A DNA stretch of 64,000 bases, taken from a virus. Location: positions 102,499 to 166,498 of the IMG/VR virus record IMGVR_UViG_3300036780_000209. The stretch is one strand, 5' to 3'. Within the stretch, counting starts at the first letter, position 1; the number at the start of each line of letters is the position of its first letter. Below, piece by piece: positions 1 to 64,000 of the stretch. The position numbers were made by a program, and so were the translations under genes. The notes below the pieces were generated by a model. That model ran no database searches. It was not told the DNA's origin and saw nothing but the letters and a program-made list of their open reading frames with translations.

Positions 1-1
1 T

Positions 2-718
2 CTGCCCTGAGCCCCCGAGCTGACCCCAGTTGTGGTACTGCGCCTGGAGCTGGCTCCAGAGCACGCTCGGGGCAGTCTGGGAGCCCTGTGAGTCGATCAG
101 CTTCCAGACCTCGATGACAGAGCACGGGACTCCGGTGAGGGCCTCGGCGACCGCCTGGAGGCCGGGGACAGTGCCTCCCATTGCGATGGCAGAGGCGAGC
201 GCAATGATGCGCTCCCGGAAGGTCGCGTCGATCGAGTAGATATCGTCCCAGGCGTCCGGGCTGGCGAGGTCGCTGTACGGGCTGACTGTGGTGCCAGTCG
301 CCGGATTGGCCGGCAGGGAGCCGTCAGGGCCACGGAGCGCCCCGAACAGCGCACCGTAGAAGCTGTCCAGGTCGTAGAAGTTCGTGCTCGTGACCGCGCC
401 CTGGAGCCTCGCCAGGAGCTGCCGCTTGCGGAGCTGGCCGACCCCGGAATCCCCGAGCATCGCCTGCATGAAATGGATGATCGCGGAGCCGGGCGACAGG
501 TCGAAGACCTCGGACGGGAAGTTAACAAGCCGCTGCGCCAGGACCAGGTCGGGGCTCAGCAGGTTGGTGGCCACGGCCGTGCCGCCGGGCAGCGGCTGGG
601 TGGCGCTGGCCTGGAAGTTGAGGATCGACGGCTGCGGGGTGTCCGGGTAGTCGAAGAGGCTCTGGTCCTGGTTGATGATCCCGGGGCTCAGGGAGCTGTC
701 GCTGATGATGGCGGGCAT
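2..718 (-). CDS. Baseplate wedge-type protein (3' end runs off the window)
   Basis: ATG at 718 overlaps the stop of the baseplate J-like gene. Frame MPAIISDSSL... is open to the window edge. Assignment is by position. Confidence 0.6.
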   Translation of the reverse strand, partial: MPAIISDSSLSPGIINQDQSLFDYPDTPQPSILNFQASATQPLPGGTAVATNLLSPDLVLAQRLVNFPSEVFDLSPGSAIIHFMQAMLGDSGVGQLRKRQLLARLQGAVTSTNFYDLDSFYGALFGALRGPDGSLPANPATGTTVSPYSDLASPDAWDDIYSIDATFRERIIALASAIAMGGTVPGLQAVAEALTGVPCSVIEVWKLIDSQGSQTAPSVLWSQLQAQYHNWGQLGGSGQ

Positions 719-2538
719 CAGGAGAATCCCCCGAAGGTGTTGACGGCCTTGGTCGCCAGGACGGTGCCGCCGAACGAGGGAAAGGTGTCATCCCCGAAGA
801 AGACGCTGAGCGGCTCTCCCTCTCTGTTCACGTAGGAATTGACCACCGCCCCGTTCACGACCTGCTGGATCCCGACATTGGAGCTGTTCGGGGAAGCGGG
901 ATTCCAGCCTCCGTAGTCATCTCCGGTCAGGAACCGGGCCGCAATGACCCCCGGGGTGCCCTCGACGATATTCAGCACCGTGCTCGCGTAAAGGGTGGCG
1001 TTGAATCCCAGGGTGCTCAGGTAATTGGCGAGAGCCGTGTTCACCGACTGCTGCGTTACCGAGATGGTGACCGACGTGTCGTAAATGATGGCCAGCGAGA
1101 ACTGCAGGAACTGCGTGATTCCCTGATGCGCCAGGACATCGGTCCCAGCCAGCTTCCAGTTCTCCACGTCCTGCTGGATCTGGCGGGGAACGGCATTGTA
1201 CGTGTATCCCGCTCCCACGACGATGACCGAGTTGACGACCGGCTGGAAGTTAGCTGCCCATTCCAGCCCGAAGTCAGAATAGGGGCTCCAGCCGAAGGCC
1301 CCCGTCCGGTGGACTATCTGGTAGGCGTAGCTCACTCCTGCCGAGGAAGTCCCGATGGGGTTCTGGGGCGTGGCCAGGCCGTAGGCAATGCCGCCCACGA
1401 TGAGGATGGCGGGCACCGTGAGGACCGGGCCGAAGGCCAGCGGGATGAAGATGTTGCCGGCGGCCGGGATGGTGCTGTCGGGCCGGATGAAGCTCCCGGC
1501 ATAGTAATTGCTCGACGGCGTGGAGGAAAAGGCGATCAGCGGCTGGAATGCCACGGACTGGGCGGCAGCCGTCGCGTCGGTGCCGGCGCAGTAGACATCC
1601 GTGCGGTTGTAGATCCCGAGCGCGTTGCTGTTGCGGCTCGCCTCGTCCATGTAGACGAAGGACAGGTCGATGAGCTGACCCTCAGGAAAGTACGTGTGAT
1701 CGATGACCTGGACCTGAGGCGGGTTCACCGCGTAGTTCCAGGTGTACTGGACCCCGGGCACGGCCACGTCGCCGTTGTCGATGTCGTGGCCCACGACCTG
1801 GCCCGACGGGTAGATGAACTGGGCGTCCGTCACGGTGGAGATGGCCTGGCCGCCGGAAATCTGGAGCTGCTCGGTACGCCGGGTGGAGGCCCCGATCGCG
1901 TTGGCGGCCGTGCAGTTGACATTGTTCAGCGCGAGCCCCAGGAACATGGAGCTGGTCCCCGCCATGCTCTTGAAGGCCGTGGTCTTCCACCGCGTGCGGA
2001 GCTGCGCGTCGGTCTCCTGGTTGGTGCCCCCGGAAGCCGCGCTGGCGTTGAGCACCCCGGTGACCTCCGCGACCGGGTTGAGCAGGCTGGTCAGCGACGC
2101 GGCGGCCACATTCCCCTGCGGGCCGGCCTGGACGGCCTGGGCGGGCACGGACACCGAGAGCGCACCCGAGCTGAGGATCCCGGCCGAGAGGGTCTGGAAG
2201 ACGACTGTCCCGTCCGAGGTCGCCACCTGGGTGGCGATGGGCACCGAGACGACATCGGAAGCAGTGCCCCGGGTGAAGGTGATCACGGCGGTAGCCCGGG
2301 CGGCCGGGAACCGGCTCATGCCGAAGAGCTGGACGAAAGCATCCAGGGCGGACCCGGTCTGGGCGTTGACATCGTACTGGTAGGTCAGTAGCTGGGTATC
2401 GGAGCTGACATCGGAGATGGCCGAGGCCACGGCGTCGATGATCTTCCGGGTAACGCTGCCCACGGAGGTGTCGAGATCAGGCTCGGACACGCCCAGGGCG
2501 CTGATGATCTGGGCGCTGATGTCCTGCTGGCTAGCCAC
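718..2538 (-). CDS. Baseplate J/gp47-like protein
   Basis: LDAFVQLFGMSR...A..VITFTR, GPQGNVAA and GGTNQETDAQLRTR are baseplate J-type motifs. Confidence 0.88.
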   Translation of the reverse strand: MASQQDISAQIISALGVSEPDLDTSVGSVTRKIIDAVASAISDVSSDTQLLTYQYDVNAQTGSALDAFVQLFGMSRFPAARATAVITFTRGTASDVVSVPIATQVATSDGTVVFQTLSAGILSSGALSVSVPAQAVQAGPQGNVAAASLTSLLNPVAEVTGVLNASAASGGTNQETDAQLRTRWKTTAFKSMAGTSSMFLGLALNNVNCTAANAIGASTRRTEQLQISGGQAISTVTDAQFIYPSGQVVGHDIDNGDVAVPGVQYTWNYAVNPPQVQVIDHTYFPEGQLIDLSFVYMDEASRNSNALGIYNRTDVYCAGTDATAAAQSVAFQPLIAFSSTPSSNYYAGSFIRPDSTIPAAGNIFIPLAFGPVLTVPAILIVGGIAYGLATPQNPIGTSSAGVSYAYQIVHRTGAFGWSPYSDFGLEWAANFQPVVNSVIVVGAGYTYNAVPRQIQQDVENWKLAGTDVLAHQGITQFLQFSLAIIYDTSVTISVTQQSVNTALANYLSTLGFNATLYASTVLNIVEGTPGVIAARFLTGDDYGGWNPASPNSSNVGIQQVVNGAVVNSYVNREGEPLSVFFGDDTFPSFGGTVLATKAVNTFGGFS

Positions 2539-2968
2539 CGGTCACTGTCCTGGTGATGATGACCTGGGAGCCGGATGAGGTCGTGAGCGCCACCGACACC
2601 TGCATGATCTCCGGGTTGGGCGATGTCATCGCATTCACGCTGTCCACTGACGCGATGACATCGGCGGCCGAGAACTGGCTGCGAGCCCCGGTGAGGACGT
2701 AGTTCTTCATCTGCTGCTGCTGGGCGTCGATGACCTGCTGGATCACCCGCGACACCTCCGAGCTGACCAGGGCCGGGGTGCCCGGGAGCTGAGGCTGCCC
2801 CTTGTAGGAGTCGAGCACCGAGCCCCAGGTCGTGTGATACGGGTCGCTGCCGTAGGGCTCGGCCAGGGCCATGCCGATCCGCTGCCGGATGTAGTCCCCG
2901 CCATCCACCGTGGCGAAGCCGCGCCCGGCCGGGCGGAGGTCTCCTCCGACTAGCTGCAGGTCCTTCAC
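2531..2968 (-). CDS. Baseplate wedge gp25/W-like protein
   Basis: 145 aa directly upstream of J, with a QRIGMALAEPYGSDPYHTTWGS motif. Confidence 0.75.
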   Translation of the reverse strand: MKDLQLVGGDLRPAGRGFATVDGGDYIRQRIGMALAEPYGSDPYHTTWGSVLDSYKGQPQLPGTPALVSSEVSRVIQQVIDAQQQQMKNYVLTGARSQFSAADVIASVDSVNAMTSPNPEIMQVSVALTTSSGSQVIITRTVTGG

Positions 2969-3017
2969 GCTGCCTCCCCTCCGTACTTCCGGGGACCAGG
3001 GGAAGGTTCACCAGCCG

Positions 3018-5993
3018 TCAGGCGCTCCCGTCCACGTTGGTCCAGGTCCCCCCGATACTGTCCGCCGTAACCGGGACGGCCCCCCAGATGACGCCGGTCG
3101 TGCCGGAATCGGTGATGATGAAGTTGGTTGCGCTGCCCGGGCTTATCTCCTCGGCCCCGCCGATCGTGATCCTCTTCGAGCTGCCGGTGACGTGAATTCC
3201 GTAATGATTGTTCCCGAATACCACGGCCCCGAAAATATTGCAGGCCTTCGAGCCGGTAATGATATAGCTGTCTGCCACGGTGTTTTCTGCCCCGCAGCCC
3301 GAGAGCACGACTCCGTGGCATCCCGTCAGGACATAACCGTTAGCATTACTATCGCAAGCGCATCCGGTCAGGCTTGAGTACTGGAGGTTAGTGAGAGAGT
3401 AACCATTACTTGTATTAGCATTAGCGTAACAGTTACGGAAATCACAGCTCGTGCAGGCAGAAACATCCGAGACGGTAAACCCGTTTCCTCCGTTGAGGAA
3501 GCTGTTGACGTTATCGAACCCGGTCGAAATGGGAGTCTGGATATTAACGCCATCAGCCCCGAAATGACTTACGCGAACATCCCGGATACTCGTGAAGGGG
3601 ATGTTGCTTGCCGAGGACTTGATGAAGCTTATCCCGTGCTGCGAACCCGAGGAGGGGCCGATTAGATCGAATCCCTCCAGGAGAATGCTCGCTACGTCGG
3701 TTCCCACCATCCCGGGCACGGCGGTCCCTCTCTGGTGAATCACCGTTGAGCCTCCGCCCGCCCCGAGAACGGACATTCCCGTGGAAAGTGGGAGCCCTGC
3801 GTTAAGGTTCCAGGCCCCCGGAAGCAGGAAAAGCCGCACGTTAGCCCCGGCCACGGCGGCTATCGCAGCCGAGTCGTCCGCCCCGGACGAGTCGCCCGAG
3901 GGGGAAAGCGAAATCACGCTGGCCCCGACCTTGAATGTGCTTACGGCCTGGACATTGTCAAATTTAGCGCCCTCGGGATAAGCCGTCCCGGCGAAAGGAT
4001 CATTTCCTGACGCTCCCGCGATGGACCCGGACAGCACCGGGGTGCCGCTCAGGTAGGTGAGCCGGACCTGGCCGTCCGACCCGGCCCCGCCGGGTGAGCC
4101 CGAGGAACCGCCGCCGCCTCCGCCGCCCGGGCCGATGGACGGAGCCGATCCTGGTCCGGCGCTTCCGCCGTTGCCGCCCGGGCCTCCCCCCGACACCGCC
4201 AGGGCACCCTGCTGGCCCGTAGCCGAGCGGCCCGCAGCAGCAGCTCCGCCCGAAGCCCCGCCGCCTCCGCCGAGGCTGAGGGTATAAGTGAGCTGGACCT
4301 GGCCGGAAGCACCCGCGCCACCGCCGAAGCCGCCTCCCCCGCCGCCGCCGCCGCCGCCGCCCGGAACCTGGCCCGGGCTTCCGTGGCTGCCGAGGGCACC
4401 GCCGTCGCCGCCTGCCCCGCCACCCTGGCGGGCAGCCCCGCCCGGGCCGCCGTCGGTGGTGGAGGAGGTCCCGCCGTTGTTCCCTCCGGTGGTCGTCCCG
4501 CCAGAGCCGCCGCCGCCAGAGCCCCCGGTAGCTCCGGGGGAGCCTCCGCTGCCGCCTGAGTGAAGGACATCTCCCTTGCTCGCGCTGATCTGGCCGCCCT
4601 GGGCGATGGCCCCGGCTGAGGCCTTGCCCCCCGCTGCCACGCAGGAATTCGTCCCGAAGGTGCTGGCAGCCCCGTTCTTGGCCGCGCCGGAAGACGTTCC
4701 GGCCTGGCCTCCCAGCCCGACGGTCAGGGCATAGGAATGCCCGGGGATGACAGTCAGCGCATTGAGCCTGGCATAGGCTCCGCCGCCCCCTCCGTACCCT
4801 CCGATGTCAGCCCCGGTACCGGATCCCCGGGTGCCTCCCCCGCCTGCGCCCCAGCATTCCACCAGGACGCTGGTAATCCCGGCCGGGGCCGTCCAGTTGA
4901 AGGTGCCGGAGTCGTCAAAGAGCGTGACGACCTTGGACCCGGCCGACGGGAGGAAGCCCTGCCCTCCCTTGAACTTGGTGGTGTTCGAGCTTCCGGTGCC
5001 GCCCAGCCCCGCCGCCGTGGGGGTTCCCGCCTGGCCGCCGTGTCCCTGAACCGTGGCTGCGTCCCCGGTGAAGAGCGAGGCCGTGCCGGCTGAGCCCGCC
5101 GGGCCGCCCGGGCCGACCGTGTAGGGATACGATCCGGCCGGGGTGACGGCAATGACCTGAGCCGAGTACTCGCCTCCGCCCCCGCCCCCGGCATCTGCCC
5201 CCGCGCCGCCGCCGCCGCCTGCGCCGACGGACTCCACCTGAACCGAGGTAACCCCGGCCGGGCATACCCAGGTCCCCGACCCCCCGGCCTTGAACGTCTG
5301 CACGATACTGCCGCCGGAAGTGTAAATGAAATAGGCCCCGGTCGTCCCGCTCGTGACGAAGTCAGCCCCGCTGATCTGGCCGCCGTTGATGATCGCGCCG
5401 TTAATGACGGTGCCGTCTATTGCCCCGGCCGCCACGAGCCCGGCGACAATGGCACCTTCGACTATGGCGTTACTTCCCACCGGGGCCTGGTCCCACTGGG
5501 TGCCATCCCAGATATTGATGATGTTGCCGTTACTCGAATCACACCAGAGCAGGCCGACGCTGGGATTCTGCGGGGCAGTCGGGGAAATCACCGCTCCCCC
5601 GGCGGCAGTGGTGGGCACCCACTGGGTCCCGTTCCACACGCCCCATATCCCGGTGGCGCTGTTAATCCAGATATCACCCATCGAGGGGGCATTAGGAGGA
5701 GCCAGGGAAAGCGTGGCCCCGTTGGATATCTGACCCGTCGGGAAATCGCTCGTGCTGTTCCCGATGAAAGCCTGGAATGCCCAGGTCCCGAAGTCCTGGC
5801 TGACGAGCCAGTTCTCGCCGACAGACGGGAGCTGCCCCTTGGACCGCTGGATCAGCAGGGGCACCCGGACCTCGTTGCCCTGGCGGTCCACGCAGACAGC
5901 CGTGTCGCTGGTCACGTCCATGACCGTCACCAGGCGCGTGCTGACCCCTACCGAATGAGTCAGCGGGTTGATGCTCGGGCGCGGTGCTCCCAC
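3018..5993 (-). CDS. Tail spike/fibre with glycine-rich domains and a C-terminal pectate-lyase-like beta-helix
   Basis: PP.AP..GDIW.N repeats, two 'W..PAGVTSV.VE..GAGGGG' Gly-rich domains, then 'ADDSAAIAA...LPGAW' and beta-helix repeats. Confidence 0.75.
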   Translation of the reverse strand: MGAPRPSINPLTHSVGVSTRLVTVMDVTSDTAVCVDRQGNEVRVPLLIQRSKGQLPSVGENWLVSQDFGTWAFQAFIGNSTSDFPTGQISNGATLSLAPPNAPSMGDIWINSATGIWGVWNGTQWVPTTAAGGAVISPTAPQNPSVGLLWCDSSNGNIINIWDGTQWDQAPVGSNAIVEGAIVAGLVAAGAIDGTVINGAIINGGQISGADFVTSGTTGAYFIYTSGGSIVQTFKAGGSGTWVCPAGVTSVQVESVGAGGGGGAGADAGGGGGGEYSAQVIAVTPAGSYPYTVGPGGPAGSAGTASLFTGDAATVQGHGGQAGTPTAAGLGGTGSSNTTKFKGGQGFLPSAGSKVVTLFDDSGTFNWTAPAGITSVLVECWGAGGGGTRGSGTGADIGGYGGGGGAYARLNALTVIPGHSYALTVGLGGQAGTSSGAAKNGAASTFGTNSCVAAGGKASAGAIAQGGQISASKGDVLHSGGSGGSPGATGGSGGGGSGGTTTGGNNGGTSSTTDGGPGGAARQGGGAGGDGGALGSHGSPGQVPGGGGGGGGGGGFGGGAGASGQVQLTYTLSLGGGGGASGGAAAAGRSATGQQGALAVSGGGPGGNGGSAGPGSAPSIGPGGGGGGGSSGSPGGAGSDGQVRLTYLSGTPVLSGSIAGASGNDPFAGTAYPEGAKFDNVQAVSTFKVGASVISLSPSGDSSGADDSAAIAAVAGANVRLFLLPGAWNLNAGLPLSTGMSVLGAGGGSTVIHQRGTAVPGMVGTDVASILLEGFDLIGPSSGSQHGISFIKSSASNIPFTSIRDVRVSHFGADGVNIQTPISTGFDNVNSFLNGGNGFTVSDVSACTSCDFRNCYANANTSNGYSLTNLQYSSLTGCACDSNANGYVLTGCHGVVLSGCGAENTVADSYIITGSKACNIFGAVVFGNNHYGIHVTGSSKRITIGGAEEISPGSATNFIITDSGTTGVIWGAVPVTADSIGGTWTNVDGSA

Positions 5994-5994
5994 G

Positions 5995-8511
5995 TCAGCC
6001 TCCGGGAGTAGGGCCGATATTCGGGGCGCTGCCGAGGCCGCCTGCGAGGGGAAGCCCGATCAGGCGGCCGTTGGAGTCCCCGTCACTTCCGGGGAGCCGG
6101 GCGGGGGCCGCTATGTTCACCGTGGTATTGAAGAATCCCCCCTGGCCCATCTGGAAGGAATGCGTCACCGTGGTGCAGTAAGCCTGGAACCCGAAGGCCG
6201 GGACTTGGATAAGCATTCCGGGCCACAGTTCCGGCATGAACGTCATCGGCACGTCGGCGTTGTACTGATAGGCCCACTGGCGCTGGAAGAGGAACAGGGC
6301 ACTGAAAAACTCCCCCTGAGGGCCGACTACCCCGGGGAGCTGCTGGAAATCAGGCCGGGCACCGAACCGGTTGTACACGTAGCTGATGAATTTCTGCGCC
6401 TGCTGCTTCGTGGGCTCCAGGCCGAAAAGGGAGTACATGATCGCCGGGATATCGATAGTCGCGACTCCGCTGGTGGTCACCGCGTTCAGGGGTCCGACAT
6501 TATCGATGGTGGCCGTCTGCAGGTTAAGCGCCTGGTTTGAGTAGGGGGCCACCGTGTACTGGTGCGTGACGAAGTTCGTGTCATCCCAGTAGACCGTGAA
6601 ATCCTGCAGCTCGATCGGCTCGATCCGCATGATGGCCGCCGTTCCCCAGACTCCGTAATAGTCCGGGAACCAGGCGATGAAGTCACCGTTGGGAGCCGAG
6701 CTGAAACTCCTCATGGTGGAATTAAGCAGGTTCTTAAGATAGGGGAGCAGCGGCTGGTCATTCAGCAATGCCCTGACCCCGGTGAGGGCAGCGGAAGTAG
6801 CCATGTCAACGGTATCCACCTGAGGCACCCAGGGAGAGGCACCGAAGAGCTTCTCGAATGGGTCCGACGGGTTAAACCAGGGCTGTGAGTTGGAAGTAGT
6901 GAGCTGCAGGCCGCCTGCGTCCAGCGTGCCGACGCCGCCACTCGGGGTACCGCCGGCGGTACCCGAGTAATCCGTGTTGGGGGCCAGCCCGGCGAAGGTC
7001 CAGTACCCGGCGCTCGTCCCTTCGCCCGCGAACGTTCCCTGCTGGTGAGCGCCGATCGTGTTCTGCCCGTCCCCGACGCTGATCTCCGTATGGCCGACCC
7101 CGTTGATGCTGCCGTTGCCGGAGTGGTACATGAGCGCCCCGGGGGTATTCATCCCCTGCTTCGCGGTGATCATCTTGCCCCGGGCCTTGCACCAGCCGGC
7201 CTGCGCTGACGCGGTGCGCGGGCAGCCGTTCAGGTTGCCGAAGGTGTGGAAGATCACCCACTGGACGAAGGAGCTGCAGTCAAGGACGGACGGATTCGGG
7301 TCATTCGGCGGCGAGTCACTGCCGAGCTGATAGGGGATGCTCGGATCGGACGAGACCAGGTTCTCGGCCGTCTGCAGGATGGCCGTGCCACTGGCTTTTC
7401 CGGACTTCCAGTTACTGGAAAGCTGGCCGAAAGCCGGGGAATTGCCGAGGGAGGTTCCCCCTTGCCCCTTGACCAGGATATTGACGATCTGGGTCGCCAT
7501 CTCCTTGAACTGGTCGTAGTAATCCGGGCCGACACCCGGGCGCTGCACCGTGACGACGACCTGGCCCGGGTCCTGGGTAAGCCGGTTGGGCACCGTCTGC
7601 TCGACGGAGAAGAACTTGCGGGTCGCGTACTGGGCGTTAGTGACCTGGGCGACTGTTCCCCATCCCTGGGACGGGCGCTGCTGGAACAGGCCGTAGGCCT
7701 GGGCGCTGTTCGGCGTCTGGATGTTGGTGAGATGCGACTCGCCCATGGCGCACTCGATGCCGATCACCGCGTCCTGCGCCGTGAGGCCCATGCTCATGGC
7801 CGTGTTGTAGATCAGGACCGCGTTGCCGGTCTCATCCGTGGACAGGGCCTGCCCTCCGTAGGTGCCGGCCTTGAGGGCATTGCTCGCCACCGTGCCGCCG
7901 CCGAGCTTGCCGCCGACGGTGCCGTTGCCGGACAGGACCGCGTAGAACTGCTGGGCCAGGGCGTCCGCCTCTTCGAGGTCGGTGTTCACGTCCTTGGCGA
8001 TCTTGTAAGCCCACTTGAACCAGCTCTGCGGGATGCCCGCGATGTGCACCTTGGTCGGGGGCCAGCCGACGACGTTGTTCATGATGGACAGCACGGCGTT
8101 GGAGACACCGCCGTCATCGGGGTTCTTGACGGCCGTGAGAGCCGTGTTGACGAGAGAAGTCGCCGCCTCGGTGCCCGGGTCCCAGAACCAGTACTGGAGC
8201 CTCTTGAGGCTGCAGGAGGCCGTGAGCTGGACCACCTGGGGCCACGCGGTCACCAGGGGCACCGCGTTCAGGTAGCCGGTGAAAACGCGCAGCCAGGTCA
8301 GCCGCTTCATCATGACGATGATGCGGTCGTTGGGGGTAAAGACGCCGTCGTACTTGCGCCGGGCGTTCTGCAGGGAGAACGAGAACGTGGAAATACCGTC
8401 GCTGCGGCGCGACAGGTTGCCCTGGGTAAGGTCCTCGCTGATATCCAGGATACCGTTATCCTGCGTGGATATGTAGACCTTGATTCCCGGCGCGTAAAGG
8501 AATACCGACAT
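5995..8511 (-). CDS. Baseplate hub/tail-associated lysin with lysozyme-like and NlpC/P60 domains
   Basis: Start re-called at MSVFLYAPG. Contains AMGES...YGLFQQRPSQGWG and DCSSFVQW...GHTEIS. Confidence 0.8.
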   Translation of the reverse strand: MSVFLYAPGIKVYISTQDNGILDISEDLTQGNLSRRSDGISTFSFSLQNARRKYDGVFTPNDRIIVMMKRLTWLRVFTGYLNAVPLVTAWPQVVQLTASCSLKRLQYWFWDPGTEAATSLVNTALTAVKNPDDGGVSNAVLSIMNNVVGWPPTKVHIAGIPQSWFKWAYKIAKDVNTDLEEADALAQQFYAVLSGNGTVGGKLGGGTVASNALKAGTYGGQALSTDETGNAVLIYNTAMSMGLTAQDAVIGIECAMGESHLTNIQTPNSAQAYGLFQQRPSQGWGTVAQVTNAQYATRKFFSVEQTVPNRLTQDPGQVVVTVQRPGVGPDYYDQFKEMATQIVNILVKGQGGTSLGNSPAFGQLSSNWKSGKASGTAILQTAENLVSSDPSIPYQLGSDSPPNDPNPSVLDCSSFVQWVIFHTFGNLNGCPRTASAQAGWCKARGKMITAKQGMNTPGALMYHSGNGSINGVGHTEISVGDGQNTIGAHQQGTFAGEGTSAGYWTFAGLAPNTDYSGTAGGTPSGGVGTLDAGGLQLTTSNSQPWFNPSDPFEKLFGASPWVPQVDTVDMATSAALTGVRALLNDQPLLPYLKNLLNSTMRSFSSAPNGDFIAWFPDYYGVWGTAAIMRIEPIELQDFTVYWDDTNFVTHQYTVAPYSNQALNLQTATIDNVGPLNAVTTSGVATIDIPAIMYSLFGLEPTKQQAQKFISYVYNRFGARPDFQQLPGVVGPQGEFFSALFLFQRQWAYQYNADVPMTFMPELWPGMLIQVPAFGFQAYCTTVTHSFQMGQGGFFNTTVNIAAPARLPGSDGDSNGRLIGLPLAGGLGSAPNIGPTPGG

Positions 8512-8515
8512 TTGA

Positions 8516-9154
8516 TCAGGGTCCCGGCTGCGGGCCTTTTCCGCCAAGAGGCGGAGCAGGCGGGGAGGAGGGGTTATTGAACTCGCTCGGGTCTCCCGGG
8601 TACACGATCTTCGAGTAATCCCTGGGAACCTGATTACCAGATAGCTGAGTGCCGATCGGGTAGAAGTACTGAATGGCGGCATCAGACTGGAAAGCCGCCC
8701 ACTTGTTGATCACCGAGCTGACTGCCGGCTGGTTGTTCTGGCCCGGGGAGGTTGCCGCCTCGAAGATGACCTGCGGGGAGAACATCATCTGGCCGACGTG
8801 GGCTCCCCAGTAGTAGCCCTGCAGCGGCACCCCGAGCTTGCTGAACTGGCGCACCGGGATGCTCACCGTCATCCAGGGGAACGGGTACTGCACCAGGTCA
8901 GGGTCCAGCGCGTAAGTGGCGTAGTTGGCCAGCCATTCGGTGAAATGGCGGCGCTCATCCCAGTTCTTGAGCAGCACCTGGACGCTGAACTCCTGCTCGG
9001 CTGCCCGGTGCGGGTAATAGGCTCGCTGGGTCCGCGCCACTGACTCCGAGGAGACCATCTGGACGCCGTGGGAGATGTCCCCGGCCCGGACCCGGTAAGT
9101 GCGCACGACCCCGCCGCGCTGGTAGCTCAGCGTGCAGTTCAGGCCCATCCTCAT
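8516..9154 (-). CDS. Virion/baseplate-region hypothetical protein
   Basis: 212-aa ORF tightly packed in the tail operon. Confidence 0.65.
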   Translation of the reverse strand: MRMGLNCTLSYQRGGVVRTYRVRAGDISHGVQMVSSESVARTQRAYYPHRAAEQEFSVQVLLKNWDERRHFTEWLANYATYALDPDLVQYPFPWMTVSIPVRQFSKLGVPLQGYYWGAHVGQMMFSPQVIFEAATSPGQNNQPAVSSVINKWAAFQSDAAIQYFYPIGTQLSGNQVPRDYSKIVYPGDPSEFNNPSSPPAPPLGGKGPQPGP

Positions 9155-9396
9155 GGAGTCCCCCGGGGCGGCGCTGCATTGTCGATCCGGGCGTCATCGG
9201 CCACCACGGTGACGCTGCCGGTGGAGGGGGCATACACCGGCACGCCCAGCTCCTCGTACTCGTTTGCCGTGATGTCGTGCACGAGCCGGAACTGGGTCAT
9301 GGCAAACCCGAACATGGGGACCTGAACGTCCTCGCCGCTCGGGACGGGCATTGACACGGGGCAGTCCGCTCCCCATACCGGCCTCTGAGTGGTCAA
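9151..9396 (-). CDS. Hypothetical protein
   Basis: 81-aa ORF with ATGA overlap to the next gene. Confidence 0.55.
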   Translation of the reverse strand: MTTQRPVWGADCPVSMPVPSGEDVQVPMFGFAMTQFRLVHDITANEYEELGVPVYAPSTGSVTVVADDARIDNAAPPRGTP

Positions 9397-9409
9397 GATT
9401 TACCGCCTT

Positions 9410-10486
9410 TCAGAAAGACCGGTTAAGGAAAGTGGTAACGAAAGACTGGGACAGCGGTCCGGCATAAACCTGGAACCCGGTGAGCTGAGCTTCTTGCTGC
9501 GCCTGCGCCAGGGACGGAGCGCTCACTGATGAATAGGTAGGCTGGCTGGGCACCTGATGCTCAACCTGGGTGATATATGAGGTGCCCTGGGAATTAGCGG
9601 CAAACCAGAGGTTGGCCGCAGCCTCGGTCTTGAAAGAGGCCTGTATCGCGTTATTGGGAAGGGCGTCATTGCTGTAGGACTGAATGCTCAGGATTCCCTC
9701 TGAGACACCAGAGGTCACTACCGCCCAGAGCGAACCCCCGCCCCCCCCCCCGGATCCTCCGCCGCCTCCCCCGCCGCCGGAGCCACCAGAGCCACCGCCG
9801 CTGCCAGGGCCGCCTCCGTTAACCGGGCCGCCTGAGCCGGGCAGGCCGCTCGGCGGTCCCGTCTCGACGCCCACCGGCTTGAGGAGCTTGAGGTCGGAGG
9901 GGCCGGCCGCTGACCCGTTGTACTGGCTGAAATGCCAGCCCACCCCGGCGCTGATGCGGCCCATGTAGGCGGCGATGGCGTCATACGCCTTCTGGCTGAA
10001 TACCCCGTTGGTGGTGCCGGCCTGGACCAGGGCATCGGAGGCATCCTGGACGATGAACAGGCTGAGCACGTACCGCTGGTTGAACTTGCCCGCCGTCATG
10101 ATGATCGAGGCATCGCCATCGGCATCGGTCAGGGCCTTGACGTAGACGCGGAAGCGCCAGTTCTTCGGCGGGTAGGTGAAGATCGCCGGGGGGTGCATCA
10201 GGTCCTGCTGGTTGGAGTCCTTCGACTGGAACTCCATGATCGCGGTGACCATCTTGAGGAACGCCTCGGCCTGCAGCCAGGAGACGCCCTGCGGAGTCGA
10301 ATGATCCTGGCCGAAGGACCCGGACACGGTGAGGTCGTCGAGGTACGCGCCGATGACCTGGACGACCCGGCCGCCGATCGTCTCCACGACGTTGGTCAGG
10401 ACCTGCCAGTTCCACTGGATCAGCTCGGGGTCGATCCGGAACGTGATCGCAGGACCGCCCGCGAACCCCAAGGTAGCCGTGCCCAT
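9410..10486 (-). CDS. Tail/baseplate-region protein with Gly-rich linker
   Basis: Strong RBS (GGAGGAGG) and a CCCCGGAAG motif upstream. Confidence 0.7.
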   Translation of the reverse strand: MGTATLGFAGGPAITFRIDPELIQWNWQVLTNVVETIGGRVVQVIGAYLDDLTVSGSFGQDHSTPQGVSWLQAEAFLKMVTAIMEFQSKDSNQQDLMHPPAIFTYPPKNWRFRVYVKALTDADGDASIIMTAGKFNQRYVLSLFIVQDASDALVQAGTTNGVFSQKAYDAIAAYMGRISAGVGWHFSQYNGSAAGPSDLKLLKPVGVETGPPSGLPGSGGPVNGGGPGSGGGSGGSGGGGGGGGSGGGGGGSLWAVVTSGVSEGILSIQSYSNDALPNNAIQASFKTEAAANLWFAANSQGTSYITQVEHQVPSQPTYSSVSAPSLAQAQQEAQLTGFQVYAGPLSQSFVTTFLNRSF

Positions 10487-10575
10487 TGCACCTCCTCCCC
10501 TTGCTTCCGGGGATGAGGAGGGGGTTTGCCAGGTTACAGGTTTCTTTGATAAAATCTGGACAGGAGATGATTACC

Positions 10576-10968
10576 ATGAAAAGATGGCCCGCCGTTCTCG
10601 GCGCTCCCGTGATCACCGGAGTCGCACTGGCAGTCGCCGGCATCCTCCGGAATGACCCCTGCGGCTGCAATTCCAACGGAGCCGCCGGGGCTCCTCTCAT
10701 CGCGGCCGGGGCAGTCCTGGCCGGGATCCCGCTGCTGGCCCTGATCACGGCCGCGATCATCGCGGTGATCCGGGAGGCTGCCCGTGATTACCGCCAGTAC
10801 CAGGCCTGGAAGGCCACGCTGAGTCCCGAGGCCCTGGGCCTGGTGAGGGTGGCCGAGGCCGCCGCGATCTTCGGGGGCACTGCCATTGCCCAGCATGAGC
10901 TGCGCAGGTGGGGCGACCGGGTGAACGCATCCGTGACCGAGACGCAGGTCAATGGATTCGGAGGCTGA
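10576..10968 (+). CDS. Membrane protein
   Basis: AGGAG RBS and two hydrophobic segments. Runs opposite to the tail operon. Confidence 0.6.
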   Translation: MKRWPAVLGAPVITGVALAVAGILRNDPCGCNSNGAAGAPLIAAGAVLAGIPLLALITAAIIAVIREAARDYRQYQAWKATLSPEALGLVRVAEAAAIFGGTAIAQHELRRWGDRVNASVTETQVNGFGG

Positions 10969-11302
10969 GGCCTTCCGGCTGCTGGTCATGGCCAGCAGGC
11001 GGTTCACCTCCGTGCCGATGATGCGCAGCGCGCTCTTCCGGCTGCAGGAGCCGGGCAGGCTCCTGACCGTGGTCCACAGCGGCAAGGAGGGCGGCGAGAC
11101 GATCGCGAGGCTCTGGGCGCTGGAGCGCCAGGCGCTCGGCGAGCTTGTCGGGGAGGAGGAATCCCCGCTTGAAACAGCAGTCGCGAGTGCCGATCATGCT
11201 CTCATCGGGCTTGTGGCCACGGCTAAGAACAAGGGCACTCGCGACTGCTTCCAGCAGGTCAGGGCCGCAGGGATTCCCTGGGCCTTGATCATCCAGCGCT
11301 AG
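10952..11302 (+). CDS. Hypothetical protein
   Basis: 116-aa ORF overlapping the previous gene and converging on the LysM gene. Confidence 0.55.
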   Translation: MDSEAEAFRLLVMASRRFTSVPMMRSALFRLQEPGRLLTVVHSGKEGGETIARLWALERQALGELVGEEESPLETAVASADHALIGLVATAKNKGTRDCFQQVRAAGIPWALIIQR

Positions 11303-12555
11303 CCGCCGGCTCCCCTGACCTTGAAGAACCGGTGGTACGCGGTAGCCCAGATGCGGACGGTGCCCACCCGGGTGCCCCGGTCATGAGCGCCGAAGGTGTA
11401 CCGGACCGTCCCGTCATGGGCATAGGCCACGAACTCCATGTGAAACTCGCTGCCGGACGGACCCCAGACCACGACATCGCCCCGGTGCGCCTGATTCTCG
11501 CGAATCTGGATCAGGTTGTGCTTGACCATGTCCGCCACGGTGCGGTACATGCTGATCCCCATGGCCTTGTAGGCCATCATGACGGCTCCCGAGCAGTCGT
11601 AGCCATCCTGGCAGGGACCGGTACCGCCCCACTCGTACCAGCAGCCGCTCTCGTGCTCCTTGGCCCAGTTGAAGGCCCCGATGCTCTTATCAGGCACGTG
11701 AGAGGGCGGGGGGTTGAAGTCCGGGTGGTGGTGGGCGTAGTCAGCCAGGAGGAATGCCCTCGTCACGCTGGCCGTGCCGCCCGCGCAGCCGTCCCCGTCC
11801 CAGGGGGAGGTTCCGGCCTCGGCGTAGAGCTTGCTGAATCCCTCGTCCTGGACGCTGACGGGAGCGTAGGAAGCTCCCTGGGGGTATCCCAGGCCCAGGC
11901 CCTGCCAGGTGGACAGGAGGAAGCCGAAGAGCCCCTCGGCCACCGAGTCGTAAGGCGGGGGCATCGAGCCGTCCGTGTGGCCGGGGTACCAGGCCGTGGG
12001 GACCCCGCCGGACTCGTGCTCGATCACGCAGGCCTCGAAGCTCCCGGCAGGAGCGCCGCTGCCGCCGCCGGAAGGCGGAGGCGGGGCTGTCACCGGGGCT
12101 GAGGGCGCTGCGGGCGCTGAGGGCGCGGGAGCAGAGATCTGCGGCGGGGCGGGGATGGTCCCGGTGAATCTCGGGACGATAAGCTGCCATCCTGCCACGA
12201 CCACGGAAGGATTCGCGATCAGCTTCTGGTTGGCCTGGTACAGGAGGGTCCAGGCGTCGGCCCGGCCGTAGAGCCTCGCCGCGATCGAGGCGAGCGAGTC
12301 GCCGGGCCGGACGGTGTAGGTCGCGGCAGCCGGGGTACCGGAAGTAGCAGGAGGAGTGAACCGGCGGGCCGGAACGCGAGAGGAGAGCCGCAGCGAGGGG
12401 GCAGCGGGGGCAGCAGGCCGAGCGCCTGCCAGGTTGGCCGCTAGCGCAGGGTGCCCGGCGCTGGCGGGTGATCCGAAGGGGGAGAAGAACACGAGTACGG
12501 CAGCCAGCATGCAAAAAGCCAGGATAAGGCTCCTGGCCCGCAGGGTGGAAGACAT
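11299..12555 (-). CDS. Secreted peptidoglycan hydrolase: LysM + Rpf/transglycosylase-like + NlpC/P60
   Basis: Signal peptide, YTVRPGDSLASIA (LysM), ACVIEHESGG...GLFGFLLSTW (Rpf/SceD-like) and YEWGGTGP..YDCSG...HM (NlpC/P60). Confidence 0.85.
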   Translation of the reverse strand: MSSTLRARSLILAFCMLAAVLVFFSPFGSPASAGHPALAANLAGARPAAPAAPSLRLSSRVPARRFTPPATSGTPAAATYTVRPGDSLASIAARLYGRADAWTLLYQANQKLIANPSVVVAGWQLIVPRFTGTIPAPPQISAPAPSAPAAPSAPVTAPPPPSGGGSGAPAGSFEACVIEHESGGVPTAWYPGHTDGSMPPPYDSVAEGLFGFLLSTWQGLGLGYPQGASYAPVSVQDEGFSKLYAEAGTSPWDGDGCAGGTASVTRAFLLADYAHHHPDFNPPPSHVPDKSIGAFNWAKEHESGCWYEWGGTGPCQDGYDCSGAVMMAYKAMGISMYRTVADMVKHNLIQIRENQAHRGDVVVWGPSGSEFHMEFVAYAHDGTVRYTFGAHDRGTRVGTVRIWATAYHRFFKVRGAGG

Positions 12556-12716
12556 AGTGCTCCAGACCTGGAAGGTACGCCCGGAGCGCAGGGGAGTCTG
12601 GGGGCAGGCTCCCGGGGGTGGCGCTCTGGCGTCGGTAAAACGGAAACGTAACACGCGGGTCACGCCTTGTCCCGTATTCCGCCAGGAGCACCGTACTACA
12701 AGGTTCGTTGTAATGT

Positions 12717-15098
12717 CTAGCGGCTGGCCTGCGCCGCCCAGGCGTTGGCGGGGATCGTTCCCATCGCCGCCGAGGTGTCGTAACTGCCCGGGAGCAGCTT
12801 AAGGAGCTGCCTGGCCTCGCTGGACAGGGTCACCATGTACGAGGCCCCGCCCGCCTGGCCGTGCCCTGGCGTCGCGCTGAATCCAGGGTGCTGCTTGACC
12901 CACTTTGCCCAAGACAGGCCCTGATTCGCGCCGGCCTTCTGTCCCATCTCCGCCGAGGTGGATACCGACGGGTCCACCAGCCCGTGGGTGAGGGCGCTGG
13001 TGTTGCCGAGAACCTTGCCCTTGGAGTCGTAGAACTCGACGTTGCCCGCCATCAGCTCGTCAGGGTAGAACTTCATGGCCGCCGAGAGGGACATCACCCG
13101 GGGGCCGCTGCGGGTCAGCACGCGCACCTGGTCGCTGCTGCTGGCATTCTGCAGGAGGGCCTCCAGCACCGGGCTCCGCTGCTTGCTCTTGCGCACTTCC
13201 GACAGGTAGGCACTCGCCGCCTGGGACCCCCCGGCTGCGCCCCGGAGGGTGGCCTGCCACCCGGACCCGGTCGCCAGTCCGTACTTACCGGTCGCGGCAG
13301 TGGGAGAGCCACCCATGCCGGTGGGCTGGGCACTGCCCCCCTGGTTGCGCGCCGCCTGAGCCTCATTCTGGCCGCCGACCTGGTGGACAATCCACTGCAT
13401 GACATTCTGCGGATTGACCGGCGCTCCGGTCTGCGAGGAAATGACGGAAGCCCACACGTTCAGGTTGATGTTGTCGGGGACCTGGTAGACGTTAAGGAAC
13501 TGGTTGGCAATCTGGTCCACCAGGTCAGGCGTCAGGTTACCGCCCGCCGCGCCGATCATCTGCTTGAGGCCGGCCAGCTCCTGCGGTGTCATGATCTGCT
13601 GGATGACCGACATGTTCTGGCCTGACTGCATGGTCAGGACCGCACTCGGGTTCGTGCGCGAGAGGTACTGGTACTGAGCCGGGGTGATGCCGTACTGGCC
13701 AGAGGTAATGATCTGCTGCTGGTAAGAGAATTCCCCGCCGAAGTTAGCCCCGGCGAACTGCTTCCCGTAAGAGGCCTGCATCTGGGCAAGCCCTCCCGCA
13801 AGGCCGACGGCCCCCGGGCCAGCGCCCTGCTGCAATGCGGACTGGAAATAGCTCTGGAAAGCCTGGCGCGCATTATTCGCATTATCCCCGGCCCGGCCGG
13901 CCACGTCGCTCAGGGAGGTGATGGACCCGGAAAGCTGGTCAAGCGAAATGGTCGAGTTCTGGACAGCAGTCTGCAGGATGGAGGTGGACTGGTTAACGTC
14001 CATCCCGTTAGCGGTGAAGTTGTGGTAGACGAAGTCCAGCGCCGACTGGCGGTTCTGCATCTGGCCCGACTGGCTGGTGTCCCGGCGGCCGAAGCCGAGG
14101 GCAGTGACATCGCCGAACGACTCACCTGCCGCCTGGGGCGTCATGGCGCTCCACATCATGGAGGTCTCGTAGAGCTTCTCGTGCAGCCGCTCCGCCTGGG
14201 CTTCGAGGTTGGAGCCGCCCTCGATCTGCTGGTACGGCCGGGCCGCCTCGCGCTGATTGCGGAGCCAGCCGGGGACGCCGCCGCCGCCGACTCCCGCGAT
14301 GTCCGCGAGGAGCCCCACGCCCGGGATGCTCTTGAGAGCGCCGAGGACGCCACCGCCCGGGCTGCTGCCCATGGCCACCCGTGCGCCGAACTGCTGGACC
14401 GCCGCCAGGACTCCCGGGTTCAGGTTCGGGTAGCGCTGCGTCAGGACCCCGGCGAGGCCGGTGTAACCTCCGGTCGGCGGGGGGATAGGACCGCCGGGAG
14501 GCGCGGAGGGAGTTGTCCCGCCGCCGCCGCCTCCCGGAGGCGTGGCCGGCGCTCCGCCCAGGGCGGTATAGGCAGCGTTGTAGCTCATGCCGCCGCCGCC
14601 GGTACCGCCTCCGGCCCCGCCGCCGCCTGCGCCGGAAGCCTGCTGGATGAGCAGTGCGAGCTGGGACATGAGCTGGCTCGTCCCGGTGGTGCTCGTTGGG
14701 GTCCCGGCCGGCGTCCCGCCGCTGCCCGGCGAGGGAGCCGCAGGCTGGTAGAGCGGGACTCCGGCGACCCACTGGCCGATCCGCTGGGCGGCATAGGTCT
14801 GCAGGTTGCTCATCGAGGTGAGCGCTCCTGTAGGGCTCATCTGGGTGAGGCTGGCGTACCCGGGCATGCCGCCCTGGGAGGCCACCTGCTGGATGACGTT
14901 CTGCCGCATCTGGGGCTGGCCGCCCATGTTGTAGCGGAGCGAGGCGTTGATCGTCTGCTCCAGCATCTGGGTCTGGCGGCCGATCGTCCGCTCCAGGGAG
15001 CTGAGGCGGTCGATCATGACGCTGAATCCCTCGGCGAGCTGGAACCCCGCGTCCGGGTTGACATCCATGTCCGGGCGCGGAGGCGTCGGCATGGTCAT
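12717..15098 (-). CDS. Tape measure protein
   Basis: 793-aa Ala/Gln/Gly-rich ORF immediately after the frameshifted chaperone. Confidence 0.7.
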   Translation of the reverse strand: MTMPTPPRPDMDVNPDAGFQLAEGFSVMIDRLSSLERTIGRQTQMLEQTINASLRYNMGGQPQMRQNVIQQVASQGGMPGYASLTQMSPTGALTSMSNLQTYAAQRIGQWVAGVPLYQPAAPSPGSGGTPAGTPTSTTGTSQLMSQLALLIQQASGAGGGGAGGGTGGGGMSYNAAYTALGGAPATPPGGGGGGTTPSAPPGGPIPPPTGGYTGLAGVLTQRYPNLNPGVLAAVQQFGARVAMGSSPGGGVLGALKSIPGVGLLADIAGVGGGGVPGWLRNQREAARPYQQIEGGSNLEAQAERLHEKLYETSMMWSAMTPQAAGESFGDVTALGFGRRDTSQSGQMQNRQSALDFVYHNFTANGMDVNQSTSILQTAVQNSTISLDQLSGSITSLSDVAGRAGDNANNARQAFQSYFQSALQQGAGPGAVGLAGGLAQMQASYGKQFAGANFGGEFSYQQQIITSGQYGITPAQYQYLSRTNPSAVLTMQSGQNMSVIQQIMTPQELAGLKQMIGAAGGNLTPDLVDQIANQFLNVYQVPDNINLNVWASVISSQTGAPVNPQNVMQWIVHQVGGQNEAQAARNQGGSAQPTGMGGSPTAATGKYGLATGSGWQATLRGAAGGSQAASAYLSEVRKSKQRSPVLEALLQNASSSDQVRVLTRSGPRVMSLSAAMKFYPDELMAGNVEFYDSKGKVLGNTSALTHGLVDPSVSTSAEMGQKAGANQGLSWAKWVKQHPGFSATPGHGQAGGASYMVTLSSEARQLLKLLPGSYDTSAAMGTIPANAWAAQASR

Positions 15099-15123
15099 GT
15101 CGTTCCTCCTACCCTTCCAGGCT

Positions 15124-15552
15124 CTACATCCATTCCAGGTCGCCCGCCGGGGTCACCCCGGGACCAGGGGGCACCGGCTCCTCCGGCAGCGTGATGTACT
15201 CGTTGGCGCTCATCAGGGCGGCCAGGTCCTCCTGGACTGAGCCCGGGGTAGCCTCTTCCCACTCGAAGTCCGTCATGTCCGCGCCGGCAACCGGGAACGC
15301 CTCTTCCTCAGGCTTGCGGAAGTAATCGGGCCAGGCGTCAGCCAGCTCGATCTTGCCCGAGAGCACGGCTGCGAGCCGGGCCGGCTCCTGCGCCTGGCGG
15401 GCCGCCTTCATGCCGTCCAGGAAGTACAGGATCTCCAGGGCGGCTTCCTGGGCTACGGAGAGGGAACGCCCCCGGAGGAGCCCTCTGCGGTCAGCGAGCC
15501 GAAGCTGGCGCTCGATCCAGGGGTCGCATCCTTCGGGGCTGAGTCTTTTCCC
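15124..15552 (-). CDS. Tail assembly chaperone, -1 frameshift extension
   Basis: Overlapping frame entered at the slippery G GGA AAA (15546-15552) and running to ...DLEWM*. Confidence 0.75.
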   Translation of the reverse strand, partial: GKRLSPEGCDPWIERQLRLADRRGLLRGRSLSVAQEAALEILYFLDGMKAARQAQEPARLAAVLSGKIELADAWPDYFRKPEEEAFPVAGADMTDFEWEEATPGSVQEDLAALMSANEYITLPEEPVPPGPGVTPAGDLEWM

Positions 15553-16004
15553 AGCTCGGCCACCACCTGCCGGGCGCGCAGCTCCAGCTCCAGGTAGCGG
15601 TTGTAGATGATGTCGATGGTGGTCGGGTACCAGCGGCGGGCATAGCGGAACCGCTCGATCGCCTGCTGCATCGCCCCGCCGGTATCGCCCAGCGGCATCG
15701 GCATCGGCTGGTCGTCGATGCTGACCACCGCCAGGGCAGCCAGGGCCGTGGCATAGGCCCGGGCCGCGCCGATGGTGGGGTCCCACTCCTTGACGAGGGA
15801 GGCCACGATCAGCTCCTCGTCGGTAGTGAGGGTCCTCAGCGTGATGCGATGGCCGACCCACTCGAATGTCCCGCTGAGGTAGCCGATCATCAGCAGGCCG
15901 CTGAGGTCAGCCCGCCAGTCGGCGGGCTGCTCCCCGAAGGTCATCGGCTCCCCCATGGCCAGGGGAGTCGTGGCTCCGGGGAACTCGGCCTCAGCCGTCG
16001 TCAC
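15453..16004 (-). CDS. Tail assembly chaperone (short form)
   Basis: Lies between tube and tape measure and carries GGGAAAA near its 3' end. Confidence 0.78.
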   Translation of the reverse strand: MTTAEAEFPGATTPLAMGEPMTFGEQPADWRADLSGLLMIGYLSGTFEWVGHRITLRTLTTDEELIVASLVKEWDPTIGAARAYATALAALAVVSIDDQPMPMPLGDTGGAMQQAIERFRYARRWYPTTIDIIYNRYLELELRARQVVAELGKDSAPKDATPGSSASFGSLTAEGSSGGVPSP

Positions 16005-16155
16005 GGGCAGCCTTGCTCTCGTCCTCGGGCACCTTGATGTCCAGGCCGGCCGACGGGCTGAACGACAGCCTTACCTCCTGGCCGCCATGGCGGACTACGC
16101 AGACGACGGCGTCGCCCTCGGTGAAGACATCCACCTTGACGTTGACATGGCTCAC
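15991..16155 (-). CDS. Small hypothetical protein (54 aa)
   Basis: Hand translation VSHVNVKVDVFTEG..., with a GTGA overlap to the upstream ORF. Confidence 0.45.
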   Translation of the reverse strand: MSHVNVKVDVFTEGDAVVCVVRHGGQEVRLSFSPSAGLDIKVPEDESKAARDDG

Positions 16156-16307
16156 AGCGGGGTCCTCCACCTGACCATTGACTCCTGGATGCGGAACGGG
16201 TCGGGCTCAGGCGCAAGCTCCGGCGGGTCCGTGACGCTGACCGCTACCGACGCCGAGGCGGTATTGCCGTCGGCGTCGGTAGCGGTAGCGTCGATGACGA
16301 GGATCAT
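16152..16307 (-). CDS. Small hypothetical protein (51 aa) resembling the Ig-like neighbour
   Basis: Hand translation MILVIDATATDADGNTASASVAVSV..., with an ATGA overlap. Confidence 0.5.
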   Translation of the reverse strand: MILVIDATATDADGNTASASVAVSVTDPPELAPEPDPFRIQESMVRWRTPL

Positions 16308-16624
16308 GCCGCCGGGGGCGTGCCGATCATGGCCGTGAAGACGGCGGTGCCGATGGGGCTGCCATCCTGCTCGGCATAGGTATCGCCGAAGCTGTCGGTG
16401 ACGGTGACGGCCATGACCTCCTGGGTCGTCTGGTTCACGCTGACCGTGGTGTCAGCGCTCACCGCCTGGCCCGAGGCGTCGGTTGCGGTTGCGGTGACCG
16501 TCAGCGAGACGACACTGGTCGAGCCGTCGCTGTAGGTCGCGGTCACGACGATGGTGTCGCCTACGTCGTAAGTGGTCTTGTCCGTGGCCAGCGAGAGCGT
16601 CGGCCCTGGGGTTGGCGTAGTCAA
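16304..16624 (-). CDS. Ig-like domain virion protein
   Basis: TDKTTYDVGDTIVVT...TATATDASG motif. TTG start after GGAGG. Confidence 0.65.
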   Translation of the reverse strand: MTTPTPGPTLSLATDKTTYDVGDTIVVTATYSDGSTSVVSLTVTATATDASGQAVSADTTVSVNQTTQEVMAVTVTDSFGDTYAEQDGSPIGTAVFTAMIGTPPAA

Positions 16625-16656
16625 GGGGTGAATCCCTCCGTGCGGAAGCTGCCTTC

Positions 16657-17004
16657 CTAACTTCCGGGGGCAGGAGCGGCTCCCGACTGGCGAGCAGCCC
16701 AGGCCCGCAGTGCGGCACCGGAGATCCGGCCGCGCTCTCCGCACGGTATCCCCTGATCCCGGGCAAAGGCCCGGATGGCAGCCGACTCGGCCGCCGGGGT
16801 CCGCTTCCTCCTGGCCTTCTGCTTGCGCTTGCGCCCGGCGGTCACGTAGGCATAGAACCGGTCCCGCATCTCCCGGTAATGCAGCTCGGTGAGGTCAATC
16901 TCGTAATCCTCACCGTCAAAGCTGAACAATACGGTACAGTCCGCCACCAGCTCCGGATTAAGGTCATCCTTACGAGTAACGGCAACTTCCTGGACCACCG
17001 GCAT
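16657..17004 (-). CDS. lsr2: Lsr2-like nucleoid-associated protein
   Basis: DDL...TVLFSFDGEDYEIDL dimerisation domain and AIRAFA..G....RGRI AT-hook. Confidence 0.9.
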   Translation of the reverse strand: MPVVQEVAVTRKDDLNPELVADCTVLFSFDGEDYEIDLTELHYREMRDRFYAYVTAGRKRKQKARRKRTPAAESAAIRAFARDQGIPCGERGRISGAALRAWAARQSGAAPAPGS

Positions 17005-17062
17005 TTACCTCCTCCGTGACATTACCCAGGTAATCCACGGATCATATCACAGGAAATGAAAG

Positions 17063-17590
17063 TCAGTTATTACCGGAGAACTTGTTGTTGTTCAGCGGAA
17101 GCCAGTGCGTATACGCGACGGTGATTCCCTTGGTGACGGCAAGCGCCCCGACGGTGATCGTGTCACCGTCATTGATATCGACGACCTGAACGTTCTGGTA
17201 GAGCTTTCCCCTCCACCGGCTCGGGGTGTTCGCGGTGCCCGGTGGCTTGATGATGAGCGAGGCCGTGACGTAGTTCGGGTTGGCGGCGAGGGCCGTGAAC
17301 ACATCCACGATGTTCCAGGTACCCGCCAGGCCCGCGAGCTGCCACCAGACCGGCTGGTTCCACAGCTCGCGGATGGTGAGCATCAGCGTGCCGCCGGCCA
17401 AGACGCGGGACGTGGCAATCTCCACGGGGTGCTCCGCGCCGATCGGCTGGATGAACTGATAGGGCTGCCCGATATCGGAGAATGCGCGCTGCCCCGAGTC
17501 CTCCCAGCCCTCGCAGAATGCGATGGGCTGGTGATTGTAGGAGAGAACCGTGTAGCCGCTGCCGACTACGCGGACCTGGGTAGTAGCCAT
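17063..17590 (-). CDS. Tail tube protein
   Basis: 175 aa directly after the sheath gene. Confidence 0.78.
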   Translation of the reverse strand: MATTQVRVVGSGYTVLSYNHQPIAFCEGWEDSGQRAFSDIGQPYQFIQPIGAEHPVEIATSRVLAGGTLMLTIRELWNQPVWWQLAGLAGTWNIVDVFTALAANPNYVTASLIIKPPGTANTPSRWRGKLYQNVQVVDINDGDTITVGALAVTKGITVAYTHWLPLNNNKFSGNN

Positions 17591-17603
17591 TTCTCATTCC
17601 CTC

Positions 17604-19133
17604 TCAGGGAGACAGGGCATTCTGCGCAGACTGCGTCGTCACGGTGCCGGTGTTGAGGTTGAGCGAGTACTGCACCTGGATGTAGTTCATCGGGATGAAC
17701 GGCATGTATTCGAAGGTGCAGGACAAGATGGTCGGATCGCCGGACGGCGGGGCCTGCTGCACGACTGTCACGTTCGTGTAGTCCGAGATGACCCCCTGGG
17801 TGATGGCCTGCTCCAGGATCGAGGTGAGGGCCGCCTGAACGGTGGCTACCGAGGTCGTCGCGATCGGGGACCCGATCAGGCCCGAGGAGGTGAAGCCCTG
17901 GGTCACCAGGAGGGCGAGGATGTCGCCCTGGCGGACCATGGAGATCTCCCGGTCGTTCAGGGTGTCCATGTCCGTGGTCAGGCCCTGGCGGACCACCAGG
18001 ACACCGTCCCAGCGCCGGAAGACGATGCATGCGCCCGAGCTGGCCAGGGAGTTCATGAAGCTCTGGGTCATGTTGGTGATCTCAAGCTGGGTGAGGCCGC
18101 CGAAACCGGACAAGGTCTGCTGGGTCAGGCCCGTGCTGATCGGGAGGGTGGACAGGATCGCGCCCAGGGCGACCGCGAGATAGCAGCCACTGGCATTGAA
18201 GATCGCATTGGTGATCGAGTTGAAGCCGATCACGATCTCCGGGTAGGCCAGGACCAGCCGCCGGCTGGAGAGCAGGGCGCACAGGTTCGGGATGGGCTCG
18301 TCGTTCTCGGAGTAGTTGCGCGGCAGGCCGAAGAACCCGATGCGGGGATAGCCCGCGTTGCTCGCGTTGGTGCAGGCCAGGGCCAGGTCATTGGCCAGGT
18401 TGCCGGCGAAGGCCGCGACGGTGCCGCTCGGGGGGGTCAGGTCGTCACTGAAAACGGGCACCACGATGGTCGCGCTGACCAGGTTGGCGAGCTTGGCGTA
18501 AGCCGAGATGAACTGGGCTTCGAGGTTCCCGTCAGCCGGGTTGAGCGCCACGGTGTAGATCGTGTTGGCCTGGTTCGCGAAGGCGACCTGGGCGGCGTAG
18601 CTGAGCGGGTTGGCGACCTGGGTAGCGTTCGGCGTCGTCGGGATGGAGGAGACGAACGGGCTGCCATAGGCGTTCAGCACGGACTGGTAGTCGGTGAAAA
18701 CCTGCGGCTGGTAGTAGGTGATGTCCGCGTAGTTGTACCGGACGGTGACCTGCTGCCCCTCGGTGACGTTCGGGCTGGTGTTGACCCGGAGCACCGAGGT
18801 GATCGCCAGGGCGCTGTTGCCGGACGGGTCCGGGGTCACGGTCAGGGAGTAATCCACCCCCGAGGTCAGGATCGTTCCGGCCACGTTGGTCACCACGGGA
18901 GCGCCGATGGCCGGAGGGCCGGTCACCGCCGTGGTGAACACCCCGCCGAAGGTGAGCTGGGTGGGCACGGTGGAGGAGATCAGGAAGGACTGGACGGCCG
19001 ACCGGAATCCCAGGGCCGGCCCGCAGATGGCAAGCACCTGCTGCGGCACGCCCGTGCTCGTGATCACGGGCACCGTGGTGTTCGTGACGTAGACGCCCGG
19101 AGCCTGGTACGTCGTGAAGGTCGTGACGGTCAT
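17604..19133 (-). CDS. Tail sheath protein
   Basis: N-terminal YQAPGVY and C-terminal QGLTT...EISMVRQ and Y.P.IPMNYI motifs. Confidence 0.9.
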   Translation of the reverse strand: MTVTTFTTYQAPGVYVTNTTVPVITSTGVPQQVLAICGPALGFRSAVQSFLISSTVPTQLTFGGVFTTAVTGPPAIGAPVVTNVAGTILTSGVDYSLTVTPDPSGNSALAITSVLRVNTSPNVTEGQQVTVRYNYADITYYQPQVFTDYQSVLNAYGSPFVSSIPTTPNATQVANPLSYAAQVAFANQANTIYTVALNPADGNLEAQFISAYAKLANLVSATIVVPVFSDDLTPPSGTVAAFAGNLANDLALACTNASNAGYPRIGFFGLPRNYSENDEPIPNLCALLSSRRLVLAYPEIVIGFNSITNAIFNASGCYLAVALGAILSTLPISTGLTQQTLSGFGGLTQLEITNMTQSFMNSLASSGACIVFRRWDGVLVVRQGLTTDMDTLNDREISMVRQGDILALLVTQGFTSSGLIGSPIATTSVATVQAALTSILEQAITQGVISDYTNVTVVQQAPPSGDPTILSCTFEYMPFIPMNYIQVQYSLNLNTGTVTTQSAQNALSP

Positions 19134-19169
19134 GCAGACGCCTCCCTGGTGGTCACTCCTTCCAGGGAG

Positions 19170-19829
19170 CTACAGGCCGGAGGGCAGGCCAGGGGGGAAC
19201 TGCGGCGGCGTGGTTATCAGCGAGTTCGCGGCCGGGAATCCCTCGATGGTGGCGACCACCTGGATCTCGCGCAGATTGACCATCTCCACGGCGGCCGGGT
19301 CGGTCACGAACTCACCCAGAACCTGGATGGCCAGGCCGCGCTCGTAGATCACGTCGTCAGATCCCCAGGGGGTCCCCGGAGCGGCCTGCTCGCCCCGGGG
19401 CTCGATCGTGTCGTAGGACCAGTTCGTCGCGATCATGTCGTTGGCCTCGACGTACTGCCGGAACGGACTGGGGGCAACGGACTGGGCGGCGAAGGCGAGC
19501 ATGGCGATGACCTGGTCATAGATCAGGTCGCACTCGTTGCTGACGTTGAGGGCAGCGATGGTGAAGGACACGTGGCCGGTGAACCGCCAGCGGGTCAGCA
19601 GGTTGCCGGACAGGTCGAACTCGGTGTAGGCGATGCCCGCGATTTTCAGCTCGGCAGCCTCGTAGTTGACCCACACGGCAGGGTAGGCGGTCGGCACCTG
19701 GGGGTAATCCACGGAGCAGAAAACGGGCTGGGAGCCGCCCGCCGGGTCGGTCTCCGGGTAGGTGATCATGAACGCCGACTTGATGGCCTCGACGGCCGTC
19801 GTCTTGATCTCCCTCAGGTACCCGCTCAC
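19170..19829 (-). CDS. Neck/tail terminator-type protein
   Basis: 219 aa immediately upstream of the sheath gene. Assignment is by position. Confidence 0.6.
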   Translation of the reverse strand: MSGYLREIKTTAVEAIKSAFMITYPETDPAGGSQPVFCSVDYPQVPTAYPAVWVNYEAAELKIAGIAYTEFDLSGNLLTRWRFTGHVSFTIAALNVSNECDLIYDQVIAMLAFAAQSVAPSPFRQYVEANDMIATNWSYDTIEPRGEQAAPGTPWGSDDVIYERGLAIQVLGEFVTDPAAVEMVNLREIQVVATIEGFPAANSLITTPPQFPPGLPSGL

Positions 19830-19841
19830 ATATCTTCCGGG

Positions 19842-20561
19842 CTAGAAGCGAGCCCTCCAGAACTTGTCGGCCGCGTAGATGCGGACCGGGAGGATGCCGC
19901 CCTGCTGGGCGGCCCGGGTCATGGCGTGGTTCAGGAACTTCCGGGGGGCCAGGCCGGGGTGCCGCCAGCGGACGCCGATATTGCCCTGGGTAATGGCCCC
20001 CGGGGTCCGGCCCGGGGTGGTCCACGGCCGTGCTGCCTCCCGGCGGCCGAGCGGGCTGCCGATGTGCCCGGGTGCCCCGGGGTAGCTCATCGGCACGGTG
20101 TACTCTCTCACCTCGCCGGAGACCCTGGATACCTTGCGCACGGTCCGGCGCTGGCCGGACTTCGCGACCCGGCGGAAGATCAGGATCTGCGGCTTGCCGC
20201 TCAGGGTGACCCGGGTCTGTGCTTTCGGGTTCTTCTGCTGCAGCTCGCCCGCCGGGTCGTCCACCCACATGGGGATGGTCTTGCCCGCCAGGCTGAACAT
20301 GGTGAACGGCTGAATCCCGTTCTCCTGGAACCACACGTAGGAATCCTGGAAGCCGATCCCGAAATAGTCCTTGCCGTACAACGGGTAAAGGCGGCTGGCC
20401 GCCTGCCCGGTGAGCTTGGGCATGAGGTGCCTGGCTTCCCTGACGGCATTATTTGCCAGGCGGTGCGCACGCCCTCCTGAAATCCCGGAGACTATCATGA
20501 TGAGACGGTCGGGATTGGCCGAGATCTTCATCTCGGCGGTCTCACCCGCAAGAACGGTCAC
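19842..20561 (-). CDS. Basic neck-region protein
   Basis: Arg-rich, ending VRWRHPGLAPRKFLNHAM like HK97 gp10-type proteins. Confidence 0.6.
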   Translation of the reverse strand: MTVLAGETAEMKISANPDRLIMIVSGISGGRAHRLANNAVREARHLMPKLTGQAASRLYPLYGKDYFGIGFQDSYVWFQENGIQPFTMFSLAGKTIPMWVDDPAGELQQKNPKAQTRVTLSGKPQILIFRRVAKSGQRRTVRKVSRVSGEVREYTVPMSYPGAPGHIGSPLGRREAARPWTTPGRTPGAITQGNIGVRWRHPGLAPRKFLNHAMTRAAQQGGILPVRIYAADKFWRARF

Positions 20562-21103
20562 CAGTCATCCTCATCATCCTCGTTACGGCAATCCGGGCAA
20601 TTAGCCGGGGAGTCTTCCGGACGGCTCGTGTCGAATACCTTCCCCTCCATGAAGCTCTGCCCGAGCAGACGGCTCCTGGCAAACCGGTGATGACCATCGA
20701 GAAGAAATGTATCTCCCTGGTGCCGGACAAATTTGGAAGGCCCTGATTCCATGTCATCCGGTTCATCATGCAGCGTCTGCCTCATCCGGTATTTAACTTC
20801 TTCCGGATACACATGGCCCTGGTGAGTATAAATAGGCTGACGAAGGGAAACGGCCTCAGTGGGAAGATGATGCCAGTGACGATCTCTCTCGGATTCATCC
20901 CTAGGCCATCCGTGAGTATCCATGATGTGATGAACGCTGTAATTGCTGACCTGGGGTCCCCAGCGGGCCGGAATACCGGTAGAGGTACCTCCGCTGTACT
21001 CCGAATGATCGAGCCAGTGCTCAGCCCGCTGACGACGGCGCTCTCTCGCCTCTTCCCCTGCCTCCTCGAAAGAGGACGTGACCTGGGTCCACAGCAGGCT
21101 CAT
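20558..21103 (-). CDS. ParB/Srx-like nuclease domain protein
   Basis: Start re-called at MSLLWTQV. Has an FLLDGHHRF motif and lower GC than its neighbours. Confidence 0.65.
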   Translation of the reverse strand: MSLLWTQVTSSFEEAGEEARERRRQRAEHWLDHSEYSGGTSTGIPARWGPQVSNYSVHHIMDTHGWPRDESERDRHWHHLPTEAVSLRQPIYTHQGHVYPEEVKYRMRQTLHDEPDDMESGPSKFVRHQGDTFLLDGHHRFARSRLLGQSFMEGKVFDTSRPEDSPANCPDCRNEDDEDDW

Positions 21104-22224
21104 GACGCTCCGCTCAGGGGATAAGTGACGGATGCCTGCAGGTTCCCCGAGCTGGCAGCGGTCGGGGTGTCCTCGGTGATGAGCGGGGCGCGGATGATCT
21201 CGAACCACGAGAAGTCCACCGGCAGCCTCGTGTAGCTGCCCAGGGCCTCGGCGACGGCGGCCGGGGAGGGCGGGATGCTGTAGGCGACCGAGGTCGGGTC
21301 CTCCAGGTCGGCCTGCATCAGGTTGTAGTCGATGGCGGCCGACTGCTGGTAAGGCAGCGCGAAGCCGGTGCGCAGGGTGGTCCGGCGGGGGACCCGGAGG
21401 CGGAACCGCATGCCGTCCTGGCGGAAGCAGTAGTCCCCGGCCCGGACCCGGAAGTCCGGGGTGCTCTCGATGTTCGCCGCAGCGGTGTTGACGACGCCCC
21501 GGGAGGTCTTCTGCTGGTTCTTGTCCAGGTCGGTGAAGACGGCCGGGCGCACGATCAGGGCGCGGAACCCGCCCTCGAACTGCGTGCCGAAGCAGTCCGG
21601 GCAGCGGTACTGGTTGCCGCCGCCGTAGGCTGACGCTATCCGGGCCTCAGATGCCCGCAGCGTCGCCGACCCGCCGACATCAGCCACGGAGAACGGCACC
21701 GTATCCGGCGTGCTGGCGGCGTTCTGGAAGCACCTCAGGCACCTCTGGACCAGGCCGGCCTTCTCCTCCAGAGTGGTCCACATCAAGATGAACACGGCCA
21801 GCTCCCCGTACTGCCACAGGGCCTGGGCGTGCCGCTGCCGCTCCTGGTGAACGGCCCAGTGCTGAACATCGCGCTGCCAGGCCTGCAGGACGGGCTGAGG
21901 GGGCACCGGTACCGGGATGCTGATCACGGCCGGGGCATACGCCCCTCCTGAGGCGGCCGGGGCCAGGACGACGACGGGCTCCAGGTTGACCGAGCCGATC
22001 GTGAACTGCGAGCCCGAGCTTCCCGCCAGGATGAAGACGCGCAGCGGCGGCCGGGCAGCGGACTCGAAGACGGTGCCGGGAGCAGTCCCGGCTGCCCCGC
22101 TCCCGGCCGGGGGCGGGGTGGCCTGGGTGACCGGCACCGGACCGGGCAGGGGCGTGAAGACGAGCCCACGGCGCGTCCGGGACCCGGCCCGCAGGCGGGC
22201 TCTCATGAAGTCGGAGGGGTTCAC
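21100..22224 (-). CDS. Head-tail adaptor-type protein with Zn-binding motifs
   Basis: RCLRC...CPDCFGTQFEGGF, located in the neck region. Confidence 0.6.
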   Translation of the reverse strand: MNPSDFMRARLRAGSRTRRGLVFTPLPGPVPVTQATPPPAGSGAAGTAPGTVFESAARPPLRVFILAGSSGSQFTIGSVNLEPVVVLAPAASGGAYAPAVISIPVPVPPQPVLQAWQRDVQHWAVHQERQRHAQALWQYGELAVFILMWTTLEEKAGLVQRCLRCFQNAASTPDTVPFSVADVGGSATLRASEARIASAYGGGNQYRCPDCFGTQFEGGFRALIVRPAVFTDLDKNQQKTSRGVVNTAAANIESTPDFRVRAGDYCFRQDGMRFRLRVPRRTTLRTGFALPYQQSAAIDYNLMQADLEDPTSVAYSIPPSPAAVAEALGSYTRLPVDFSWFEIIRAPLITEDTPTAASSGNLQASVTYPLSGAS

Positions 22225-24794
22225 ATCACAGCCTTCCCGGGCGGGACAAGCCCGGCCCCGGCGGCCGGGGATGCCGTGACGACCAGGGGCGGGATGGCCA
22301 GCCCCCCGTTGGAGAGGAGCTGAACCAGGTCCAGGGCAGCCAGGAACTGGGGCTTGCCCGCCGGGACGTACCCTCCCGCCAGGTAGGCGGCCTGCTCAGC
22401 CGGGCTGAATCCCTGGGCGATGGGAACCCACATGACCCGGTTGACCACCGAGGGGCGCCCCACTGCGAAGACCGACCCCCCGTAGCTCGCCCTGAGCGCC
22501 GAGACCCCGAAGTCGGCCGGAGTGCTCAGCGGGGTGTACGCCTGGGAGGTGAAGCTGATCCGGTCGGCGTAATGAGTTTCCCCGGCCGAGGTAGTCGCCG
22601 GGGCAAGCACTACGCAGGCGTAGGCGGCATTCTGCGGGGCCAGGTACCCGCACCAGCTCTCCGTCCAGGAGGAGGTCGAATCGGTGATGGTAAGAGTGCT
22701 GGGGACCGTGGAGACGGGGTTCTGGCCCGAGTCGAACCAGGCGATCTGAACCTGGCAGGACTGCGGGGTGGCCGCCGCCAGGAAGGAGGCCTTCGCCAGG
22801 TACTCACGGCCCGGGATCACCGCGACAAGCGGGCTGGAGGCCGCCAGGACCTCGCTGTTGAACGGGGCCGTGATGGCCAGGGAGAAGGACCCGTCGAGAG
22901 CGGCGGACGAGGTGATGGCCACCGTGGTGAGGAACCCGGTCCAGCCGGCCACCTGGGCACTGAGGGAGAAGAACCCGTTGCTGGCGATGTAGTGGGCCTC
23001 GTTTGACCCGGGGCTGTCCGCCTGGGCGAAGATGACCGCCACGGCCGCGTTGGCAGGAGAGGTGGCAACGGCCTTGGCCTGAGTCCACGAGCCCGAGGTA
23101 TCCGTCACGGTGGCATGGGCGGTGTTCGAGATGACGGTGCCCGTGGCCGTCTGCCACTGGACCCAGGCCTCGCACGTCCGGCTCGCCGAGCCTGCCAGGA
23201 ACCACACGTCCATCTCGTAGCTCGTGTTCGGGCTGACCGCGTAGTTCCCGGTGTTCACGGCCTCGGTGCTGAAAGCCGGGAGCATTTTCAGCGCGAAGAT
23301 GCCGGCGGGCGGGGCAACCGGCGGGATCACCCGGCTCACCAGGGCCAGGAACGCGACCCAGGTGCCCAGGGAGGACGCGAAGATCTGGTCGTCCTTGGAC
23401 AGCAGGTTCGGGGTCTCCAGGCCGGAGATGACAGAGGTCAGCAGGTTGGGCTGGGCGTTCTGGTAGGTGCTGTCGGGAACGGCGGCGCTGAATTTGCCGC
23501 TGGTTCCCGCTGCCAGGACAGCGCCGGTCTTGCGGTCCTCGGCCAGGGGGCCGTCGAGGAAGCCGAGTCCCTGCTGCACCGGGAAGCCGAGGCTGTAGTC
23601 GGGCTTGCACGGCGTCGGCCACGCCCCGTTAGTGGCCCAGGAGGGGTTACCGGAGGCCGGGAACCCGGACACCAGGTTGCGCCCCGTGCCCGGGTGATTG
23701 ATGAATACCTGCAGGTTCCCCGCGCTGAATCCGCTGCTCGTCGCGATGTAAAGCGTTCCGTCATGAGCGAAGAAAGAGTAATCGGGGTGCAGGTGCCCGC
23801 TAGCGGTGGTATCCGCCGGGCAGACGGGCACGGACATCGGGGTAATGACCTGGGTGCCGTCGTCATAGGAAAATTCCTGGAAGCATATCTGGACGCCGGT
23901 CCCGAAGGCATCATAGATGACGACGAAGCGCTCGTCGTTGATGACGCTGGAAGGATCGGCCTGGACATCACGGACGGCCGCCAGGGTGATGGTCCCCGAG
24001 GCGGGGGTGATATTCGGCACCTGGTAGGCGGTCAGCAGGTTGCCGGAGGAATCCGAGACGGAGATGACCCCGCTCTTGAAGGACCCCGTGCCGAAGTAAT
24101 GCCCCGTGACGACCCGGCCCGACTGGGGGAGGACCGCCATCTGGCCGGCCTGCCGGGTCGGCCAGTACTGGCCCTTCATCCCGGTCACCTGGCCGGAAGG
24201 CGCGATCACCGAGTAAGCCGCAGGATTAGTCGCCTGCCACTGGTTGGAATTCAGCGACGCGCCGAGATCATAATGCCATTTGCCGTCTTCCAGCTTCTGG
24301 AAGAAAGCAAGCACGGGGTAAAGGCCATGACGGCTGATGTCCCAGTTGAAGTAATACCCTTCCAGGGTCGCCAGGAGCTTCTTGACGCCTCCCTGGTTTA
24401 CCACCACCATGTCCCCGGACCCGGTGTCCGTCGATCCGTAGCGCTTGCCGGGCGTGACGACGTTCAGGGCTCCCGCGCTGGTGTGAACCCGGATGCGGTA
24501 GAAGTGCCGGGCGTTCGGGTGGAAGACGGCAAGCTCGGCCGTCGAGGACGTGGACTGCAGCTCGTTGTTCGTGAAGGGCAGCGTGGAGATCGCGATCTGG
24601 CCGTCTGGCAGGCCCCGGGTATAGAACACCTGGAGTCCCGGCGCGAACCCCCACCCCGGGATCCCCGTGGCCGTGAAGCTGTGCCCGCTGGCACTCTGGG
24701 CGGCTGTCCCGAGGGTGCCGAAAGAACCCGGCGTCCCGTACAGCGTGACCGCCGTGCCGAGCGCCAGGGAAGCGGGTGAGGGAGCTATCGCCAT
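22221..24794 (-). CDS. Virion fibre/adhesin with two carbohydrate-binding-module-like repeats
   Basis: Two 'AV.P...Y....FLA.....C...W...TD.S.SWT...P.NAA.A' repeats. Confidence 0.65.
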   Translation of the reverse strand: MAIAPSPASLALGTAVTLYGTPGSFGTLGTAAQSASGHSFTATGIPGWGFAPGLQVFYTRGLPDGQIAISTLPFTNNELQSTSSTAELAVFHPNARHFYRIRVHTSAGALNVVTPGKRYGSTDTGSGDMVVVNQGGVKKLLATLEGYYFNWDISRHGLYPVLAFFQKLEDGKWHYDLGASLNSNQWQATNPAAYSVIAPSGQVTGMKGQYWPTRQAGQMAVLPQSGRVVTGHYFGTGSFKSGVISVSDSSGNLLTAYQVPNITPASGTITLAAVRDVQADPSSVINDERFVVIYDAFGTGVQICFQEFSYDDGTQVITPMSVPVCPADTTASGHLHPDYSFFAHDGTLYIATSSGFSAGNLQVFINHPGTGRNLVSGFPASGNPSWATNGAWPTPCKPDYSLGFPVQQGLGFLDGPLAEDRKTGAVLAAGTSGKFSAAVPDSTYQNAQPNLLTSVISGLETPNLLSKDDQIFASSLGTWVAFLALVSRVIPPVAPPAGIFALKMLPAFSTEAVNTGNYAVSPNTSYEMDVWFLAGSASRTCEAWVQWQTATGTVISNTAHATVTDTSGSWTQAKAVATSPANAAVAVIFAQADSPGSNEAHYIASNGFFSLSAQVAGWTGFLTTVAITSSAALDGSFSLAITAPFNSEVLAASSPLVAVIPGREYLAKASFLAAATPQSCQVQIAWFDSGQNPVSTVPSTLTITDSTSSWTESWCGYLAPQNAAYACVVLAPATTSAGETHYADRISFTSQAYTPLSTPADFGVSALRASYGGSVFAVGRPSVVNRVMWVPIAQGFSPAEQAAYLAGGYVPAGKPQFLAALDLVQLLSNGGLAIPPLVVTASPAAGAGLVPPGKAVM

Positions 24795-25417
24795 CAGGCC
24801 GACCAGATCACCACGATGCCGGAAGGATCGAAGCTGACGCTGAAATTGCCTCCCGTGCCCGTCGAGCTGACACCGAGATCGGCCAGGGCGATCAGCGGCT
24901 GGGCCGAGGCGATCCCCTGCGTCCGGTCAGATACCACCAGGTAGCGAAGCGTGCCGCTATAGCTCTGCCACTGGGCGTTCAGCGCGCTGAGCTGCACGGC
25001 CCCGGCGGCGATGGCCTGCCACGTCGCGGTCCCGTCGGTCACGGTCAGGCCCAGGGAGGGCCAGGAGGGCTGGAAGGCAGCCGACGAGCCGCCTGCCACG
25101 CACCGGAAGACCAGCCCGTTGCCTACTGGCGGGCGCACGACCTGGCCGACGGCATAGGGAGTATTCGGCTGCCACTGCTGGCCCCAGGCGTTGGCGGGGG
25201 TGTAGAGGGCAGTCTTCCCGCTGAGGATGATGCCCCCCTGGGTGTATCCCGCCCCCGTGGCGACCTCGCTGGTCAGGTTGCTGACGAAGGCATCAGTGTC
25301 CAGGTTCGGCGCGTAGGAGGCCGTGTGCTGGGTCATCACGATCGTGTCGGACTGCCAGTTGAGCTGCCCGTTCCAGGCCCTGAGCTGAGCCTGGCGGTAG
25401 AGGCTGAACGTGGTCAT
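24794..25417 (-). CDS. Virion structural protein
   Basis: EVATGAGYTQGG motif with an inserted WQPNTPYAVGQVV...TVTDGTATW module. Confidence 0.65.
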   Translation of the reverse strand: MTTFSLYRQAQLRAWNGQLNWQSDTIVMTQHTASYAPNLDTDAFVSNLTSEVATGAGYTQGGIILSGKTALYTPANAWGQQWQPNTPYAVGQVVRPPVGNGLVFRCVAGGSSAAFQPSWPSLGLTVTDGTATWQAIAAGAVQLSALNAQWQSYSGTLRYLVVSDRTQGIASAQPLIALADLGVSSTGTGGNFSVSFDPSGIVVIWSA

Positions 25418-25728
25418 CAGGTGGCTCCGTTCTCCGGGTCAAGCGGGTGGGCAATCCCGGTCAGTTGCTTATGGGTGTCCGCCGCGATGCGGAGATGACG
25501 CTGCTGGATTGCCATCTGGAGGTTGTGGTGCCGCTGGGCGACGCTCTCCAGGCGGATCAGCGCGATCGGAGCCCAGTAGGCCGAGGCGATGAGGTTGCCC
25601 CAGAGCAACGCCATCCACCCGTTGAAGAAAATGCGCCGGAAGACCACCGACAGGACCGCCAGCACGATGACGTAGGCGATCACCAGGCGGCGCTTGATCC
25701 GGGGGTCGGGCATGGCGGGAGTGCTCAC
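25417..25728 (-). CDS. Membrane protein
   Basis: Two hydrophobic helices. Confidence 0.55.
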   Translation of the reverse strand: MSTPAMPDPRIKRRLVIAYVIVLAVLSVVFRRIFFNGWMALLWGNLIASAYWAPIALIRLESVAQRHHNLQMAIQQRHLRIAADTHKQLTGIAHPLDPENGAT

Positions 25729-25757
25729 ATCTCTTCCCGGGCTGTCCCGGACAGCAG

Positions 25758-25791
25758 GAAGCCCCCGCCCTCAAGAGAGAGCGGGGGCTTC
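25758..25791. terminator. Stem-loop, probable terminator
   Basis: GAAGCCCCCGC...GCGGGGGCTTC inverted repeat between gene blocks. Confidence 0.55.
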
Positions 25792-25811
25792 TGCCAGCCT
25801 GCCGGGAGGAG

Positions 25812-26042
25812 CTATGCCGGCTCGGGGCCGAGCAGCACCTCGCCAGGCGGATCCTCCTGAGCAGGAGGCTGGTCCTCGGTCGCGGTGATCCTCCAGACCC
25901 GGCCGTCGGGGCCGTGCAGCAGGGCAGTGTGAGCAAACTCCTTGCTCTGCGCGGCCGTCCACCCGATGTCCAGGTAGACGCTGCCATCGGGCTGGAAGCG
26001 GATCGCCGAGACATTCGGCTTCATGGGAGGGAGCTTAGCCAT
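25812..26042 (-). CDS. Hypothetical protein
   Basis: Start at MAKLPP overlapping the upstream stop (TGATG). Confidence 0.5.
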   Translation of the reverse strand: MAKLPPMKPNVSAIRFQPDGSVYLDIGWTAAQSKEFAHTALLHGPDGRVWRITATEDQPPAQEDPPGEVLLGPEPA

Positions 26043-26923
26043 CAGAACAGCGCTCCCGGGATTCCGTGCTTGGCGAACCACAGGCGGATGAACGCTCCGT
26101 AGAGAGCCAGGATCACGAAGATCACCGTGACCGCCAGGATGGCGATGTTGCCTCCGGTGCTCCGGTCACGGACCTTGGCGTTAGCGGCGGTCAGCCAGGC
26201 GAACCGCTCGCGGACGACCGGCGGGGCGATCGGGTAGCGTACCCACAGGGGGACGCGGCCGGTGTCCCGGGTCCGGTCGATGGCCCGCTCGATGAAAAAG
26301 AGCTGGACAGTGTCGCCGACCGGGGCGTACAGGCGGTGCACCACCTGGCCGGCGAGGACGCCGATCAGCAGCGGCTGCCAGTTGAAGGTCTGCAGGAACG
26401 TCGCCAGCCATTCGGGCTGCCAGCTCGTGGCCTGCGGGGGCACGGTGACCCGGTGCGGCAGCACTCCGTGATGAGCGAAGTAATGCCATGCGGCCGGGCC
26501 GCCGACGTTGAGCAGCCATGCCCCGCCCACCACAATGGGCAGCGCCGCCAGGAAGATCACCAGCGGGGAGGTAGCGACCCGGAGCGGGCCGGCGTGCTTG
26601 CGGGACTTCTTCGACCAGTTGGCCATCAGGGACTTGACCAGCAAGGTCGCCAGCGCGCCCTCGTAGACATCCCGGATGTCGTGCCGGGCCGGGTCCCACC
26701 ACGGCTGGGTGAGCAGGCCGTCCCAGCCGGGCTTGAGCCAGATCGGGCCGTACTTCGCCTGGAGGACCAGGTAGTACACCGCCGAGATGATGTACGCGCC
26801 GATGTCGGCCGCGATGATGCCCCAGATGAGCTGCTGGACCAGGCGCAGGTGAATCCGGTGGCCTTCCACCTCGATGTGCTTCGGCGGCACCAGGTCAGTG
26901 GTGGCCTCAGCGGCGGCGGTCAC
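26042..26923 (-). CDS. Polytopic membrane protein
   Basis: About five hydrophobic segments. GTG start overlaps the upstream stop. Confidence 0.7.
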   Translation of the reverse strand: MTAAAEATTDLVPPKHIEVEGHRIHLRLVQQLIWGIIAADIGAYIISAVYYLVLQAKYGPIWLKPGWDGLLTQPWWDPARHDIRDVYEGALATLLVKSLMANWSKKSRKHAGPLRVATSPLVIFLAALPIVVGGAWLLNVGGPAAWHYFAHHGVLPHRVTVPPQATSWQPEWLATFLQTFNWQPLLIGVLAGQVVHRLYAPVGDTVQLFFIERAIDRTRDTGRVPLWVRYPIAPPVVRERFAWLTAANAKVRDRSTGGNIAILAVTVIFVILALYGAFIRLWFAKHGIPGALF

Positions 26924-27321
26924 TTGGATGCCTTCGGGGACGGGGCCGGCGAGCCCTCCGCCTTCACGATGCACATGGCGATGGTGCTCTCCGCCGTGCT
27001 GATGCCGCTGCCCGCCACGAAGGCATCGCCGATGCACTTCTTGGCGGCCGGGCGCTGAGGAGCGGGAACTGCGCAGTCAATGACGCGCTCTCCGGCCGCC
27101 ACCGGGTGGTGGAGGGCCTGCCGGGCCAGGGTCAAGACCCCAATCTGCCTGACGCAGTCCTTGACCTTGGCCTCGGCGGCAGCCTCGGCCTTCGCGACAG
27201 CCGGGTTGGCGCTGGCGCTGGCTGCTGCCTTCCTGAGCGCCGACGATGCTGAGTGGCTGCAGGCCGTCAGGGGAAGAATCCCCACCAGCGCGATGGCGGC
27301 AAGCGCCAGGATCCTCTTCAT
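26920..27321 (-). CDS. Lipoprotein
   Basis: MKR-hydrophobic-LTAC lipobox and AAGGAG RBS. Confidence 0.75.
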   Translation of the reverse strand: MKRILALAAIALVGILPLTACSHSASSALRKAAASASANPAVAKAEAAAEAKVKDCVRQIGVLTLARQALHHPVAAGERVIDCAVPAPQRPAAKKCIGDAFVAGSGISTAESTIAMCIVKAEGSPAPSPKASK

Positions 27322-27758
27322 GCACTTTCTCCTTCGGTGAGGGTTTCCGCTGCGAGGAGGCGCTCCTGCAAGCGGCCGATCAACTGCATCATGTAGTACT
27401 TCGAAAGATCTCCGGGGCGAACGTCGCCCAGGGGAGCGAGCAGCCGCCGGTCCGGCGGGACATCAGCGAGCTTGCATGCCGTGTACTGCAGCACGCCCAT
27501 GCCTGCGGCGATGGCCCCGTCGATCTGCTCATCCATCATGAGCTGACTGCGCGTGATCTCGTCCAGGGCCTGGCGGCGCTCGCGCTCGGCTCGCAGCACC
27601 TGGATGACGTACGACTCCGGAGATACCCCGGCCTGGGCGGCATAGCCCTCGGCGGAAAGCAGCTCCATCGGCATTCCGACATTGAGATCAGTGTCAGCCT
27701 TGAAAAGGGACGGAAGGCCCTTCCCGACTTTGTCGGTGAATCTTTTGCTGCGGCTCAC
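27318..27758 (-). CDS. Hypothetical protein
   Basis: 146-aa ORF with coupled overlaps on both sides. Confidence 0.6.
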   Translation of the reverse strand: MSRSKRFTDKVGKGLPSLFKADTDLNVGMPMELLSAEGYAAQAGVSPESYVIQVLRAERERRQALDEITRSQLMMDEQIDGAIAAGMGVLQYTACKLADVPPDRRLLAPLGDVRPGDLSKYYMMQLIGRLQERLLAAETLTEGESA

Positions 27759-27997
27759 TGGCCCTCCAGGGTGCGCTGGGCGCGGACGCCGTCAGCCTCC
27801 TGGATGGCGGGGAACTCCAGCTTGAGGATCTCGGTGATCAGCTCGTCCTTGGAGAACTGCCCGGCCAGGAGCACCCGGCCTGCCCCGGCCATCAGGCCGT
27901 TGAGGATGACCCGGAGATTCTGGCGGTTGAGCCGCACTAGCTTCTTGGCCCTGCGTCCGTACCGGATCGCGTAATCCTGGGCCTCTTCGAACGTCAT
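27755..27997 (-). CDS. Hypothetical protein
   Basis: 80-aa ORF downstream of an operator-like motif. Confidence 0.6.
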   Translation of the reverse strand: MTFEEAQDYAIRYGRRAKKLVRLNRQNLRVILNGLMAGAGRVLLAGQFSKDELITEILKLEFPAIQEADGVRAQRTLEGQ

Positions 27998-28047
27998 GAG
28001 GCAACAGTACTACAGGGTTTCTTGTATTTCAAGCGATTACGAGGGAG

Positions 28048-28081
28048 AAAAAAGAAGCCGCCTGCTGGCACAGGCGGCTTC
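28048..28081 (-). terminator. Intrinsic terminator
   Basis: GAAGCCGCCTG/CAGGCGGCTTC stem followed by a U-run on the minus strand. Confidence 0.75.
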
Positions 28082-28147
28082 CCTTGCGGAACCCTCAGGA
28101 ACCGATGCCCCTCCTCGCCCCCACCAGGAGGTTGCCGGGCCTCATCC

Positions 28148-28474
28148 CTAGCCCGGCAGGCGGCCCTGCCCTTGACCTCGCCGCTTCTCTGACGCCCCGG
28201 AGCTATCCGCACTCTCACTATCGCGCCGGGGAGAACCTGTTGCCCTTGCGGGTTGCGGAGGCTCCTCGACTGGAACATACCACCTGAGGAATGCCTCCGG
28301 CCCGTTCTCCTCGTATTCCGTCTCGGCGATTACCTCAGCCGACAGCGGAATGCCGAGCTGTGCCATCCTGGCGATCATCTCGGCCACGGTGCCGCTGAAC
28401 CCGATCTTGATCTCGCGCACCCAGCGGGTGCCATCCCAGTAGCGCGGCGTGAGGTGACTGGGGAGGTCAGTCAT
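28148..28474 (-). CDS. Hypothetical protein
   Basis: ORF overlapping the upstream stop. Confidence 0.5.
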   Translation of the reverse strand: MTDLPSHLTPRYWDGTRWVREIKIGFSGTVAEMIARMAQLGIPLSAEVIAETEYEENGPEAFLRWYVPVEEPPQPARATGSPRRDSESADSSGASEKRRGQGQGRLPG

Positions 28475-29009
28475 GCGTGTACTCGTCCACGTGGATCTTC
28501 GTGCGCGTCACCTTGATGTCGGCATGATCCCCGAAGGCGTCCAGGAGAACCTCGTCGAACGTGCCGCCGTCGATGGCGTCGCCCAGCGTCCGCAGCCTGA
28601 GGTACGCAGTCTCGCTGGGGCCGGCATAATCGCCGGTCATCTCCCAGCGATTCGCGTAAGCACCCCAGGTGCTGCCGTCCGCAACCTCATAGTCGTCGCG
28701 GTTCTCGTCCCACTCGTCCTCGTCCTCCCCGGCAAGGGGACCGGTCATCTCGACGGTCCCGACTCCCTCGATGCGCCCCACGCGGCGGCTGGGCCTGGCC
28801 CATAGCCCGTGAGCGCTGAATACGCAGGGGTCGCCGTCATTGAAGTAGGGGGTGTACTGACGCCACCCGAAGCATTCCACCAGCGGGTCGTTCAGCACCT
28901 TCTGGATGAGGGGAGTCAGCTCGGCCTGCGGGCGCTGGGCCTTGCGGCGCTCGGGACGGATAATATCCCCGTCCACGGGAATGCCCAGGAAAGAAGTCAT
29001 CATGTTCAT
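28467..29009 (-). CDS. Conserved phage hypothetical protein
   Basis: WRQYTPYFNDGDPCVF...FGDHA...EYTHD motifs, coupled to the DUF6915-like gene. Confidence 0.7.
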   Translation of the reverse strand: MNMMTSFLGIPVDGDIIRPERRKAQRPQAELTPLIQKVLNDPLVECFGWRQYTPYFNDGDPCVFSAHGLWARPSRRVGRIEGVGTVEMTGPLAGEDEDEWDENRDDYEVADGSTWGAYANRWEMTGDYAGPSETAYLRLRTLGDAIDGGTFDEVLLDAFGDHADIKVTRTKIHVDEYTHD

Positions 29010-29404
29010 GCGGTCTGCTCCTGCGGGGTCACCAGGCCGAGTGTCGCGAGATCGGCGGTCCTTGCCCTCTTGCCGCTCATCCAGGGGCTGATGGGCATGC
29101 CCTGGATGTAGTCAGCCGGGCTGGGGATCCAGCCGAGGTCTTCCTCGATGTGCCGCTCGGCCACCAGTCGTACCGGTACCTCACGGACACTACCGTGGGC
29201 GGTGCCGACATGCAGGACCGGGCCGAAGATTTCCTCGCACAGCCACACGCCGAGCGTGTGATGGTAAAGCGAGCGGTGGCGCACGTCGCCAATGACCTTC
29301 TTGGAGGAGTCGATAAATTCCTCGACCAGGAGGTATTCCTCCGCAATGCCGCCCCATTTCCTGGCGGCCGAGACCGCATGAAACCAGGAGTTCATGGCGG
29401 TCAA
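29006..29404 (-). CDS. DUF6915-like protein
   Basis: HA.SAARKWGG...DSSK....DVRHR...HH..G and AERHIEEDLG.IPS.ADY. Confidence 0.7.
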   Translation of the reverse strand: MTAMNSWFHAVSAARKWGGIAEEYLLVEEFIDSSKKVIGDVRHRSLYHHTLGVWLCEEIFGPVLHVGTAHGSVREVPVRLVAERHIEEDLGWIPSPADYIQGMPISPWMSGKRARTADLATLGLVTPQEQTA

Positions 29405-29453
29405 CCTACCAGCAGCCCGTGGGCCGGCACACGAAGTGCCGGGAGGGGGTTAG

Positions 29454-30119
29454 TTACTTCTCGTAGCCCGACTTGACGGGCCAGACCGTGGCGTAGGTGA
29501 CATCGATCCGGCGGAACGGGTCTTCGATGCCCTCGGCCTCGGGGAAGGCCTGGCGCAGGGCGACATCCACCTGATCGACCAGGTCGATCAGAGTCGCCTC
29601 GATGAGGGGCTTGACCTCGTCCTTGTCCTGGTGGCCCGGCATGCTGAATGCGAAGTACTTGGTCCGGCGGTTCCCGTAGCCGTCGTACTCCCGCAGGGCG
29701 AGCGTGCCGCTGACCGTCGTGACCTCGCAGGGCCTGGCGTCCAGGGCCAGGTCGTCGAGAAGCGCATTCGCCTGCTCCAGCTCCAGGGAGCCATTCTGCT
29801 GGCGGATCCTGATGAAGTTCCAGACGTTGTGCTTGCTCTTGCGGAGCGCCTCGGCGTCGAACTCGGCGAGCTTCTCCGCGCTGTAGTCAGCGCGGGTGTA
29901 GCCGGCCGGCAGCCCCTCGTTCTCGTCGTTCTCGATCTTGACGTGCAGGCGGCTGGCAGTCTCCGAAGAGCTGTAAGCGGCCTGGATGCCGACGACGGAG
30001 AGTGCATTCGGGAGAGTGGAGGTACGGGCCTCGTCCTCATCCCGGTAGACGGCGGCGAGAGCCTTCGCCACCAGGTGCTTCCAGGTACTAAGTGCCGTGT
30101 TTCCCTTGGTAGTGCTCAC
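29454..30119 (-). CDS. Hypothetical protein
   Basis: 221-aa ORF with high GC3. Confidence 0.65.
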   Translation of the reverse strand: MSTTKGNTALSTWKHLVAKALAAVYRDEDEARTSTLPNALSVVGIQAAYSSSETASRLHVKIENDENEGLPAGYTRADYSAEKLAEFDAEALRKSKHNVWNFIRIRQQNGSLELEQANALLDDLALDARPCEVTTVSGTLALREYDGYGNRRTKYFAFSMPGHQDKDEVKPLIEATLIDLVDQVDVALRQAFPEAEGIEDPFRRIDVTYATVWPVKSGYEK

Positions 30120-30256
30120 AGGCGAACCTCATTTTCCTTCGAGAGATGGATTTGGGAGGCATCGCGTGCGCCGGCTCATGGACTGCTGGGGGTTAACCGC
30201 TATTCAGTTTTCTAAGTTACAAGGAACCTTATCAAGATTCCGGAGGGAGCGCAACC

Positions 30257-32398
30257 CTACCCCTTGTAATTGAGCACCTGGCTGAGTACATGCTGCACCC
30301 GGCAGAGGTCGGACTGAGCCTCCATCACCAGGTCAATGTCCTTGTAGGCCTGCGGGTGCTCGTCCACCAGGTCCTTCGCCCGGTCCTCGTTCCAGGTGCG
30401 GCCCGTCATCGCCTTCTTGAGGGAGCTGCCGGTCAGCTCCCGGCGGGCCTGGCCCCGGCTGAGGCGGCGGCCCGCACCGTGGCTGCACGACAGGTAGGAA
30501 GCAGTGTTAGCCAGGCCGCTGACAACATAGGAGCGCGTTCCCATCGAGCCCGGGATGATCCCCTCATCGCCTGCGCCGGCCTTGATCGCGCCCTTGCGGG
30601 TGATCCACAGCTCGCGGCCCAGGTGCTCCTCGCGCTGGGTGAAATTGTGGTGGCAGTTGATGGTGCGCACCACCTTGCCCTTGCCGACGACCTGGAACAG
30701 GGACTTCGTGAGCGCGCCGACCATCTGCTCGCGGGACGCCATGGCGTAGCGCTGAGCCCAGAGCATGTCATGGATGTAGGCGCTGAACTCGTCGGTGCCC
30801 TCGGCCAGGTAGGCCAGGTCCGGGTCCTCCAGGTGCACGAGCGTCTTCTTCATCACGCCCTTGGCGGCGTTGATGTGCATGGTGGCGAGCTGGTTGCCGA
30901 TGCCCCGGGATCCTGAGTGCAGCACGGTCCAGACGACATCGCGCTCGTCCAGGCAGACCTCGACGAAATGGTTGCCCGACCCGAGGGTTCCGAACTGGAC
31001 CTCTGCCGTGGCCCGCTGCTTGGGCGACAGCGAGGTAAACGGCAGGCCGATCGCATCATAGGCGGCGAAATGCGGGGCCACGGCGATGGTCCAGTGGTCC
31101 GGGTCGTGGCCCTTGCCCACTCCGGCCGGGATGCGCTGCTCGATCAGGGACATCAGCGTGCGCGTCTCCTTGCCGACCTTCACGCGCTGGGTGCCCAGGT
31201 CCGGCAGGTCGGCGGCGGTCAGGCTGGTCTCGCTGGCCACCATCCCGCAGTTGCCGGTCATGACGATATTGCCGCCACGGCGCATGACCCAGAAGCCTGA
31301 CGGGACCTTGAAGCAGTACGCCTTCCCATCCTCAGCCGGCACCATGGTAATCGGGGTCTTCGGGACGCCCGCCATGGAGACCATGGTCTTATCGTGCCGG
31401 AATACCCGGTAGTCCAGCTTCCCGTCTTCGTCTACGTCAGCACGGAGAACGGCCCGGCGACCGCAGGCGGTGAAGGCATAATGAATGAAGTCAGCAGATT
31501 CCTTGTCTCGCGTGTAGAAGCAACCCTCTACCACGTTCCCGTCCCAGTTCAGGCACTCATCAGTGACATGCATAAGCTGGTTCAGGTGAGCTGGCCAGAA
31601 GGACTCGTAGGATTTCGAGTACAGCGGTGGCCGGAAGCGGAAGGCAGTGACCTCATCCGCGCTCACGTTCTCGGTCCAGGAGATGCCAGCATTAGCCAGC
31701 AGCTTGCGGGCACGCTCGATCTTGCGCTCCTTCTTGAGGCGGACTACTGCTTTCCTGCCGCCGTCATCGAGATGCCCGTCAGCATTGACCATGACCTGAA
31801 CCCGGATCTCCTCAGCGGTGAGATCAATCTCGGTAGCAAGATCAGGAATAAAGGTGGTAGCGAAGCGAGCCTTGAAACCCTGCTTGAGACGGGCATGCTC
31901 GGCAGCGAAATGATCGGCGGTCATGGTGGTCATGACCGTGCGGCGATCCCGGCCGGTGACCTTCCAGCAGAGCACCCGGTGGTCTGCTGTGAGCACCTGG
32001 TCAATCCCGTACTTCGTCCGGAGACGATAGAACGACTCACATGGCTGCACGACGAACGCCTCGGGCTGGACGAAGCGACCCACCCCATACCCCGGCACGT
32101 ACTGCATCACCAGGCCGCCGTCATACTCGCTGATCTTGCGCCAGCCCGCAGGCGACAGGTACTCACTGTCCTTGTCTACACACCCGATGTCCACTCCGAC
32201 GGCAGCGGGAATGACCGCGCCCTCCGTGGGAATGACAGAGCCGACGGTCGCGCCGATGCCGACGTGGGCGTCGGGCATCAGGGCCACGTGCCCTGGCACG
32301 AACGGCATCCGGGAGGCCTTGGCCGCCTGGTCGATCGTTCCCTGCTCCATCAGCGGCCGGCCCCAGGCCAGCACCTTGTCTGCTGCCCGCTCAGGCAT
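30257..32398 (-). CDS. rtcB: RtcB RNA ligase with intein
   Basis: MPDAH.G.G, VGVDIG^CGM, GTLGSGNHF.E, HSGSRG.G, HHN, PGSMG, SHGAGR and DEHPQAYK. Start re-called at MPERAAD. Confidence 0.95.
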   Translation of the reverse strand: MPERAADKVLAWGRPLMEQGTIDQAAKASRMPFVPGHVALMPDAHVGIGATVGSVIPTEGAVIPAAVGVDIGCVDKDSEYLSPAGWRKISEYDGGLVMQYVPGYGVGRFVQPEAFVVQPCESFYRLRTKYGIDQVLTADHRVLCWKVTGRDRRTVMTTMTADHFAAEHARLKQGFKARFATTFIPDLATEIDLTAEEIRVQVMVNADGHLDDGGRKAVVRLKKERKIERARKLLANAGISWTENVSADEVTAFRFRPPLYSKSYESFWPAHLNQLMHVTDECLNWDGNVVEGCFYTRDKESADFIHYAFTACGRRAVLRADVDEDGKLDYRVFRHDKTMVSMAGVPKTPITMVPAEDGKAYCFKVPSGFWVMRRGGNIVMTGNCGMVASETSLTAADLPDLGTQRVKVGKETRTLMSLIEQRIPAGVGKGHDPDHWTIAVAPHFAAYDAIGLPFTSLSPKQRATAEVQFGTLGSGNHFVEVCLDERDVVWTVLHSGSRGIGNQLATMHINAAKGVMKKTLVHLEDPDLAYLAEGTDEFSAYIHDMLWAQRYAMASREQMVGALTKSLFQVVGKGKVVRTINCHHNFTQREEHLGRELWITRKGAIKAGAGDEGIIPGSMGTRSYVVSGLANTASYLSCSHGAGRRLSRGQARRELTGSSLKKAMTGRTWNEDRAKDLVDEHPQAYKDIDLVMEAQSDLCRVQHVLSQVLNYKG
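31250..32182 (-). mobile_element. 311-aa intein in RtcB
   Basis: Begins CVDKDSEYL, has block B VLTADHRVL and a LAGLIDADG-like VMVNADG, and ends MTGN/C at the VDIG|CGM site. Confidence 0.92.
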
Positions 32399-32468
32399 CA
32401 GTACCACCTCGTCTCTGATTACAAGGTATCTTATCAAGCAACTCGTTATCTTCGAAGAAAGGATCACC

Positions 32469-32705
32469 GTGAAGAAGATCATCAAGGGCATCGGCTCACT
32501 CGGGCTCACCGCCGCGTCGGCCCTGCTCGCGGGTGCCTGCTACGAGCACGGACGGAAGATCGGCAAGGGGGAGGCCAAGTTCTCTCCCGAGGCACTCGGC
32601 TCCACCGCCCACGGCTTCATGACCAAGGTGGTCATGAAGGTCGTGGAGCAGCGGGCCAGGCTCGCAGCCGAGCAGGCCGCAGCCAAGGCCAAGTCCAGGG
32701 GCTGA
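32469..32705 (+). CDS. Hypothetical protein
   Basis: AAAGGA RBS and GTG start, divergent from rtcB and followed by a terminator. Confidence 0.55.
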   Translation: MKKIIKGIGSLGLTAASALLAGACYEHGRKIGKGEAKFSPEALGSTAHGFMTKVVMKVVEQRARLAAEQAAAKAKSRG

Positions 32706-32715
32706 CGCAAGCGGA

Positions 32716-32751
32716 AGAGCCCGGCCCGCCGCGAGGGGAGCCGGGCTCTTT
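32716..32751. terminator. Bidirectional-type stem-loop
   Basis: AGAGCCCGGC/GCCGGGCTCT followed by TTT, between convergent genes. Confidence 0.6.
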
Positions 32752-32841
32752 CACGTCCGGCGGCAGCCGCAGTTCGTGCAGGCCACGCAGCTACCCGGAT
32801 TGGTGGTGTAGCAGACCGTGCACGTCCAGCGGGGCTCGTCG

Positions 32842-32985
32842 TCAGTGCTGGTGCTGGTTGCGGCCACGGTGACGGCCGACGAAGAAGCCGGCGGCCCCGC
32901 CCACGCCGAGCGTGATGACGGCCGGGACGATAAAGATCGCCTCGATGACGTGGCGGACAACGTGGTGCACGGCGATAACGCCCAT
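32842..32985 (-). CDS. Small membrane protein (47 aa)
   Basis: AAGGA RBS. Translation MGVIAVHH...AIFIVPAVITLGVGGAAGFFVG. Confidence 0.5.
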   Translation of the reverse strand: MGVIAVHHVVRHVIEAIFIVPAVITLGVGGAAGFFVGRHRGRNQHQH

Positions 32986-33069
32986 GGATTGGTTCCTTCC
33001 CTCGGGAGATGATTAGCGCTCAGGAAGGAATCATAGCAGGGATATAAGGATCCTTGCAATCCCCCTGGG

Positions 33070-33144
33070 TCACACGCGCCTGGAGATGAAGACGATCAGG
33101 AGGGTGACCACGATGAGGACAACGGTTCCGATGCCGATGTACAT
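33070..33144 (-). CDS. 24-aa single-helix membrane peptide
   Basis: GAGG RBS. Translation MYIGIGTVVLIVVTLLIVFISRRV*. Confidence 0.5.
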   Translation of the reverse strand: MYIGIGTVVLIVVTLLIVFISRRV

Positions 33145-33153
33145 GGCCTCACC

Positions 33154-34053
33154 CTAGTACCAACGCGCCCACATCCTCGGCCGGGCGGCGACCGAGCCCG
33201 CGATCCGGGTCGGGGCGTACCGGCCGTAGGTGCCACCCGAGACCAGCACTCTCGGGTTGCCCAGTCCCATGTGGCGGATCTTGAAGGTGTCGAGCATGGA
33301 TTTCAGCTCGGCCTGCTCATCCCGGAGCACGTCCCGCCAGCGATCCGCGTAATCCCGGCGGTCCAGCCGGGTGATGCCCGCGCCCACCAGGTTCGGCTGC
33401 TCGGCATAGCCCCGGATGAGGTGCTTGACCGCCTCGCAGTAGGTATAGCTGGCCAGCAGCCCGCCCCACAGCGTGACCGGGAACTCCGGCCCCGATGATC
33501 CGTCCGTGGTGTAGTTGGACCATGGCTGGGCGACGGAGTTGATCTTGCTGATGGAGATCTGCAGGAGCTGGGCCATCCGGCCCCGGGACCAGTGCGCCTG
33601 GAAGTAGGTCTGCAGGTTCGGGCCGCCGTCGGGGGAATCGAACAGGTCGGCGAACCGGACCCACACCTGGGACTCCATGAAGTCCCGGATGTCCAGCGGC
33701 AGCGCGTCGTAATTAGGGTTGGCCTGGCCGATCGTCAGGTACGTGGCGTACTGCTGCGGCTGGGACATGACGGCGTAGGACCACACCAGCTCGGCCTGGG
33801 ACGGCACCGCCGTGTCCGCCGAGCTGGGCGTCACCTGGTAGACGCCGGCCGACTCCCGGACTGCCGAGTAGGAGTTGACGGCCTGGACCGTGCCGTCGGC
33901 GTTCTGCAGGAGGAGCTGCGCGCTGACCGAGGACCCGTCCGGGTCAGCGGGCACCCCGCCGATGTAGACCGCCAGGGACAGGGGCGTCAGCGAGAACTGG
34001 CTGACGTACTCCCTGTCCCGCCAGTCGATGAGGTCCCCGCTAGCGACTGCCAT
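33154..34053 (-). CDS. Head-tail connector/neck protein
   Basis: 299-aa ORF in the head-neck block. Confidence 0.6.
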   Translation of the reverse strand: MAVASGDLIDWRDREYVSQFSLTPLSLAVYIGGVPADPDGSSVSAQLLLQNADGTVQAVNSYSAVRESAGVYQVTPSSADTAVPSQAELVWSYAVMSQPQQYATYLTIGQANPNYDALPLDIRDFMESQVWVRFADLFDSPDGGPNLQTYFQAHWSRGRMAQLLQISISKINSVAQPWSNYTTDGSSGPEFPVTLWGGLLASYTYCEAVKHLIRGYAEQPNLVGAGITRLDRRDYADRWRDVLRDEQAELKSMLDTFKIRHMGLGNPRVLVSGGTYGRYAPTRIAGSVAARPRMWARWY

Positions 34054-34060
34054 CTCGTCC

Positions 34061-34717
34061 TCACAGCGAGTTGGTACCCGAGTACAGCGCGATGAAGGCC
34101 AGGATCTTGACGCCGTACAGGGTCACCGGGGTCGGGTAGCTGTTGCTCATGTCCACCTTGATGCCCACGGTATGCGTCCCGGCCGCCAGGGTGGGGACGA
34201 TGGCGAGCGAGGTGACCTCCTGGCCCGCCGTGTTGCCCGAGTCGTTCAGGTTGCCGGTGAACCTGATCTGCTCCCGGTGGCCCATGATGAACGAAGTGCC
34301 GTCCACCAGGACCGACTGGTACAGGTCCTGGCTCTGCTCGTTGTTGCAGAGGTAGTTGGCGCTCATGATGACCGCCAGGGAACTGGCCCTCGGCGTGGTC
34401 AGGTTCAGGATCGTGAATGTCGGCGAGGTGTTCTTCGCCATGGCCGTGTTCAGCAGGCTGCTCGCCGAGAAGACCGGGGAGCTGTCGCGCAGGTCCTGCC
34501 AGCTCGTCCCGTTCCAGTAGCTGAGCTGCTTGAGGTCGCTCATGAAGATCAGCATGCCGGCCTGGCCGGTGCTGAGGCTGGGCCGGGTGGAGGAGGTGCA
34601 GATGTTGATCCCGGGCGAGGCGTCGATCAGGCTCCAGTTCGCGACGAAGTCGCTGAGCAGGAACGGGTCGGTCTGGGAATTGAGCTTGAGTCCCAGGTAA
34701 TTGCTGAATGTCGCCAA
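34061..34717 (-). CDS. Virion fibre-type protein
   Basis: LGLKL...NWSLID...STRP...G.LIF.SD..LSYWNGTSW. Confidence 0.6.
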   Translation of the reverse strand: MATFSNYLGLKLNSQTDPFLLSDFVANWSLIDASPGINICTSSTRPSLSTGQAGMLIFMSDLKQLSYWNGTSWQDLRDSSPVFSASSLLNTAMAKNTSPTFTILNLTTPRASSLAVIMSANYLCNNEQSQDLYQSVLVDGTSFIMGHREQIRFTGNLNDSGNTAGQEVTSLAIVPTLAAGTHTVGIKVDMSNSYPTPVTLYGVKILAFIALYSGTNSL

Positions 34718-34730
34718 GGCTCAGTTTCCT

Positions 34731-37313
34731 TTACCCGCCGAGCCCGGTGCCAGCCCGGACGGTGCCGTCCGGACGGTAGACCGGGTTGATGGTGTTCGCC
34801 GGGTCCAGGCCGGTGAGCGTGGTAGTGGTGCCCTGGCTCCCGGGCTGCGGCGCGTTGAAGTTCAGCGGCACCGCGTAGTCCGAGAACGCGGAGGGAGCCG
34901 ACAGGCCCGCCCGGTTCCCTGCCGAGACCGAGAACCGGTAGCCGGTAAAGCCGGAGGTGGTGCCGTTCGGCTTGTAGATCACCGGGTAGTTCTCGTACAT
35001 GCCCTGGGTGAAGACGCTGCCCAGGACGGTGCCGTACTGGTAGTACACCGTCAGCGAGTCACTCGCGCCCGTGCCTGCCGAGCCCGGGTTCACCCGGGTG
35101 ATGACGTAAGTCGCGACCGGCCCGGTGCCCGTCTGGCTGACGGTGTAATCGGTGCCGTAGGCCAGCGAGCGGCTGACGGTCGAGTCCCACACGATCAGGC
35201 TGGCCGCCGGGGTGAGGACCCCGGTGTGGCTCAGCGTCGCCGAGCCCGAGGACCAGGTGACGGAGTCAGCGGCGTTCGTCAGGCTGGAAGCTCCCCAGGT
35301 GCTGTAGGAGTAGCTCACCACGATGGTGTCGCCGTTGGCCGAGTTGACCGAGTTGGCCACCCGCTGCACCTGGTAGGTGGCGTACGGTCCCTGGCCGGAC
35401 TGGGTGACGGTGTAGTCCACCCCGTAGATCAGGACCTGGGAGTCAGCCTGCAGCGGGTCTCCCATGGTGCCCGGGCTGATGTATCCCGAGGACGGGATGG
35501 TGTACGCCGACGAGGTGAGGTCCCTGACGATGACCGCCTGCGTCGGGGTGATGACCCCGGCCCTGGTCAGGGTCACCGGCACCGAGGAGCTGAACCCGCC
35601 CGTGAAGGTGTCGCTCTGGTACAGCGGCTGCCCGGCCTGCTGGCCGGCTCCGGACGGCCCGGTAGCCGCCTGGCCGGTGAACATGAGCTGGCCGGTCTGC
35701 GGCACCCACTGGGTTCCCAGGGTGTTCGACTGGATCCAGTAGTAGTCCACGTTCGCGCTGCTGGCGGGCGGGGCGGTCCACGGGACGAAGATGCCCCGGT
35801 TGACCGCGACGACCGGGCCCGACGTGAAGTAGGCCGCGTTGCCGAAGCTGTAGGTCACCGTGGCCGAGTCGCCGTCGGTGCTGCTCGCGCTGGAGTTGAT
35901 CCGGGTGACCGTGTAAGTAAGGCTGGACCCCGAGCCGCTGGTGGTCAGGAAGTAGTCCGTGTTCATCACCAGGGTCTTCGCGCTGGTGGTGTCCTGGACG
36001 ATGACCTGCGCGGGCGGCGTGGTGATGCCGGTCTTCGAGAGTGCCTGGGCCGCGCTGTGGTTCAGCGTGATCACGTCAACCTGGAGGGTGCTGCTGCCCA
36101 CCGTGGGAGCCGTCGGCGGGGTGGCCGGGACGTTGGAGTCCCAGTAGGCCGCGTCCCCGTAGCTGTAGGCCGCCGAGAGGTTGTCGCCCGTGGTGTAGTG
36201 GGTGCCGGCCACCGGCTGGATGTAGGCCGCCGCCAGCTCGCCGATCCCCTGCGAGGTCACGGTGTAGTCGGTGGTCAGCGTCAGCACGGTGCTGGTGGTC
36301 GTGTCGGTCACGATGATGGTGGCCGGGAGGATCCCGAGCTGGCTCATGTAGTACTTCGTGCCGGTGCTGGTGGAGGCGAAGGCGTCGGCCTGCGCCAGCA
36401 GGGAGGTCGGGGCGGCCGGGGCTCCGAAGTAGCTGGTGTCCACGTTCGAGGTGACGTTGCCCGCGCTGCCCAGGATGGGGTTCGAGCTGATCTGGTTGCC
36501 CAGGATGTCGGTGAGCGTGGTGTCCTTGGACCCTGCCGCGATGCCCGCGATCGGGGACCGGTACCCGGGCGGGGTGCCGTCCGCGTGGACCGCGCCGCCG
36601 CCGATCGTGGTGTCCAGGCCGCCCGGGTCAGCGGCCGAGCCGATCAGGCCTTGCGGGGTCTGGGTTCCGAGGACGGGAGCATAGGCGGACGGCAGGCCGC
36701 CGCCGTACACGGGGTTGGTGTCAGGCGATCCTGAGGGCCACCCGTACTGAGTCGGCTCGACCTGGGTCACCTTGTACTCGGATCCCGGAGAGCCGGTCTC
36801 AGAGCTGCTCTGGGAGCCCGCTGCGGGGTCCGTGACCGAGCCGCCCGGCAGGGCCGCGCCGATGCCGGCGACGGAGGTGCCGGTCGTGTCGGCCTGGGCT
36901 GCCTGGAAGGCGATCCCGGTCGGCGCGGTACCCGCGATGCCCGTGGCTGACAGCGGGTTCTCGGGGTAGGCCGGGCCGGGGACCGTGCCGTAGCTGTAGG
37001 CGACCGTGCAGGTGTCGCCGTTCGAGCTGGCGCTGCTGGTCGAGATCCGCGTGACCGAGTAGGTCAGGGTCGCCCCGGCCCCGGACGCGGTCAGGGTGTA
37101 GTCGGTGTTGAGCACCAGGGGATTGCCGCTGGTGGTGTCCTTCACCACGATGACGTTCGTCGTCGGGGTCGCCCCGGCCTGCTGGAAGGCCGGGTAGGAG
37201 ATGATGGCGGCCTTGCTCAGCGGGGCCGGGGTGACGCTGCTGAGCGTGATCGTGTCTACCTGGTAGACGTAACCCTCGGCGACCGGGCTGGTGCCGATGT
37301 TCTCGATGCTCAC
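34731..37313 (-). CDS. Large virion protein with internal repeats and fibronectin-III-like segments
   Basis: Five 'V.D.T....L..(T)DY.VT..G.G...Y..TR...S..GD...V.Y.YG' repeats and YRFSVSAGNRAGLSAPS. Confidence 0.75.
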   Translation of the reverse strand: MSIENIGTSPVAEGYVYQVDTITLSSVTPAPLSKAAIISYPAFQQAGATPTTNVIVVKDTTSGNPLVLNTDYTLTASGAGATLTYSVTRISTSSASSNGDTCTVAYSYGTVPGPAYPENPLSATGIAGTAPTGIAFQAAQADTTGTSVAGIGAALPGGSVTDPAAGSQSSSETGSPGSEYKVTQVEPTQYGWPSGSPDTNPVYGGGLPSAYAPVLGTQTPQGLIGSAADPGGLDTTIGGGAVHADGTPPGYRSPIAGIAAGSKDTTLTDILGNQISSNPILGSAGNVTSNVDTSYFGAPAAPTSLLAQADAFASTSTGTKYYMSQLGILPATIIVTDTTTSTVLTLTTDYTVTSQGIGELAAAYIQPVAGTHYTTGDNLSAAYSYGDAAYWDSNVPATPPTAPTVGSSTLQVDVITLNHSAAQALSKTGITTPPAQVIVQDTTSAKTLVMNTDYFLTTSGSGSSLTYTVTRINSSASSTDGDSATVTYSFGNAAYFTSGPVVAVNRGIFVPWTAPPASSANVDYYWIQSNTLGTQWVPQTGQLMFTGQAATGPSGAGQQAGQPLYQSDTFTGGFSSSVPVTLTRAGVITPTQAVIVRDLTSSAYTIPSSGYISPGTMGDPLQADSQVLIYGVDYTVTQSGQGPYATYQVQRVANSVNSANGDTIVVSYSYSTWGASSLTNAADSVTWSSGSATLSHTGVLTPAASLIVWDSTVSRSLAYGTDYTVSQTGTGPVATYVITRVNPGSAGTGASDSLTVYYQYGTVLGSVFTQGMYENYPVIYKPNGTTSGFTGYRFSVSAGNRAGLSAPSAFSDYAVPLNFNAPQPGSQGTTTTLTGLDPANTINPVYRPDGTVRAGTGLGG

Positions 37314-37735
37314 CCTGCGCTCCTGTCGTGCTGATGCTCTTCGACCTCAAGAACCGGGCCGAGGCTCGCGCCGTGGTTCATCCAGCCCTGGACGGCGTCG
37401 CGGCGGCTGACCGCCCCGGTCACCATGTTCACCTCGAACCCCTCGGCCCTCAGGTCGCTGTGGGCTCGCTCGGCGGCAGCGGTGATCCGCTGCCGGTCGC
37501 CCTCCGGGTCGCCCCGGTTGACGGTCAGGCCCGGACTCGTCTGGACCAGGTTCGGCGGGACGGCATCGTCGGCCGCGTCCATGGCCCGCAGCGCCCAGGC
37601 CAGGTCCGTCGCCTTCGCCACGTTGAACGCAGCCGCGACGCCCTCGATATGGGCATGCGGCGCGTCGAAGCCCGCCGTGTCGGTGGTGTCGTAGTACCCC
37701 GTCAGGGCGGCGGCGTCCGGGCCTGGCCTGGTCAT
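37310..37735 (-). CDS. Hypothetical protein
   Basis: Start at MTRPG after GAGGA. Confidence 0.55.
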   Translation of the reverse strand: MTRPGPDAAALTGYYDTTDTAGFDAPHAHIEGVAAAFNVAKATDLAWALRAMDAADDAVPPNLVQTSPGLTVNRGDPEGDRQRITAAAERAHSDLRAEGFEVNMVTGAVSRRDAVQGWMNHGASLGPVLEVEEHQHDRSAG

Positions 37736-37737
37736 CG

Positions 37738-38238
37738 TCAGTCCTCTTCCAGCATCCACGGGCCGGTACCGCGCCTGACGCACTGCGCGGCCAGGCCGGC
37801 ATGGCGGGCGCAGAGCGGCGGGTTGAGGACCGCCTCCCGCTGGCGGACGGGGACTTCCTCCCCGCAGATCGCGCCGGGCCGGGAGCCAGGGCCGATGCAG
37901 TTGATGACGATCATGTCGTTGTCGGCCGGCGCTTCCAGGGTGGCCATGGCCGAGTCCTTGTCCTGCTTCGCCCGACGCCAGAACGCGTCATTCTGGCGGG
38001 TGAGCGCTTCCCGGACCGCCTCGTTCTCCTCACCCTCGATCACCTCGAAGATCCCCTGGGAGATGGCCTTCGCGAATGCCGGGGTCCTGACGATCTCCTC
38101 CGGGATGAGCTGGATGTCCCCGCCGTCGGGGTCGTCGGCTCCCTCGAAGCGCACTTCATAGGTGCTCTTCGGGTCGCTGGCGATGACGGTAGGACCGCCC
38201 ATGCGGTTACGGCAGCGCACTGGCGCGGCGACGGTCAC
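37738..38238 (-). CDS. Capsid-region protein with C-terminal Zn-binding motif
   Basis: AAGGAGG RBS and GTG start. Contains CIGP...C...PPLCARH. Confidence 0.65.
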   Translation of the reverse strand: MTVAAPVRCRNRMGGPTVIASDPKSTYEVRFEGADDPDGGDIQLIPEEIVRTPAFAKAISQGIFEVIEGEENEAVREALTRQNDAFWRRAKQDKDSAMATLEAPADNDMIVINCIGPGSRPGAICGEEVPVRQREAVLNPPLCARHAGLAAQCVRRGTGPWMLEED

Positions 38239-38294
38239 GATGGCCTCCTTGCTGCTCCTTCCCGGGGTCTCGCGGACGCCGGGCAGGGGACGGG

Positions 38295-38624
38295 TCAGTT
38301 CAGGATGAGGTAGCCGATCACCGAGGTCTCGGTGGCCGAGGTCGAGCTGAACGTGATGGAGGTCCCGGGGATGACGGTCACGGTGACGGTGCCCGTGGTG
38401 CCGCCCGCCGTGATGCGGGAGTGCAGCGGGACCGAGTTCGCCGTCAGGCTGGTGTCGTTGACCGTGACGGTGCCCGCCACCAGGGTGGCGGTACCCCAGG
38501 TGAGACCCGGGATGCCGTCGAGCTGGGTCACGATCTGAGTGAGCATGTCGGCGATGTTGTTGTGATCGCCGAGGTGCCCGGTCTCCCCGGCAGCACGGGT
38601 GTCGGGGGGGATGACAGCAGCCAC
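38295..38624 (-). CDS. Small virion fibre-type protein
   Basis: AAGGAGG RBS. Contains GHLGDHNNI and GTATLVAGTVTV...SSTSATETSVI. Confidence 0.65.
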   Translation of the reverse strand: MAAVIPPDTRAAGETGHLGDHNNIADMLTQIVTQLDGIPGLTWGTATLVAGTVTVNDTSLTANSVPLHSRITAGGTTGTVTVTVIPGTSITFSSTSATETSVIGYLILN

Positions 38625-38771
38625 GGATTGCCTCCTTCCCACCTTCCGGGGGACCGGAGGGGGAGGAGCAGTAAAAGCTGATGGCCCTCGTGCCGGCCGC
38701 TGCGCCTCCGGGGCGCTTGGCGAGCACGAGGGCCAGAGCAGTTCACTCCGCAGCGGAAACGAGAAGCCGGG

Positions 38772-38843
38772 AGACCCCTAGCGGATTCGAACCGCTGTGA
38801 CTGACTTTGCAGGCCAGCACCTAAACCACTCGGCCAAGGGGCC
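38772..38843 (-). tRNA. tRNA-Cys(GCA)
   Basis: Cloverleaf, loop CT GCA AA, T-loop TTCGAAT. Confidence 0.9.
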
Positions 38844-38966
38844 GCAAAGGAGACCAGGCAGTGTAAGAGCCCCGTCTGAGGGGGATGGCTTACCTGATCT
38901 CCAGCGAGACGCCGGATGCACCTTATCCTCCGGAGCGACCAGGGTGTGAGGCTACTCATCTCGCCG

Positions 38967-39039
38967 TGAGCCTGGAGGGAATCGAACCCCCGGCAATCTC
39001 TTTAGGAAAGAGGCACTCTATCCCCTGAGTTACAGGCCC
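38967..39039 (-). tRNA. tRNA-Arg(CCT)
   Basis: Cloverleaf, loop TT CCT AA. Confidence 0.88.
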
Positions 39040-39164
39040 GTGAGCCGGTTGGGTAGGGACCGGCAGCCCCCTGGCCTCGCCGTGTTTAGATCACGCCACT
39101 GACCGGCAAGCCGGGGATGGCGATCGGAGAGAGTCCCTCAGGCCAGTGGAACCCTATCTCCCCG

Positions 39165-39237
39165 CGCTCTCAGAGGGACTCGAACCCCCGACCCGCAGCT
39201 TCGGAAGCTGCCGCTCTATCCGCTGAGCTATAAGAGC
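39165..39237 (-). tRNA. tRNA-Arg(CCG)
   Basis: Cloverleaf, loop TT CCG AA. Confidence 0.92.
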
Positions 39238-39383
39238 ATGCTGTGCCGGCCTCACCCTCTAGCCGGCCCGGGGACCCTGCCCATGACCGCGTCCCTACTT
39301 TGCTCGGAGGGGCCGTTCCGGACCATAGCTACCCTCAGTGAACGAAGCACCGACTCTCATCGGTGCCCGGCCGGTTCACGCAG

Positions 39384-39457
39384 TGCTCTTAGCCGGATTC
39401 GAACCAGCCGCCTGCACCTTCGCAAGGTGCTGCTCTATCCTGCTGAGCTATAAGAGC
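39384..39457 (-). tRNA. tRNA-Arg(GCG)
   Basis: Cloverleaf, stem GCACC/GGTGC, loop TT GCG AA. Confidence 0.88.
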
Positions 39458-39523
39458 AAAGACCCGGGATTCGGAGAACCTTGAGGAGGCGTTTCTTCCT
39501 CCTGCGCGCCGCCGGGACAGCGC

Positions 39524-39606
39524 TGGTGCCAGGCGAGGGACTCGAACCCCCGTACCCGTAGGACGTGATTTACAGTCACGCGCGATTGCCGCTCTGCCAG
39601 CCTGGC
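39524..39606 (-). tRNA. tRNA-Tyr(GTA)
   Basis: Long variable arm, loop CT GTA AA, encoded CCA. Confidence 0.92.
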
Positions 39607-39607
39607 A

Positions 39608-39683
39608 TGGGGTCCCCGGCGGGATTCGAACCCGCGAATACCAGGCTCACAACCTGGTCCCGAATGCCACCTGGTTCGGGGAC
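39608..39683 (-). tRNA. tRNA-His(GTG)
   Basis: Loop TT GTG AG, C73, encoded CCA. Confidence 0.88.
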
Positions 39684-39685
39684 AG

Positions 39686-39759
39686 TAGGCGATGCAGGGA
39701 TCGAACCTGCGGCCTCCGCTGTGTGAAAGCGGCGCTCTTCCGACTGAGACTAATCGCCC
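39686..39759 (-). tRNA. tRNA-Val(CAC)
   Basis: Loop TT CAC AC. Confidence 0.9.
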
Positions 39760-39852
39760 ATGTGACACGAGCAGGAATTGTCTGCACATTCCACCTGCAT
39801 CAGCCTTAAGTCCGTGCAGGGACTTTCAGGTTGCGGATGCCGTGTCTCATCC

Positions 39853-39927
39853 TGGTACTCCCAGAGGGATTCGAACCCCCATTAACAGGTCCGTAACCTG
39901 TCGTGATATCCGTTTCACTATAGGAGC
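39853..39927 (-). tRNA. tRNA-Arg(ACG)
   Basis: Loop TT ACG GA, encoded CCA. Confidence 0.9.
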
Positions 39928-39985
39928 ATGCGCACCTGATGGCCGGGCGGTGCCCTCCCGATGCGGGGTCGGTCAAACCCTGCCG

Positions 39986-40059
39986 TGGACCTACCTGGGC
40001 TCGAACCAGGGACCTCTGCCGCGTCGAGGCAGCGCTCTTCCAATCTGAGCTACAAGTCC
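39986..40059 (-). tRNA. tRNA-Val(GAC)
   Basis: Stem CTGCC/GGCAG, loop TC GAC GC (C at position 33). Confidence 0.8.
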
Positions 40060-40062
40060 AGT

Positions 40063-40300
40063 GGCCGGAGTCTTGGCGAATTCCCGCGCTCCTCGCGGAG
40101 GCGCTCTCCGGGTCAGTCCCGGAGGACTGCAGGGGCTACCCTGGGGAAATGGTCCAGCCTGTCCTGATGCCAGGGCACGTGCAGGGCGTCCCCCGCTGTA
40201 GAGGATCCAGGGGCACGGGTACTGTCCCCTGAAACCTCGTTAGGCAGTTTCACCTGCCACGGGAGGGTCAGCGGTGACTAGTACGCTGCTGCCTCCGGCC
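40063..40300 (-). ncRNA. Candidate 238-nt structured RNA
   Basis: Closed by an 8-bp GGCCGGAG/CTCCGGCC stem, with several internal hairpins. Confidence 0.5.
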
Positions 40301-40303
40301 GAG

Positions 40304-40343
40304 CGGTCCCTACGAGACTTGAACTCGCGACCTCTGCCTTGAC
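40304..40343 (-). pseudogene. 3' half of a second tRNA-Asp(GTC)
   Basis: GTCAAGGCAGAGGTCGCGAGTTCAAGTCTCGTAGGGACCG with no matching 5' half. Confidence 0.8.
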
Positions 40344-40349
40344 CAGAGG

Positions 40350-40760
40350 TCAGGCGGCTGCGCCTGGAGAGACCTCGTACTGCTGAGCCCAGCGAACATG
40401 CTGAGCCTGATTGTTGTTGGTCGGCTCAACCCTAAGCCGGCCCTCTCGCTCACCTACATCCCCCACCGGCACCAAGTACACCTTGTCCAGGGCCGGACAG
40501 TAAACCCCAAACAGGTCAGCATCTCCTCGGTACCCCATGGAACTCTGATCGCGCCGTAGGCTATGCGGCCGGAACAGGACGCAGCCCTGCTGGTAGACCG
40601 CCGTTTTGCATTGCACCCGGACCAGGGTGCCGTCGCCGCCGTCATAGGCCAGGTCGTATCTGTGGCCACCGCCGAACGGGATCAGGACTCGCTTGCCGAG
40701 CCGCAACAAGGCCGCGAGCACGATCCCTTCAGTTTGACTACCTTTGTCCGTTGTGTTCAC
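40350..40760 (-). CDS. I-Ssp6803I-like PD-(D/E)XK homing endonuclease
   Basis: T..KG...E...L..G..VLIPFG...RYDL..D....L.RVQCKT...Y..DADLFGVY....KVYLVPV. Confidence 0.85.
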   Translation of the reverse strand: MNTTDKGSQTEGIVLAALLRLGKRVLIPFGGGHRYDLAYDGGDGTLVRVQCKTAVYQQGCVLFRPHSLRRDQSSMGYRGDADLFGVYCPALDKVYLVPVGDVGEREGRLRVEPTNNNQAQHVRWAQQYEVSPGAAA

Positions 40761-40784
40761 GAGACCTATGTTACATGCTGACAG

Positions 40785-40858
40785 CGGTCCTGACGGGATT
40801 TGAACCCGCGACCTCCACCTTGACAGGGTGGCGAGCACTCCAACTGCTCTACAAGACC
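40785..40858 (-). tRNA. tRNA-Asp(GTC)
   Basis: Cloverleaf, loop CT GTC AA. Confidence 0.93.
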
Positions 40859-40982
40859 ATGTGGTCCGACTAGGCAGGATTCTGGACTGCAGTTTCCTAA
40901 AACCTGCCGGGCACCCTCCGGTTAGGGCATCGGACCTGCCCAGGCCAAGCTAGCCGGTTTATCGCTTAGCGCTTGACCATCG

Positions 40983-41055
40983 CTCCCCTGTCAGGATTCG
41001 AACCTGAAACCCTCCGGTTAACAGCCGGACGCTCCGCCAGTTGAGCTACAAGGGA
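40983..41055 (-). tRNA. tRNA-Asn(GTT)
   Basis: Loop CT GTT AA. Confidence 0.92.
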
Positions 41056-41092
41056 TTAATCAGCCTCCCGGCTTATTAGCAGGGAGGCTTCG

Positions 41093-41166
41093 TAGCGGGA
41101 GTCGGATTCGAACCGACGTTCTGTGGGTTATGAGCCCACCGAGATACCGAGCTTCTCCATCCCGCG
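41093..41166 (-). tRNA. Initiator tRNA-fMet(CAT)
   Basis: Starts CGCGGG and has three consecutive G-C pairs in the anticodon stem. Confidence 0.85.
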
Positions 41167-41207
41167 TCGCCAACGCTAGCATCCCTGACGGGGAAATGCA
41201 AGCAAAG

Positions 41208-41279
41208 TAGTCCCAGAGGGAGTTGAGCCCTCTTTTCCGGGGTGAAAACCCGGCGTCCTAACCCGTAGACGATGGGACC
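41208..41279 (-). tRNA. tRNA-Glu(TTC)
   Basis: Loop TT TTC AC, variant T-loop CTCAACT. Confidence 0.85.
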
Positions 41280-41338
41280 AGGGTGCCGGCTCAGCAGCGC
41301 GATCGTCTGCCCGGCTTCCCGGCAGCCTGAGCCGGTCG

Positions 41339-41412
41339 CAGTGCGTACGGGGCTCGAACCCGTCATCTCCGCCTTGAGAGGGCGGCGTCTTGTCCGTCTC
41401 GACCAACGCACC
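41339..41412 (-). tRNA. tRNA-Glu(CTC)
   Basis: Loop CT CTC AA. Confidence 0.92.
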
Positions 41413-41518
41413 ATGAGGTACGGCGAGCCGGCTTGCGGCCTGCCCGCTTTAGGATCCGGGCAGCTAAACCCGGCGGCTATTCAGAGCCATTCCTCTTAGG
41501 CCGCGTACCCGGCCCGTG

Positions 41519-41591
41519 CGCACCATGAAGGATTCGAACCTTCGCCCGTCTGCTTAGAAGGCAGCCGCGCTATCCGCTGCGCCAATGGTGC
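41519..41591 (-). tRNA. tRNA-Arg(TCT)
   Basis: Loop CT TCT AA. Confidence 0.9.
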
Positions 41592-41595
41592 TCAG

Positions 41596-41666
41596 TGCCC
41601 CGCCGAGGTATCGAACCCCGTTCCGCCGGGTAAAAGCCGGTTACATCACCTTAATGCTTGCAGGGC
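41596..41666 (-). tRNA. tRNA-Lys(TTT)
   Basis: Loop CT TTT AC. Confidence 0.88.
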
Positions 41667-41671
41667 ATGCG

Positions 41672-41745
41672 TAGACCCCCTGAGGATCGAACTCAGCTCA
41701 TACCGGGTATAAGCCGGCTCCCCGCAACCAGCGTGGCTAGGGTCC
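41672..41745 (-). tRNA. tRNA-Ile(TAT)
   Basis: Stem GCCGG/CCGGT, loop CT TAT AC. Confidence 0.82.
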
Positions 41746-41750
41746 ATGAA

Positions 41751-41928
41751 GAATGTCCTGGTGTGCTGCTACGCCAAAGGCCCTGGAGGCAACCACGAGC
41801 CGCACGCCTTCCGGGCATGCGGGACGGCCGTCCCAGCCCGCGTACTTCGGCCTTCCAGGTTAACCAGGTGGCCACCTGGCCCACTCCTTAGAGGATGGCT
41901 GCTTCTAAGCCAACCTTCCAGGACATTC
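41751..41928 (-). ncRNA. Candidate RNA mimicking the 23S rRNA uL11-binding domain (H43-H44)
   Basis: 11-bp perfect closing stem. Contains GTTGGCTTAGAAGCAGCCATC and a GCGTAGCAGC hairpin. Confidence 0.75.
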
Positions 41929-41930
41929 AG

Positions 41931-42002
41931 TAGCGAGAGGGAATTGCGACATCCCGACCTCCGCCTTATGAAAGCGGCGTTCTTCCTCTGAACTATCTCG
42001 CC
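41931..42002 (-). tRNA. tRNA-Met(CAT), elongator or Ile2 type
   Basis: Loop TT CAT AA, atypical T-loop. Confidence 0.75.
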
Positions 42003-42178
42003 ATGTGGGCCGGCCGGCTGCGGAACATCCGGACGGGCGTGGGATGCCTGTCCAGCCAGCACATGAAGCACTGAGGCCATGCGCGGCCGGAGCGGAACAT
42101 CACTTCCTTGCTGATCTTGTCTTCCCGGGCGCGGTCGGTGCAGTCCCTGCACGCCTGCCAGGTACCCATTGTGTTCAC
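41993..42178 (-). CDS. Possible small Zn-binding protein
   Basis: CRDC...CFMC in 61 aa filling a tRNA spacer. No clear RBS. Confidence 0.35.
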   Translation of the reverse strand: MNTMGTWQACRDCTDRAREDKISKEVMFRSGRAWPQCFMCWLDRHPTPVRMFRSRPAHMAR

Positions 42179-42179
42179 G

Positions 42180-42253
42180 TAGACCGCCGAGGAGTTGAAC
42201 CTCGCCGCTAACTGCGTATCAGGCAGTCCCCTTCACCGGTTGGGTAGCGGTCC
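42180..42253 (-). tRNA. tRNA-Ile(GAT)
   Basis: Loop CT GAT AC. Confidence 0.88.
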
Positions 42254-42404
42254 TTGAGTCTCGCCGCTTCTTCATCCGAGCGGCGTGACCAGCCCTGCAG
42301 ATATCACATTTACAACCATGCTTACGATACATAGCAACACTGCCATGCTTAAACCCATTAATCCAGCTAGGATTATCTCCCGATTCCCTGGTGCTGGTGC
42401 CCAT
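42219..42404 (-). pseudogene. Probable remnant of an endonuclease-associated Zn-finger domain
   Basis: HGSVAMYRKHGCKCDICR in an AT-richer patch that overlaps tRNA-Ile. Confidence 0.4.
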
Positions 42405-42439
42405 GACTGATGCTCGCGCATCAGGGTACGTACTATGCC

Positions 42440-42607
42440 ATGTTCGCAATCATCGCAGTGGTCCTGTTCGCCATCGCCACGCTCATCGCGTTCACGTCAC
42501 TCAGCGGGATCTCGGTCCTCGGGCTGATCGCGGCGGGGCTGCTGTGCATTGCCCTGCACCTGGCCATCGGCGGGACCGTCACGATCCCGTGGCATCGCCA
42601 GCCGTAA
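42440..42607 (+). CDS. Small two-helix membrane protein
   Basis: MFAIIAVVLFAIA...GLLCIALHLA with high GC3, antisense to the tRNA array. Confidence 0.65.
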   Translation: MFAIIAVVLFAIATLIAFTSLSGISVLGLIAAGLLCIALHLAIGGTVTIPWHRQP

Positions 42608-42608
42608 G

Positions 42609-42694
42609 CGGATCGCGGAGGTCCCGACCCCCAGCCCCGTGAAGGACCCTTCCGCTTTCAAGGCGGAGGCCGCCGCCTGACGGCTTCACGATCC
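42609..42694 (-). tRNA. tRNA-Ser(TGA)
   Basis: Long variable arm, loop CT TGA AA. Confidence 0.85.
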
Positions 42695-42780
42695 AGGTGG
42701 CGCATGCCAGGACTCCCGCCGGTCCTGGCTCGGCGGTGCCTGGCTCCAGGACTTGTGGTTCCCGGTGCGCCGCCGGGAAG

Positions 42781-42867
42781 CGGATGACGGAGTACTCGAA
42801 ACCCACCCCCTTGCAGGAGCCAGCCGCTTTCGAGGCGGAGCCGGTGCGCCTGCCCGGTTCGTCATCC
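42781..42867 (-). tRNA. tRNA-Ser(CGA)
   Basis: Long variable arm, loop CT CGA AA. Confidence 0.87.
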
Positions 42868-42947
42868 AGGGTGATCCCGTTAGGCAGGTCTGCGCCCTGC
42901 AGCCCGTGCGCACGGACAGCCCGGGTACAGGATCAAGCCGGGCTTTG

Positions 42948-43033
42948 CGGATGACGGAGAGCCCGAGTCCCAGCCCCTTCACGGGACCCGCTCCGTTTCC
43001 AGCGGAGGCCGGCGCCTTGCCGGTTCATCATCC
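42948..43033 (-). tRNA. tRNA-Ser(GGA)
   Basis: Long variable arm, loop CT GGA AA. Confidence 0.87.
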
Positions 43034-43248
43034 ATGTTCCCGGAGTATGGCATTACCCGATTCTGCCAGGGACTTGCGCTGGTCTAGTGACCTCGCCATG
43101 CGATGCGGTCGGGACACGTGTCGCACACGCAAGGTGCCAGCCAGGCCGCCAGGAGCGGCCTGCACGGCCTGGGCTCTCCTGAGTCCGCCGTAGCCATGGC
43201 AGCGGGGAGAGCGACGGAATCGAACCGTCCCGGGCATGCCCGGCCTAG

Positions 43249-43335
43249 CGGAGAGCGGACTACTCGAAAGCCACCCCCTTGCGGGAGCGATCCGGCTAGC
43301 AACCGGTCCCAGCGCGCCTGTCTGGTTCACCCTCC
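43249..43335 (-). tRNA. tRNA-Ser(GCT)
   Basis: Long variable arm, loop TT GCT AG. Confidence 0.87.
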
Positions 43336-43450
43336 ATGCTGACCCGTTCGCCCTCCGCGACGGCTGGGCAGCCGTCCGAGGTACTGGGCAGGGCTTGGTC
43401 GCGACACCGTTCGCCCTGGAGGCGGCCACGGCTCCTCAGCCGCCTCTTCG

Positions 43451-43524
43451 TACTCTCGGAGGGATTCGAACCCTCAACATCCACGCCCTGAACGTGGCGA
43501 CTCTACCAATTGGCCTACGAGAGC
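43451..43524 (-). tRNA. tRNA-Leu(CAG), short variable loop
   Basis: Loop TT CAG GG, 5-nt variable region. Confidence 0.88.
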
Positions 43525-43638
43525 ATGGTCCCGGCACTTCTGCCCGTCCAGGCGCTACCTGGACTTCGCCGCTGCCGGGCGCTGGCGGGCTTTGGCGTGA
43601 TCACGGGTCCCTGGCCAGGGCGCACCGCGCTCACCCAG

Positions 43639-43711
43639 AGCGGCTGACGGGAATCGAACCCGCGACCTCCACCTTGGCAAGGTGGCGCTCTGCCTGCTGA
43701 GCTACAACCAC
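43639..43711 (-). tRNA. tRNA-Gly(GCC)
   Basis: Loop TT GCC AA. Confidence 0.92.
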
Positions 43712-43770
43712 ATGCAGGGCTTGCGCCCCGTTAAAGCCGGCCCTGCGTCCGGCACTGAGCAAATACTGCG

Positions 43771-43843
43771 AGGGGACGACGGGGGTCGAACCCGCGACAT
43801 CGTGCTTGGGAAGCACGCACTCTGCCATCTGAGTTACGTCCGC
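43771..43843 (-). tRNA. tRNA-Gly(CCC)
   Basis: Loop TT CCC AA. Confidence 0.88.
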
Positions 43844-43853
43844 ATGTTCAGGA

Positions 43854-43976
43854 TCAGCGGGTGCAGTTAACGCAGCACCCGCTGCCGTGCTGGCTGCAAT
43901 GCAGGAGATCCATTCCGATGCAGTATCCGCAACGACATCCGCAGGTTCCGGCCTGACCGCAGTTACTGGCTTCCAT
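43854..43976 (-). CDS. 40-aa Cys-rich, metallothionein-like peptide
   Basis: AAAGGAG RBS 6 nt before ATG. Translation MEASNCGQAGTCGCRCGYCIGMDLLHCSQHGSGCCVNCTR*. Confidence 0.7.
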   Translation of the reverse strand: MEASNCGQAGTCGCRCGYCIGMDLLHCSQHGSGCCVNCTR

Positions 43977-43999
43977 GCTGATCTCCTTTACTCATAGCG

Positions 44000-44072
44000 A
44001 GCCTGCTGCGGGATTTGAACCCGCGCCCTCTTCCTTACCAAGGAAGCGCTCTGCCGCTGGAGCTAAGCAGGC
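44000..44072 (-). tRNA. tRNA-Thr(GGT)
   Basis: Loop TT GGT AA. Confidence 0.92.
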
Positions 44073-44191
44073 ATGATGCTGGGCCTTGGCAGGTCCCTTT
44101 CTTCCCCTCAGGGGCCGCCTGCGGAAATAGCGCTCCTCGCCCGGCTTCAGAGCGCTTCCGGTGACGGCAGGGAATCCTGCCAGAATTTATG

Positions 44192-44262
44192 CTGACCCGC
44201 CTGGACTCGAACCAGGACTACCGGGGCCAAAACCCGGCGGACTGCCATTGCCCTACGAGTCA
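44192..44262 (-). tRNA. tRNA-Gln(TTG)
   Basis: Loop TT TTG GC. Confidence 0.9.
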
Positions 44263-44443
44263 ATGTATTACCATCGGGTGCCGGAATCGAACCGGCTTCT
44301 CTGCTTTCCGGCAGTATCTCCACCAGGAATACGAACCCTCCGGTCATAGGGAAGCGTGCTTACCGGCTCACTTACACAACGGGACCTTGATCCCGGACAG
44401 GTTGCCGACGGTGCCCCGTTTAAGCCTGCCACCTCTTCCCACG

Positions 44444-44516
44444 AGCCCGCTACAGGGATCGAACCTGCGGCCTGCGCTTTACAAGAGCGCCGCTCTTCCA
44501 ACTGAGCTAAGCGGGC
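44444..44516 (-). tRNA. tRNA-Thr(TGT)
   Basis: Loop CT TGT AA. Confidence 0.92.
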
Positions 44517-44653
44517 ATGGTTGCCGGGGGCGGCAGCCATTAACGGAAAACGTGAGCCAGCGCCATCTCCGGCAAGCTCCGGGCGGCGGGAAGCCTCGAA
44601 CCTTCCCCGGGAGTCCGACCACGGGTGCCGTGGCTGCGCGAACCGCCCTTCCG

Positions 44654-44727
44654 TATCCTCGGCGGGACTCGAACCCGCACTGCCGACGCCCTCAACGTCG
44701 TGCCTCCTGCCATTGGGCTACGAGGAC
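44654..44727 (-). tRNA. tRNA-Leu(GAG), short variable loop
   Basis: Loop TT GAG GG. Confidence 0.88.
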
Positions 44728-44791
44728 ATGATGCGCGAGGTCGCAGGTCTGCGACCCTAAGACGTTCAAGGTCGCACGGATGCCACCTTAG

Positions 44792-44864
44792 AGCCCGAGC
44801 GCGGTCTCGAACCGCGTGCCTGCGCATTACGAGTGCGCCGCTCTCCCAGGTGAGCTACACGGGC
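44792..44864 (-). tRNA. tRNA-Thr(CGT)
   Basis: Loop CT CGT AA. Confidence 0.92.
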
Positions 44865-44989
44865 ATGATCCTGCTCAAGCGTGCGGACGGGCTTTCGCCT
44901 CCGCTGATATATCCCTACCATCACGGGCCGCTAGCAGCCCCGGGAACGGCTCCGGGCCAGGAAGCCGGTACCTGAGCAGGACGACTGAT

Positions 44990-45237
44990 CCTGATGCCTC
45001 ATCCGAACGCCGCGCCGTTCCGGAGTTCCGCCGGTCCCTGGCCAGGTGAAGCGGCTGTTCCTGCGGTCATGGGGCTTATCGGCCTGCCTCTTAGAGTGAG
45101 ATATCCGGAGGTCCTGGCCTCGGCCAGGTTTAAATGCCTGACTGTACCTCAGCTCAACCGGGTAATCCCGCAAGGCCTCAGCTTATCGTCCCTCAGGACT
45201 CCCGCTTTCCGGCACGGCGAACGGAAGAAGCATCAGG
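44990..45237 (-). ncRNA. Candidate 248-nt structured RNA
   Basis: Closed by CCTGATGC/GCATCAGG with further long-range stems. Confidence 0.5.
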
Positions 45238-45243
45238 CATGAG

Positions 45244-45319
45244 CTGCCCACCCTGGGATCGAACCAGGAAAGTCTCCCGGGTCAGAGCCGGGCGGGTCTG
45301 CCAATTCCCCCAGTGGGCA
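45244..45319 (-). tRNA. tRNA-Gln(CTG)
   Basis: Loop CT CTG AC. Confidence 0.9.
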
Positions 45320-45333
45320 TTGTTATTACTGCG

Positions 45334-45408
45334 TGCGCGAAGAGGGAGTCGAACCCTCACACGCCTCATTTTGAGTGAGGCAGCTCTGCCAGTTGGACTT
45401 ACTCGCGC
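45334..45408 (-). tRNA. tRNA-Leu(CAA), short variable loop
   Basis: Loop CT CAA AA. Confidence 0.88.
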
Positions 45409-45465
45409 AAGGCTGGCTCCCGCTGCCACGGAAGCCAGTTACTACGGAACCGCCAGGTAAACGCG

Positions 45466-45538
45466 TGCGCCGTGAGGGACTCGAACCCCCGGCCCGCTGA
45501 TTAAGAGTCAGCAACTCTACCCACTGAGTTAACGGCGC
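45466..45538 (-). tRNA. tRNA-Lys(CTT)
   Basis: Loop CT CTT AA. Confidence 0.93.
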
Positions 45539-45620
45539 AAGATCAGGAATCTCCCTGGCGATGAGGAGCCTACTAACATGGCCGCCAGGCACCTGTTTCG
45601 ACCCCGGAAACTCCTGATAG

Positions 45621-45691
45621 AGCGGGTAGGGGGAATCGGACCCCCGTCACGTGCTTGGAAGGCACGGTCTCTGCCACTGAGTTATACCCGC
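45621..45691 (-). tRNA. tRNA-Gly(TCC)
   Basis: Loop CT TCC AA. Confidence 0.9.
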
Positions 45692-45701
45692 ATTGACTAC
45701 T

Positions 45702-45772
45702 CGCGACACAACGGGACTCGAACCCGTACCTGGGGATTGTGTCCCCCGTGCTGCCGATTACACCATGCGTCT
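45702..45772 (-). pseudogene. tRNA-like element with a 5-nt anticodon loop
   Basis: Intact D and T arms, but stem GGGGA/TCCCC encloses only CACAA. Confidence 0.7.
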
Positions 45773-45825
45773 CAGCCGGGGAGCGACCCTGACCGCAGCT
45801 AAGGGAAGGATCCTTTCCCTTCGCG

Positions 45826-45896
45826 TGTCCCCTGACGGATTCGAACCGCCGTATCCTGGGCTTCAACCAGGCGCTCTTCCCCTGAGCTAAAGAGAC
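45826..45896 (-). tRNA. tRNA-Phe(GAA)
   Basis: Loop TT GAA GC. Confidence 0.9.
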
Positions 45897-46030
45897 GTGG
45901 ATTCGGGCCGGCCCCAGGTTCCACCCCTCTTTCTGAGAGACGGATCCCGGGCTTCGCGAAATGCAGCGGCGGCAGCCTGGCTAGGGCCGTCGCTTCTGAC
46001 CGCTCGGGGGAGCCATCCCACCAGCCCACG

Positions 46031-46102
46031 TCGGGAGGCGGGGACTCGGACCCCGTCTACCTGCTCCCAAAGCAGGCGCGCTCACCCTTACGCGACATCC
46101 CG
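46031..46102 (-). tRNA. tRNA-Pro(TGG)
   Basis: Loop TT TGG GA. Confidence 0.88.
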
Positions 46103-46182
46103 GTGAAAATGAAGACAGCGGCCTGGCAGCCAGGTATCCCCGGTCCAGCAGGCAGTGAGGACTCCCATCTCAGCGCCGTCCG

Positions 46183-46256
46183 TCGGGCTGGAGGGATTCG
46201 AACCCCCGGCCTCCTGACCCCCAGTCAGGCGCTCTGCCAAGCTGAGCCACAACCCG
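46183..46256 (-). tRNA. tRNA-Pro(GGG)
   Basis: Loop CT GGG GG. Confidence 0.92.
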
Positions 46257-46326
46257 ATTAAGAGGCCAGCACGGACTTTCACCGCCGCATACAGCGGGGC
46301 TTGTCTCATCCCCTTTGTGACCTCAG

Positions 46327-46401
46327 TCGGGCTGGAGGGATTCGAACCCCCGGCCTCCGCGTCCCGAACGCGGCGCGCTAACCAAGCTGCGCTACAACCC
46401 G
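46327..46401 (-). tRNA. tRNA-Pro(CGG)
   Basis: Loop TT CGG GA. Confidence 0.93.
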
Positions 46402-46484
46402 ATTGCGGGGCTTCGCTCGCCACTGGCGTATCCGTAGGGCTTTCACCCGGGGAGCAGGATTCGAACCTGCGTACCAGCCCCTCG

Positions 46485-46557
46485 TGGACCACGGGGGATT
46501 CGAACCCCCCACCTCCCGGGTGCAGACCGGGTGCTCTGCCAACTGAGCTAGCAGCCC
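46485..46557 (-). tRNA. tRNA-Ala(TGC)
   Basis: G3:U70, loop TC TGC AC. Confidence 0.88.
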
Positions 46558-46727
46558 ATGCGGCAACCGCGATCTTTGTCTTGATCCGCTGCCTTGTGTG
46601 CTTAGGACGGCGACTCCTCATACAAAGAGAGACACACGAACGACCGTCACAACGCTGGTGACGCTGCTCTGCTGGCTACCATGCCAGTCAGGACCAGGAG
46701 CATTTTCAGTTTCGGCCGAAACTCCCG

Positions 46728-46800
46728 TGGACCTACCCGGAATCGAACCGGGGACCTCTCCCGTGCGAGGGGAGCGCGCTACCTGCTGCGCCATAAGCCC
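46728..46800 (-). tRNA. tRNA-Ala(CGC)
   Basis: G3:U70, loop CT CGC AC. Confidence 0.92.
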
Positions 46801-46921
46801 GTGGAGCCCCGAGTGATTCCGGCCAGGGCGCTTGGAGTCGCGCCTGGTCATGCCGGTTACCATTGTCAGCCGACTGCTAGCAGGACGGCTTCCGGATGCC
46901 GTGCCACGGCTCGGGACATTA

Positions 46922-47097
46922 CGAGGGGCGCTCTGCCGCTGAGCTACCAGCCACCTAGGGCCGGAGCCCATCACCAGTGGCCGGGCAGGATTCGAACCCG
47001 CGACCTCCCCCCTGCTTGCGGAGGGGGCTCTGCGACTTGAGCTATCCCGGCATGGATGGGGCCGGGACCAGGCCTTGCACCTGGATCTCCCTCCTCG
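46922..47097 (-). ncRNA. Tandem circularly permuted tRNA-like RNA
   Basis: Two T-arm > looped acceptor stem > D-arm modules, closed by CGAGG/CCTCG. Confidence 0.7.
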
Positions 47098-47170
47098 TGG
47101 AGCGACGGGGACTCGAACCCCGGACCTCTTGCGTGCCACGCAAGCGCTCTACCTGCTGAGCTATAGCCCC
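47098..47170 (-). tRNA. tRNA-Ala(GGC)
   Basis: G3:U70, loop GT GGC AC. Confidence 0.92.
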
Positions 47171-47469
47171 ATGGATCTTCCTGCCAGGGCCGCCCTTATC
47201 CCTGGCAAAACCCCGGCCGGAGCCGAGCAGAGCCCGGGCAGGACCCTGGCAGGAAGTAATTCCCGAACGGTTTGTTTCATGATCAGGCGAGGCTCACACC
47301 AAGACGACGGCCGGAGATCTCCTCCGGCACCATGCCCGCCCGGGAAGTTACTGCCGGCGACCGCGTGAGCCCAGGTTGGCAGCCTGGCGCGCTCGCCGTA
47401 CTTCTCGTTTCCGCTGTGGAGTTCTCAAGAAACGATCACATTACCCGGACTAGGTCCGGTGGTGATCCG

Positions 47470-47540
47470 CAGGCCCGGAGGGACTCGAACCCCCATTACT
47501 GGTTTTGGAGACCAGCGCTCTGCCGTTGAGCTACGTGCCT
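47470..47540 (-). tRNA. tRNA-Trp(CCA)
   Basis: Loop CT CCA AA. Confidence 0.93.
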
Positions 47541-47564
47541 AAGATGATTCAGTTGTACCCCTGT

Positions 47565-47602
47565 AAAACTGAAAGCCGCTGCCCATTTCTTCTGGGAGCG
47601 GC
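47565..47602 (-). terminator. Terminator/attenuator-like hairpin in the tRNA-array leader
   Basis: GCCGCT-CCCA...TGGG-C-AGCGGC followed by TTTCAGTTTT. Confidence 0.55.
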
Positions 47603-47624
47603 CCTCGGGCTTAACAGGGAGCCT

Positions 47625-47735
47625 TTACCCCAGGACCTCTGCCTTCCAGGCAGAGCCCGGCTGGCGGAAGGGGCGCACGATGGTACCGTGCGCGGTGCTT
47701 CCGCACCCTGGCTGCCTGCTGGCTTCGAACCTCAT
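47625..47735 (-). CDS. Possible leaderless 36-aa leader peptide
   Basis: ATG lies 6 nt after the -10 box. Translation MRFEASRQPGCG...KAEVLG*. Confidence 0.4.
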   Translation of the reverse strand: MRFEASRQPGCGSTAHGTIVRPFRQPGSAWKAEVLG

Positions 47736-47741
47736 GAGGAA

Positions 47742-47770
47742 AAGGTAGCACGGCGTCAAGCGGGTGTCAA
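47742..47770 (-). promoter_or_regulatory. SigA/HrdB-type promoter of the tRNA array
   Basis: TTGACA-17 bp-TACCTT with a TGn extension. Confidence 0.7.
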
Positions 47771-47849
47771 ACCTAGTTTCCTTGTATTTTATTTGGGCAG
47801 GTCAGCGGCCCCGTCCCGGGCCGGGAACGGGGCCGCCGGCTGGTGCGGG

Positions 47850-48851
47850 CTACTTCCCTGAGGAAGGGTTCTGGGGAGCGTTGCCCGCGTAGATGTTGCA
47901 GGTGACCTTGACCTGAGCGCACTCATCGACCAGGTCCTTCATGCCGATGAACCACCCGGCATCCTGCGATCCGTAGAGAGTAATGGCCACGGCCTTGCGC
48001 TCCTGGGCTGCCTGCTTCTGGTAGGCCGCCTGCTGCGCGAGCTGGTAGGCGTTCACCACGCCCGAGTCCTGCGGGGTGACCTTGCTGACCTGGATCGCGA
48101 ACGGGGCGCACTTCACCGGGGTGGAGCCCGCCCCGCAGAAGTAGTCCGGCATGCCCTCTGCCCTGCTGCCGTCCAGGAGCTGCAGCTCATTGGGGAGGTC
48201 GGCGGCGATGGCATTGCCCAGGGCCGTCCACTGGCTGTGATCCGTCCAGATGCTCGGGCCGTACTTCGCCAGGGCGAAGCCGGTGGCGTTGTCCAGGGCC
48301 GTCGGGATCAGCTCGTCCTCCATGGCCAGCCAGCCGGGGTCAGAGTTCCTGAGCTTATGGGAGTTGGCCGTGTCATTCTGCGGCGAGTTCGTCGCGCAGG
48401 GATACTTCAGGCAGTACTGCAGGAAATGATTCGCGAACGTCCACGGCAGGGTGGGCTCACCCGGGACCTTGATCTTCTTGTTCAGGCTGATGGCCGGGTT
48501 GATGGTCCAGACCATGAAGCTCTGGATCTCGACGTAGATCGCCGAGTTCTTCACTCCCTTGTCCGGGGCGGTAATCTCGGGCGTCGAGCTGGCACGGTCC
48601 CCGTTCGGACCCGTCTTGTAGTTGCGCGTGCCGCAGGGGAAGTACCAGGTCGTGGTGCCGGATCCCAGCTTGGTGTTGCCGCCGGGAAGGGTGACGTGGA
48701 GCACCGTCTGGTTGGAGAAGTACCCGTGGCCGGTGGTGATGGCGCATTCCGCCAGGCTCGGGTGAATGTGCGAGCCGGCGCAGGCCGTGCTCGTCGCGGC
48801 GACCAGGATGAGCCCGGCCCCGGCGGCAAGCAGCCGCCTCCTTCTACTCAT
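47850..48851 (-). CDS. Lipoprotein, possibly SPFH/band-7-like
   Basis: AAGGA RBS, MSRRRR-hydrophobic-STAC lipobox and a C-terminal AQQ-rich helix. Confidence 0.6.
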   Translation of the reverse strand: MSRRRRLLAAGAGLILVAATSTACAGSHIHPSLAECAITTGHGYFSNQTVLHVTLPGGNTKLGSGTTTWYFPCGTRNYKTGPNGDRASSTPEITAPDKGVKNSAIYVEIQSFMVWTINPAISLNKKIKVPGEPTLPWTFANHFLQYCLKYPCATNSPQNDTANSHKLRNSDPGWLAMEDELIPTALDNATGFALAKYGPSIWTDHSQWTALGNAIAADLPNELQLLDGSRAEGMPDYFCGAGSTPVKCAPFAIQVSKVTPQDSGVVNAYQLAQQAAYQKQAAQERKAVAITLYGSQDAGWFIGMKDLVDECAQVKVTCNIYAGNAPQNPSSGK

Positions 48852-49140
48852 GGGCAATTCCTTTCGTGATCTCGCCCGCCAGCCCGTGGGCTGCGAGCAT
48901 CTGCTCCCTGATGTCCTCAGGGAAGCCCGGGGCATCACCTGCCGAGAGGGCGGTGATGGCCGAGTCGTTGGCGGCCTCCAGCGCCCGCCAGGCACGGACC
49001 CAGGCCGAGCTGCGAGTGTAGGCCAGCCTCTCATTCTTGTACCTGAGGCGCAGGACCTTCATGAGCCGGATCTCGGCGGGAATGCCGATGGCCACGGCAA
49101 TGAGCGCGTAAAACGCGAGCAGCTCTCCGAACCAGTGCAT
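48844..49140 (-). CDS. Membrane-anchored hypothetical protein
   Basis: TAAGGAG RBS and an N-terminal hydrophobic helix. Confidence 0.6.
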   Translation of the reverse strand: MHWFGELLAFYALIAVAIGIPAEIRLMKVLRLRYKNERLAYTRSSAWVRAWRALEAANDSAITALSAGDAPGFPEDIREQMLAAHGLAGEITKGIAHE

Positions 49141-49238
49141 CCGGGTCTCCTTACCTCTGTTGCTTGCAGCAGGAACCTTATCAAGGAACCTTGTAATCAG
49201 TCAAACCGTCACCCGGAGTAACCGGCTTCAAGATCATC

Positions 49239-49528
49239 GGGGGCGCTGGGGCGCTGGGGCGCTGGGTTTCCTTATGAGCTGAGCAAAAGTCATCTGCAAC
49301 CGGTCAACCGCAGAGAGTAGTAATTAGACGGAGAGTGACCGGGCAGGCACAGTTTCTTCGGCTCGCAACAACTTTCCGAATCCCTCCGCCCCAGCGCCCC
49401 AGCGCCCCCGACGGCATCTGACCTGGGTAAAAGCGGGGGCGCTAGGGGAAACACACTGCGCCCCACTACGCCCCACGGAAGGTTATCCACAGGATGTGAG
49501 CGGAAGGTGTGGATAACACAGCGCCCCC
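49239..49528. repeat. GGGGCGCT octamer repeats in direct and inverted arrays
   Basis: Three copies at 49239-49266, two inverted at ~49388-49408, and singles at ~49435 and ~49520. Confidence 0.8.
49483..49516. promoter_or_regulatory. Inverted pair of perfect DnaA boxes
   Basis: TTATCCACA (49483-49491) and TGTGGATAA (49508-49516). Confidence 0.75.
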
Positions 49529-49536
49529 GCGTATCG

Positions 49537-49950
49537 TCACTCTGGGTCACTGCGGAAGCGCCATGTCCTGACCCCGGAACCTTTGCGGGAAGGACGGAGG
49601 GCGACCTCCCAGCCGGCTGGCTCCAGCCGGCCGCGTAGCTGCCGGATGGCTTTCCCTGCGAGGTAGTAGTCGTCACCCGGAAGAACTTCTATAAGACTAT
49701 TAACAGAGAATACTTTTTTAGTTTTCTTAAAAGAATATATAAAAGCTACTACCTTCTCTATATCCCATATGTAAATAAGGCCGAGGTAAGCTCTACGCGC
49801 CTGATCCTCGGAGTGCCCGGACAGCGTCCTCCAGATCTCTACGAAGTCCTCTTCGTCACGCGCATTGGCATGGACGGCAGCCATCGCATGCGCCAGCTCC
49901 CTTCTCTCGGCTTCCCTGCCCCTGGCCAGGGCCAGCTCAGTCTCGTTCAT
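49537..49950 (-). CDS. Hypothetical protein spanning an AT-rich tract
   Basis: 137-aa ORF. Confidence 0.5.
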   Translation of the reverse strand: MNETELALARGREAERRELAHAMAAVHANARDEEDFVEIWRTLSGHSEDQARRAYLGLIYIWDIEKVVAFIYSFKKTKKVFSVNSLIEVLPGDDYYLAGKAIRQLRGRLEPAGWEVALRPSRKGSGVRTWRFRSDPE

Positions 49951-50073
49951 CGTCTTTCTTTGCCTGTCTGGTTGTGGTTACGCGGGGAATGACCTAGCAT
50001 CGGACCCCACTGTGCCCGCACCTGTTCAGGGCTCGCGGGCGGTAGTCCCCAGTCTCACAGAAGGAGAAAAACC

Positions 50074-50862
50074 ATGCCGACTATCGGCCAGCTCCTGGCC
50101 GTCCGTGACGGTCACAGGCGCGACTTCGAGAAGATCATCAACTACCTCGACCAGAAGGGGCTGTGCAAGCACCACGAGTGGGCCAGCGGCTTCCACACCA
50201 CGCACCAGCCCTTCGCGGAGGATGCCGAGGGCATCCAGCATGACAAGCAGCCCGACCAGGGCAAGACGGTCCAGACGACCGTGGAGCAGGAGCTGGGCCT
50301 GGTACGCCCTGCCTTCGAGCGGTACCTGGACACCGAGCTGACCATCGACGCGGCCAACCAGGGGGCGAGGGGGGACGTTGTCGTGAACGGCGTCGCCCTG
50401 GCCGAGGACATCCCGGTCGTCACGCTCCTGTGGTGGGAAGGCCGGATCGCCGAGCTGATCGGCGTCTTCGGGAAGCTCCCGGTCCTGGAGCCCGACCAGC
50501 ACTGGACCTTTGACTCGGCCCGGGACATGCACGTGTCGGACCCGGTGCTGACCAAAACCACCCGGCGCACGAACGTGATCAAGGTCGCCATCGCGCCGAC
50601 CGAGCACCAGCCCGGCCAGTTCGCGCAGTGGCAGGATGACGTGCCGAACGGGATGAAGACCACCGTCCAGCTCTCCGGCAAGATGACCGCCGAGGATCAC
50701 CGGGCGCTGATCGCCCGGCTGCGCGTCCTCCAGGACGCGGTCAAGCTGGGCCGCGAGGAGGGCAACCGGGTTGACGCGAGCCGCCGCCGGGCAGGCCGTG
50801 CCCTGGCGGCCTTCGTCTTCGACGGCGAGCTTCCTACCGGGAAGAGCGCCAAGGTAAGCTAA
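50074..50862 (+). CDS. Conserved actinobacterial protein (DUF7873-like)
   Basis: AAGGAG RBS. Motifs QLLAV, D.AN..ARGDVVV.G..LA.DIPV..LL..E, LPVL, APTEHQPGQ, SG and LQDAVK..REE.N recognised from memory. Confidence 0.8.
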   Translation: MPTIGQLLAVRDGHRRDFEKIINYLDQKGLCKHHEWASGFHTTHQPFAEDAEGIQHDKQPDQGKTVQTTVEQELGLVRPAFERYLDTELTIDAANQGARGDVVVNGVALAEDIPVVTLLWWEGRIAELIGVFGKLPVLEPDQHWTFDSARDMHVSDPVLTKTTRRTNVIKVAIAPTEHQPGQFAQWQDDVPNGMKTTVQLSGKMTAEDHRALIARLRVLQDAVKLGREEGNRVDASRRRAGRALAAFVFDGELPTGKSAKVS

Positions 50863-50863
50863 A

Positions 50864-51240
50864 GGCGCTCTGCACGGAACCACTGAGCTGAGGCCCCGAT
50901 CCGGTTGACCGGACGGGGCCTCATCCATTACAGTCTTCCTTGGCAACAAGCTCAAGTTCAAGCTCAAGCTGATCGCCAGCGAAGCCAGCAGTCGCAGGTT
51001 CGAATCCTGCCCCCTGCACCCGTGCAGGGGTACCTCAGCCCGGATAGAGGACTGGTCGCAGCGTCAAGCTCAAGCTCGTGCCGAAGCTCAGACCAGCCAC
51101 CGGTACCCGATCGAGACCGACGGGAAACGGGCAAACTGTGGGGGTTCGATTCCTCCCGGGGCGGCCACGACGCCCCGTAGCTCAACGGCAGAGCATGTGC
51201 CCCTCAGAGATGAACCGCACGGTTAAAAGCTGCAGGTGCC
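50864..51240 (+). ncRNA. Candidate ~377-nt RNA with two permuted tRNA modules and CAAGCT repeats
   Basis: Ends pair (GGCGC-T-CTGCA / TGCAG-GTGCC). Modules at 50994-51050 and 51140-51194. Confidence 0.75.
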
Positions 51241-51285
51241 GTTATGTGGAATTGTCAGCAGACAGTAAATCTGCCATACATAAAC

Positions 51286-51316
51286 AGGAGGGGCCGGCAG
51301 GCTAGCCGGCCCCTCC
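51286..51316. terminator. Stem-loop between convergent units
   Basis: GGAGGGGCCGGC/GCCGGCCCCTCC. Confidence 0.6.
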
Positions 51317-51369
51317 GCCACGTTCCGTATACGGAACGTGGCGAGATTGCGTTCCGTATACGGAACGCA
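51316..51369. repeat. Two tandem perfect palindromes sharing CGTTCCGTATACGGAACG
   Basis: 28 bp at 51316-51343 and 22 bp at 51348-51369. Confidence 0.9.
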
Positions 51370-51374
51370 GCCGG

Positions 51375-51581
51375 CTACTGGGTGGCCAGCGCCCCGCTGA
51401 TCAGGCGGTGCGCCTCGTGCAGGCCCTTGCGGTCGAAGGTGACCCGGGACTCGCTCTTGTAAATGTCCCGGCCCTGCTCATCGGTAAGCACGAACGTGTT
51501 CGTGAGGGTCCAGAACCGGCCGCTGAACTCCAGCTCGATGTCATTCCGTGAAGTGTCAGGCATCTTCATTCCCTGCGCCAT
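51375..51581 (-). CDS. Hypothetical protein
   Basis: Last ORF of the small-gene run. Confidence 0.55.
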   Translation of the reverse strand: MAQGMKMPDTSRNDIELEFSGRFWTLTNTFVLTDEQGRDIYKSESRVTFDRKGLHEAHRLISGALATQ

Positions 51582-51596
51582 GCTCCGAGCTTACGC

Positions 51597-51854
51597 TCAG
51601 CGGTGGGTGATCTCATTCCAGTATGCCCGGGTTGCGGGAGTCTCGTTATCGCGCAGGACCGCCTGTATTCTTTGCGCGTGGCCTCGGTAGGCCTGTGAGG
51701 ATATCTTCACGGAGGCCGCTGTGCGGATATCCTCACGCGGCTCCGGGAGGTCCCTTACGAGGCGGTCAAGCTCCCGGGTCCAGATGGCTGCCCCGGCCGC
51801 GTCCAGGCGCTCACGGAAGTCCTCGAAGCCGAGCTGGCCGCCCTCCAGGGCCAT
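51597..51854 (-). CDS. Hypothetical protein
   Basis: 85-aa ORF. Confidence 0.5.
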   Translation of the reverse strand: MALEGGQLGFEDFRERLDAAGAAIWTRELDRLVRDLPEPREDIRTAASVKISSQAYRGHAQRIQAVLRDNETPATRAYWNEITHR

Positions 51855-51864
51855 GTCCAGGCGC

Positions 51865-52203
51865 TCAAACGCCTGGTCCCTGTCGGTAGTCCCCGGCCCG
51901 CCGCGACCTGATGGTCAGCTCCCGCTCGTCCTCTTCCCACCAGGCGAGCAGCAGGGCCTCGGTCTCGGCCTGACGGGCACCGGGCAGCCTGCCCGCCCGC
52001 TCGCGGATCTTCACCAGGACGGCCCGGCAATTCGGCCGGGCCACCTGGCAGAAGTAGCAGAACTGGCCCGGGTAGGCGTAGAGGGTGCCGCAGGCATGAG
52101 GATCGTGCGTGCAGCAGCATTCCCGGCTGGCCTTCCAGGCCTTGTTGTCCTCGAAGCCCAGCCTCAGCGCCTGCTCACCGGTCAGGTGCTGAGGCTCGCT
52201 CAC
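51865..52203 (-). CDS. Cys/His-rich hypothetical protein
   Basis: GTGA overlap. Contains CCCTHDPHAC...CYFC. Confidence 0.5.
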   Translation of the reverse strand: MSEPQHLTGEQALRLGFEDNKAWKASRECCCTHDPHACGTLYAYPGQFCYFCQVARPNCRAVLVKIRERAGRLPGARQAETEALLLAWWEEDERELTIRSRRAGDYRQGPGV

Positions 52204-52439
52204 TTCTGGCTGTCCCAGGCGTCCAGGATCCGGCGCAGTTCCCTGTCGTCCGGATCTCCCAGGGCATCGCGCAGCTCGGCTGCCGTGGGCTGCGGCTTGA
52301 CGCCGGCTGTCACATGCGTCATCAGGGAGATGATGTGCTGCTTGCGCTCGCGCTTCCACCGCACGTCATCTCCGGTGACGCGCTCGCAGGCCAGGCCCAG
52401 GGCCTGATTCAGGGTCTTGCGATCATCATCGGTAATCAT
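52200..52439 (-). CDS. Hypothetical protein
   Basis: 79-aa ORF. Confidence 0.55.
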   Translation of the reverse strand: MITDDDRKTLNQALGLACERVTGDDVRWKRERKQHIISLMTHVTAGVKPQPTAAELRDALGDPDDRELRRILDAWDSQK

Positions 52440-52448
52440 GACCCGAGC

Positions 52449-52688
52449 TTAGCCGTCGTTACTGGCGAACCCCGTGGCATAGCCGTAGAAGTAGCCGCAC
52501 CAGAAGTGGGCGAAGCACTTGTCCTCAGCGCTCAGCTCGCTGTCGTGGATGACTTTCTGGGCCCTGGCGGTCGCGTCCATGTCGGACGGGTCGAAGGCGA
52601 CGATCTCGCGCTCGCTGCCGTCCTCGAACAGGCGCACCCTGTCGCCGTGGACCTGGATCAGGTAAAGCTCGCTCGGGAGCCTGGCCAT
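52449..52688 (-). CDS. Hypothetical protein
   Basis: Start at MARLPSE after GGAAGG. Confidence 0.55.
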   Translation of the reverse strand: MARLPSELYLIQVHGDRVRLFEDGSEREIVAFDPSDMDATARAQKVIHDSELSAEDKCFAHFWCGYFYGYATGFASNDG

Positions 52689-52728
52689 GGGGGGCACCTT
52701 CCTATTGATTACAAGGAAGATTACAGTA

Positions 52729-52944
52729 TCAGAGTTCCTGCTCGATCTTCGTCGAGGTGGTGACCAGGAGCCCGAGCCGGGAGTACTCCCGGTTGAAGCT
52801 GATCCGGGATATCTCCCGGGCCAGGTCACCCCTGACCTTGCGCTGGAGCTGCTCGTTCTCCTCGTCGGTCAGCGGGGGCTCGTTCAGCCCGAAATCGCCG
52901 CCGGCCCGGGTGGCGATCACATAGTGAATCGCGATGTTCTTCAC
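52729..52944 (-). CDS. Hypothetical protein
   Basis: GGAG RBS and GTGA overlap. Confidence 0.5.
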   Translation of the reverse strand: MKNIAIHYVIATRAGGDFGLNEPPLTDEENEQLQRKVRGDLAREISRISFNREYSRLGLLVTTSTKIEQEL

Positions 52945-53153
52945 GGTCCTATCTCCCAGGCCGTATCGCGGGCCTCGGCCAGCATGGCCAGGAACGAGGC
53001 GGAGGTGACCTCCTCGGAGCCGTGCCGGTTCATCAGCTCGAAGGCCAGCCGCAGCGCCCTCTCGTCCGTCATGCTCTCGCCGCAGGACAGGAACTGCTGG
53101 GCGATCATGACCTCGACCACGGCCAGGGCCGTGCGGTCGCCGTGGATGCTCAT
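52941..53153 (-). CDS. Hypothetical protein
   Basis: GGAGG RBS and ATGA overlap. Confidence 0.55.
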   Translation of the reverse strand: MSIHGDRTALAVVEVMIAQQFLSCGESMTDERALRLAFELMNRHGSEEVTSASFLAMLAEARDTAWEIGP

Positions 53154-53365
53154 GCGGCTTCCTCCAGGTACCTGACGCAGCGCCGGGCGACCTCCACGTA
53201 CTCCGGAGCCGGGGTCTTCGTGACCTCCTGGCCGGGCACGTACACCGACCACAGCTCGTCCTGCATCGCCTCGGGCAGGGCGAACCAGTGGCTGCGGCAC
53301 ATGAACATGCGCGGCGGCACCGGGACCTTGCAGCCGGTCGCATGGCAATGGTGAGCGGGCATCAT
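53150..53365 (-). CDS. Small Zn-finger protein
   Basis: HCHATGC...MFMCRSHWFALP. Confidence 0.6.
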   Translation of the reverse strand: MMPAHHCHATGCKVPVPPRMFMCRSHWFALPEAMQDELWSVYVPGQEVTKTPAPEYVEVARRCVRYLEEAA

Positions 53366-53511
53366 GCCTCCAGGCTCACGAGCGGGCCGAGACTGCCGCA
53401 CTTGCGGCAGTCCAGGTGGCAGGTCTCAAGCTCCTCGTCGTACACCAGGTACCAGAGCAGTCCCCCGCAGACCTCGCAGGCGACTGACCCCTTCGGGCGG
53501 GCCGGAATCAC
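53362..53511 (-). CDS. Small Zn-ribbon protein
   Basis: Hand translation ...CEVCGG...CRKCG, with GGAGG RBS and overlaps on both sides. Confidence 0.5.
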   Translation of the reverse strand: MIPARPKGSVACEVCGGLLWYLVYDEELETCHLDCRKCGSLGPLVSLEA

Positions 53512-53771
53512 ACCAGGCCTCCGTGGGACTCGTTCGCGTGCTTCTCGATCGCGTCCCTGATGTCACCCAGGTCCGTATCCCTCCCGGGGAGGAACACGCT
53601 GCCGGTGGACACCAGGACCTGGTCGCAGGGGTTAGCCGGCGGCGGGTCCTCCTCGGACAGCCCCCACGGCGGCAGGGACTCGCCTGCCGGGGCACGGCAG
53701 GTAATGCCGTGCAGGGTTATCCTCACCGGCCAGTGCAGGGTGCCCTCATAGACGCTCTCGTGGTTGCTCAT
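53508..53771 (-). CDS. Hypothetical protein
   Basis: 87-aa ORF. Confidence 0.5.
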   Translation of the reverse strand: MSNHESVYEGTLHWPVRITLHGITCRAPAGESLPPWGLSEEDPPPANPCDQVLVSTGSVFLPGRDTDLGDIRDAIEKHANESHGGLV

Positions 53772-53849
53772 GACGGCAGCCTTAGCAAATGAGCCGGGGG
53801 CACTGGTGATTCGGCTCCTGGAGCTGGTGGCATTCCGGGCACTGGATCA

Positions 53850-54038
53850 TCATGCCTGGTCCCTCCTGATCTGCCCGGTCTCCCGCCGGATCTCTGCCGT
53901 CCCGGCCCTGATCCGGGCGGTCTCCCGCCTGACCCGGTCCGTCTTGCGGTCGATGCAAGCAGCCCTGGCGAGGAGGATGACCGCCGCCGGCACGCAGAGG
54001 ACGACGATGCCGAGGCAGATGAGCGCGAAGATGATCAC
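53850..54038 (-). CDS. Small membrane protein
   Basis: N-terminal hydrophobic helix. Confidence 0.5.
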   Translation of the reverse strand: MIIFALICLGIVVLCVPAAVILLARAACIDRKTDRVRRETARIRAGTAEIRRETGQIRRDQA

Positions 54039-54451
54039 GGGTCGCCGCTGCCGTCGTCACCGGTTCCGGCGCGGAGGTAGTCCTTCCAGTCCACCGGGCC
54101 GTTCTCTGTCCAGAAGCGCCAGCTCGGGTGCCGCCGGCCGGCAATCACGAGGGTCCACAGGACGCCATCGATGCCGGTGATCTTGTGCGCGAGGTGCAGC
54201 GGCATGGCATGCAGGGACCAGCGGCGGTGCTCGCGGATCCGGGCGTCACGAGAGCCCGGTTCACTGTAAATGACTTCCGTGTAGCCACCGGACAGGATAA
54301 AGGACGCGAATGCCCACGGGTGGTCGTGCGGGTCCCGGTCAAGGTCGGGGGCATGGATCCGGTGCAGCAGGACGGAGAACCACGGCGTCTGGACCACGCG
54401 CAGCCGCGACAGGTACGGCCTGCCGTCCTTGATGATGTCGAAGCCCTCCAT
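54035..54451 (-). CDS. Cupin-like protein
   Basis: LHRI..PD.DRDPHDHPW.F.SFILSGGY.E...H.I....WTLV. Confidence 0.7.
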   Translation of the reverse strand: MEGFDIIKDGRPYLSRLRVVQTPWFSVLLHRIHAPDLDRDPHDHPWAFASFILSGGYTEVIYSEPGSRDARIREHRRWSLHAMPLHLAHKITGIDGVLWTLVIAGRRHPSWRFWTENGPVDWKDYLRAGTGDDGSGDP

Positions 54452-54489
54452 GAGGGCCCACCGGGGCGATCTCGCGCCTGCGCTCGTAC

Positions 54490-54693
54490 TCATGCGGGGA
54501 AGGCTAGCAGCCGGTGGTGCTCGTGCACCGCGTGTCCCGAGGCCCCGCAGGTGTCTCCCCCGGCGGTGGTGTGATTGGCCAGCTTCCCGCTGACGACGCT
54601 GACCCACTGGCCGCACTGGTCACAGTTCACTTCCGGCTTCCCTTCCCAGGATGACGTGCAGCAGGTATGGGGTGGTGCGGCTGCCAACTCCAT
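54490..54693 (-). CDS. Small Cys/His-rich protein
   Basis: CDQCG...H...C. Confidence 0.4.
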   Translation of the reverse strand: MELAAAPPHTCCTSSWEGKPEVNCDQCGQWVSVVSGKLANHTTAGGDTCGASGHAVHEHHRLLAFPA

Positions 54694-54701
54694 GAGGGCT
54701 C

Positions 54702-54926
54702 TCAAAGGCCAAGTTCTCCAGCAGCTTGCTCAGCAGCCACTACATCCTCGGCGAGAGTCATCCCCGCTATGCACCACTCCAGGAAGGTCCGAGCATTGGG
54801 ATTACGACGCAAACGGTTCCAGGCCGCTTCCTGGTTCTGCGCATCACCGACGAGCTTCTCCAGAGCGTGGAGTTCCACGCACCCGAGAACAACGACGATG
54901 CCAATCACCTGCAAGATGTCCTTCAT
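54702..54926 (-). CDS. Membrane-anchored hypothetical protein
   Basis: 74-aa ORF. Confidence 0.5.
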   Translation of the reverse strand: MKDILQVIGIVVVLGCVELHALEKLVGDAQNQEAAWNRLRRNPNARTFLEWCIAGMTLAEDVVAAEQAAGELGL

Positions 54927-54960
54927 GAAAACTCAAGGTAGAGCATATAGAGCCTCACTG

Positions 54961-55734
54961 TCAAACTAGAGTGCAGAGCACCTCGGAGAGCGGACTCAGC
55001 GGGAAGTCAGCCAATACCTTACTCAGGCCCCAGAGGCCGAGCACAAGCAGCGGGCGGCCGGTCTCGCGCCAGGCAGCGTAGCGAGCGCGGTCGTCGTCGT
55101 CCTCATAGCCCTTGGTCTCGATGAAGAGCCCCAGGGTCGGCAGCCAGAAGTCCGGGCAGTACCAGCCGTCCTCGCCGAACTGCACTGCCTGGCTGCGGTC
55201 GGCGCGCTCGACCGGGAGCTTGGCGAACATGCACAGGCTCCAGAACAGGCACTCGTAGCTGGACTCGAAGACGATGTCGAAGTCGCCAACGGCGTAGAAC
55301 CGGCGTGTCTTCGTGTGCGTGGCGGCGCATTTATTCGAGCAATACTTGTTGTGGCCCTTGCCGTAATTCTTGTAGCGAGTTACTTCTTTCCCGCAGTTCA
55401 GGCAATTGAAGGTCACATGATTCGCAGGGTCAGGCTGACGCTTACCGCCATAAAGCTTCCGGCAGGTTTCCGAGCAGTACTTTTTCTGTTCCTTGTAGAT
55501 GTACTGCTGACCCGGCGGCGGCGGAACTTCGTTACCGCAAGGGCAGAGGGGCGGCTGGTACCGTTTTGCAGCCCGTACCGACTCGGCGCGCTGGGCAGCG
55601 GTCGCCCGGTTCGAGCACGCCTTGGTGCAGTAGATCTTGTTCCGGTAAGGCAGCTTGTCCGGGACCTCGAACTCCTGACCGCACTCGGCATGAGCACAGG
55701 TCTTGTGCAGGATCCCGGCCTTAGGCCGTGGCAT
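54961..55734 (-). CDS. Free-standing endonuclease: Zn-finger repeats + PD-(D/E)XK domain
   Basis: Three C..CG..(F)...YCS..C repeats, then FESSYE...YCPDFWLP..GLFIETKG. Confidence 0.8.
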   Translation of the reverse strand: MPRPKAGILHKTCAHAECGQEFEVPDKLPYRNKIYCTKACSNRATAAQRAESVRAAKRYQPPLCPCGNEVPPPPGQQYIYKEQKKYCSETCRKLYGGKRQPDPANHVTFNCLNCGKEVTRYKNYGKGHNKYCSNKCAATHTKTRRFYAVGDFDIVFESSYECLFWSLCMFAKLPVERADRSQAVQFGEDGWYCPDFWLPTLGLFIETKGYEDDDDRARYAAWRETGRPLLVLGLWGLSKVLADFPLSPLSEVLCTLV

Positions 55735-55815
55735 GGCAGAACCCCCTGTCAGAGCCGTATCTTTGTACTGACTCTATCAGGGGGTTCCGTGTCTTGCAGT
55801 CAGATCATCACTGAA

Positions 55816-56832
55816 TCATGACTTGGTAATTGTGGCGATGCCCCTCGGATTCAGGATACTCATCGCAACCATCTCATCGAAGACCCAACCCTTCCAGAAC
55901 GCCTCAACGTTGTGGTTCTCTTCCACGTCCAAACTGTACAAAACGGGGAAAACGCCCAGGAAGTTAGGCTCAGGAGTCAGGAAAATCTTCGCCTGAGGGA
56001 CGATAATGGACCTCTGGATCTGGAACTCCCCAAAGGACGTAATCGTCTCACCGGCGACAACCCGGTCCTTAAACGCCCAACCCGTCTGATTGATATCCCA
56101 TCGGTACATATCCCGGAAGTCGAACGGGTTGATCATGATCCGGGCCGACGGCAGCTCGTGCAGGTCGGTCATGGCCACGGCCGAGTAGAGCGAGCCCGGG
56201 GTCAGGTAGCCCGACGCCTCGGTGATGTTGTGGTTCGGGGTGACCACGTGATCGGGCCGGGTGGCGTAGTCGGTGACGGCGGCCTGCAGGATGACCAGGA
56301 GCCGGGCGTCCTCCTGCTTGAGGATGGCCTGCTTGGTCTCGTCCTGGGCCTGCTCCACCGCGTTGATCCGCAGGTAGAAGAGGTCTTCCTTGCGGATGGC
56401 CGGGCGGGAGGCGATCCGGAAGAACCGCACCGGGATGCGCTTGCCCTCGAACGGGGTCACGCGGACCTCGCCCTCGGTGCCCGACAGGATGTAGGCCTGG
56501 CCCAGGTCGTCCCACACGTCGTACTCGACGGGGGTGCCCGGGGTGACCGGGTCCTCGACCAGCACGTTGCGGGTGATGCCCTGGTACCGCAGCTTGAGCT
56601 GGATGGGGCCGACCATGCCCACGCCCAGCCTGCGGAAGCCGTGCATCTCGTCGCTCAGGATGAGCGCCATCTTGCGGACCTTGGCCTCCCGCGTCAGCGG
56701 GGACTTGCCGCTGCGCCGGGCCTCGATCTGGGCGACGTAGTCGTCTGACTTCCGTGCGGCGACACGAGGACGCAAGCCGCCACGAGGTGCCAGCGCCAGT
56801 TGCCCGTCTGCCACTGTGGCCAGCTCGTTCAT
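55816..56832 (-). CDS. Major capsid protein
   Basis: 338 aa, ending ...GWVFDEMVAMSILNPRGIATI, downstream of the protease and accessory genes. Confidence 0.88.
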   Translation of the reverse strand: MNELATVADGQLALAPRGGLRPRVAARKSDDYVAQIEARRSGKSPLTREAKVRKMALILSDEMHGFRRLGVGMVGPIQLKLRYQGITRNVLVEDPVTPGTPVEYDVWDDLGQAYILSGTEGEVRVTPFEGKRIPVRFFRIASRPAIRKEDLFYLRINAVEQAQDETKQAILKQEDARLLVILQAAVTDYATRPDHVVTPNHNITEASGYLTPGSLYSAVAMTDLHELPSARIMINPFDFRDMYRWDINQTGWAFKDRVVAGETITSFGEFQIQRSIIVPQAKIFLTPEPNFLGVFPVLYSLDVEENHNVEAFWKGWVFDEMVAMSILNPRGIATITKS

Positions 56833-56872
56833 CTGGTATTTCCTTCCTTGCGTTGCCGCGTGAGAGAGCCGG

Positions 56873-57454
56873 TCAGCCCTTGACCGAGTTGGCAGCCAGG
56901 CCGGCCTCGAACATCAGGCCGCCGATGGTGAGCTTGGTGGAGCTGTTGACCTTGAGCAGCCGGGCAATCGGGTAGGTGCTCTGGTTGGCAGCGCCCTGGG
57001 GAACGAGCATCCCCTGGTTGGACCCGGCGGTGGAGAAGTAGACCAGCGCCGATCCGGACCCGTCGGTGGGGTCAGTCCAGGACTGGGTGGCGTCGAAGGC
57101 GGGAGCCAGGATCTCGAACTCGCTGTCGGGTCCCAGGACCCACACCGCGAAGGCGTTGATGCCCGCGAAGAGCAGCTCGTCGATCCCGTCGCCGCCGACG
57201 TACAGGCCGCCGAGGCCGTAGCCGATCTGGCTGCCGGCCGACGCCATGGTCTTGCCGCCCATCTGGCCGGTGGTCGCGCCGCCGAGCGCCACGAGGTCAC
57301 CGCCCGTGCGGACATAGACCATGCCCGGCCAGGCGGGAACGGCCCGGGTCCACCCTGGGTCCAGGAAGCAGGGCTTGGGGGTGGCCTGCGTCCAGGAATA
57401 GAGAGGCCGGATCGTCCTCTTGATGTAATCATTTGAGAGGTAAGTCCGAATCAT
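56873..57454 (-). CDS. Capsid decoration/accessory protein
   Basis: Directly upstream of the capsid gene. Contains KRTIRPLY...GGDGIDE. Confidence 0.65.
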   Translation of the reverse strand: MIRTYLSNDYIKRTIRPLYSWTQATPKPCFLDPGWTRAVPAWPGMVYVRTGGDLVALGGATTGQMGGKTMASAGSQIGYGLGGLYVGGDGIDELLFAGINAFAVWVLGPDSEFEILAPAFDATQSWTDPTDGSGSALVYFSTAGSNQGMLVPQGAANQSTYPIARLLKVNSSTKLTIGGLMFEAGLAANSVKG

Positions 57455-57526
57455 CGGTCTCTCGCTCCTCTTTCCGGTGAGCCTTCCTGCTATTCCTTTC
57501 GGGGGAGCGCAGGAGAAGGGACAGCG

Positions 57527-57856
57527 TCAGGTCAGGGTGGTCGTGTCAGCGGAGAACAGCGCCGACTTCGCGGCGGCGCTGATCGTCGAGTACTGCTCGT
57601 CCGAGAGGGTCACCACGTCGCCGCCCTTGTACCGGCCGAAATTCGGCAGGGTGACGTTGGTGAGGCCTGCCGTGATGGTCACCTGGTGCGACACGGTCCC
57701 TCCCAGGTAGGAATGACTGAACAGCGACGATGACGTGGTGCTCAGCAGCCCGTACTCGCGGTCGGAGACCGTGAACACGGCACCGCCCTGGTAGCGGTTC
57801 CCGCTGGGGGCCACCAGGTCCTTCACGCCGGCGTTCACCGTGAGCTGGTAGGTCAT
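57527..57856 (-). CDS. Small virion protein with a duplicated module
   Basis: Start at MTYQLTV. Two 'P..G.RY.GG.V.T.SD.(E/Q)Y..' repeats. Confidence 0.65.
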   Translation of the reverse strand: MTYQLTVNAGVKDLVAPSGNRYQGGAVFTVSDREYGLLSTTSSSLFSHSYLGGTVSHQVTITAGLTNVTLPNFGRYKGGDVVTLSDEQYSTISAAAKSALFSADTTTLT

Positions 57857-60800
57857 CAGTCCAGGAAGATGTCGAAGGCGTCGGCTTCGTCCATGGACGC
57901 GGCGGTGGCATAGGTCAGGGGTGCCGGGGCCGATGCCATGGACGGGGCGGCCCGGGACGTGCGGGCCATCTGGCGCTGCTGCCCCGGAGCGGGACGGCGG
58001 CGGGCCATCTGGCCCAGTACCTCGATCTCGCGCTCGATGTCGTGGACGCTCAGCGACGCGTCCCGCTCGATCCCCGCGCCGATGTCGAGGTCGTCTCCCT
58101 GGACGAGGCCCGCCTGGACGCGCAGGCGTCCCAGGCGCATTGACGCCATGGTCCGGATCGCCGCGTCCCCGGAGGCCATCGAGGCCTCCTTCTCGCGGGC
58201 CGCGAGCATCCACGGGAAGGCCGTGCCGTCATTGCCCTGGCCGCCGATCCCCGGGCCGCTGGCCTTGAGGGGGTCGGGGGCGATCCGCACGTCAGTCTCG
58301 ATCCGGCGCTGCTGGATCGGGACCCCGCCGTCCTGGGACGGGTTGGTGCCGGTGACCGGCGCGGTCACGTCGGTCAGGTTGGTGGCCGGGGCAGCCGGCA
58401 TCTCGATGCCCGGGGTGAGGGGCGTCGAGGTCTGCGCGGCCGGGACGTTGGCCGTCGAGCCGGGGGTAGTGCCGGGCCGCGACGGGTCGTCCTCCGTGTG
58501 CCCGGTGCCGCGAGGCCACGGGCCGCTGTGCTCGGTGCCGCCGCTGGCCAGGGCGTCCTCGGTGGACTGGGTGGCCGGCTGCTGGGGCGGGTCGGGGACC
58601 GGGGACGCCGGGTTCATCAGGTCGGCCTGGCTCCGGATCTGGTCCAGCTCGTCGCTCACGCCGGCCAGCTCGGCCATGAAGCGAAGCTGAGCGCGCAGGA
58701 CCGCGTTCTCCTTGCGCAGGCCAGCGAGCTGCTCACGCTGGGCGGCAGTCTTGGTGCTCATTACGTCTTCGTCTCCCTCATCCGGAGATGGCTCCTGATC
58801 CTTCTCGGGGTTGCCCGGGTCATCTACAGGCTCCAGCGGGGCCTGGCCGCAGGCCGGGCAGCGAGCGCCCGGCTGGGCTCCCTGGTCCCCGGCCGCGAAC
58901 ACCGATCCGCAGGCCGGGCAGCCGAGCACGGCTGACTCCAGGTCCTCCTCGCCCTGCTCCGCCTCTTCCTCGCCGGCCTGCTCGGCCTGCTCCCCCTCGG
59001 CGATTTCCTCCTGGCCGGCCTGCTCCTCGGCCTCCTCGGGGTTCTCCGGGTCCGGGCCGTTCTGCATGTCCCCGGAAGGCTGGCCGCCGACCGGCGCGGG
59101 CACGCCGTTGGGGGTGAGCTGGTCCGGGTGGAAGAGCTGGTGATCGGCGTCGGGGAAGGACCCCTGCTGGCCGGCCTCGTCGGCCGGTCCCTGGGGCAGG
59201 CCGTTCATGCCCACCTCGCCCGCCTGCTCCAGCTCGTCGCGGACCTGGGCGGCCTTGTCCACGTCCGGGTCGCGGAACAGGTCCGGCGGTGACACGAACC
59301 CGCACACCGGGCACCGGTCGCCGGTCCAGACGTTCGCCTCGCCGCAGACCGGGCACTCTTCCTGGCGCAGCGTGTTGATCTTCGGCGGCACCGTCGTCTC
59401 GCCGTAGGCCAGGTACCGCATGCCTGCCGCCTTCTTCTTGGGAGGGCGGGCGACCTGGGTGGGCTCGTGCATCTCCTCGGTGGTCTTCCCCGGCTGCACC
59501 AGGTGGAAGTGGTCGTGCTGGACCTCGGGGTGCTGGTCGTGAGCGTGCTGGTGCCAGCGCTTCCAGGAGTTAAGCTCCAGGGCGATGCGGCCCTTGCCCG
59601 TGGCCCCGTTCAGCTCCTCGTCCTGCTTGTGGTTGCGCTGCTGCTGCACCAGCCAGGTGACGGCCTGGACCTCGTGCGGGTGGATCACGTGCCCGTGCTG
59701 CTTGCTGAGCTGATCGGCGGCCTGGCGGTAGGTATCGGCCACGTAGTTGTACTGCGCCGTGTCCCGGGGCTCGCTGATGGGGGCCTTGGCCAGGTCATCG
59801 TCGCTGACCCGGCGGCCGATCGCCACGGACAGGGCGTGCCGGTCGATCACCACCCGGCTCTTCCCGGCGGCCTTGTCCTCCTCGCTGTCGCCCCCGTGCT
59901 CGATGAGATGCGCGAAGGAGTTGGTCTTCGGCCGGGTGAGCACGTCGTTGTAGTGCTCGCCGCGCAGTATCCGCTGGGCGGACTTCTGGTGGTTCCCCAT
60001 GGCCCCGCTGCCCGGGCCGGGCGCGTTGTCGGGGTCCCGGAGTGCCCGGGAGGCGTTCATCATGTTGACGGGCCACAGGGTCCGGGGAGAGTAAGCGGAC
60101 AGCACGCCGGCCGTGGTGGCCAGGGAGTGCCCGTAGTTGTGCGCCATCGCCTTCGCGATGTGATGCGCCTCGGGGTACCAGTGGCGGCCGATCGCCCGGG
60201 CGTCCTCGTCCGACTCGTTGTAGGCGTTGACGATGTGCTGGGGGTGGACCGGGCTGTGCTCGAAGAACGGGTGCTGGCCGGGGACGGATTCCTTGCGCGG
60301 GGCGGCCTCGGCCCGCAGGCCGCCACGGTGCTCCCAGGGCGGGCACGAATCATGCTCGCAGGCCGTCGGCCCGACAGCGCGGTTCCAGCGCCTGCGCTCA
60401 TCTCGCTGGCGGCTGAGCCTGCGGTCGGCGGGCAGCGGCTTCTCCCGCAGGGGACTGTCAATCATGTTCCAGCGGGCGCGCAGGTGCTTCACGACGCTCT
60501 CGGGAGTGCTGCCCGGCTGCAGGGGAGTAAAGGACGAGTGGTTCTGGTCCGGGCGGTTTACCCGCCATCCGTGCTCGCGCTCGGTAGCGGAGGGATCACC
60601 GCCCCGGTCGAACGCCTCCATGAGCCCCTTGGCGGCATCGGGAGGACCGCCGAGCGGATCGACGTTCATCCCGCGCAGCGTCTCGCGGTCGCGCCAGGCA
60701 TCGGTATTAACGTCAAGGCGCTGGCGGCGCTCGTCGTCATAGCCGCGCCTGACGGGAAATTCCCTCGTGTGATGACGCGGCACGTTATCGTCCCTGCCGA

Positions 60801-62154
60801 CCCCCGAGATCAGGTCGTCAAGCCATCTCTGGTGATCAGGGCCCTCGTACGTCTGGCCACGGGGGATGTTAACCCGGGGCAGCCTGCTGGACGGGATGAC
60901 CGGGTTCTCCCCGCCCTCCTGGTTGGCTGCCTGGAAGTGGGCGAGCAGGGCGGGCTGAGCGCTAAAGTAAACGCCATGGTCAGCAGGTCTGGATCTTCCG
61001 GTCAGTTTGTCCGGACCACCACGGAGATCGAGCGGTACCTCTCGCATATCGACCTTGCCCCCGGCCCGGGATTGTGTAACTCGTGGACGGGCGGGACCTT
61101 CGACAGCGGATACCCGCGATTCTGCCTGTCCGATGCCAGGCGCAGTTCGGTGCGAGCCCATCGCTACGGCTGGAAGCTGCTCCGGGGACCTATTCCGCCG
61201 GAAAAGATCATCCTGCATTCCTGCGACTTCCTGCTGTGCATGAACCCGGCGCACTGGTCGCTGGGCACCAATGCGGAGAACTCGGCCGACATGGTCACCA
61301 GAGGGCGCAGCCTGCCCGGCAGCCGGAACCCTCAGGCCAGGCTCACCGAAGCTGACATACCTCGGATCAAGGAGCTGATCGCTGAGGGAAGCCTGCCGTT
61401 GACCGAGATCGCCCGCATGTTCGGCGTCACGCCGCCGCTGATCGGGCATATCAAGCGAGGCACTGCGTGGAAGCATGTCCTTTGACATACCTCTTGTATC
61501 GATATCACCCAAAAACACAGCCGTCGGATCGGCGGGCTCCTCTACCAGGAGGGAGTTCTCGAAGAAGCTCAGGCCGGCGCAGATCTCGCGGATGATCTCC
61601 TCGCGGATCTTGCCCTCGCGGCGCAGCCGGATCTTCTTGCCCTTCAAGCTGGGCAGGTGGCGGCAGTACTCAGCGGGGGAGGTGGCCTGGTTGCCGCAGG
61701 CGGAGCAGGTGGAGCGCTCCACGTCCACGCCCATGGACGTGCGGTTGATCCGCTTCTTGATAAGCGCCTTCGCCAGGCGCGGGAAGCGGAGGGCATCGAT
61801 CTCCATCAGGCCCTCGACCCAGGTGTCCGGCGTCCCGTCGGGATTGCGGTCGCGGTGCAGGGCAACGGCGACGATGACGCCCCGGGCACGGCGGTGGTTT
61901 GCGTTGTGGTGGTTGACGAAGACCGGCTTGCCCAGGAAGCTCTTGTAGCCGGCCTCGATCTCGCCGGCCGGGAACTCGTCGTGGTTGTCGTTGCACCGGG
62001 ACGAGATCATCCGGGAGCGGACATAGAGGTAGCCGTTGCGCGGCGCATAGTCGAAGGCCACCCGGTGAGCGGCCTTGACCAGGGCGCGCTTCGACGTGCC
62101 CGCCGGGACGCGCCAGGCGTCCAGCACTTCGAGCGTGGCATACTTGCGCAGCAA
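57856..62154 (-). CDS. Prohead protease/scaffold polyprotein with internal cargo domains
   Basis: N-terminal R.ISSR.N.N.D.F...YKSFLGKPVFVNHHN...SMG...CSACGN...YCRH...FFENS..VE.PAD, followed by Zn ribbons and an acidic scaffold-like C-terminus. Confidence 0.8.
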   Translation of the reverse strand: MLRKYATLEVLDAWRVPAGTSKRALVKAAHRVAFDYAPRNGYLYVRSRMISSRCNDNHDEFPAGEIEAGYKSFLGKPVFVNHHNANHRRARGVIVAVALHRDRNPDGTPDTWVEGLMEIDALRFPRLAKALIKKRINRTSMGVDVERSTCSACGNQATSPAEYCRHLPSLKGKKIRLRREGKIREEIIREICAGLSFFENSLLVEEPADPTAVFLGDIDTRGMSKDMLPRSASLDMPDQRRRDAEHAGDLGQRQASLSDQLLDPRYVSFGEPGLRVPAAGQAAPSGDHVGRVLRIGAQRPVRRVHAQQEVAGMQDDLFRRNRSPEQLPAVAMGSHRTAPGIGQAESRVSAVEGPARPRVTQSRAGGKVDMREVPLDLRGGPDKLTGRSRPADHGVYFSAQPALLAHFQAANQEGGENPVIPSSRLPRVNIPRGQTYEGPDHQRWLDDLISGVGRDDNVPRHHTREFPVRRGYDDERRQRLDVNTDAWRDRETLRGMNVDPLGGPPDAAKGLMEAFDRGGDPSATEREHGWRVNRPDQNHSSFTPLQPGSTPESVVKHLRARWNMIDSPLREKPLPADRRLSRQRDERRRWNRAVGPTACEHDSCPPWEHRGGLRAEAAPRKESVPGQHPFFEHSPVHPQHIVNAYNESDEDARAIGRHWYPEAHHIAKAMAHNYGHSLATTAGVLSAYSPRTLWPVNMMNASRALRDPDNAPGPGSGAMGNHQKSAQRILRGEHYNDVLTRPKTNSFAHLIEHGGDSEEDKAAGKSRVVIDRHALSVAIGRRVSDDDLAKAPISEPRDTAQYNYVADTYRQAADQLSKQHGHVIHPHEVQAVTWLVQQQRNHKQDEELNGATGKGRIALELNSWKRWHQHAHDQHPEVQHDHFHLVQPGKTTEEMHEPTQVARPPKKKAAGMRYLAYGETTVPPKINTLRQEECPVCGEANVWTGDRCPVCGFVSPPDLFRDPDVDKAAQVRDELEQAGEVGMNGLPQGPADEAGQQGSFPDADHQLFHPDQLTPNGVPAPVGGQPSGDMQNGPDPENPEEAEEQAGQEEIAEGEQAEQAGEEEAEQGEEDLESAVLGCPACGSVFAAGDQGAQPGARCPACGQAPLEPVDDPGNPEKDQEPSPDEGDEDVMSTKTAAQREQLAGLRKENAVLRAQLRFMAELAGVSDELDQIRSQADLMNPASPVPDPPQQPATQSTEDALASGGTEHSGPWPRGTGHTEDDPSRPGTTPGSTANVPAAQTSTPLTPGIEMPAAPATNLTDVTAPVTGTNPSQDGGVPIQQRRIETDVRIAPDPLKASGPGIGGQGNDGTAFPWMLAAREKEASMASGDAAIRTMASMRLGRLRVQAGLVQGDDLDIGAGIERDASLSVHDIEREIEVLGQMARRRPAPGQQRQMARTSRAAPSMASAPAPLTYATAASMDEADAFDIFLD
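60976..61485 (+). CDS. HNH homing endonuclease with C-terminal HTH, antisense inside the protease ORF
   Basis: CNSWTG...GYPRF...RAHRYGW...GPIP....LHSCD...CMNPAH...GTNAENSADM..RGR...G..NPQARLTE. Confidence 0.88.
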   Translation: MVSRSGSSGQFVRTTTEIERYLSHIDLAPGPGLCNSWTGGTFDSGYPRFCLSDARRSSVRAHRYGWKLLRGPIPPEKIILHSCDFLLCMNPAHWSLGTNAENSADMVTRGRSLPGSRNPQARLTEADIPRIKELIAEGSLPLTEIARMFGVTPPLIGHIKRGTAWKHVL

Positions 62155-62250
62155 CGGTGCCTCCCGGTTCTCCCTCCTTCTGGGGGCCGGGCAGGCATGA
62201 CAGAGCCCCGGCGCCTGCTGGCTGCCGGGGCTCTGCGGGACTAAGGGGCG

Positions 62251-62586
62251 TTACCAGCCTGGCTTCCAGGGCCGGTAGAGAGCGGCGTACTTGTCGGGGG
62301 CGGGCTCGGGCCGGCGCTCAGGCTCGGGCTGGCCGATCGCGGCCAGCCCGCTGCGGTACTCCGCCTGGCTGAGGACCCGGTGACGGCCGGTGTACTGCCT
62401 GCGATCGGCCCGGGCCGCGACTGCATGCCGCTGCAGGGTGCGGATCTGCTCGGCGTCAGCGAGGCTCAGCGGCTTCTCGCCGCGCTCGGGCCTCCAGCCG
62501 GGCAGGAAGATCATCTCGGGCTCGCGCCAGGCGGCTGCCGCGATCGTGATGATCGTCAGCAGGGCCAGGATCTGGTCGGGGCTCAT
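62251..62586 (-). CDS. Membrane-anchored hypothetical protein
   Basis: GAGGAGG RBS and start at MSPDQIL. Confidence 0.55.
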   Translation of the reverse strand: MSPDQILALLTIITIAAAAWREPEMIFLPGWRPERGEKPLSLADAEQIRTLQRHAVAARADRRQYTGRHRVLSQAEYRSGLAAIGQPEPERRPEPAPDKYAALYRPWKPGW

Positions 62587-62609
62587 GCTTTCCTCCTCGG
62601 AATCTGAAT

Positions 62610-62646
62610 TCCCCACTGCAGGTTCTCCCGGGAACCTGCAGTGGGG
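62610..62646. terminator. Long stem-loop
   Basis: CCCCACTGCAGGTT/AACCTGCAGTGGGG. Confidence 0.55.
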
Positions 62647-62654
62647 GTTTAAGT

Positions 62655-63194
62655 TCAGCGGCCCTTGTTGCGGCAGACCGGACCCTTGCCGATCCGGCGT
62701 GATTCCTCGTCGGTCAGGTGACGGCCGCAGTCCCCGCAGATGCCGAGCTGCTGGCCGAACAGGTAGGAGGCCTCGTCGATCCCGTAATCCGCTATCGCCT
62801 GGGCGGCAGCCCGCTGGTGCATGTTGCCGAGCCGGGCGTTCTCCTGGCCGCCGATGATGCGCTCGATGAAGGTGCGGCCGGCCCACTTGCCCTTGTCCGG
62901 GCGGTCCACCTGCCAGAAGTCGAAGTCGTTGTTGCCGGTGAGCGAGGGGGTGGCATACCGCCCCGGCGGGATGTGCTGGAACGCGCTCATGGGCGGGGGC
63001 ACGGCGGCCCCCGGGGGAGCCGGGGCGGTACCGGGCTCCAGGTCATCGCACCGGTTCAGGTAGTCGCGCATCCTGAGCGCCGCCGCCTCGCTCAGCGTGC
63101 CGCTGAGCTGGGAAGAGTCCAGGTTGTGCCGGACGGTGGCGGCCTTGCGGCGCAGCCAGTCCATCTTCTCGGGGGTAGTAAGCGTCTCGTTCAT
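62655..63194 (-). CDS. DUF6011-like Zn-ribbon protein
   Basis: CGDCGRHLTDEESRRIGKGPVC. Confidence 0.7.
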   Translation of the reverse strand: MNETLTTPEKMDWLRRKAATVRHNLDSSQLSGTLSEAAALRMRDYLNRCDDLEPGTAPAPPGAAVPPPMSAFQHIPPGRYATPSLTGNNDFDFWQVDRPDKGKWAGRTFIERIIGGQENARLGNMHQRAAAQAIADYGIDEASYLFGQQLGICGDCGRHLTDEESRRIGKGPVCRNKGR

Positions 63195-63315
63195 CTCGCC
63201 TCTGCTTCTGCTCGCCTCTGCTGTGTACTTATTTTATCAAGGAACCTTGTATCCGGTCAACCCCCCCGTCTGGCCACGGAAGAACTGCAGGACGGGACGC
63301 CAGGGAAAGGATGCA

Positions 63316-63573
63316 ATGAGCGTCTTCACTGGCACCGGAACGCTGACCGCATTCGCGAAGGCAGGCCCTGACCTGGATGCCCTGTGGGATTCCTACCAGG
63401 CTACGGCCGCCCATGCCGCCTTGTCCCTGGCCGCCTGGAACGAGACGGCCATCGCCGGGGGCACCTCCAATCAGACGGGGATGGGCTACACCCGGGCCTA
63501 CGAGGACCAGCTCGCCGCCGGGACCGCCTACCAGGCCTGGCTCGACGCCTTTGACGCCGGGAGGGCTCAGTGA
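63316..63573 (+). CDS. Hypothetical protein
   Basis: AAAGGA RBS and start at MSVFTG. Confidence 0.55.
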   Translation: MSVFTGTGTLTAFAKAGPDLDALWDSYQATAAHAALSLAAWNETAIAGGTSNQTGMGYTRAYEDQLAAGTAYQAWLDAFDAGRAQ

Positions 63574-64000
63574 GCTGGGCCGTCCTGCAGTCGGGATCCA
63601 ACACCGTCACCTCGGGGGGTAACGGGACCTTCACCTTCAGCACCGCGAACCTCACCAGCGGATCCAAGATCATCTGCTGGGTCGTGGTCAGCCTGTCCGG
63701 CATCACGGAACCGGTGACGGCAGTCAAGGACGGGTCGAATAATGCCCTGACGCAGCTCGCCAGCGTCCCCCCGGGAGTCGGCACTAACACCTGGGTCGAG
63801 TTGTGGGCCATGGACACCCCAGCGGGGGATGCGGGGAGCAAGCCCACCCTGACCGCCACGGCCCTCCCCAATTTCGGCATCACGATGCTCGTGGAAGAAG
63901 TCACCGGCCTGCTGGCAGGAAATACCTCCGCGATGCTGGACGGCACCCCGGCGACGAACACCGGCACGAATTCCCCGGCGACTAACGGCGCTTACAGCTC
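63570..64000 (+). CDS. Thr/Gly-rich virion-type protein (partial)
   Basis: GTGA overlap. Frame VSWAVLQSGSNTVTSGG... is open to the window edge. Confidence 0.55.
   Translation, partial: MSWAVLQSGSNTVTSGGNGTFTFSTANLTSGSKIICWVVVSLSGITEPVTAVKDGSNNALTQLASVPPGVGTNTWVELWAMDTPAGDAGSKPTLTATALPNFGITMLVEEVTGLLAGNTSAMLDGTPATNTGTNSPATNGAYS

Follow-up and report, generated by a model that had tools for sequence, protein, structure and literature searches.

A phage tRNA array whose spacers hold a mixture of structured RNAs, overlooked tRNAs and small genes, including a mimic of the 23S GTPase-associated centre

The window, a stretch of 64,000 nt of DNA from an uncultured phage, contains a large array of tRNA genes on its minus strand. 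ARAGORN finds 41 tRNAs in the array and Rfam alone reports one more (41931-42002); when three sub-threshold tRNA-Ser genes are counted, the total rises to 45 tRNA or tRNA-like genes. Non-tRNA sequence makes up 64% of the array, or 61% once the three tRNA-Ser genes are added, and an earlier statement that more than half of the array is not tRNA therefore holds. The base at position -1 is U for 33 of the 45 tRNAs, CAU is found directly 5' of 20 of them, and CCA is only incompletely encoded. Searches of the array interior found no sigma-70-like promoters and no excess of terminators. The main features are given below; the z-scores of the individual example units are biased, because their boundaries were picked when the stems were already known.

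38770..47540, minus strand: tRNA array; 45 tRNA or tRNA-like genes, 61% inter-tRNA sequence
40063..40300, minus strand: 238-nt unit with an 8-bp closing stem, z -3.6; lies downstream of the endonuclease ORF
40350..40838, minus strand: PD-(D/E)XK homing-endonuclease-like ORF (PF11645; domain at residues 28-156)
41280..41337, minus strand: 58-nt spacer with a 9-bp closing stem (41286-41335), starting 2 nt after tRNA-Glu
41746..41930, minus strand: GTPase-associated-centre (GAC) mimic cassette (23S H43/H44; uL11/thiostrepton site), 11-bp closing stem, z = -3.5
41993..42178, minus strand: 61-aa coding-like ORF with CxxC...CxxC; GC3 0.87, codon score +0.39
42219-42449, minus strand: low-GC remnant resembling the C-terminus of an HNH endonuclease
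42254..42607, no strand assigned: spacer with small coding-like ORFs, 42410-42607 (plus, score 0.76) and 42433-42582 (minus, score 0.49)
42780..43335, minus strand: three tRNA-Ser genes below the ARAGORN threshold; GCT at 43248-43335, GGA at about 42947-43034, CGA at 42780-42867
43854..43976, minus strand: 40-aa Cys-rich ORF with an AGGAG Shine-Dalgarno motif ahead of it; coding score neutral (-0.01)
44869..44981, minus strand: 113-nt stem-closed unit, 9 bp exact, 12 bp in the fold, z -2.3
44990..45237, minus strand: 248-nt stem-closed unit, 8 bp exact with an interrupted extension to about 25 bp, z -4.8
45539..45619, minus strand: 81-nt spacer taken up by one closed hairpin; in the fold its closing helix has 13 bp, z -3.7
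46262..46324, minus strand: conserved 63-nt hairpin RNA between tRNA-Pro(CGG) and tRNA-Pro(GGG)
46402..46483, minus strand: spacer with an orphan canonical T arm inside a GGGG/CCCC stem, tRNA minihelix-like
46895..47052, minus strand: tRNA-like gene (46977-47052) and overlapping YrlA-like module (46895-47022)
47177..47256, minus strand: 80-nt hairpin unit, 13-bp closing stem, z -4.0

What fills the space between the called tRNAs? The contents are mixed: a small number of real structured RNAs stand beside tRNAs that had been overlooked, genes for small proteins, and filler without an explanation. The three additional, putative tRNA-Ser genes lie inside one 755-nt 'spacer'. Like the called tRNA-Ser(TGA) at 42608-42694, they are oddly built, with 8 bp in the acceptor stem, 4 bp in the T stem, and a long variable arm. 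At a 90% threshold ARAGORN calls Ser(GCT) and Ser(CGA), and all four Ser genes align with one another; the Rfam tRNA model reports none of the three at E <= 5. Fragments of tRNAs are also present, with more orphan T arms near 44296, 43229, and 40328 and a tRNA-Asp 3'-half remnant at about 40313-40343, after the endonuclease ORF. This ORF matches PF11645 with 98.3 bits (cut-off 26.1) over profile positions 2-137 of 138, and the 61-aa ORF occupies an unstructured spacer (z +0.3).

The tRNA-like gene at 46977-47052 has an anticodon loop of 9 nt. Alignment of the overlapping module to the YrlA family (RF02553) gives a permuted arrangement of T arm, acceptor-like stem-loop, and D arm, the same tRNA-like core order as in YrlA and bacterial Y RNAs. 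The score of 32.7 bits is far under the gathering score of 69, as are those of two further modules at 50966-51221 (33.1 and 30.5 bits). YrlA-like RNAs occur in mycobacteriophages (Chen et al. 2014, PMC4201824). Published YrlA genes adjoin Ro60, whereas a search of the 166-kb record, which is complete according to CheckV, gave no match to a Ro60/TROVE gene. The module is probably a genuine structured RNA gene of permuted tRNA-like form; its overlap with the tRNA-like gene means that it may be a tandem tRNA remnant.

End closure of the spacers was measured as the longest exact stem between the first 25 nt and the last 25 nt, with dinucleotide shuffles and ends mispaired among spacers as controls. 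The mean is 5.35 bp, compared with 4.45 bp in shuffles (sd 0.17) and 4.52 bp with mispaired ends. Terminal stems of at least 7 bp occur in 7 of 34 array spacers, where about 1.2 are expected, and restricting the measure to the outer 12 nt leaves stems of at least 6 bp in 5 of 34 (0.6 expected). The same excess is seen in four syntenic arrays, and in a wider set of 155 spacers, drawn from 47 other phage loci, 18.7% are closed, compared with 2.7% of shuffles and 2.1% of mispaired ends. End closure of the spacers of phage tRNA arrays is, thus, statistically real and general; it is no strict requirement, because about three-quarters of the spacers have no significant end closure. The sequence-only reading had pointed to many spacers with complementary ends, and the excess over chance that this implies is real, but it concerns only roughly one-fifth of the spacers. 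All six closing stems to which that reading assigned coordinates were recovered exactly; the nested stems of 5-6 bp that it saw in 39040-39164 (z -0.3) and 39241-39383 (z -1.2) are weak.

Scoring the folding of spacers against dinucleotide shuffles had been proposed as a check, and on the transcribed strand the spacers do fold better than their shuffles. The mean z is -1.61. A set of 60 pieces taken at random from the genome averages -0.40 (Mann-Whitney p = 8e-6), and the same spacers folded as reverse complements average -1.11 (paired Wilcoxon p = 0.0025); z falls below -2 in only 8 of 35 spacers. When the array was compared with itself, no two spacers were found to have common ends or any other common sequence.

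The GAC mimic is flanked by the tRNA at 41931-42002 and by tRNA-Ile(TAT). Its core (41861-41922) matches positions 1092-1152 of the LSU model with a cmscan E of 1.4e-5 and is identical there, the H43 loop is identical to the LSU consensus, and the near-invariant H43 loop and stem core (GGCUUAGAAGCAGCC) matches 23S H43. The GTPase-associated centre itself comprises H42-H44 of 23S rRNA, at about 1051-1108 in E. coli. Unlike that centre, the mimic is a free-standing element of about 180 nt outside any 23S gene, and unlike 23S H44, its own H44 is split by an insert of about 100 nt, the whole being closed by the 11-bp stem (41751-41928). An Rfam scan of the spacers, also suggested earlier, thus yields the 23S H43/H44 match; the YrlA-like module remains below threshold.

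The exact core of the mimic is found in at least 117 viral contigs. In 76 of 118 copies a tRNA lies within 500 nt, always on the same strand, and none of the 118 loci contains a sarcin-ricin-loop or peptidyl-transferase motif. In the lower H43 stem, which is AGG/CCU in the array's own copy, the pair (-4,+18) is GC in 35, UA in 29, AU in 18, and CG in 5 of 89 distinct phage copies; 98% of copies are paired at this position, compared with 21-66% in slid controls. The mimic occupies a different junction in each of five arrays compared. The family has no entry in Rfam 15 and none was found in the searchable literature. Judged by its sequence and its covarying stem, the GAC mimic is a true structured RNA and a copy of a part of the translation apparatus, and it is a member of a large, undescribed phage RNA family.

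Only one other spacer has homologues in related arrays, the hairpin between the two tRNA-Pro genes. Two other arrays share about 90% identity with its 45-nt core, which is better conserved than the adjoining tRNAs, and its 7-bp closing stem covaries, surviving four double compensatory changes. Covariation across related phages, which the sequence-only reading had named as a check, is therefore present in the H43 stem of the mimic and in this closing stem, but no more than these two spacers are conserved. In the syntenic arrays, where median tRNA identity is about 67%, the order of the tRNAs is kept and the spacer at the same junction varies in length from 0 to several hundred nt (for example 81/1, 3/226/0, 180/14, and 724/66 nt); two relatives have compact arrays with a median spacer of 3-5 nt. 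Most spacers are thus dispensable accessories. Among the spacers of related arrays are a complete RNase P RNA (264 bits), an SRP-like RNA (37.8 bits, gathering score 40), and YrlA-like modules, which join the Pro-spacer hairpin and the GAC mimic as evidence that structured RNAs do occur among spacers. A hairpin spacer of another lineage has been retained through two double changes.

Of the remaining stem-closed units, those at 44990-45237 and 44869-44981 together tile the whole spacer from tRNA-Gln to tRNA-Thr, the latter unit terminating 4 nt before tRNA-Thr(CGT), and no homologue of the former was found. The hairpin at 47177-47256 terminates 6 nt before tRNA-Ala(GGC), and a related array has just 1 nt at the junction that holds the hairpin at 45539-45619. 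The 16S h14-like ends of 40063-40300 did not recur in other arrays. This unit and those at 44990-45237, 47177-47256, and 45539-45619 are all strongly structured (z -3.6 to -4.8) and could be lineage-specific functional RNAs. The lack of homologues for the other closed cassettes is weak evidence against function, because the related arrays are very diverged; equally, closure is not proof of function for each cassette.

How are these observations best explained? We lean slightly towards the view that the inter-tRNA slots act as a platform on which accessory elements of various sorts land and are expressed. A minority of slots would be structured RNA genes, namely the GAC mimic, the Pro-spacer hairpin, and probably the YrlA-like permuted module; others would be occupied by the odd tRNA-Ser genes, the homing endonuclease, genes for small proteins, and the remains of tRNAs, and the remainder would be fast-turning-over sequence without an assignable role. 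RNase P would cut the 5' end of each tRNA and a 3' endonuclease or exonucleases would act behind it, so that inserts would be released with a 5' overhang of 0-2 nt and a 3' overhang of 3-6 nt. Closure would bring neighbouring tRNAs as near to each other as they are in the compact relatives. It might be a condition for tolerated and stable cassettes, because an insert with paired ends would fold by itself, leave the folding of the neighbouring tRNAs undisturbed, and resist exonucleases once excised. We infer the co-transcription, release, and stability of the spacer RNAs.

Such a scheme has precedents. In tRNA punctuation, as in the mitochondrial model, plant t-elements, and the mascRNA of MALAT1, tRNA or tRNA-like structures set the cuts of RNase P and 3' nucleases and thereby release the intervening sequence. 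Those systems free mRNAs or a single ncRNA, whereas the array, by analogy, would free many short structured RNAs. In phage T4, RNAC and RNAD (species 1 and 2) are encoded within the tRNA gene cluster. These are RNAs of yet unknown function (PMC9697503). Like them, the array units are non-coding and structured, lie among tRNA genes on the same strand, and are presumably matured from the same precursors as the tRNAs. T4 has two such RNAs and eight tRNAs, while this array has up to a dozen candidate units and 45 tRNAs; the accumulation of RNAC and RNAD has been demonstrated, whereas the array units are candidates predicted from sequence.

Alternatively, the stems might be nothing but processing or insulating elements, acting as RNase III-type or structure-dependent cleavage sites or preventing mispairing, with the excised spacers degraded and only the GAC mimic acting in trans. 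In its favour, unrelated arrays generally show closure regardless of what their spacers contain, spacer content turns over fast while tRNA order stays, and compensatory change has preserved a simple hairpin spacer of another lineage. The closing helix of about 25 bp also recalls the leader-trailer stalks of rRNA (the rrn RNase III sites), in which the flanks likewise pair into a helix that closes the unit. However, such stalks are characterised by a flank duplex of about 20 bp or more, which only the bulged helix of 44990-45237 approaches; most closing stems in the array are 7-13 bp, short for RNase III, and no stem sequence is common to the units. Moreover, in the compact relatives tRNAs mature with only 0-5 nt between them, so processing as such needs no stem, and the Pro-spacer core is conserved beyond its tRNAs, which would be needless for a mere processing stem. 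We consider this explanation unlikely.

The sequence-only reading had proposed that tRNA punctuation frees a library of diverse stable RNAs that amounts to a decoy arsenal. Taken to its full extent, this would make nearly all spacers dedicated, stable ncRNAs that jointly act as decoys of translation components. In this full form the proposal is improbable. It gains from the presence of the GAC mimic and tRNA-like modules in the array, of RNase P RNA and SRP-like RNA in the spacers of relatives, and of several unexplained units with z -3.6 to -4.8; that closure generally exceeds expectation, and that the transcribed strand is the more structured one, also speak for it. Nevertheless, few spacers fold with z below -2 or are closed at their ends, just two are conserved, and orthologous junctions range from nothing to hundreds of nt, down to the compact arrays of two relatives. 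The supposed library of stable RNAs is not homogeneous either, as tRNA-Ser genes, the homing endonuclease, small ORFs, and tRNA fragments fill a good part of it. That several spacers resemble the translation machinery is borne out by the GAC mimic; the 16S-like resemblance of 40063-40300 is not seen in other arrays, and the relative's RNase P RNA, being a full-length gene, has the look of a functional copy rather than of a decoy. Some spacers may be released as stable RNAs and may serve as decoys; a general decoy arsenal is unproven.

Finally, terminal complementarity could be a DNA-level footprint without any RNA role (left by small mobile elements with terminal inverted repeats, or by recombination sites that inserted between the tRNA genes), as the presence of cassettes such as the GAC mimic at different junctions in different arrays and of a homing endonuclease and an HNH remnant within the array might suggest, but this is very improbable, given that the spacers share no ends or sequence that would mark a repeated element family, that the transcribed strand is significantly more structured than its complement, and that compensatory substitutions, including G-U intermediates, preserve the closing stems.

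To our knowledge, phage tRNA arrays have so far been discussed only as sets of tRNAs for codon supply or anti-defence. Not every spacer is a designed RNA, and much of the 'non-tRNA' sequence here consists of missed tRNAs, small ORFs, and debris. What emerges is a short and concrete list of candidates among the spacer RNAs. End closure of about one-fifth of long spacers is well above chance both here and in dozens of other, unrelated arrays, and the GAC mimic here, together with the RNase P, SRP-like, and Y-like RNAs of relatives, points to a second payload that routine annotation ignores. It is possible, though rather doubtful, that in large phages generally tRNA operons are cassette platforms, in which self-closing structured RNAs are swapped between junctions and phages, are excised when the tRNA-processing enzymes cut, and interfere with or otherwise act upon translation and RNA surveillance in the host. 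Their repertoire would include imitations or copies of RNase P RNA, SRP RNA, and Y-like RNAs and of the site on the ribosome where factors bind. If so, the strongly folded orphan units at 44990-45237, 44869-44981, 47177-47256, and 45539-45619 and the Pro-spacer hairpin would be further unrecognised members of this repertoire.

What occupies the space between the tRNA genes of this array? The virus record measures 166,498 bp at about 65% GC, of which the window is the final 64 kb. The array, on the minus strand at 38770-47540, holds 41 tRNAs called by ARAGORN; an additional tRNA at 41931-42002 was detected by Rfam alone. Of its length, 64% is non-tRNA sequence (61% when three extra putative tRNA-Ser genes are counted), in agreement with the sequence-only reading, which had put it at more than half. 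The same reading regarded the spacers as a library of stem-closed RNAs. The main annotated features of the window are as follows.

30257-32509, minus strand: RtcB RNA ligase, 750 aa (PF01139, 339 bits, residues 414-750)
40350-40838, minus strand: PD-(D/E)XK endonuclease (PF11645, 98 bits)
41746-41930, minus strand: mimic of the 23S GTPase-associated centre (GAC)
46262-46324, minus strand: Pro-spacer hairpin, between tRNA-Pro(CGG) and tRNA-Pro(GGG)
46895-47052, minus strand: odd tRNA-like gene (anticodon loop of 9 nt), overlapping a YrlA-like permuted module
50966-51221, plus strand: a tandem pair of permuted tRNA modules resembling YrlA (33.1 and 30.5 bits), outside the array

Closure of the spacers was measured independently of their exact boundaries, as the longest exact complement between the first 25 nt and the last 25 nt of each spacer of 50-400 nt. 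The mean end stem was 5.35 bp. Dinucleotide shuffles averaged 4.45 bp (sd 0.17), and mispaired controls, in which the 5' and 3' ends came from different spacers, averaged 4.52 bp. End stems of at least 7 bp were found in 7 of 34 spacers (1.2 expected), and the effect persists when only the outer 12 nt are considered, with at least 6 bp in 5 of 34 (0.6 expected). Folding was also stronger than in shuffles on the transcribed strand, at a mean z of -1.61, but single spacers fell below -2 in only 8 of 35 cases. Random pieces of the same genome (n = 60) had a mean z of -0.40 (Mann-Whitney p = 8e-6), and the reverse complements of the spacers reached -1.11 (paired Wilcoxon p = 0.0025). All six stems that had been located individually were present as described; the examples of nested stems exist but are weak (5-6 bp, z of -0.3 and -1.2). 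Therefore, the earlier observation that many spacers have complementary ends holds up statistically across the set and individually for about one fifth of the spacers, but not for most of them.

Is this tendency peculiar to one phage? An excess of end closure was seen in all four related arrays. A wider set, drawn from 47 other phage loci without the spacers that bear the GAC mimic, comprised 155 distinct spacers, of which 18.7% had an end stem of at least 7 bp, compared with 2.7% of shuffles and 2.1% of mispaired ends. In the lineage of one related array, G002, a hairpin spacer has maintained its stem across two double changes.

The related arrays (G002, G006, G001 and L071/L002) were located through the GAC core and the Pro-spacer motif. 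Their tRNA order is nearly identical to that of the window array. Two are loose, as is the window array (64% and 73% spacer), and the other two are compact, their median spacer measuring 3-5 nt. At shared junctions the spacers differ greatly in length (81 versus 1; 3 versus 226 versus 0; 180 versus 14; and 724 versus 66 nt), and the GAC cassette lies at a different junction in each of five arrays. Thus, the tRNA backbone is conserved, and the contents of the spacers are accessory and move relative to it. In related arrays, an Rfam scan matched further RNAs in two spacers.

L071:1687-2014 (the same as G007:C1:1687-2014), plus strand: class A RNase P RNA, full length (263.7 bits over model positions 1-367)
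L129:5556-5653, plus strand: SRP (4.5S)-like RNA (37.8 bits; gathering score, 40), in the locus carrying the G002 array

The RNase P RNA lies between Thr(GGT) and Gly(GCC), in a spacer on a contig classed as viral by IMG/VR; no RNase P RNA was found in the window genome, G001, G002 or G006. The SRP-like RNA, with its conserved domain IV loop, occupies the entire 88-nt Gly(GCC)>Leu(CAG) spacer of G002, and the orthologous Gly>Leu spacer of the window phage is not SRP-like. A YrlA-like Rfam match is present in G001.

In the GAC mimic, cmscan matches 41861-41922 to LSU positions 1092-1152, the H43 loop and stem being identical to the consensus; an insert of about 100 nt follows, then the 3' strand of H44, and an 11-bp stem shuts the whole unit. 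At least 117 viral contigs, ranging from 31 to 69% GC, contain its 18-nt core, and the sarcin-ricin-loop and peptidyl-transferase motifs of a genuine 23S gene are absent from all of these loci. Within 500 nt of a tRNA lie 76 of 118 copies, on the tRNA strand every time. Among 89 distinct copies, four different Watson-Crick pairs occur at the lower H43 position, which is paired in 98% of them, compared with 21-66% in slid controls. The window and G002 cassettes have in common the insert motif CGAAGUACG (about 41830-41860, minus strand), and GAAGUAC-like strings are present in many further members of the family. As neither Rfam 15 nor the searchable literature describes such a mimic, it has apparently not appeared in print.

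The Pro-spacer hairpin has a 45-nt core that is 87-89% identical in two other arrays, compared with about 67% for orthologous tRNAs. In its 7-bp closing stem, six pairs differ and pairing is intact in all of them, through four double compensatory changes and two G-U intermediates. A covariance model found members in three arrays and no more in 137 loci. The motif GAUGAG...GAAAGUCC invites ribozyme-type readings; a hammerhead, an RNase P P4-like element and a group II domain 5-like element were each rejected for want of Rfam support and for misfit of the pairing.

Four further candidate RNA units are end-closed and strongly folded: 44990-45237, 44869-44981, 47177-47256 and 45539-45619. The first two jointly tile one spacer to within a few nucleotides of both tRNAs. 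A fifth such candidate, at 40063-40300, has 16S-like ends without recurrence in other arrays; the 11-mer behind its likeness to 16S h14 was not found again in 1.1 Mb of loci with other phage arrays, so the likeness is treated as chance. The Rfam search that had been proposed for the spacers returned tRNA, an LSU fragment and YrlA in the array at E <= 5 and nothing else. Homologues in the related arrays were detected for the GAC cassette and the Pro-spacer hairpin alone; because these arrays are so diverged, the absence of homologues for the other units is weak evidence against function.

Several spacers hold tRNA genes or parts of them. The 755-nt "spacer" at 42695-43449 contains three putative tRNA-Ser genes (GCT, GGA and CGA), accepted by ARAGORN at a relaxed threshold only and missed both at its default and by Rfam. 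With the called TGA gene there are four in all (TGA, CGA, GGA and GCT; 42608-43335, minus strand), and they share a non-canonical design that recalls tRNA-Sec or allo-tRNA: the acceptor stem has 8 bp, the T stem 4 bp, and the variable arm is long. G001 has one tRNA-Ser of this odd design beside a canonical one, and G002 has four canonical tRNA-Ser genes. Orphan T-arm hairpins number six on the transcribed strand of the spacers and zero on the opposite strand, with 0.03 expected from shuffles. The scores of the three YrlA-like modules (30-33 bits) fall short of the gathering score of 69, and the genome lacks a Ro60/TROVE gene; membership of the YrlA family is, therefore, not established.

Other spacers hold an endonuclease gene or coding-like ORFs. 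On the minus strand at 40313-40838, an intact tRNA-Asp is followed by the PD-(D/E)XK ORF and then by a tRNA-Asp 3'-half remnant with its T arm, which looks like the footprint of endonuclease insertion with duplication. The region 42219-42449 resembles the C-terminus of an HNH endonuclease. With a codon-usage score derived from 53 long genes, the ORF at 41993-42178 (61 aa, CxxC...CxxC, GC3 0.87) and one within 42410-42607 are coding-like, and a Cys-rich 40-aa ORF at 43854-43976 is neutral; the small spacer ORFs have no matches in Pfam or PHROG. Zinc-ribbon-like small CxxC...CxxC ORFs occur both at 41993-42178 (minus strand) and at about 6040-6130 of L129, there immediately upstream of the GAC cassette of G002.

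Does the array share its history with the rest of the genome? Megablast against 50,697 phage records gave matches of tRNA size only, with no close cultured phage. Two proteins flanking the array have no relatives among viral or metagenome contigs, and a motif scan of metagenome contigs found a single short contig, kin of G002 and not of the window phage. The window encodes a baseplate J protein and the RtcB ligase; the former has no match in the records with syntenic arrays (G001, G002, G006, G007 and G008), including the complete 130-kb G006. The tRNA array may travel as a module among otherwise unrelated phages; alternatively, the baseplate protein may have diverged beyond detection. RtcB, which has a long N-terminal extension and lies about 6 kb from the array, fits an RNA-repair theme.

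How would the spacers be released? Inside the array there are no sigma-70-like promoters and no excess of terminator-like hairpins, a pattern that fits a single long transcript, short of proof. U stands at -1 in 33 of 45 tRNAs and CAU precedes 20 of the 45, which suits RNase P; the related arrays have nothing comparable to the CAU bias. Of the CCA, the first C alone is encoded beyond the discriminator base, so a 3' endonuclease or trimming, then CCA addition, is needed. The best closing stems start 0-2 nt past one tRNA and stop 3-6 nt short of the next; on excision, such a unit would therefore be left with hardly any single-stranded overhang. Directly observed are the anatomy of the array, the statistics and the covariation, which was seen in three stems. 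Processing of the spacers is, we infer, directed by the tRNAs: RNase P and 3' processing would excise spacer units between them. Judging by the compact relatives, tRNAs presumably mature well when nearly abutting, and a self-closing insert would restore that geometry. With almost no free ends and the geometry restored, closure is therefore read as a condition for tolerance of an insert and, if the insert is functional, for its stability.

On this reading, genuine RNA genes occupy a minority of the slots. A full decoy arsenal is the broader alternative, one that makes the spacers a uniform library of non-coding RNAs; the spacers are instead heterogeneous, comprising structured RNAs, putative tRNA-Ser genes, an endonuclease, small ORFs and T arms. 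On another alternative, the stems would be purely processing or insulating elements. An origin at the DNA level, from inverted repeats or mobile elements, ranks last among these alternatives, because the spacers have no repeated sequence in common, structure is biased toward the transcribed strand and the stems covary.

T4 provides a long-known precedent, since its tRNA cluster includes the small stable RNAs RNAC and RNAD. Their function is still open (PMC9697503), and YrlA-like RNAs of mycobacteriophages have already been published (PMC4201824). The searchable literature yielded no overview of RNAs that lie in the spacers of phage tRNA arrays. What is new here is the conserved Pro-spacer hairpin, the end closure of phage tRNA-array spacers as a quantified and general property, and the picture of exchangeable RNA slots set in a conserved tRNA backbone.

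Follow-up and report, generated by a model that had tools for sequence, protein, structure and literature searches.

The minus strand of positions 41751-41928 of the window, by which we mean the whole 64,000-nt stretch of phage DNA analysed here, probably carries the gene for a stable non-coding RNA of approximately 180-185 nt, whose ends, judged by sequence comparison, resemble the uL11-binding domain of 23S rRNA. The same architecture was found in at least 96 IMG/VR phage loci as well as in cultured phages, and the family is large, spread among unrelated large phages and apparently undescribed. Known phage gene sets include tRNAs and a handful of ribosomal proteins, but neither Rfam 15 nor the literature searched contains a phage RNA that closely copies a functional rRNA domain, and we regard it as a new kind of element. 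Our favoured reading, which we rate at about an even chance, is that this RNA imitates the uL11-binding site away from the ribosome, as a mimic or sponge, and that its ligand would most probably be host uL11.

A probable RNA gene with the parts of the GTPase-associated centre

The original prediction had described, from the letters alone, an rRNA-like domain split by an insertion and held together by a perfect closing stem, and sequence reading of the minus strand confirmed that observation (Table 1). The 23S genes used for comparison came from three bacterial genomes, and the central 21 nt of the helix 43 (H43) equivalent are the same as in the Vibrio gene. Three unpaired bases lie between the 5′ strand of the closing stem and helix 43. 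On the far side of the insertion, the hairpin G-C-GUAGCA-G-C (41765-41774) differs from helix 44 (H44) in two loop bases only. Within the insertion, the closing helix is weak in this RNA, with two G-C pairs followed by a G-G mismatch, and the long arm has an internal loop that holds CGAAGUA (41843-41849) and two terminal hairpins.

Table 1. Parts of the RNA gene and the tRNA genes on either side, in window positions; numbers in the last column are E. coli 23S rRNA positions unless they have five digits
Feature	Position	Strand	Remarks
tRNA, anticodon CAU	41931-42002	-	Rfam tRNA, 47.4 bits; missed by ARAGORN
Closing stem, 5′ strand	41918-41928	-	Approximately the top of helix 42, about 1045-1055; perfect 11-bp complement of 41751-41761
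Helix 43 equivalent with 1067 loop	41892-41916 (25 nt)	-	1057-1081; A1067 at 41906
Junction	41883-41891	-	C-UAA-G (the 1082-1086 pair is C-G here), then G1087-A1088-G1089-U1090 (GAGU)
Insertion, 103 nt	41780-41882	-	Between U1090 and G1091
Insertion, short closing helix		-	Fold prediction
Insertion, hairpin 1	41864-41879	-	Fold prediction
Insertion, long arm	41782-41859	-	Fold prediction
CUUUG linker	41775-41779	-	Last base of the insertion helix plus single-stranded UUUG; not in rRNA; family signature
Helix 44 hairpin with 3′ bases	41762-41774	-	G1091-C1100, loop A1095 at 41770; then A1101 (at 41764), C1102, A1103
Closing stem, 3′ strand	41751-41761	-	About 1104-1114
tRNA-Ile(UAU)	41671-41745	-	ARAGORN

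At gathering thresholds Rfam 15 returned tRNAs only, and relaxed searches gave no family for the RNA and a local large-subunit (LSU) rRNA match. Alignment to the bacterial LSU covariance model (RF02541), proposed as a check together with the original prediction, placed 41861-41922 on model positions 1092-1152 as a local match of 23-28 bits (E 3e-5 in 401 nt, 1.2e-5 in another search and 5e-8 across the phage genome), which is under the gathering score of 50 and does not represent a full-length 23S gene. The H42-H43-H44 secondary structure is present with the conserved nucleotides of the GTPase-associated centre. The model tried to close the domain on the first hairpin of the insertion; comparative data put the true partner at the far 3′ end, in agreement with the original prediction. 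No other rRNA-like match was found with the LSU model in the 166,498-bp virus record, so the RNA is not part of an rRNA operon. A blastn search of the 5′ half against E. coli genomes gave nothing at the E limit.

In predicted folding, none of 200 shuffled sequences does as well as the whole RNA (z -3.9). Nearest-neighbour folding prefers another pairing of the core (-89.6 kcal/mol when free, -72.7 kcal/mol when constrained). Because it likewise misses the authentic 23S domains, in three cases out of three and by 11-14 kcal/mol, minimum-free-energy folding is uninformative on the core, and its failure there would be as expected for a fold held by tertiary contacts. Mechanically called open reading frames over the region were rejected as genes, since what is conserved, between phages that differ widely in GC content, is compensatory base pairing.

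The phage itself is a high-GC (64-68%) myovirus. Its tail sheath has 25-27% identity by tblastn to those of Mycobacterium, Gordonia and Rhodococcus myoviruses, a distant likeness that makes an Actinomycetota host likely; a megablast search of cultured phages with 16 kb of the window gave no match. A 750-aa open reading frame (30257-32509, minus strand) combines a PhoH-like ATPase region with an RtcB tRNA-splicing/RNA-repair ligase (PHROG 1075, E 5e-122) and lies 10 kb from the tRNA array. RtcB and LigT were considered as regular neighbours of the RNA and rejected, RtcB being present in the fetched flanks of one of 95 other member loci.

Distribution and covariation of the family

Blastn against cultured phages matched the 5′ half in Pseudomonas phages pf16 and UNO-G1W1, in which the order is helix 43, GAGU, an insertion of approximately 120 nt, CUUUG, helix 44 and closing stem. 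The closing stem of these two phages differs in sequence yet is perfectly complementary, and both copies sit between two tRNAs on the tRNA strand. Further cultured carriers found by blastn were Milchi, Astolliot, Aeromonas phage 4_4572, the Erwinia pEa_SNUABM series and XacN1, together with the jumbo phages GAP32, CBB and Serratia BF. In the cultured carriers the RNA locus is either without annotation or lies under a hypothetical open reading frame. The XacN1 copy (AP018399, about 150250-150590) is a variant with GAAU for GAGU and AUUUG for CUUUG.

A scan of IMG/VR with a pattern of the 5′ half only gave 15 loci, 12 of which had the 3′ motif 77-296 nt away and a complementary closing stem; the CUUUG linker was likewise present in 12 of the 15, the other three being copies of one sequence with a longer insertion. 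The reciprocal scan, with a pattern of the 3′ half only, gave at least 119 loci. A helix 43 core lay within 900 nt upstream in 96 of its 129 matched places (88 unique), and the other 33 are what chance would give for a pattern of such length. The search for homologues retaining both halves, on which the original prediction had staked itself, was thus positive. GAGU is kept in register in 86 of the 102 loci with both halves, a set whose membership was defined by exact patterns that fix some columns and inflate some conservation figures; for the same reason, the family is larger and more varied than was sampled.

In 185,579 species genomes the 3′ pattern matched mostly by chance: six of 120 matches carry the helix 43 core, and those whose records were read lie on contigs of metagenome-assembled genomes. 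In essence, then, it is phages that carry the family. A match in Paenibacillus phage Pd_22F (MZ092003, about 83400-84050) was rejected as a member, as it is a continuous true 23S rRNA stretch at the end of the record, which points to host DNA, either packaged or included in the assembly. The window RNA has the traits of the family throughout: a non-rRNA closing stem of at least 8 bp (11 bp here) topped by G1055-C1104, the helix 43 core, the 1082-1086 pair and GAGU, an insertion at 1090/1091 with a UUU(G/A) linker, A1101 pairing with U1090 in helix 44, and a location in a tRNA array on the tRNA strand.

For the analysis of covariation, 75 unique cores were numbered by E. coli positions and 43 full-length members were aligned with MAFFT, and pairs were counted on a structure taken from the rRNA model and extended by the insertion-closing helix. 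Standard pairs filled 88% of cells in the 43 members as against 68% after shuffling. The covariation score was 0.542 versus 0.149 for shuffled alignments, a value reached by none of 500 shuffles, and it was 0.165 or less when the partners were slid by 1-3 columns. Pairs 1047-1055/1104-1112 are 68-100% canonical with four to six pair types each, compared with about 40% canonical after shuffling. In the closing stem, each of eight positions has all four Watson-Crick types, and no sequence is conserved beyond the top two pairs; the signal is gone beyond 1047/1112.

Five to six pair types occur at 1058-1080, every one of them canonical, whilst 1082-1086 occurs as U-A, C-G or A-U and is paired in 95-97%. 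Both G1087-C1102 and U1090-A1101 are standard pairs in 43 of 43 members, the latter as U-A in 41. The helix that closes the insertion covaries as well, its second pair being G-C in 24 members, A-U in 14, C-G in two and U-A in two. Pairing of U1090 with A1101 keeps the 3′ strand of the helix 44 stack unbroken, so that the insertion branches off sideways rather than disrupting it.

Covariation is therefore strong for all the rRNA-type helices and for the insertion-closing helix, and the argument of the original prediction for a maintained structure, not a captured scrap, is borne out by homologues that keep both halves and by compensatory changes in every helix. The core sequence also does not track host rRNA: the Pseudomonas phages keep GAGU and C1080, whereas the 23S rRNA of Vibrio, also gammaproteobacterial, has GAAA and A1080. 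A core independent of the host, together with an insertion point, a UUUG linker and an A1101 that are all shared, argues that the family arose once and then spread between phages, rather than being captured repeatedly.

We give almost no credence to a non-functional remnant, that is, a drifting piece of host 23S rDNA possibly split by a small mobile element or intron. True 23S fragments do occur in phage records, as at the end of that of Pd_22F, and the local LSU-model match of the window RNA is below the gathering score; but the same insertion point, linker and A1101 recur across distant hosts and GC contents, the compensatory changes are frequent, the core does not follow host rRNA and the closing stem is not rRNA sequence. 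Neither a drifting scrap nor an intron-bearing fragment is compatible with the covariation and the lack of any Rfam intron match. A group I or group II intron was rejected too, with no such family at E up to 10, an insertion of 103 nt and ‘exons’ of approximately 75 nt that end in a non-rRNA stem.

tRNA context and probable release

The upstream tRNA with anticodon CAU was found by Rfam, so the array has 42 tRNA-like genes, not 41. The RNA would be transcribed within this 42-tRNA polycistron. Because the upstream tRNA ends 2 nt before the RNA, 3′ processing of that tRNA would define its 5′ end, and because the downstream tRNA starts 5 nt after it, RNase P cleavage there would define its 3′ end. 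From this arrangement we infer that processing at the flanking tRNAs leaves an RNA of approximately 185 nt (41746-41930).

The wider family fits with such a route. ARAGORN found 287 tRNAs within 1.5 kb of the 88 unique members, all of them on the same strand as the RNA and none opposite; at least one tRNA lay within that distance for 56 of the 88, and none for the other 32. In 18 cases the upstream tRNA ends no more than 6 nt from the closing stem, and in 22 cases a downstream tRNA begins no more than 15 nt away; the window RNA is placed in this close manner. That member ends abut same-strand tRNAs at the level of the family is in keeping with release by tRNA processing, which the original prediction had put forward. 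The XacN1 copy is placed differently, not between tRNAs: it follows a 2′-5′ RNA ligase gene and is followed by a terminator-like hairpin.

Conserved nucleotides, insertions and possible ligands

As many columns are fixed by the search patterns, only free columns were read for conservation. G1059, U1060, A1077, C1079, A1084 and A1085 are invariant in all 75 cores, though pattern-free, and position 1101, also pattern-free, is A in 73 of 75. In the 14-mer, where two mismatches were allowed, none fell on G1063, C1064, U1066, G1071, C1072 or G1074; mismatches are mainly at 1065, 1067, 1068 and 1070, with a few at 1069, 1073, 1075 and 1076. A1067 is A in 61 of the 75 cores (81%). In the helix 44 loop, 1096 is A or G and 1097 can be any base.

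The fold recognised by the uL11 C-terminal domain is built by contacts that, in the work of Conn et al. and Wimberly et al. of 1999, are reportedly U1060-A1088, the triples of 1071/1072 with 1091-1100 and 1092-1099, and the 1082-1086 turn, the 1051-1108 fragment being said to fold and to bind uL11 alone. Thiostrepton, EF-G and A-site tRNA make contact with the exposed bases A1067 and A1095. Across the family, the fold-building bases are kept more strictly than the factor-facing bases, which points to uL11, or another reader of the fold, rather than to a factor or a thiopeptide. Genes for uL11, bL12 and RelA/SpoT were not found in the window phage, nor was a uL11 gene in five other complete carrier genomes; any protein partner would therefore be the host's.

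The two ends of the RNA would join as a free-standing GTPase-associated centre consisting of the top of helix 42, helix 43 and helix 44, the classical 58-nt uL11-binding domain, and the 103-nt side branch would leave the helix 44 bulge between U1090 and G1091 with the stack unbroken. The RNA would bind a ligand of this site off the ribosome, most probably host uL11, with an output in step with the phage tRNAs. One speculation is that a sponge that scales with tRNA output might lower uL11-dependent activation of RelA by the flood of phage tRNAs. However, capturing free uL11 need not strip uL11 from ribosomes, and the insertion, whose size varies and can be very large, suggests some activity besides uL11 binding.

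Two other ligands named in the original prediction fared less well. A decoy for thiopeptides fits poorly with a family found in Pseudomonas, enterobacterial and Xanthomonas phages, and with an A1067 that is conserved at the 81% given above. A role for L10 has little support from a closing stem that is free to vary below its top two pairs.

A broader reading is that large phages of many bacterial phyla use free RNA copies of the factor-binding site as decoys for host uL11, translational GTPases, RelA-type sensors or toxins directed at the site, the uL11 domain always being copied and a sarcin-ricin-like loop in some phages. We hold this tentatively, at a little short of even chances. The L11 stalk is a hub for GTPase activation of EF-G and EF-Tu, RelA-dependent (p)ppGpp synthesis, thiopeptide action and at least one bacterial toxin. 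If true, the mimicry proposed here would mean that phages manipulate the stalk, and the decoy reading would add a new class of RNA-based host take-over or counter-defence, made in step with phage tRNAs. As several cultured carriers have tractable hosts (pf16 on P. putida, GAP32, CBB and XacN1), the idea is directly testable.

The insertion is always located between U1090 and G1091, and ranges from 77 to about 360 nt across the family with heterogeneous content. A CACCCCG-tetraloop-YGGUAAGG element is present in 16 of 89 insertions, and CGAAGUA in eight of 89 (1.1 expected), the window included. The structure of the window's own insertion is constrained by one close relative, L008, its nearest and the only close one in IMG/VR; this keeps hairpin 1 with two compensatory pair changes, and its long arm keeps the CGAAGUA/UGGUU internal loop between helices that are changed but complementary. 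A loosened pattern for this type of insertion gave ten matches on metagenome contigs, all of them by chance.

An insertion point that stays constant while size and content differ so much, sub-family motifs of this kind (the tetraloop element, CGAAGUA and a few sarcin-ricin-like ones) and the window layout kept in L008 with compensatory changes would all suit an RNA whose core is a folding platform, perhaps protected by uL11, with the activity in the insertion as an aptamer, a ribozyme, or a protein-binding or base-pairing region. We nevertheless consider it rather improbable, because it is the core, not the insertion, that is common to the whole family, and rRNA-specific tertiary nucleotides would be superfluous in a mere scaffold; nor did any insertion match an Rfam family. 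For RNA engineering, the element in any case offers a natural, independently folding scaffold with a tolerated insertion site.

A minority of members have sarcin-ricin-loop-like 13-14-mers in the insertion (L082, L047 and L182, with insertions from about 110 to over 300 nt), and no sarcin-ricin-like element or second LSU match was found in the tRNA array or the window. In one member, on an IMG/VR contig of 518,643 bp (L070), 16 nt at insertion positions 65-80 are identical to 23S rRNA, a match that holds for each of the three 23S genes used and falls approximately 48 nt upstream of helix 43. Judged by sequence, further rRNA-like modules seem to be present in some members. These modules, and the near-identity of the core to a functional site, could also be read as marks of a trans-acting spare part or ribosome-associated RNA that docks where the L11 stalk is damaged or absent, or otherwise joins the ribosome. 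We find this very improbable: the closing stem has no conserved docking sequence, and we are aware of no mechanism by which a free domain could take the place of one that is covalently attached.

The main rival reading, which we consider unlikely, makes the RNA a decoy that protects ribosomes during infection by drawing off an enzyme or toxin directed at the GTPase-associated centre (an ADP-ribosyltransferase, nuclease or methyltransferase), whether from a host defence or from a competitor. Phage tRNA arrays are widely read as a counter to tRNA-targeting defences, and it is in such arrays that the RNA is placed. RtcB is encoded by the window phage, the XacN1 copy follows an RNA ligase gene, and the sarcin-ricin-like 13-14-mer that some long relatives add is another classic toxin target; but RtcB lies near only the one other member locus, and the window RNA is without the sarcin-ricin-like element. 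Toxins for exactly this site do exist, for example, the Rhs toxin Tre23, which ADP-ribosylates helix 44 around 1095-1098 and blocks the EF-G GTPase, stalling EF-G (PMC8661411), so the site is a real target in bacterial warfare. Against such a decoy, loop positions 1067, 1096 and 1097 are the least conserved in the family. Our literature search yielded no anti-phage system with this target, and to our knowledge none is known.

The phage RNA can be set against several known systems. It shares with the 23S GTPase-associated centre (E. coli 1051-1108) the pairs 1057-1081, 1058-1080, 1082-1086 and 1087-1102 and the helix 42 stem. It differs in being free-standing, between tRNAs in a genome without an rRNA operon, and the family differs in its 77-360-nt branch at 1090/1091, its UUUG linker and A1101, its relaxed positions 1067, 1096 and 1097, and a stem that is unrelated to helix 42 below 1047/1112. 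Conceptual relatives are the r-protein leaders that mimic rRNA, the Y RNA-like tRNA mimics and the 6S RNA decoy. The r-protein leaders (the L10 leader RF00557, and the L1 and S15 sites) are likewise off-ribosome RNAs that imitate an rRNA protein site, but they are cis parts of host mRNAs and loosely rRNA-like, whereas the phage RNA is a separate, near-identical gene. Identity with such a leader was rejected, as no leader model matched at E up to 10 and both neighbours are tRNAs.

A precedent for release by tRNA processing comes from the T4 species 1 and 2 RNAs (rnaC and rnaD), which are also small stable RNAs in a phage tRNA cluster and are matured with the tRNAs; their sequences have neither the helix 43 nor the helix 44 motif, and they are not members of the family. 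YrlA, ROOL and GOLLD are likewise structured non-coding RNAs of phages or prophages beside tRNA genes, and none gave a sequence or model match to the RNA. YrlA is reported to imitate tRNA and to bind a host protein (PMC4201824). The statement in the original prediction that no phage RNA like this has been described held up, in that none was found in Rfam 15 or in the full-text literature searched.

The tRNA array has other features of note. A weak YrlA match (RF02553; 32.7 bits, E 4e-4, gathering score 69) lies at 46895-47022 on the minus strand, overlapping an ARAGORN ‘tRNA-???’ with a four-base anticodon (46977-47052), and may represent a second protein-binding mimic RNA in the same array. 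Other inter-tRNA spacers of 60-750 nt occur between 38844 and 47469 (for example, 40060-40783 and 42695-43449), and Rfam searches of these spacers found nothing besides tRNA-like genes, the YrlA-like match and the present RNA. Lastly, ARAGORN reports a tRNA-Cys with the anticodon ACA, an unusual A34, at 45702-45773 on the minus strand, in addition to a normal tRNA-Cys(GCA) at 38770-38843.

What the first reader, a model, noticed from the sequence alone, without database searches (positions are those of the whole stretch)
46922..47097. Second tandem permuted-tRNA RNA hidden between two Ala tRNAs
Seen on the minus strand: CGAGG.., T-arm CCAGG-TGCAAGG-CCTGG, acceptor TCCCGGC-[C CCA TCCAT]-GCCGGGA, D-arm GCTC..GAGC, a hairpin with no canonical anticodon loop, AGGTC, T-arm GCGGG-TTCGAAT-CCTGC, acceptor CCGGCCAC/GTGGCTGG, D-arm GCTC-AGCGGCA-GAGC, ..CCTCG. 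The first acceptor loop carries NCCA and the CAT leader that precedes many true tRNAs here. A tRNA scanner would probably call the middle a pseudo-tRNA, but the acceptor strands pair better in the swapped arrangement. Inference: a double-elbow RNA that could be cut into a multi-piece RNA with a CCA end. The architecture matches the 50864-51240 RNA, with little sequence similarity beyond the tRNA motifs.
Basis: partly seen in the sequence, partly recalled or inferred. Interest (0 to 1): 0.8.

Follow-up and report, generated by a model that had tools for sequence, protein, structure and literature searches.

The report
Double tRNA look-alike inside tRNA array
Between two alanine tRNA genes this 166-kb soil phage encodes a roughly 175-base RNA made of two back-to-front tRNA look-alikes with no anticodon; it is a stripped-down relative of the known tRNA-mimicking Y-like RNAs, and its job has not been tested.

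Summary
On the minus strand, 47094-46923 carries two complete circularly permuted tRNA-like modules. Each runs closing stem, T arm, loop-capped acceptor stem, UA, D arm, closing stem, and a 7-nt linker joins them. ARAGORN's "tRNA-???" in the middle is a by-product of the tandem layout: the ordinary cloverleaf is about 30 kcal/mol worse and falls below Rfam's tRNA threshold.

A covariance model built without these modules ranks them directly after its own training modules. A strict scanner finds none in shuffled sequence or at true tRNA junctions.

This is a YrlA-like tRNA mimic, but it is not YrlA: it has no Ro60-binding motif, the phage has no Ro60 gene, and the match is below Rfam threshold. 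Its modules resemble, in the same order, the two heads of the DUF7873-linked double tRNA-mimic RNA that this scan has reported repeatedly, including 3 kb away in this genome. It lacks that RNA's long stems and adjacent gene.

An unrelated metagenome contig has the same bare double filling a tRNA-tRNA spacer.

Module 1's acceptor loop reads N-CCA plus the local tRNA leader, as in M. smegmatis YrlA, which RNase P cuts. Function is inferred. No orthologue was found.

The parts
47089..47094 (-). Module 1 closing stem, 5' strand (GGAGGG). It starts 3 nt after the 3' end of tRNA-Ala(GGC).
   Evidence: Pairs 6/6 with 47025-47020. Module 1 alone folds by MFE into exactly this permuted cloverleaf. Scanner hit.
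47068..47084 (-). Module 1 T arm: 5-bp stem and a 7-nt loop UGCAAGG. U54, C56 and A58 are kept; position 55 is G.
   Evidence: aligned to model R2.
47045..47067 (-). Module 1 acceptor hairpin: 7 bp with a 9-nt loop reading discriminator C, CCA, then leader UCCAU before G+1.
   Evidence: The leader and CCA are compared with the true tRNAs and with other modules.
47027..47042 (-). Module 1 D arm: 4-bp stem and an 8-nt loop without the GG pair. It is preceded by UA (47044-47043).
   Evidence: The A15:U48 Levitt pair is kept.
47020..47025 (-). Module 1 closing stem, 3' strand (CCCUCC).
47013..47019 (-). 7-nt linker between the two modules.
47007..47012 (-). Module 2 closing stem, 5' strand (six G), followed by the variable stretch AGGUC (47006-47002).
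   Evidence: Pairs with 46928-46923.
46985..47001 (-). Module 2 T arm with the canonical loop UUCGAAU.
46947..46984 (-). Module 2 acceptor hairpin: 8 bp with a 22-nt cap that holds a 4-bp mini-hairpin with a UCCG loop. It has no CCA, and G at -1.
46930..46944 (-). Module 2 D arm with loop AGCGGCA (GG present). It is preceded by UA (46946-46945).
   Evidence: The G15:C48 Levitt pair is kept.
46923..46928 (-). Module 2 closing stem, 3' strand.
46806..46917 (-). Separate stem-closed 3' cassette that fills the rest of the spacer up to tRNA-Ala(CGC). It is probably a different RNA released from the same precursor.
   Evidence: MFE fold of 46801-46921 gives -50.8 kcal/mol and closes on itself.
50984..51200 (+). 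Paralogous pair of modules (50984-51056 and 51131-51200) in the RNA that follows the DUF7873 gene (50074-50862). Listed for comparison; not part of this RNA.

Best explanation
This is a non-coding RNA made of two tRNA mimics of the YrlA kind, reduced to the two 'heads'. It is very probably a compact paralogue of the DUF7873-linked double tRNA-mimic RNA of this phage lineage.

Proposed working, all steps inferred:
1. It is transcribed with the tRNA array on the minus strand.
2. The enzymes that trim the flanking tRNAs set it free.
3. Each module closes on itself and folds into an L-shaped body with acceptor/T and D arms but no anticodon loop, so it cannot decode.
4. Module 1 has a 7-bp acceptor stem stacked on a 5-bp T stem, U at -1, G at +1 and an encoded C-CCA. 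It is therefore a likely RNase P substrate, as M. smegmatis YrlA is, and cleavage would leave a nicked RNA with a CCA 3' end.
5. Module 2 stays capped.
6. The RNA then binds or titrates proteins that recognise the tRNA elbow and acceptor end. The phage DUF7873 protein is one candidate. Host tRNA-processing enzymes or tRNA-targeting defence proteins are others.

What is shown: the sequence, the helices and the membership of the module class. What is inferred: processing, partner and role.
For: - All 46 helix pairs of the two-module model are standard pairs.
- The leave-out covariance model R2 ranks both modules directly after its own training modules, at 48.1 and 41.6 bits.
- There are no scanner hits in shuffles or at true tRNA junctions.
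- The tertiary Levitt pair 15:48 was not used to pick modules. It covaries A:U/G:C in 9 of 10 and 10 of 11 modules, and is kept in both of mine.
- Module 1's three nearest relatives are the three lineage M1 modules: L038 73%, L019 59%, the window's own 55%. Module 2's nearest is the array-embedded single module of relative L021 (71%), followed by M2-class modules.
- Against L038 M1, the four acceptor-stem differences form two compensated pairs, and the T and D stems are identical.
- L053 is an unrelated contig in which a bare double fills the 139-nt spacer between tRNA-Lys and tRNA-Trp. Each of its modules folds by MFE into the permuted cloverleaf.
- The CAT leader and T at -1 are shared with the true tRNAs. 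N-CCA recurs in 8 of 15 modules.
Against: - No orthologue was found. The closest relative's contig (L019) ends inside tRNA-Ala(GGC), just before the spot.
- Syntenic relatives L021 and L038 have no double module near their Ala genes. Conservation of this particular RNA is therefore unshown, and it may be young.
- Module 1 lacks the G18G19 and position-55 elbow signature.
- The margin over the best tRNA-junction artefact is modest: 41.6 against 38.4 bits.
- The stem covariation across modules is partly circular, because the modules were selected for pairing.
- There are no expression, cleavage or binding data.
- The DUF7873 model (pLDDT 92.7) matches no known RNA-binding fold.
Confidence: 0.6

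Rival explanations
1. Non-functional relic: a recent, decaying duplicate of the two heads of the DUF7873-linked RNA, or rearranged tRNA gene pieces, carried passively in the array.
For: It is absent from the equivalent place in syntenic relatives L021 and L038. Module 1's T and D loops have lost the canonical elbow bases. No homologue was found in GenBank phages, IMG/VR or the metagenome scan. tRNA halves left as scars are reported elsewhere in this array (note e1-5669327, not checked by me).
Against: All helices are intact. Stem differences from the nearest relative are compensated, while loop differences are many. Both modules keep the Levitt pair. An independent bare double exists in L053 and a bare single in L021. 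Deriving this layout from ordinary tandem tRNA genes would need three precise deletions.
Confidence: 0.15
2. A Y RNA in the strict sense: it works with the host's Ro60 (Rsr), as YrlA does in Mycobacterium and Salmonella.
For: Sub-threshold YrlA matches at 46895-47022 (32.7 bits) and 47026-47089 (16.6 bits). The module layout is the same as YrlA (PMC4201824). The window's high G+C and its closest tRNA and protein matches in phages of actinobacteria suggest an actinobacterial host, and some actinobacteria, such as M. smegmatis, have Rsr.
Against: There is no GNCGAAN0-1G motif and no long closing helix in 46801-47096. The phage has no TROVE gene. The YrlA model also gives matches at E<=0.01 in 9 of 14 control genomes, so weak hits mean little. 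Ro60-type phage Y RNAs seen in the metagenome loci carry a conserved long handle that this RNA lacks.
Confidence: 0.08
3. Processing punctuation: the tRNA-like bodies only recruit RNase P and 3' processing enzymes to cut out the neighbouring 112-nt cassette (46806-46917) and have no role of their own.
For: The double module sits directly upstream of a stem-closed cassette. Module 1 looks like an RNase P substrate.
Against: The flanking true tRNAs already provide such cuts. L053 and L021 have modules with no extra cassette. Two modules would be redundant.
Confidence: 0.05
4. True permuted tRNA gene or genes, as in the red alga Cyanidioschyzon: the halves are joined, for example by the phage RtcB, and the acceptor loop is cut to give a working tRNA.
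For: The 3' half precedes the 5' half. Module 1 encodes CCA and a leader. The phage has RtcB.
Against: Joining the ends cannot rebuild a 7-nt anticodon loop with U33. The closing stems abut a tRNA on one side and a 7-nt linker on the other. Module 2's acceptor is capped by an extra hairpin. The expected end chemistry does not suit RtcB (established enzymology).
Confidence: 0.03
5. An ordinary but odd tRNA (46977-47052) with an 8-nt anticodon loop, i.e. a quadruplet-reading or pseudo-tRNA, as ARAGORN reports.
For: ARAGORN call with anticodon 'gcaa'. Rfam tRNA 25.8 bits.
Against: It is below Rfam's threshold. It has only 5 acceptor pairs with two bases left over, no U33, and a stem capped by a GCAA tetraloop. 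It is 30 kcal/mol worse than the permuted fold. The analogous middle cloverleaf cannot form in L053.
Confidence: 0.02

Closest known systems
YrlA (Y RNA-like A; Rfam RF02553; Chen et al. 2014, PMC4201824), especially M. smegmatis YrlA
   Same: The module is a tRNA-like domain in permuted order: T arm, loop-capped acceptor stem, D arm, closed at the anticodon-stem end. Like M. smegmatis YrlA, module 1 has a 7-bp acceptor stem. That RNA is cut by RNase P and carries CCA.
   Different: There is no Ro60-binding helix or GNCGAAN0-1G motif and no Ro60 gene in the phage. The match is far below the Rfam threshold. Two modules are joined head to tail by 7 nt. The RNA is embedded in a tRNA array.
DUF7873-linked double tRNA-mimic RNA
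   Same: It has two permuted modules in the same M1-then-M2 order. Module-level similarity is up to 73%. N-CCA in the acceptor loops recurs. It occurs in the same phage lineage.
   Different: It is not adjacent to a DUF7873 gene; the nearest is 3 kb away on the other strand and has its own RNA. The linker is 7 nt rather than about 75 nt. There are no long closing helices or hexamer repeats. It is about 175 nt rather than 330-450 nt.
Bare permuted modules packed like tRNA genes: L053 double (metagenome contig Ga0307411_10018339, 2031-2169) and L021 single (9461-9529)
   Same: They have no handle and no adjacent protein gene. They fill a tRNA-tRNA spacer almost exactly. Their closing stems are only 5-6 bp.
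   Different: Their acceptor loops are short caps without CCA. L053 shows no protein similarity to this phage. Mine shares its spacer with a second cassette.
Permuted tRNA genes of Cyanidioschyzon merolae (Soma et al. 2007; own knowledge)
   Same: The 3' half lies before the 5' half, with the acceptor ends joined by a short intervening stretch.
   Different: Those genes mature into decoding tRNAs through a circular intermediate that restores the anticodon loop. Here no anticodon loop can be restored.

Membership tests
YrlA / bacterial Y RNA (RF02553) | tRNA-like module in the order T arm, capped acceptor stem, D arm | tested here: met
   Both modules. The Levitt pair is kept.
YrlA / bacterial Y RNA (RF02553) | Ro60-binding helix with the GNCGAAN0-1G motif | tested here: not met
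   No match to the motif in 46801-47096, and the closing stems are only 6 bp.
YrlA / bacterial Y RNA (RF02553) | Encoded next to a Ro60/Rsr (TROVE) gene | tested here: not met
   No PF05731 match in the 166-kb genome, which CheckV rates 100% complete.
YrlA / bacterial Y RNA (RF02553) | Score at or above the Rfam gathering threshold (69 bits) | tested here: not met
   32.7 and 16.6 bits.
DUF7873-linked double tRNA-mimic RNA | Two permuted modules, M1 type followed by M2 type | tested here: met
   Mean identity of module 1 is 55% to the M1 class and 43% to the M2 class. For module 2 it is 53% and 58.5%.
DUF7873-linked double tRNA-mimic RNA | Lies directly downstream of a DUF7873 gene on the same strand | tested here: not met
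   The only DUF7873 gene is 50074-50862 on the plus strand, and it has its own RNA.
DUF7873-linked double tRNA-mimic RNA | Modules set in long closing helices and spaced by roughly 75 nt or more | tested here: not met
   7-nt linker and 6-bp closing stems. By contrast the spacing is 75 nt in the window's plus-strand RNA and 74 nt in L038.
Ordinary tRNA | Rfam tRNA threshold, 7-bp acceptor stem, 7-nt anticodon loop with U33 | tested here: not met
   25.8 bits against a 29-bit threshold, 5 acceptor pairs, and an 8-nt loop or GCAA-capped stem.
Permuted tRNA gene (Cyanidioschyzon type) | Joining the transcript ends restores an anticodon loop | tested here: not met
   The closing stems are flanked by a tRNA 3' end and a 7-nt linker. 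No U33-containing 7-nt loop can result.
RNase P substrate of the M. smegmatis YrlA type | Cleavage in the acceptor loop and a CCA 3' end in vivo | not testable with these tools
   The sequence features fit for module 1: a 7+5 bp stack, U-1, G+1 and C-CCA.

The most novel reading that the evidence does not exclude
Bare permuted tRNA mimics packed into phage tRNA arrays (this double, the L053 double, the L021 single) form a functional class of their own that needs neither Ro60 nor DUF7873. They are matured by the tRNA machinery. Module 1 would be nicked by RNase P to expose a CCA end. They would then act as anticodon-less decoys that soak up host proteins aimed at the tRNA acceptor end or elbow, such as toxins that modify the CCA end, and so protect the phage's real tRNAs.
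Probability: 0.12. Interest if true: 0.8.

Novelty: new variant of a known kind. Interest (0 to 1): 0.5.

Why it matters
tRNA-shaped decoy RNAs are known mainly as partners of Ro60. This scan keeps finding a second, undescribed kind next to DUF7873. The present RNA shows a third, minimal form: only the two tRNA-like heads, inserted among real tRNA genes as if it were one of them, in a phage that also carries the DUF7873 version.

If it is expressed, the head is the working part and can act without a long protein-binding handle. It would also add a non-decoding component to phage tRNA arrays, which are currently read only as codon-supply or anti-defence tRNA sets. For annotation, it explains an ARAGORN 'tRNA-???' call as an artefact of tandem permuted modules.

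Tried and rejected
- Direct homologues. I searched GenBank phages by blastn, IMG/VR by an exact 27-mer, IMG/VR by a module 1 T-arm pattern (12 hits, none a permuted module) and IMG/VR by a pattern shared by module 2 and the L021 module. None turned up.
- Relatives through the neighbouring 394-aa protein and through DUF7873. Only L019, L021 and L038 are syntenic. L019 breaks off just before the site. The other two lack the double.
- Rfam YrlA as a detector. It is too weak and unspecific: it gives matches at E<=0.01 in 9 of 14 control genomes.
- My model R1 on three GenBank actinophages that carry DUF7873. It found only their DUF7873-adjacent pairs and tRNA-junction noise of up to 46 bits.
- MAFFT alignment of my RNA with the L053 double. 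It was not structure-consistent, so I compared folds by energy instead.
- DUF7873 fold. The model is confident. Foldseek against the PDB gave nothing at E<=0.001. The wide VIA-align search gave only helical-bundle look-alikes with Z<=8.1. A profile search against PDB sequences gave one insignificant hit (E 0.18) to a RelA/SpoT-family protein. PHROGs gave nothing. None of this supports a function.
- A Watson-Crick rescue of module 1's D-loop/T-loop contact. I considered it and dropped it, because the 18:55 and 19:56 contacts are not an antiparallel helix.

Full report
**Setting.** The window is the last 64 kb of a 166,498-base IMG/VR phage record rated 100% complete. Its minus strand carries an array of 40 tRNA genes between 38770 and 47540. 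The finding lies between tRNA-Ala(GGC) at 47097-47170 and tRNA-Ala(CGC) at 46727-46800.

**Anatomy.** Read on the minus strand, 47094-46923 holds two units of identical layout:
- a 6-bp closing stem
- a 4-5 nt variable stretch
- a T arm
- an acceptor stem, directly abutting the T arm and closed by a loop
- UA
- a D arm
- one spacer base
- the other strand of the closing stem

This is a tRNA cloverleaf opened at the anticodon loop and closed at the acceptor end. The connectors sit at the usual tRNA positions (8-9, 26, 44-48).

Module 1 has a 7/7 acceptor stem. Module 2 has an 8/8 stem with one G-U. A 7-nt linker joins the modules. ARAGORN reports the middle as 'tRNA-???' with a 4-base anticodon. 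Rfam's tRNA model gives it 25.8 bits, under the 29-bit threshold, with two acceptor positions unpaired.

**Which fold.**

| Structure | Energy (kcal/mol) |
|---|---|
| Two self-closed modules | -79.7 |
| Ordinary middle cloverleaf | -48.8 |

The unconstrained MFE of -94.9 pairs the two weak D arms with each other. I do not weigh this, because nearest-neighbour models routinely mis-handle D arms. Module 1 alone folds by MFE into exactly the permuted cloverleaf.

The tie between the first two structures arises because all four closing strands are G-runs or C-runs. It is broken by comparison. Each of the 13 other modules I collected closes on itself. In the analogous double of L053 the closing stems differ in sequence, so the central hairpin of the swapped form reaches only 3 pairs and the middle acceptor only 4. 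The self-closed form is complete there, and each L053 module folds that way by MFE.

**More than chance, and not a tRNA junction.** Two adjacent tRNA genes with similar acceptor stems mimic the order T arm, acceptor, acceptor, D arm. Chen et al. flag this as a false-positive source, and I see it too: Pro-Pro scores 38.4 bits here, and a Thr-Phe junction in phage Mimi scores 45.7 bits.

Three points argue against that explanation here:
- The T arm of module 1 and the D arm of module 2 belong to no tRNA.
- A scanner that demands perfect stems, UA and a closing stem finds 3 sites in the window (both of mine and one DUF7873-RNA module). It finds none at the junctions between adjacent true tRNAs of the 40-gene array and none in 60 dinucleotide shuffles, 7.7 Mb in all.
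- Model R2 was built only from other modules. It scores mine at 48.1 and 41.6 bits, directly behind its own training sequences.

The margin for module 1 is modest, and I say so.

**Tertiary signature.** The Levitt pair (position 15 in the D loop, position 48 before the T stem) was not a selection criterion. It is A:U or G:C in 9 of 10 and 10 of 11 modules and covaries. Module 1 has A:U and module 2 has G:C. U8 and A14 are invariant.

Module 2 keeps G18G19 and the canonical T loop. Module 1 has the T loop UGCAAGG and a D loop without GG, so its elbow may be altered. The high share of paired cells across modules (96.5%) is partly circular, because the scanner selected for pairing.

**Relatives and origin.**
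- Rfam's YrlA model matches at 32.7 and 16.6 bits. It matches a second pair on the plus strand at 50966-51221 at 33.1 and 30.5 bits. All are below the 69-bit threshold.
- That plus-strand pair follows an ORF that Pfam assigns to DUF7873 (E 1e-51). Earlier reports of this scan describe this gene-plus-RNA unit many times.
- The phage lineage is sparsely sampled. L019 (DUF7873 79% identical) ends inside tRNA-Ala(GGC).
- L021 and L038 have the same tRNA gene order but no double module near their Ala genes.
- L038 carries its DUF7873 gene and RNA at the far end of the array.
- L021 has a single bare module exactly filling the gap between tRNA-Gly(UCC) and tRNA-Lys(CUU). No DUF7873 gene lies within the 25 kb I hold for it.

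In an identity matrix over the core columns, module 1's three nearest neighbours are the three lineage M1 modules (73, 59 and 55%). Module 2's nearest is the L021 single (71%), followed by four M2-class modules. So the pair keeps the M1-then-M2 order of the DUF7873-linked RNA and is most simply a compact paralogue of it.

Against L038 M1, the acceptor stem differs at four bases that form two compensated pairs. The T and D stems are identical, and the differences pile up in the loops. That pattern speaks for selection on the helices. The homology itself is an inference from about 70 columns.

**An independent bare double.** I ran a metagenome pattern scan built from module 2 and the L021 module. 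Model R1 then picked out L053. There a 139-nt spacer between tRNA-Lys(CUU) and tRNA-Trp consists of two permuted modules 3 nt apart, with margins of 1-3 nt to the tRNAs.

The upstream L053 module was not targeted by the pattern. L053 has no DUF7873 by profile search, no Pfam-recognisable protein and no protein similarity to this phage.

Many other hits in that scan are Ro60-type Y RNAs. They sit in a conserved long handle or beside an ORF whose N-terminus looks TROVE-like by eye. My RNA has no such handle, and the genome has none.

**The acceptor loop of module 1.** It reads discriminator C, CCA, then UCCAU before G+1. In this array 18 of 40 true tRNAs are preceded by CAT and 30 of 40 by T at -1, yet only about four encode CCA.

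N-CCA directly after the acceptor 3' strand occurs in 8 of 15 modules (by eye, where one row was mis-parsed). Several loops end in CAU or CGU.

M. smegmatis YrlA has a 7-bp acceptor stem, is cut there by RNase P in vitro and in vivo, and carries CCA (PMC4201824). Module 1 therefore looks built for the same cut. Module 2, with 8 bp, G at -1 and a hairpin cap, does not. This is inference only.

**What it is not.**
- It is not YrlA in the strict sense: no GNCGAAN0-1G motif or long stem, no TROVE gene, and below threshold.
- It is not a permuted tRNA gene, because no anticodon loop can be rebuilt.
- It is not an RtcB substrate by the expected end chemistry, although the phage does encode an RtcB with a large insert.

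**Partner.** I modelled DUF7873 from 109 homologues (pLDDT 92.7). I found no convincing structural relative, so the protein gives no mechanistic lead.

No sigma-70-like promoter or intrinsic terminator lies beside the RNA on the minus strand. This is consistent with co-transcription with the tRNAs, though it is weak evidence.

**Verdict.** This is a real, well-formed double tRNA mimic and a new, minimal variant of a known kind. Its function is inferred, and its conservation has not been shown.

Noticed in passing
L021:9461-9529 (+): A single bare permuted tRNA-like module fills the gap between tRNA-Gly(UCC) and tRNA-Lys(CUU) in a syntenic relative's array, with 1 and 5 nt to spare. It is the closest relative of my module 2 (71%). 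No DUF7873 gene lies in the 25 kb held for that phage.
   Followed up: partly
L053:2031-2169 (+): An unrelated metagenome contig has a compact double permuted module that fills the tRNA-Lys to tRNA-Trp spacer. It is the only other bare double I found.
   Followed up: yes
window 46806-46917 (-): A separate 112-nt stem-closed structured cassette follows the double module before tRNA-Ala(CGC). It has no family match and its function is unknown.
   Followed up: partly
window 38770-47540 (-): 18 of 40 tRNA genes in the array are preceded by CAT and 30 of 40 by T at -1. This is a strong shared leader signature, presumably for RNase P.
   Followed up: partly
window 30257-32509 (-): The RtcB ORF is 750 aa. 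The Pfam match is split, with positions 1-50 and 48-426 about 300 residues apart, which suggests an intein or other insert.
   Followed up: no
L048, L054, L056, L060, L093 (metagenome loci): These loci hold arrays of small RNAs after tRNA-Trp or at the ends of tRNA clusters. They share a long handle (GCGGGCCGGAGC ... GGTTATC ... CACGACCGC), and some enclose a permuted tRNA module. In L047 and L083 similar RNAs precede an ORF whose N-terminus looks like Ro60/TROVE by eye.
   Followed up: no
L038:18976-19985 (+): In this syntenic IMG/VR relative the DUF7873 gene and its two-module RNA sit at the downstream end of the tRNA array on the same strand. In the window they sit upstream on the opposite strand.
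   Followed up: partly
window 47080-47042 (-): A 12-codon GUG-started frame preceded by GGAGG runs through module 1's T arm and acceptor hairpin. It is probably a coincidence of the G-rich closing strand.
   Followed up: no
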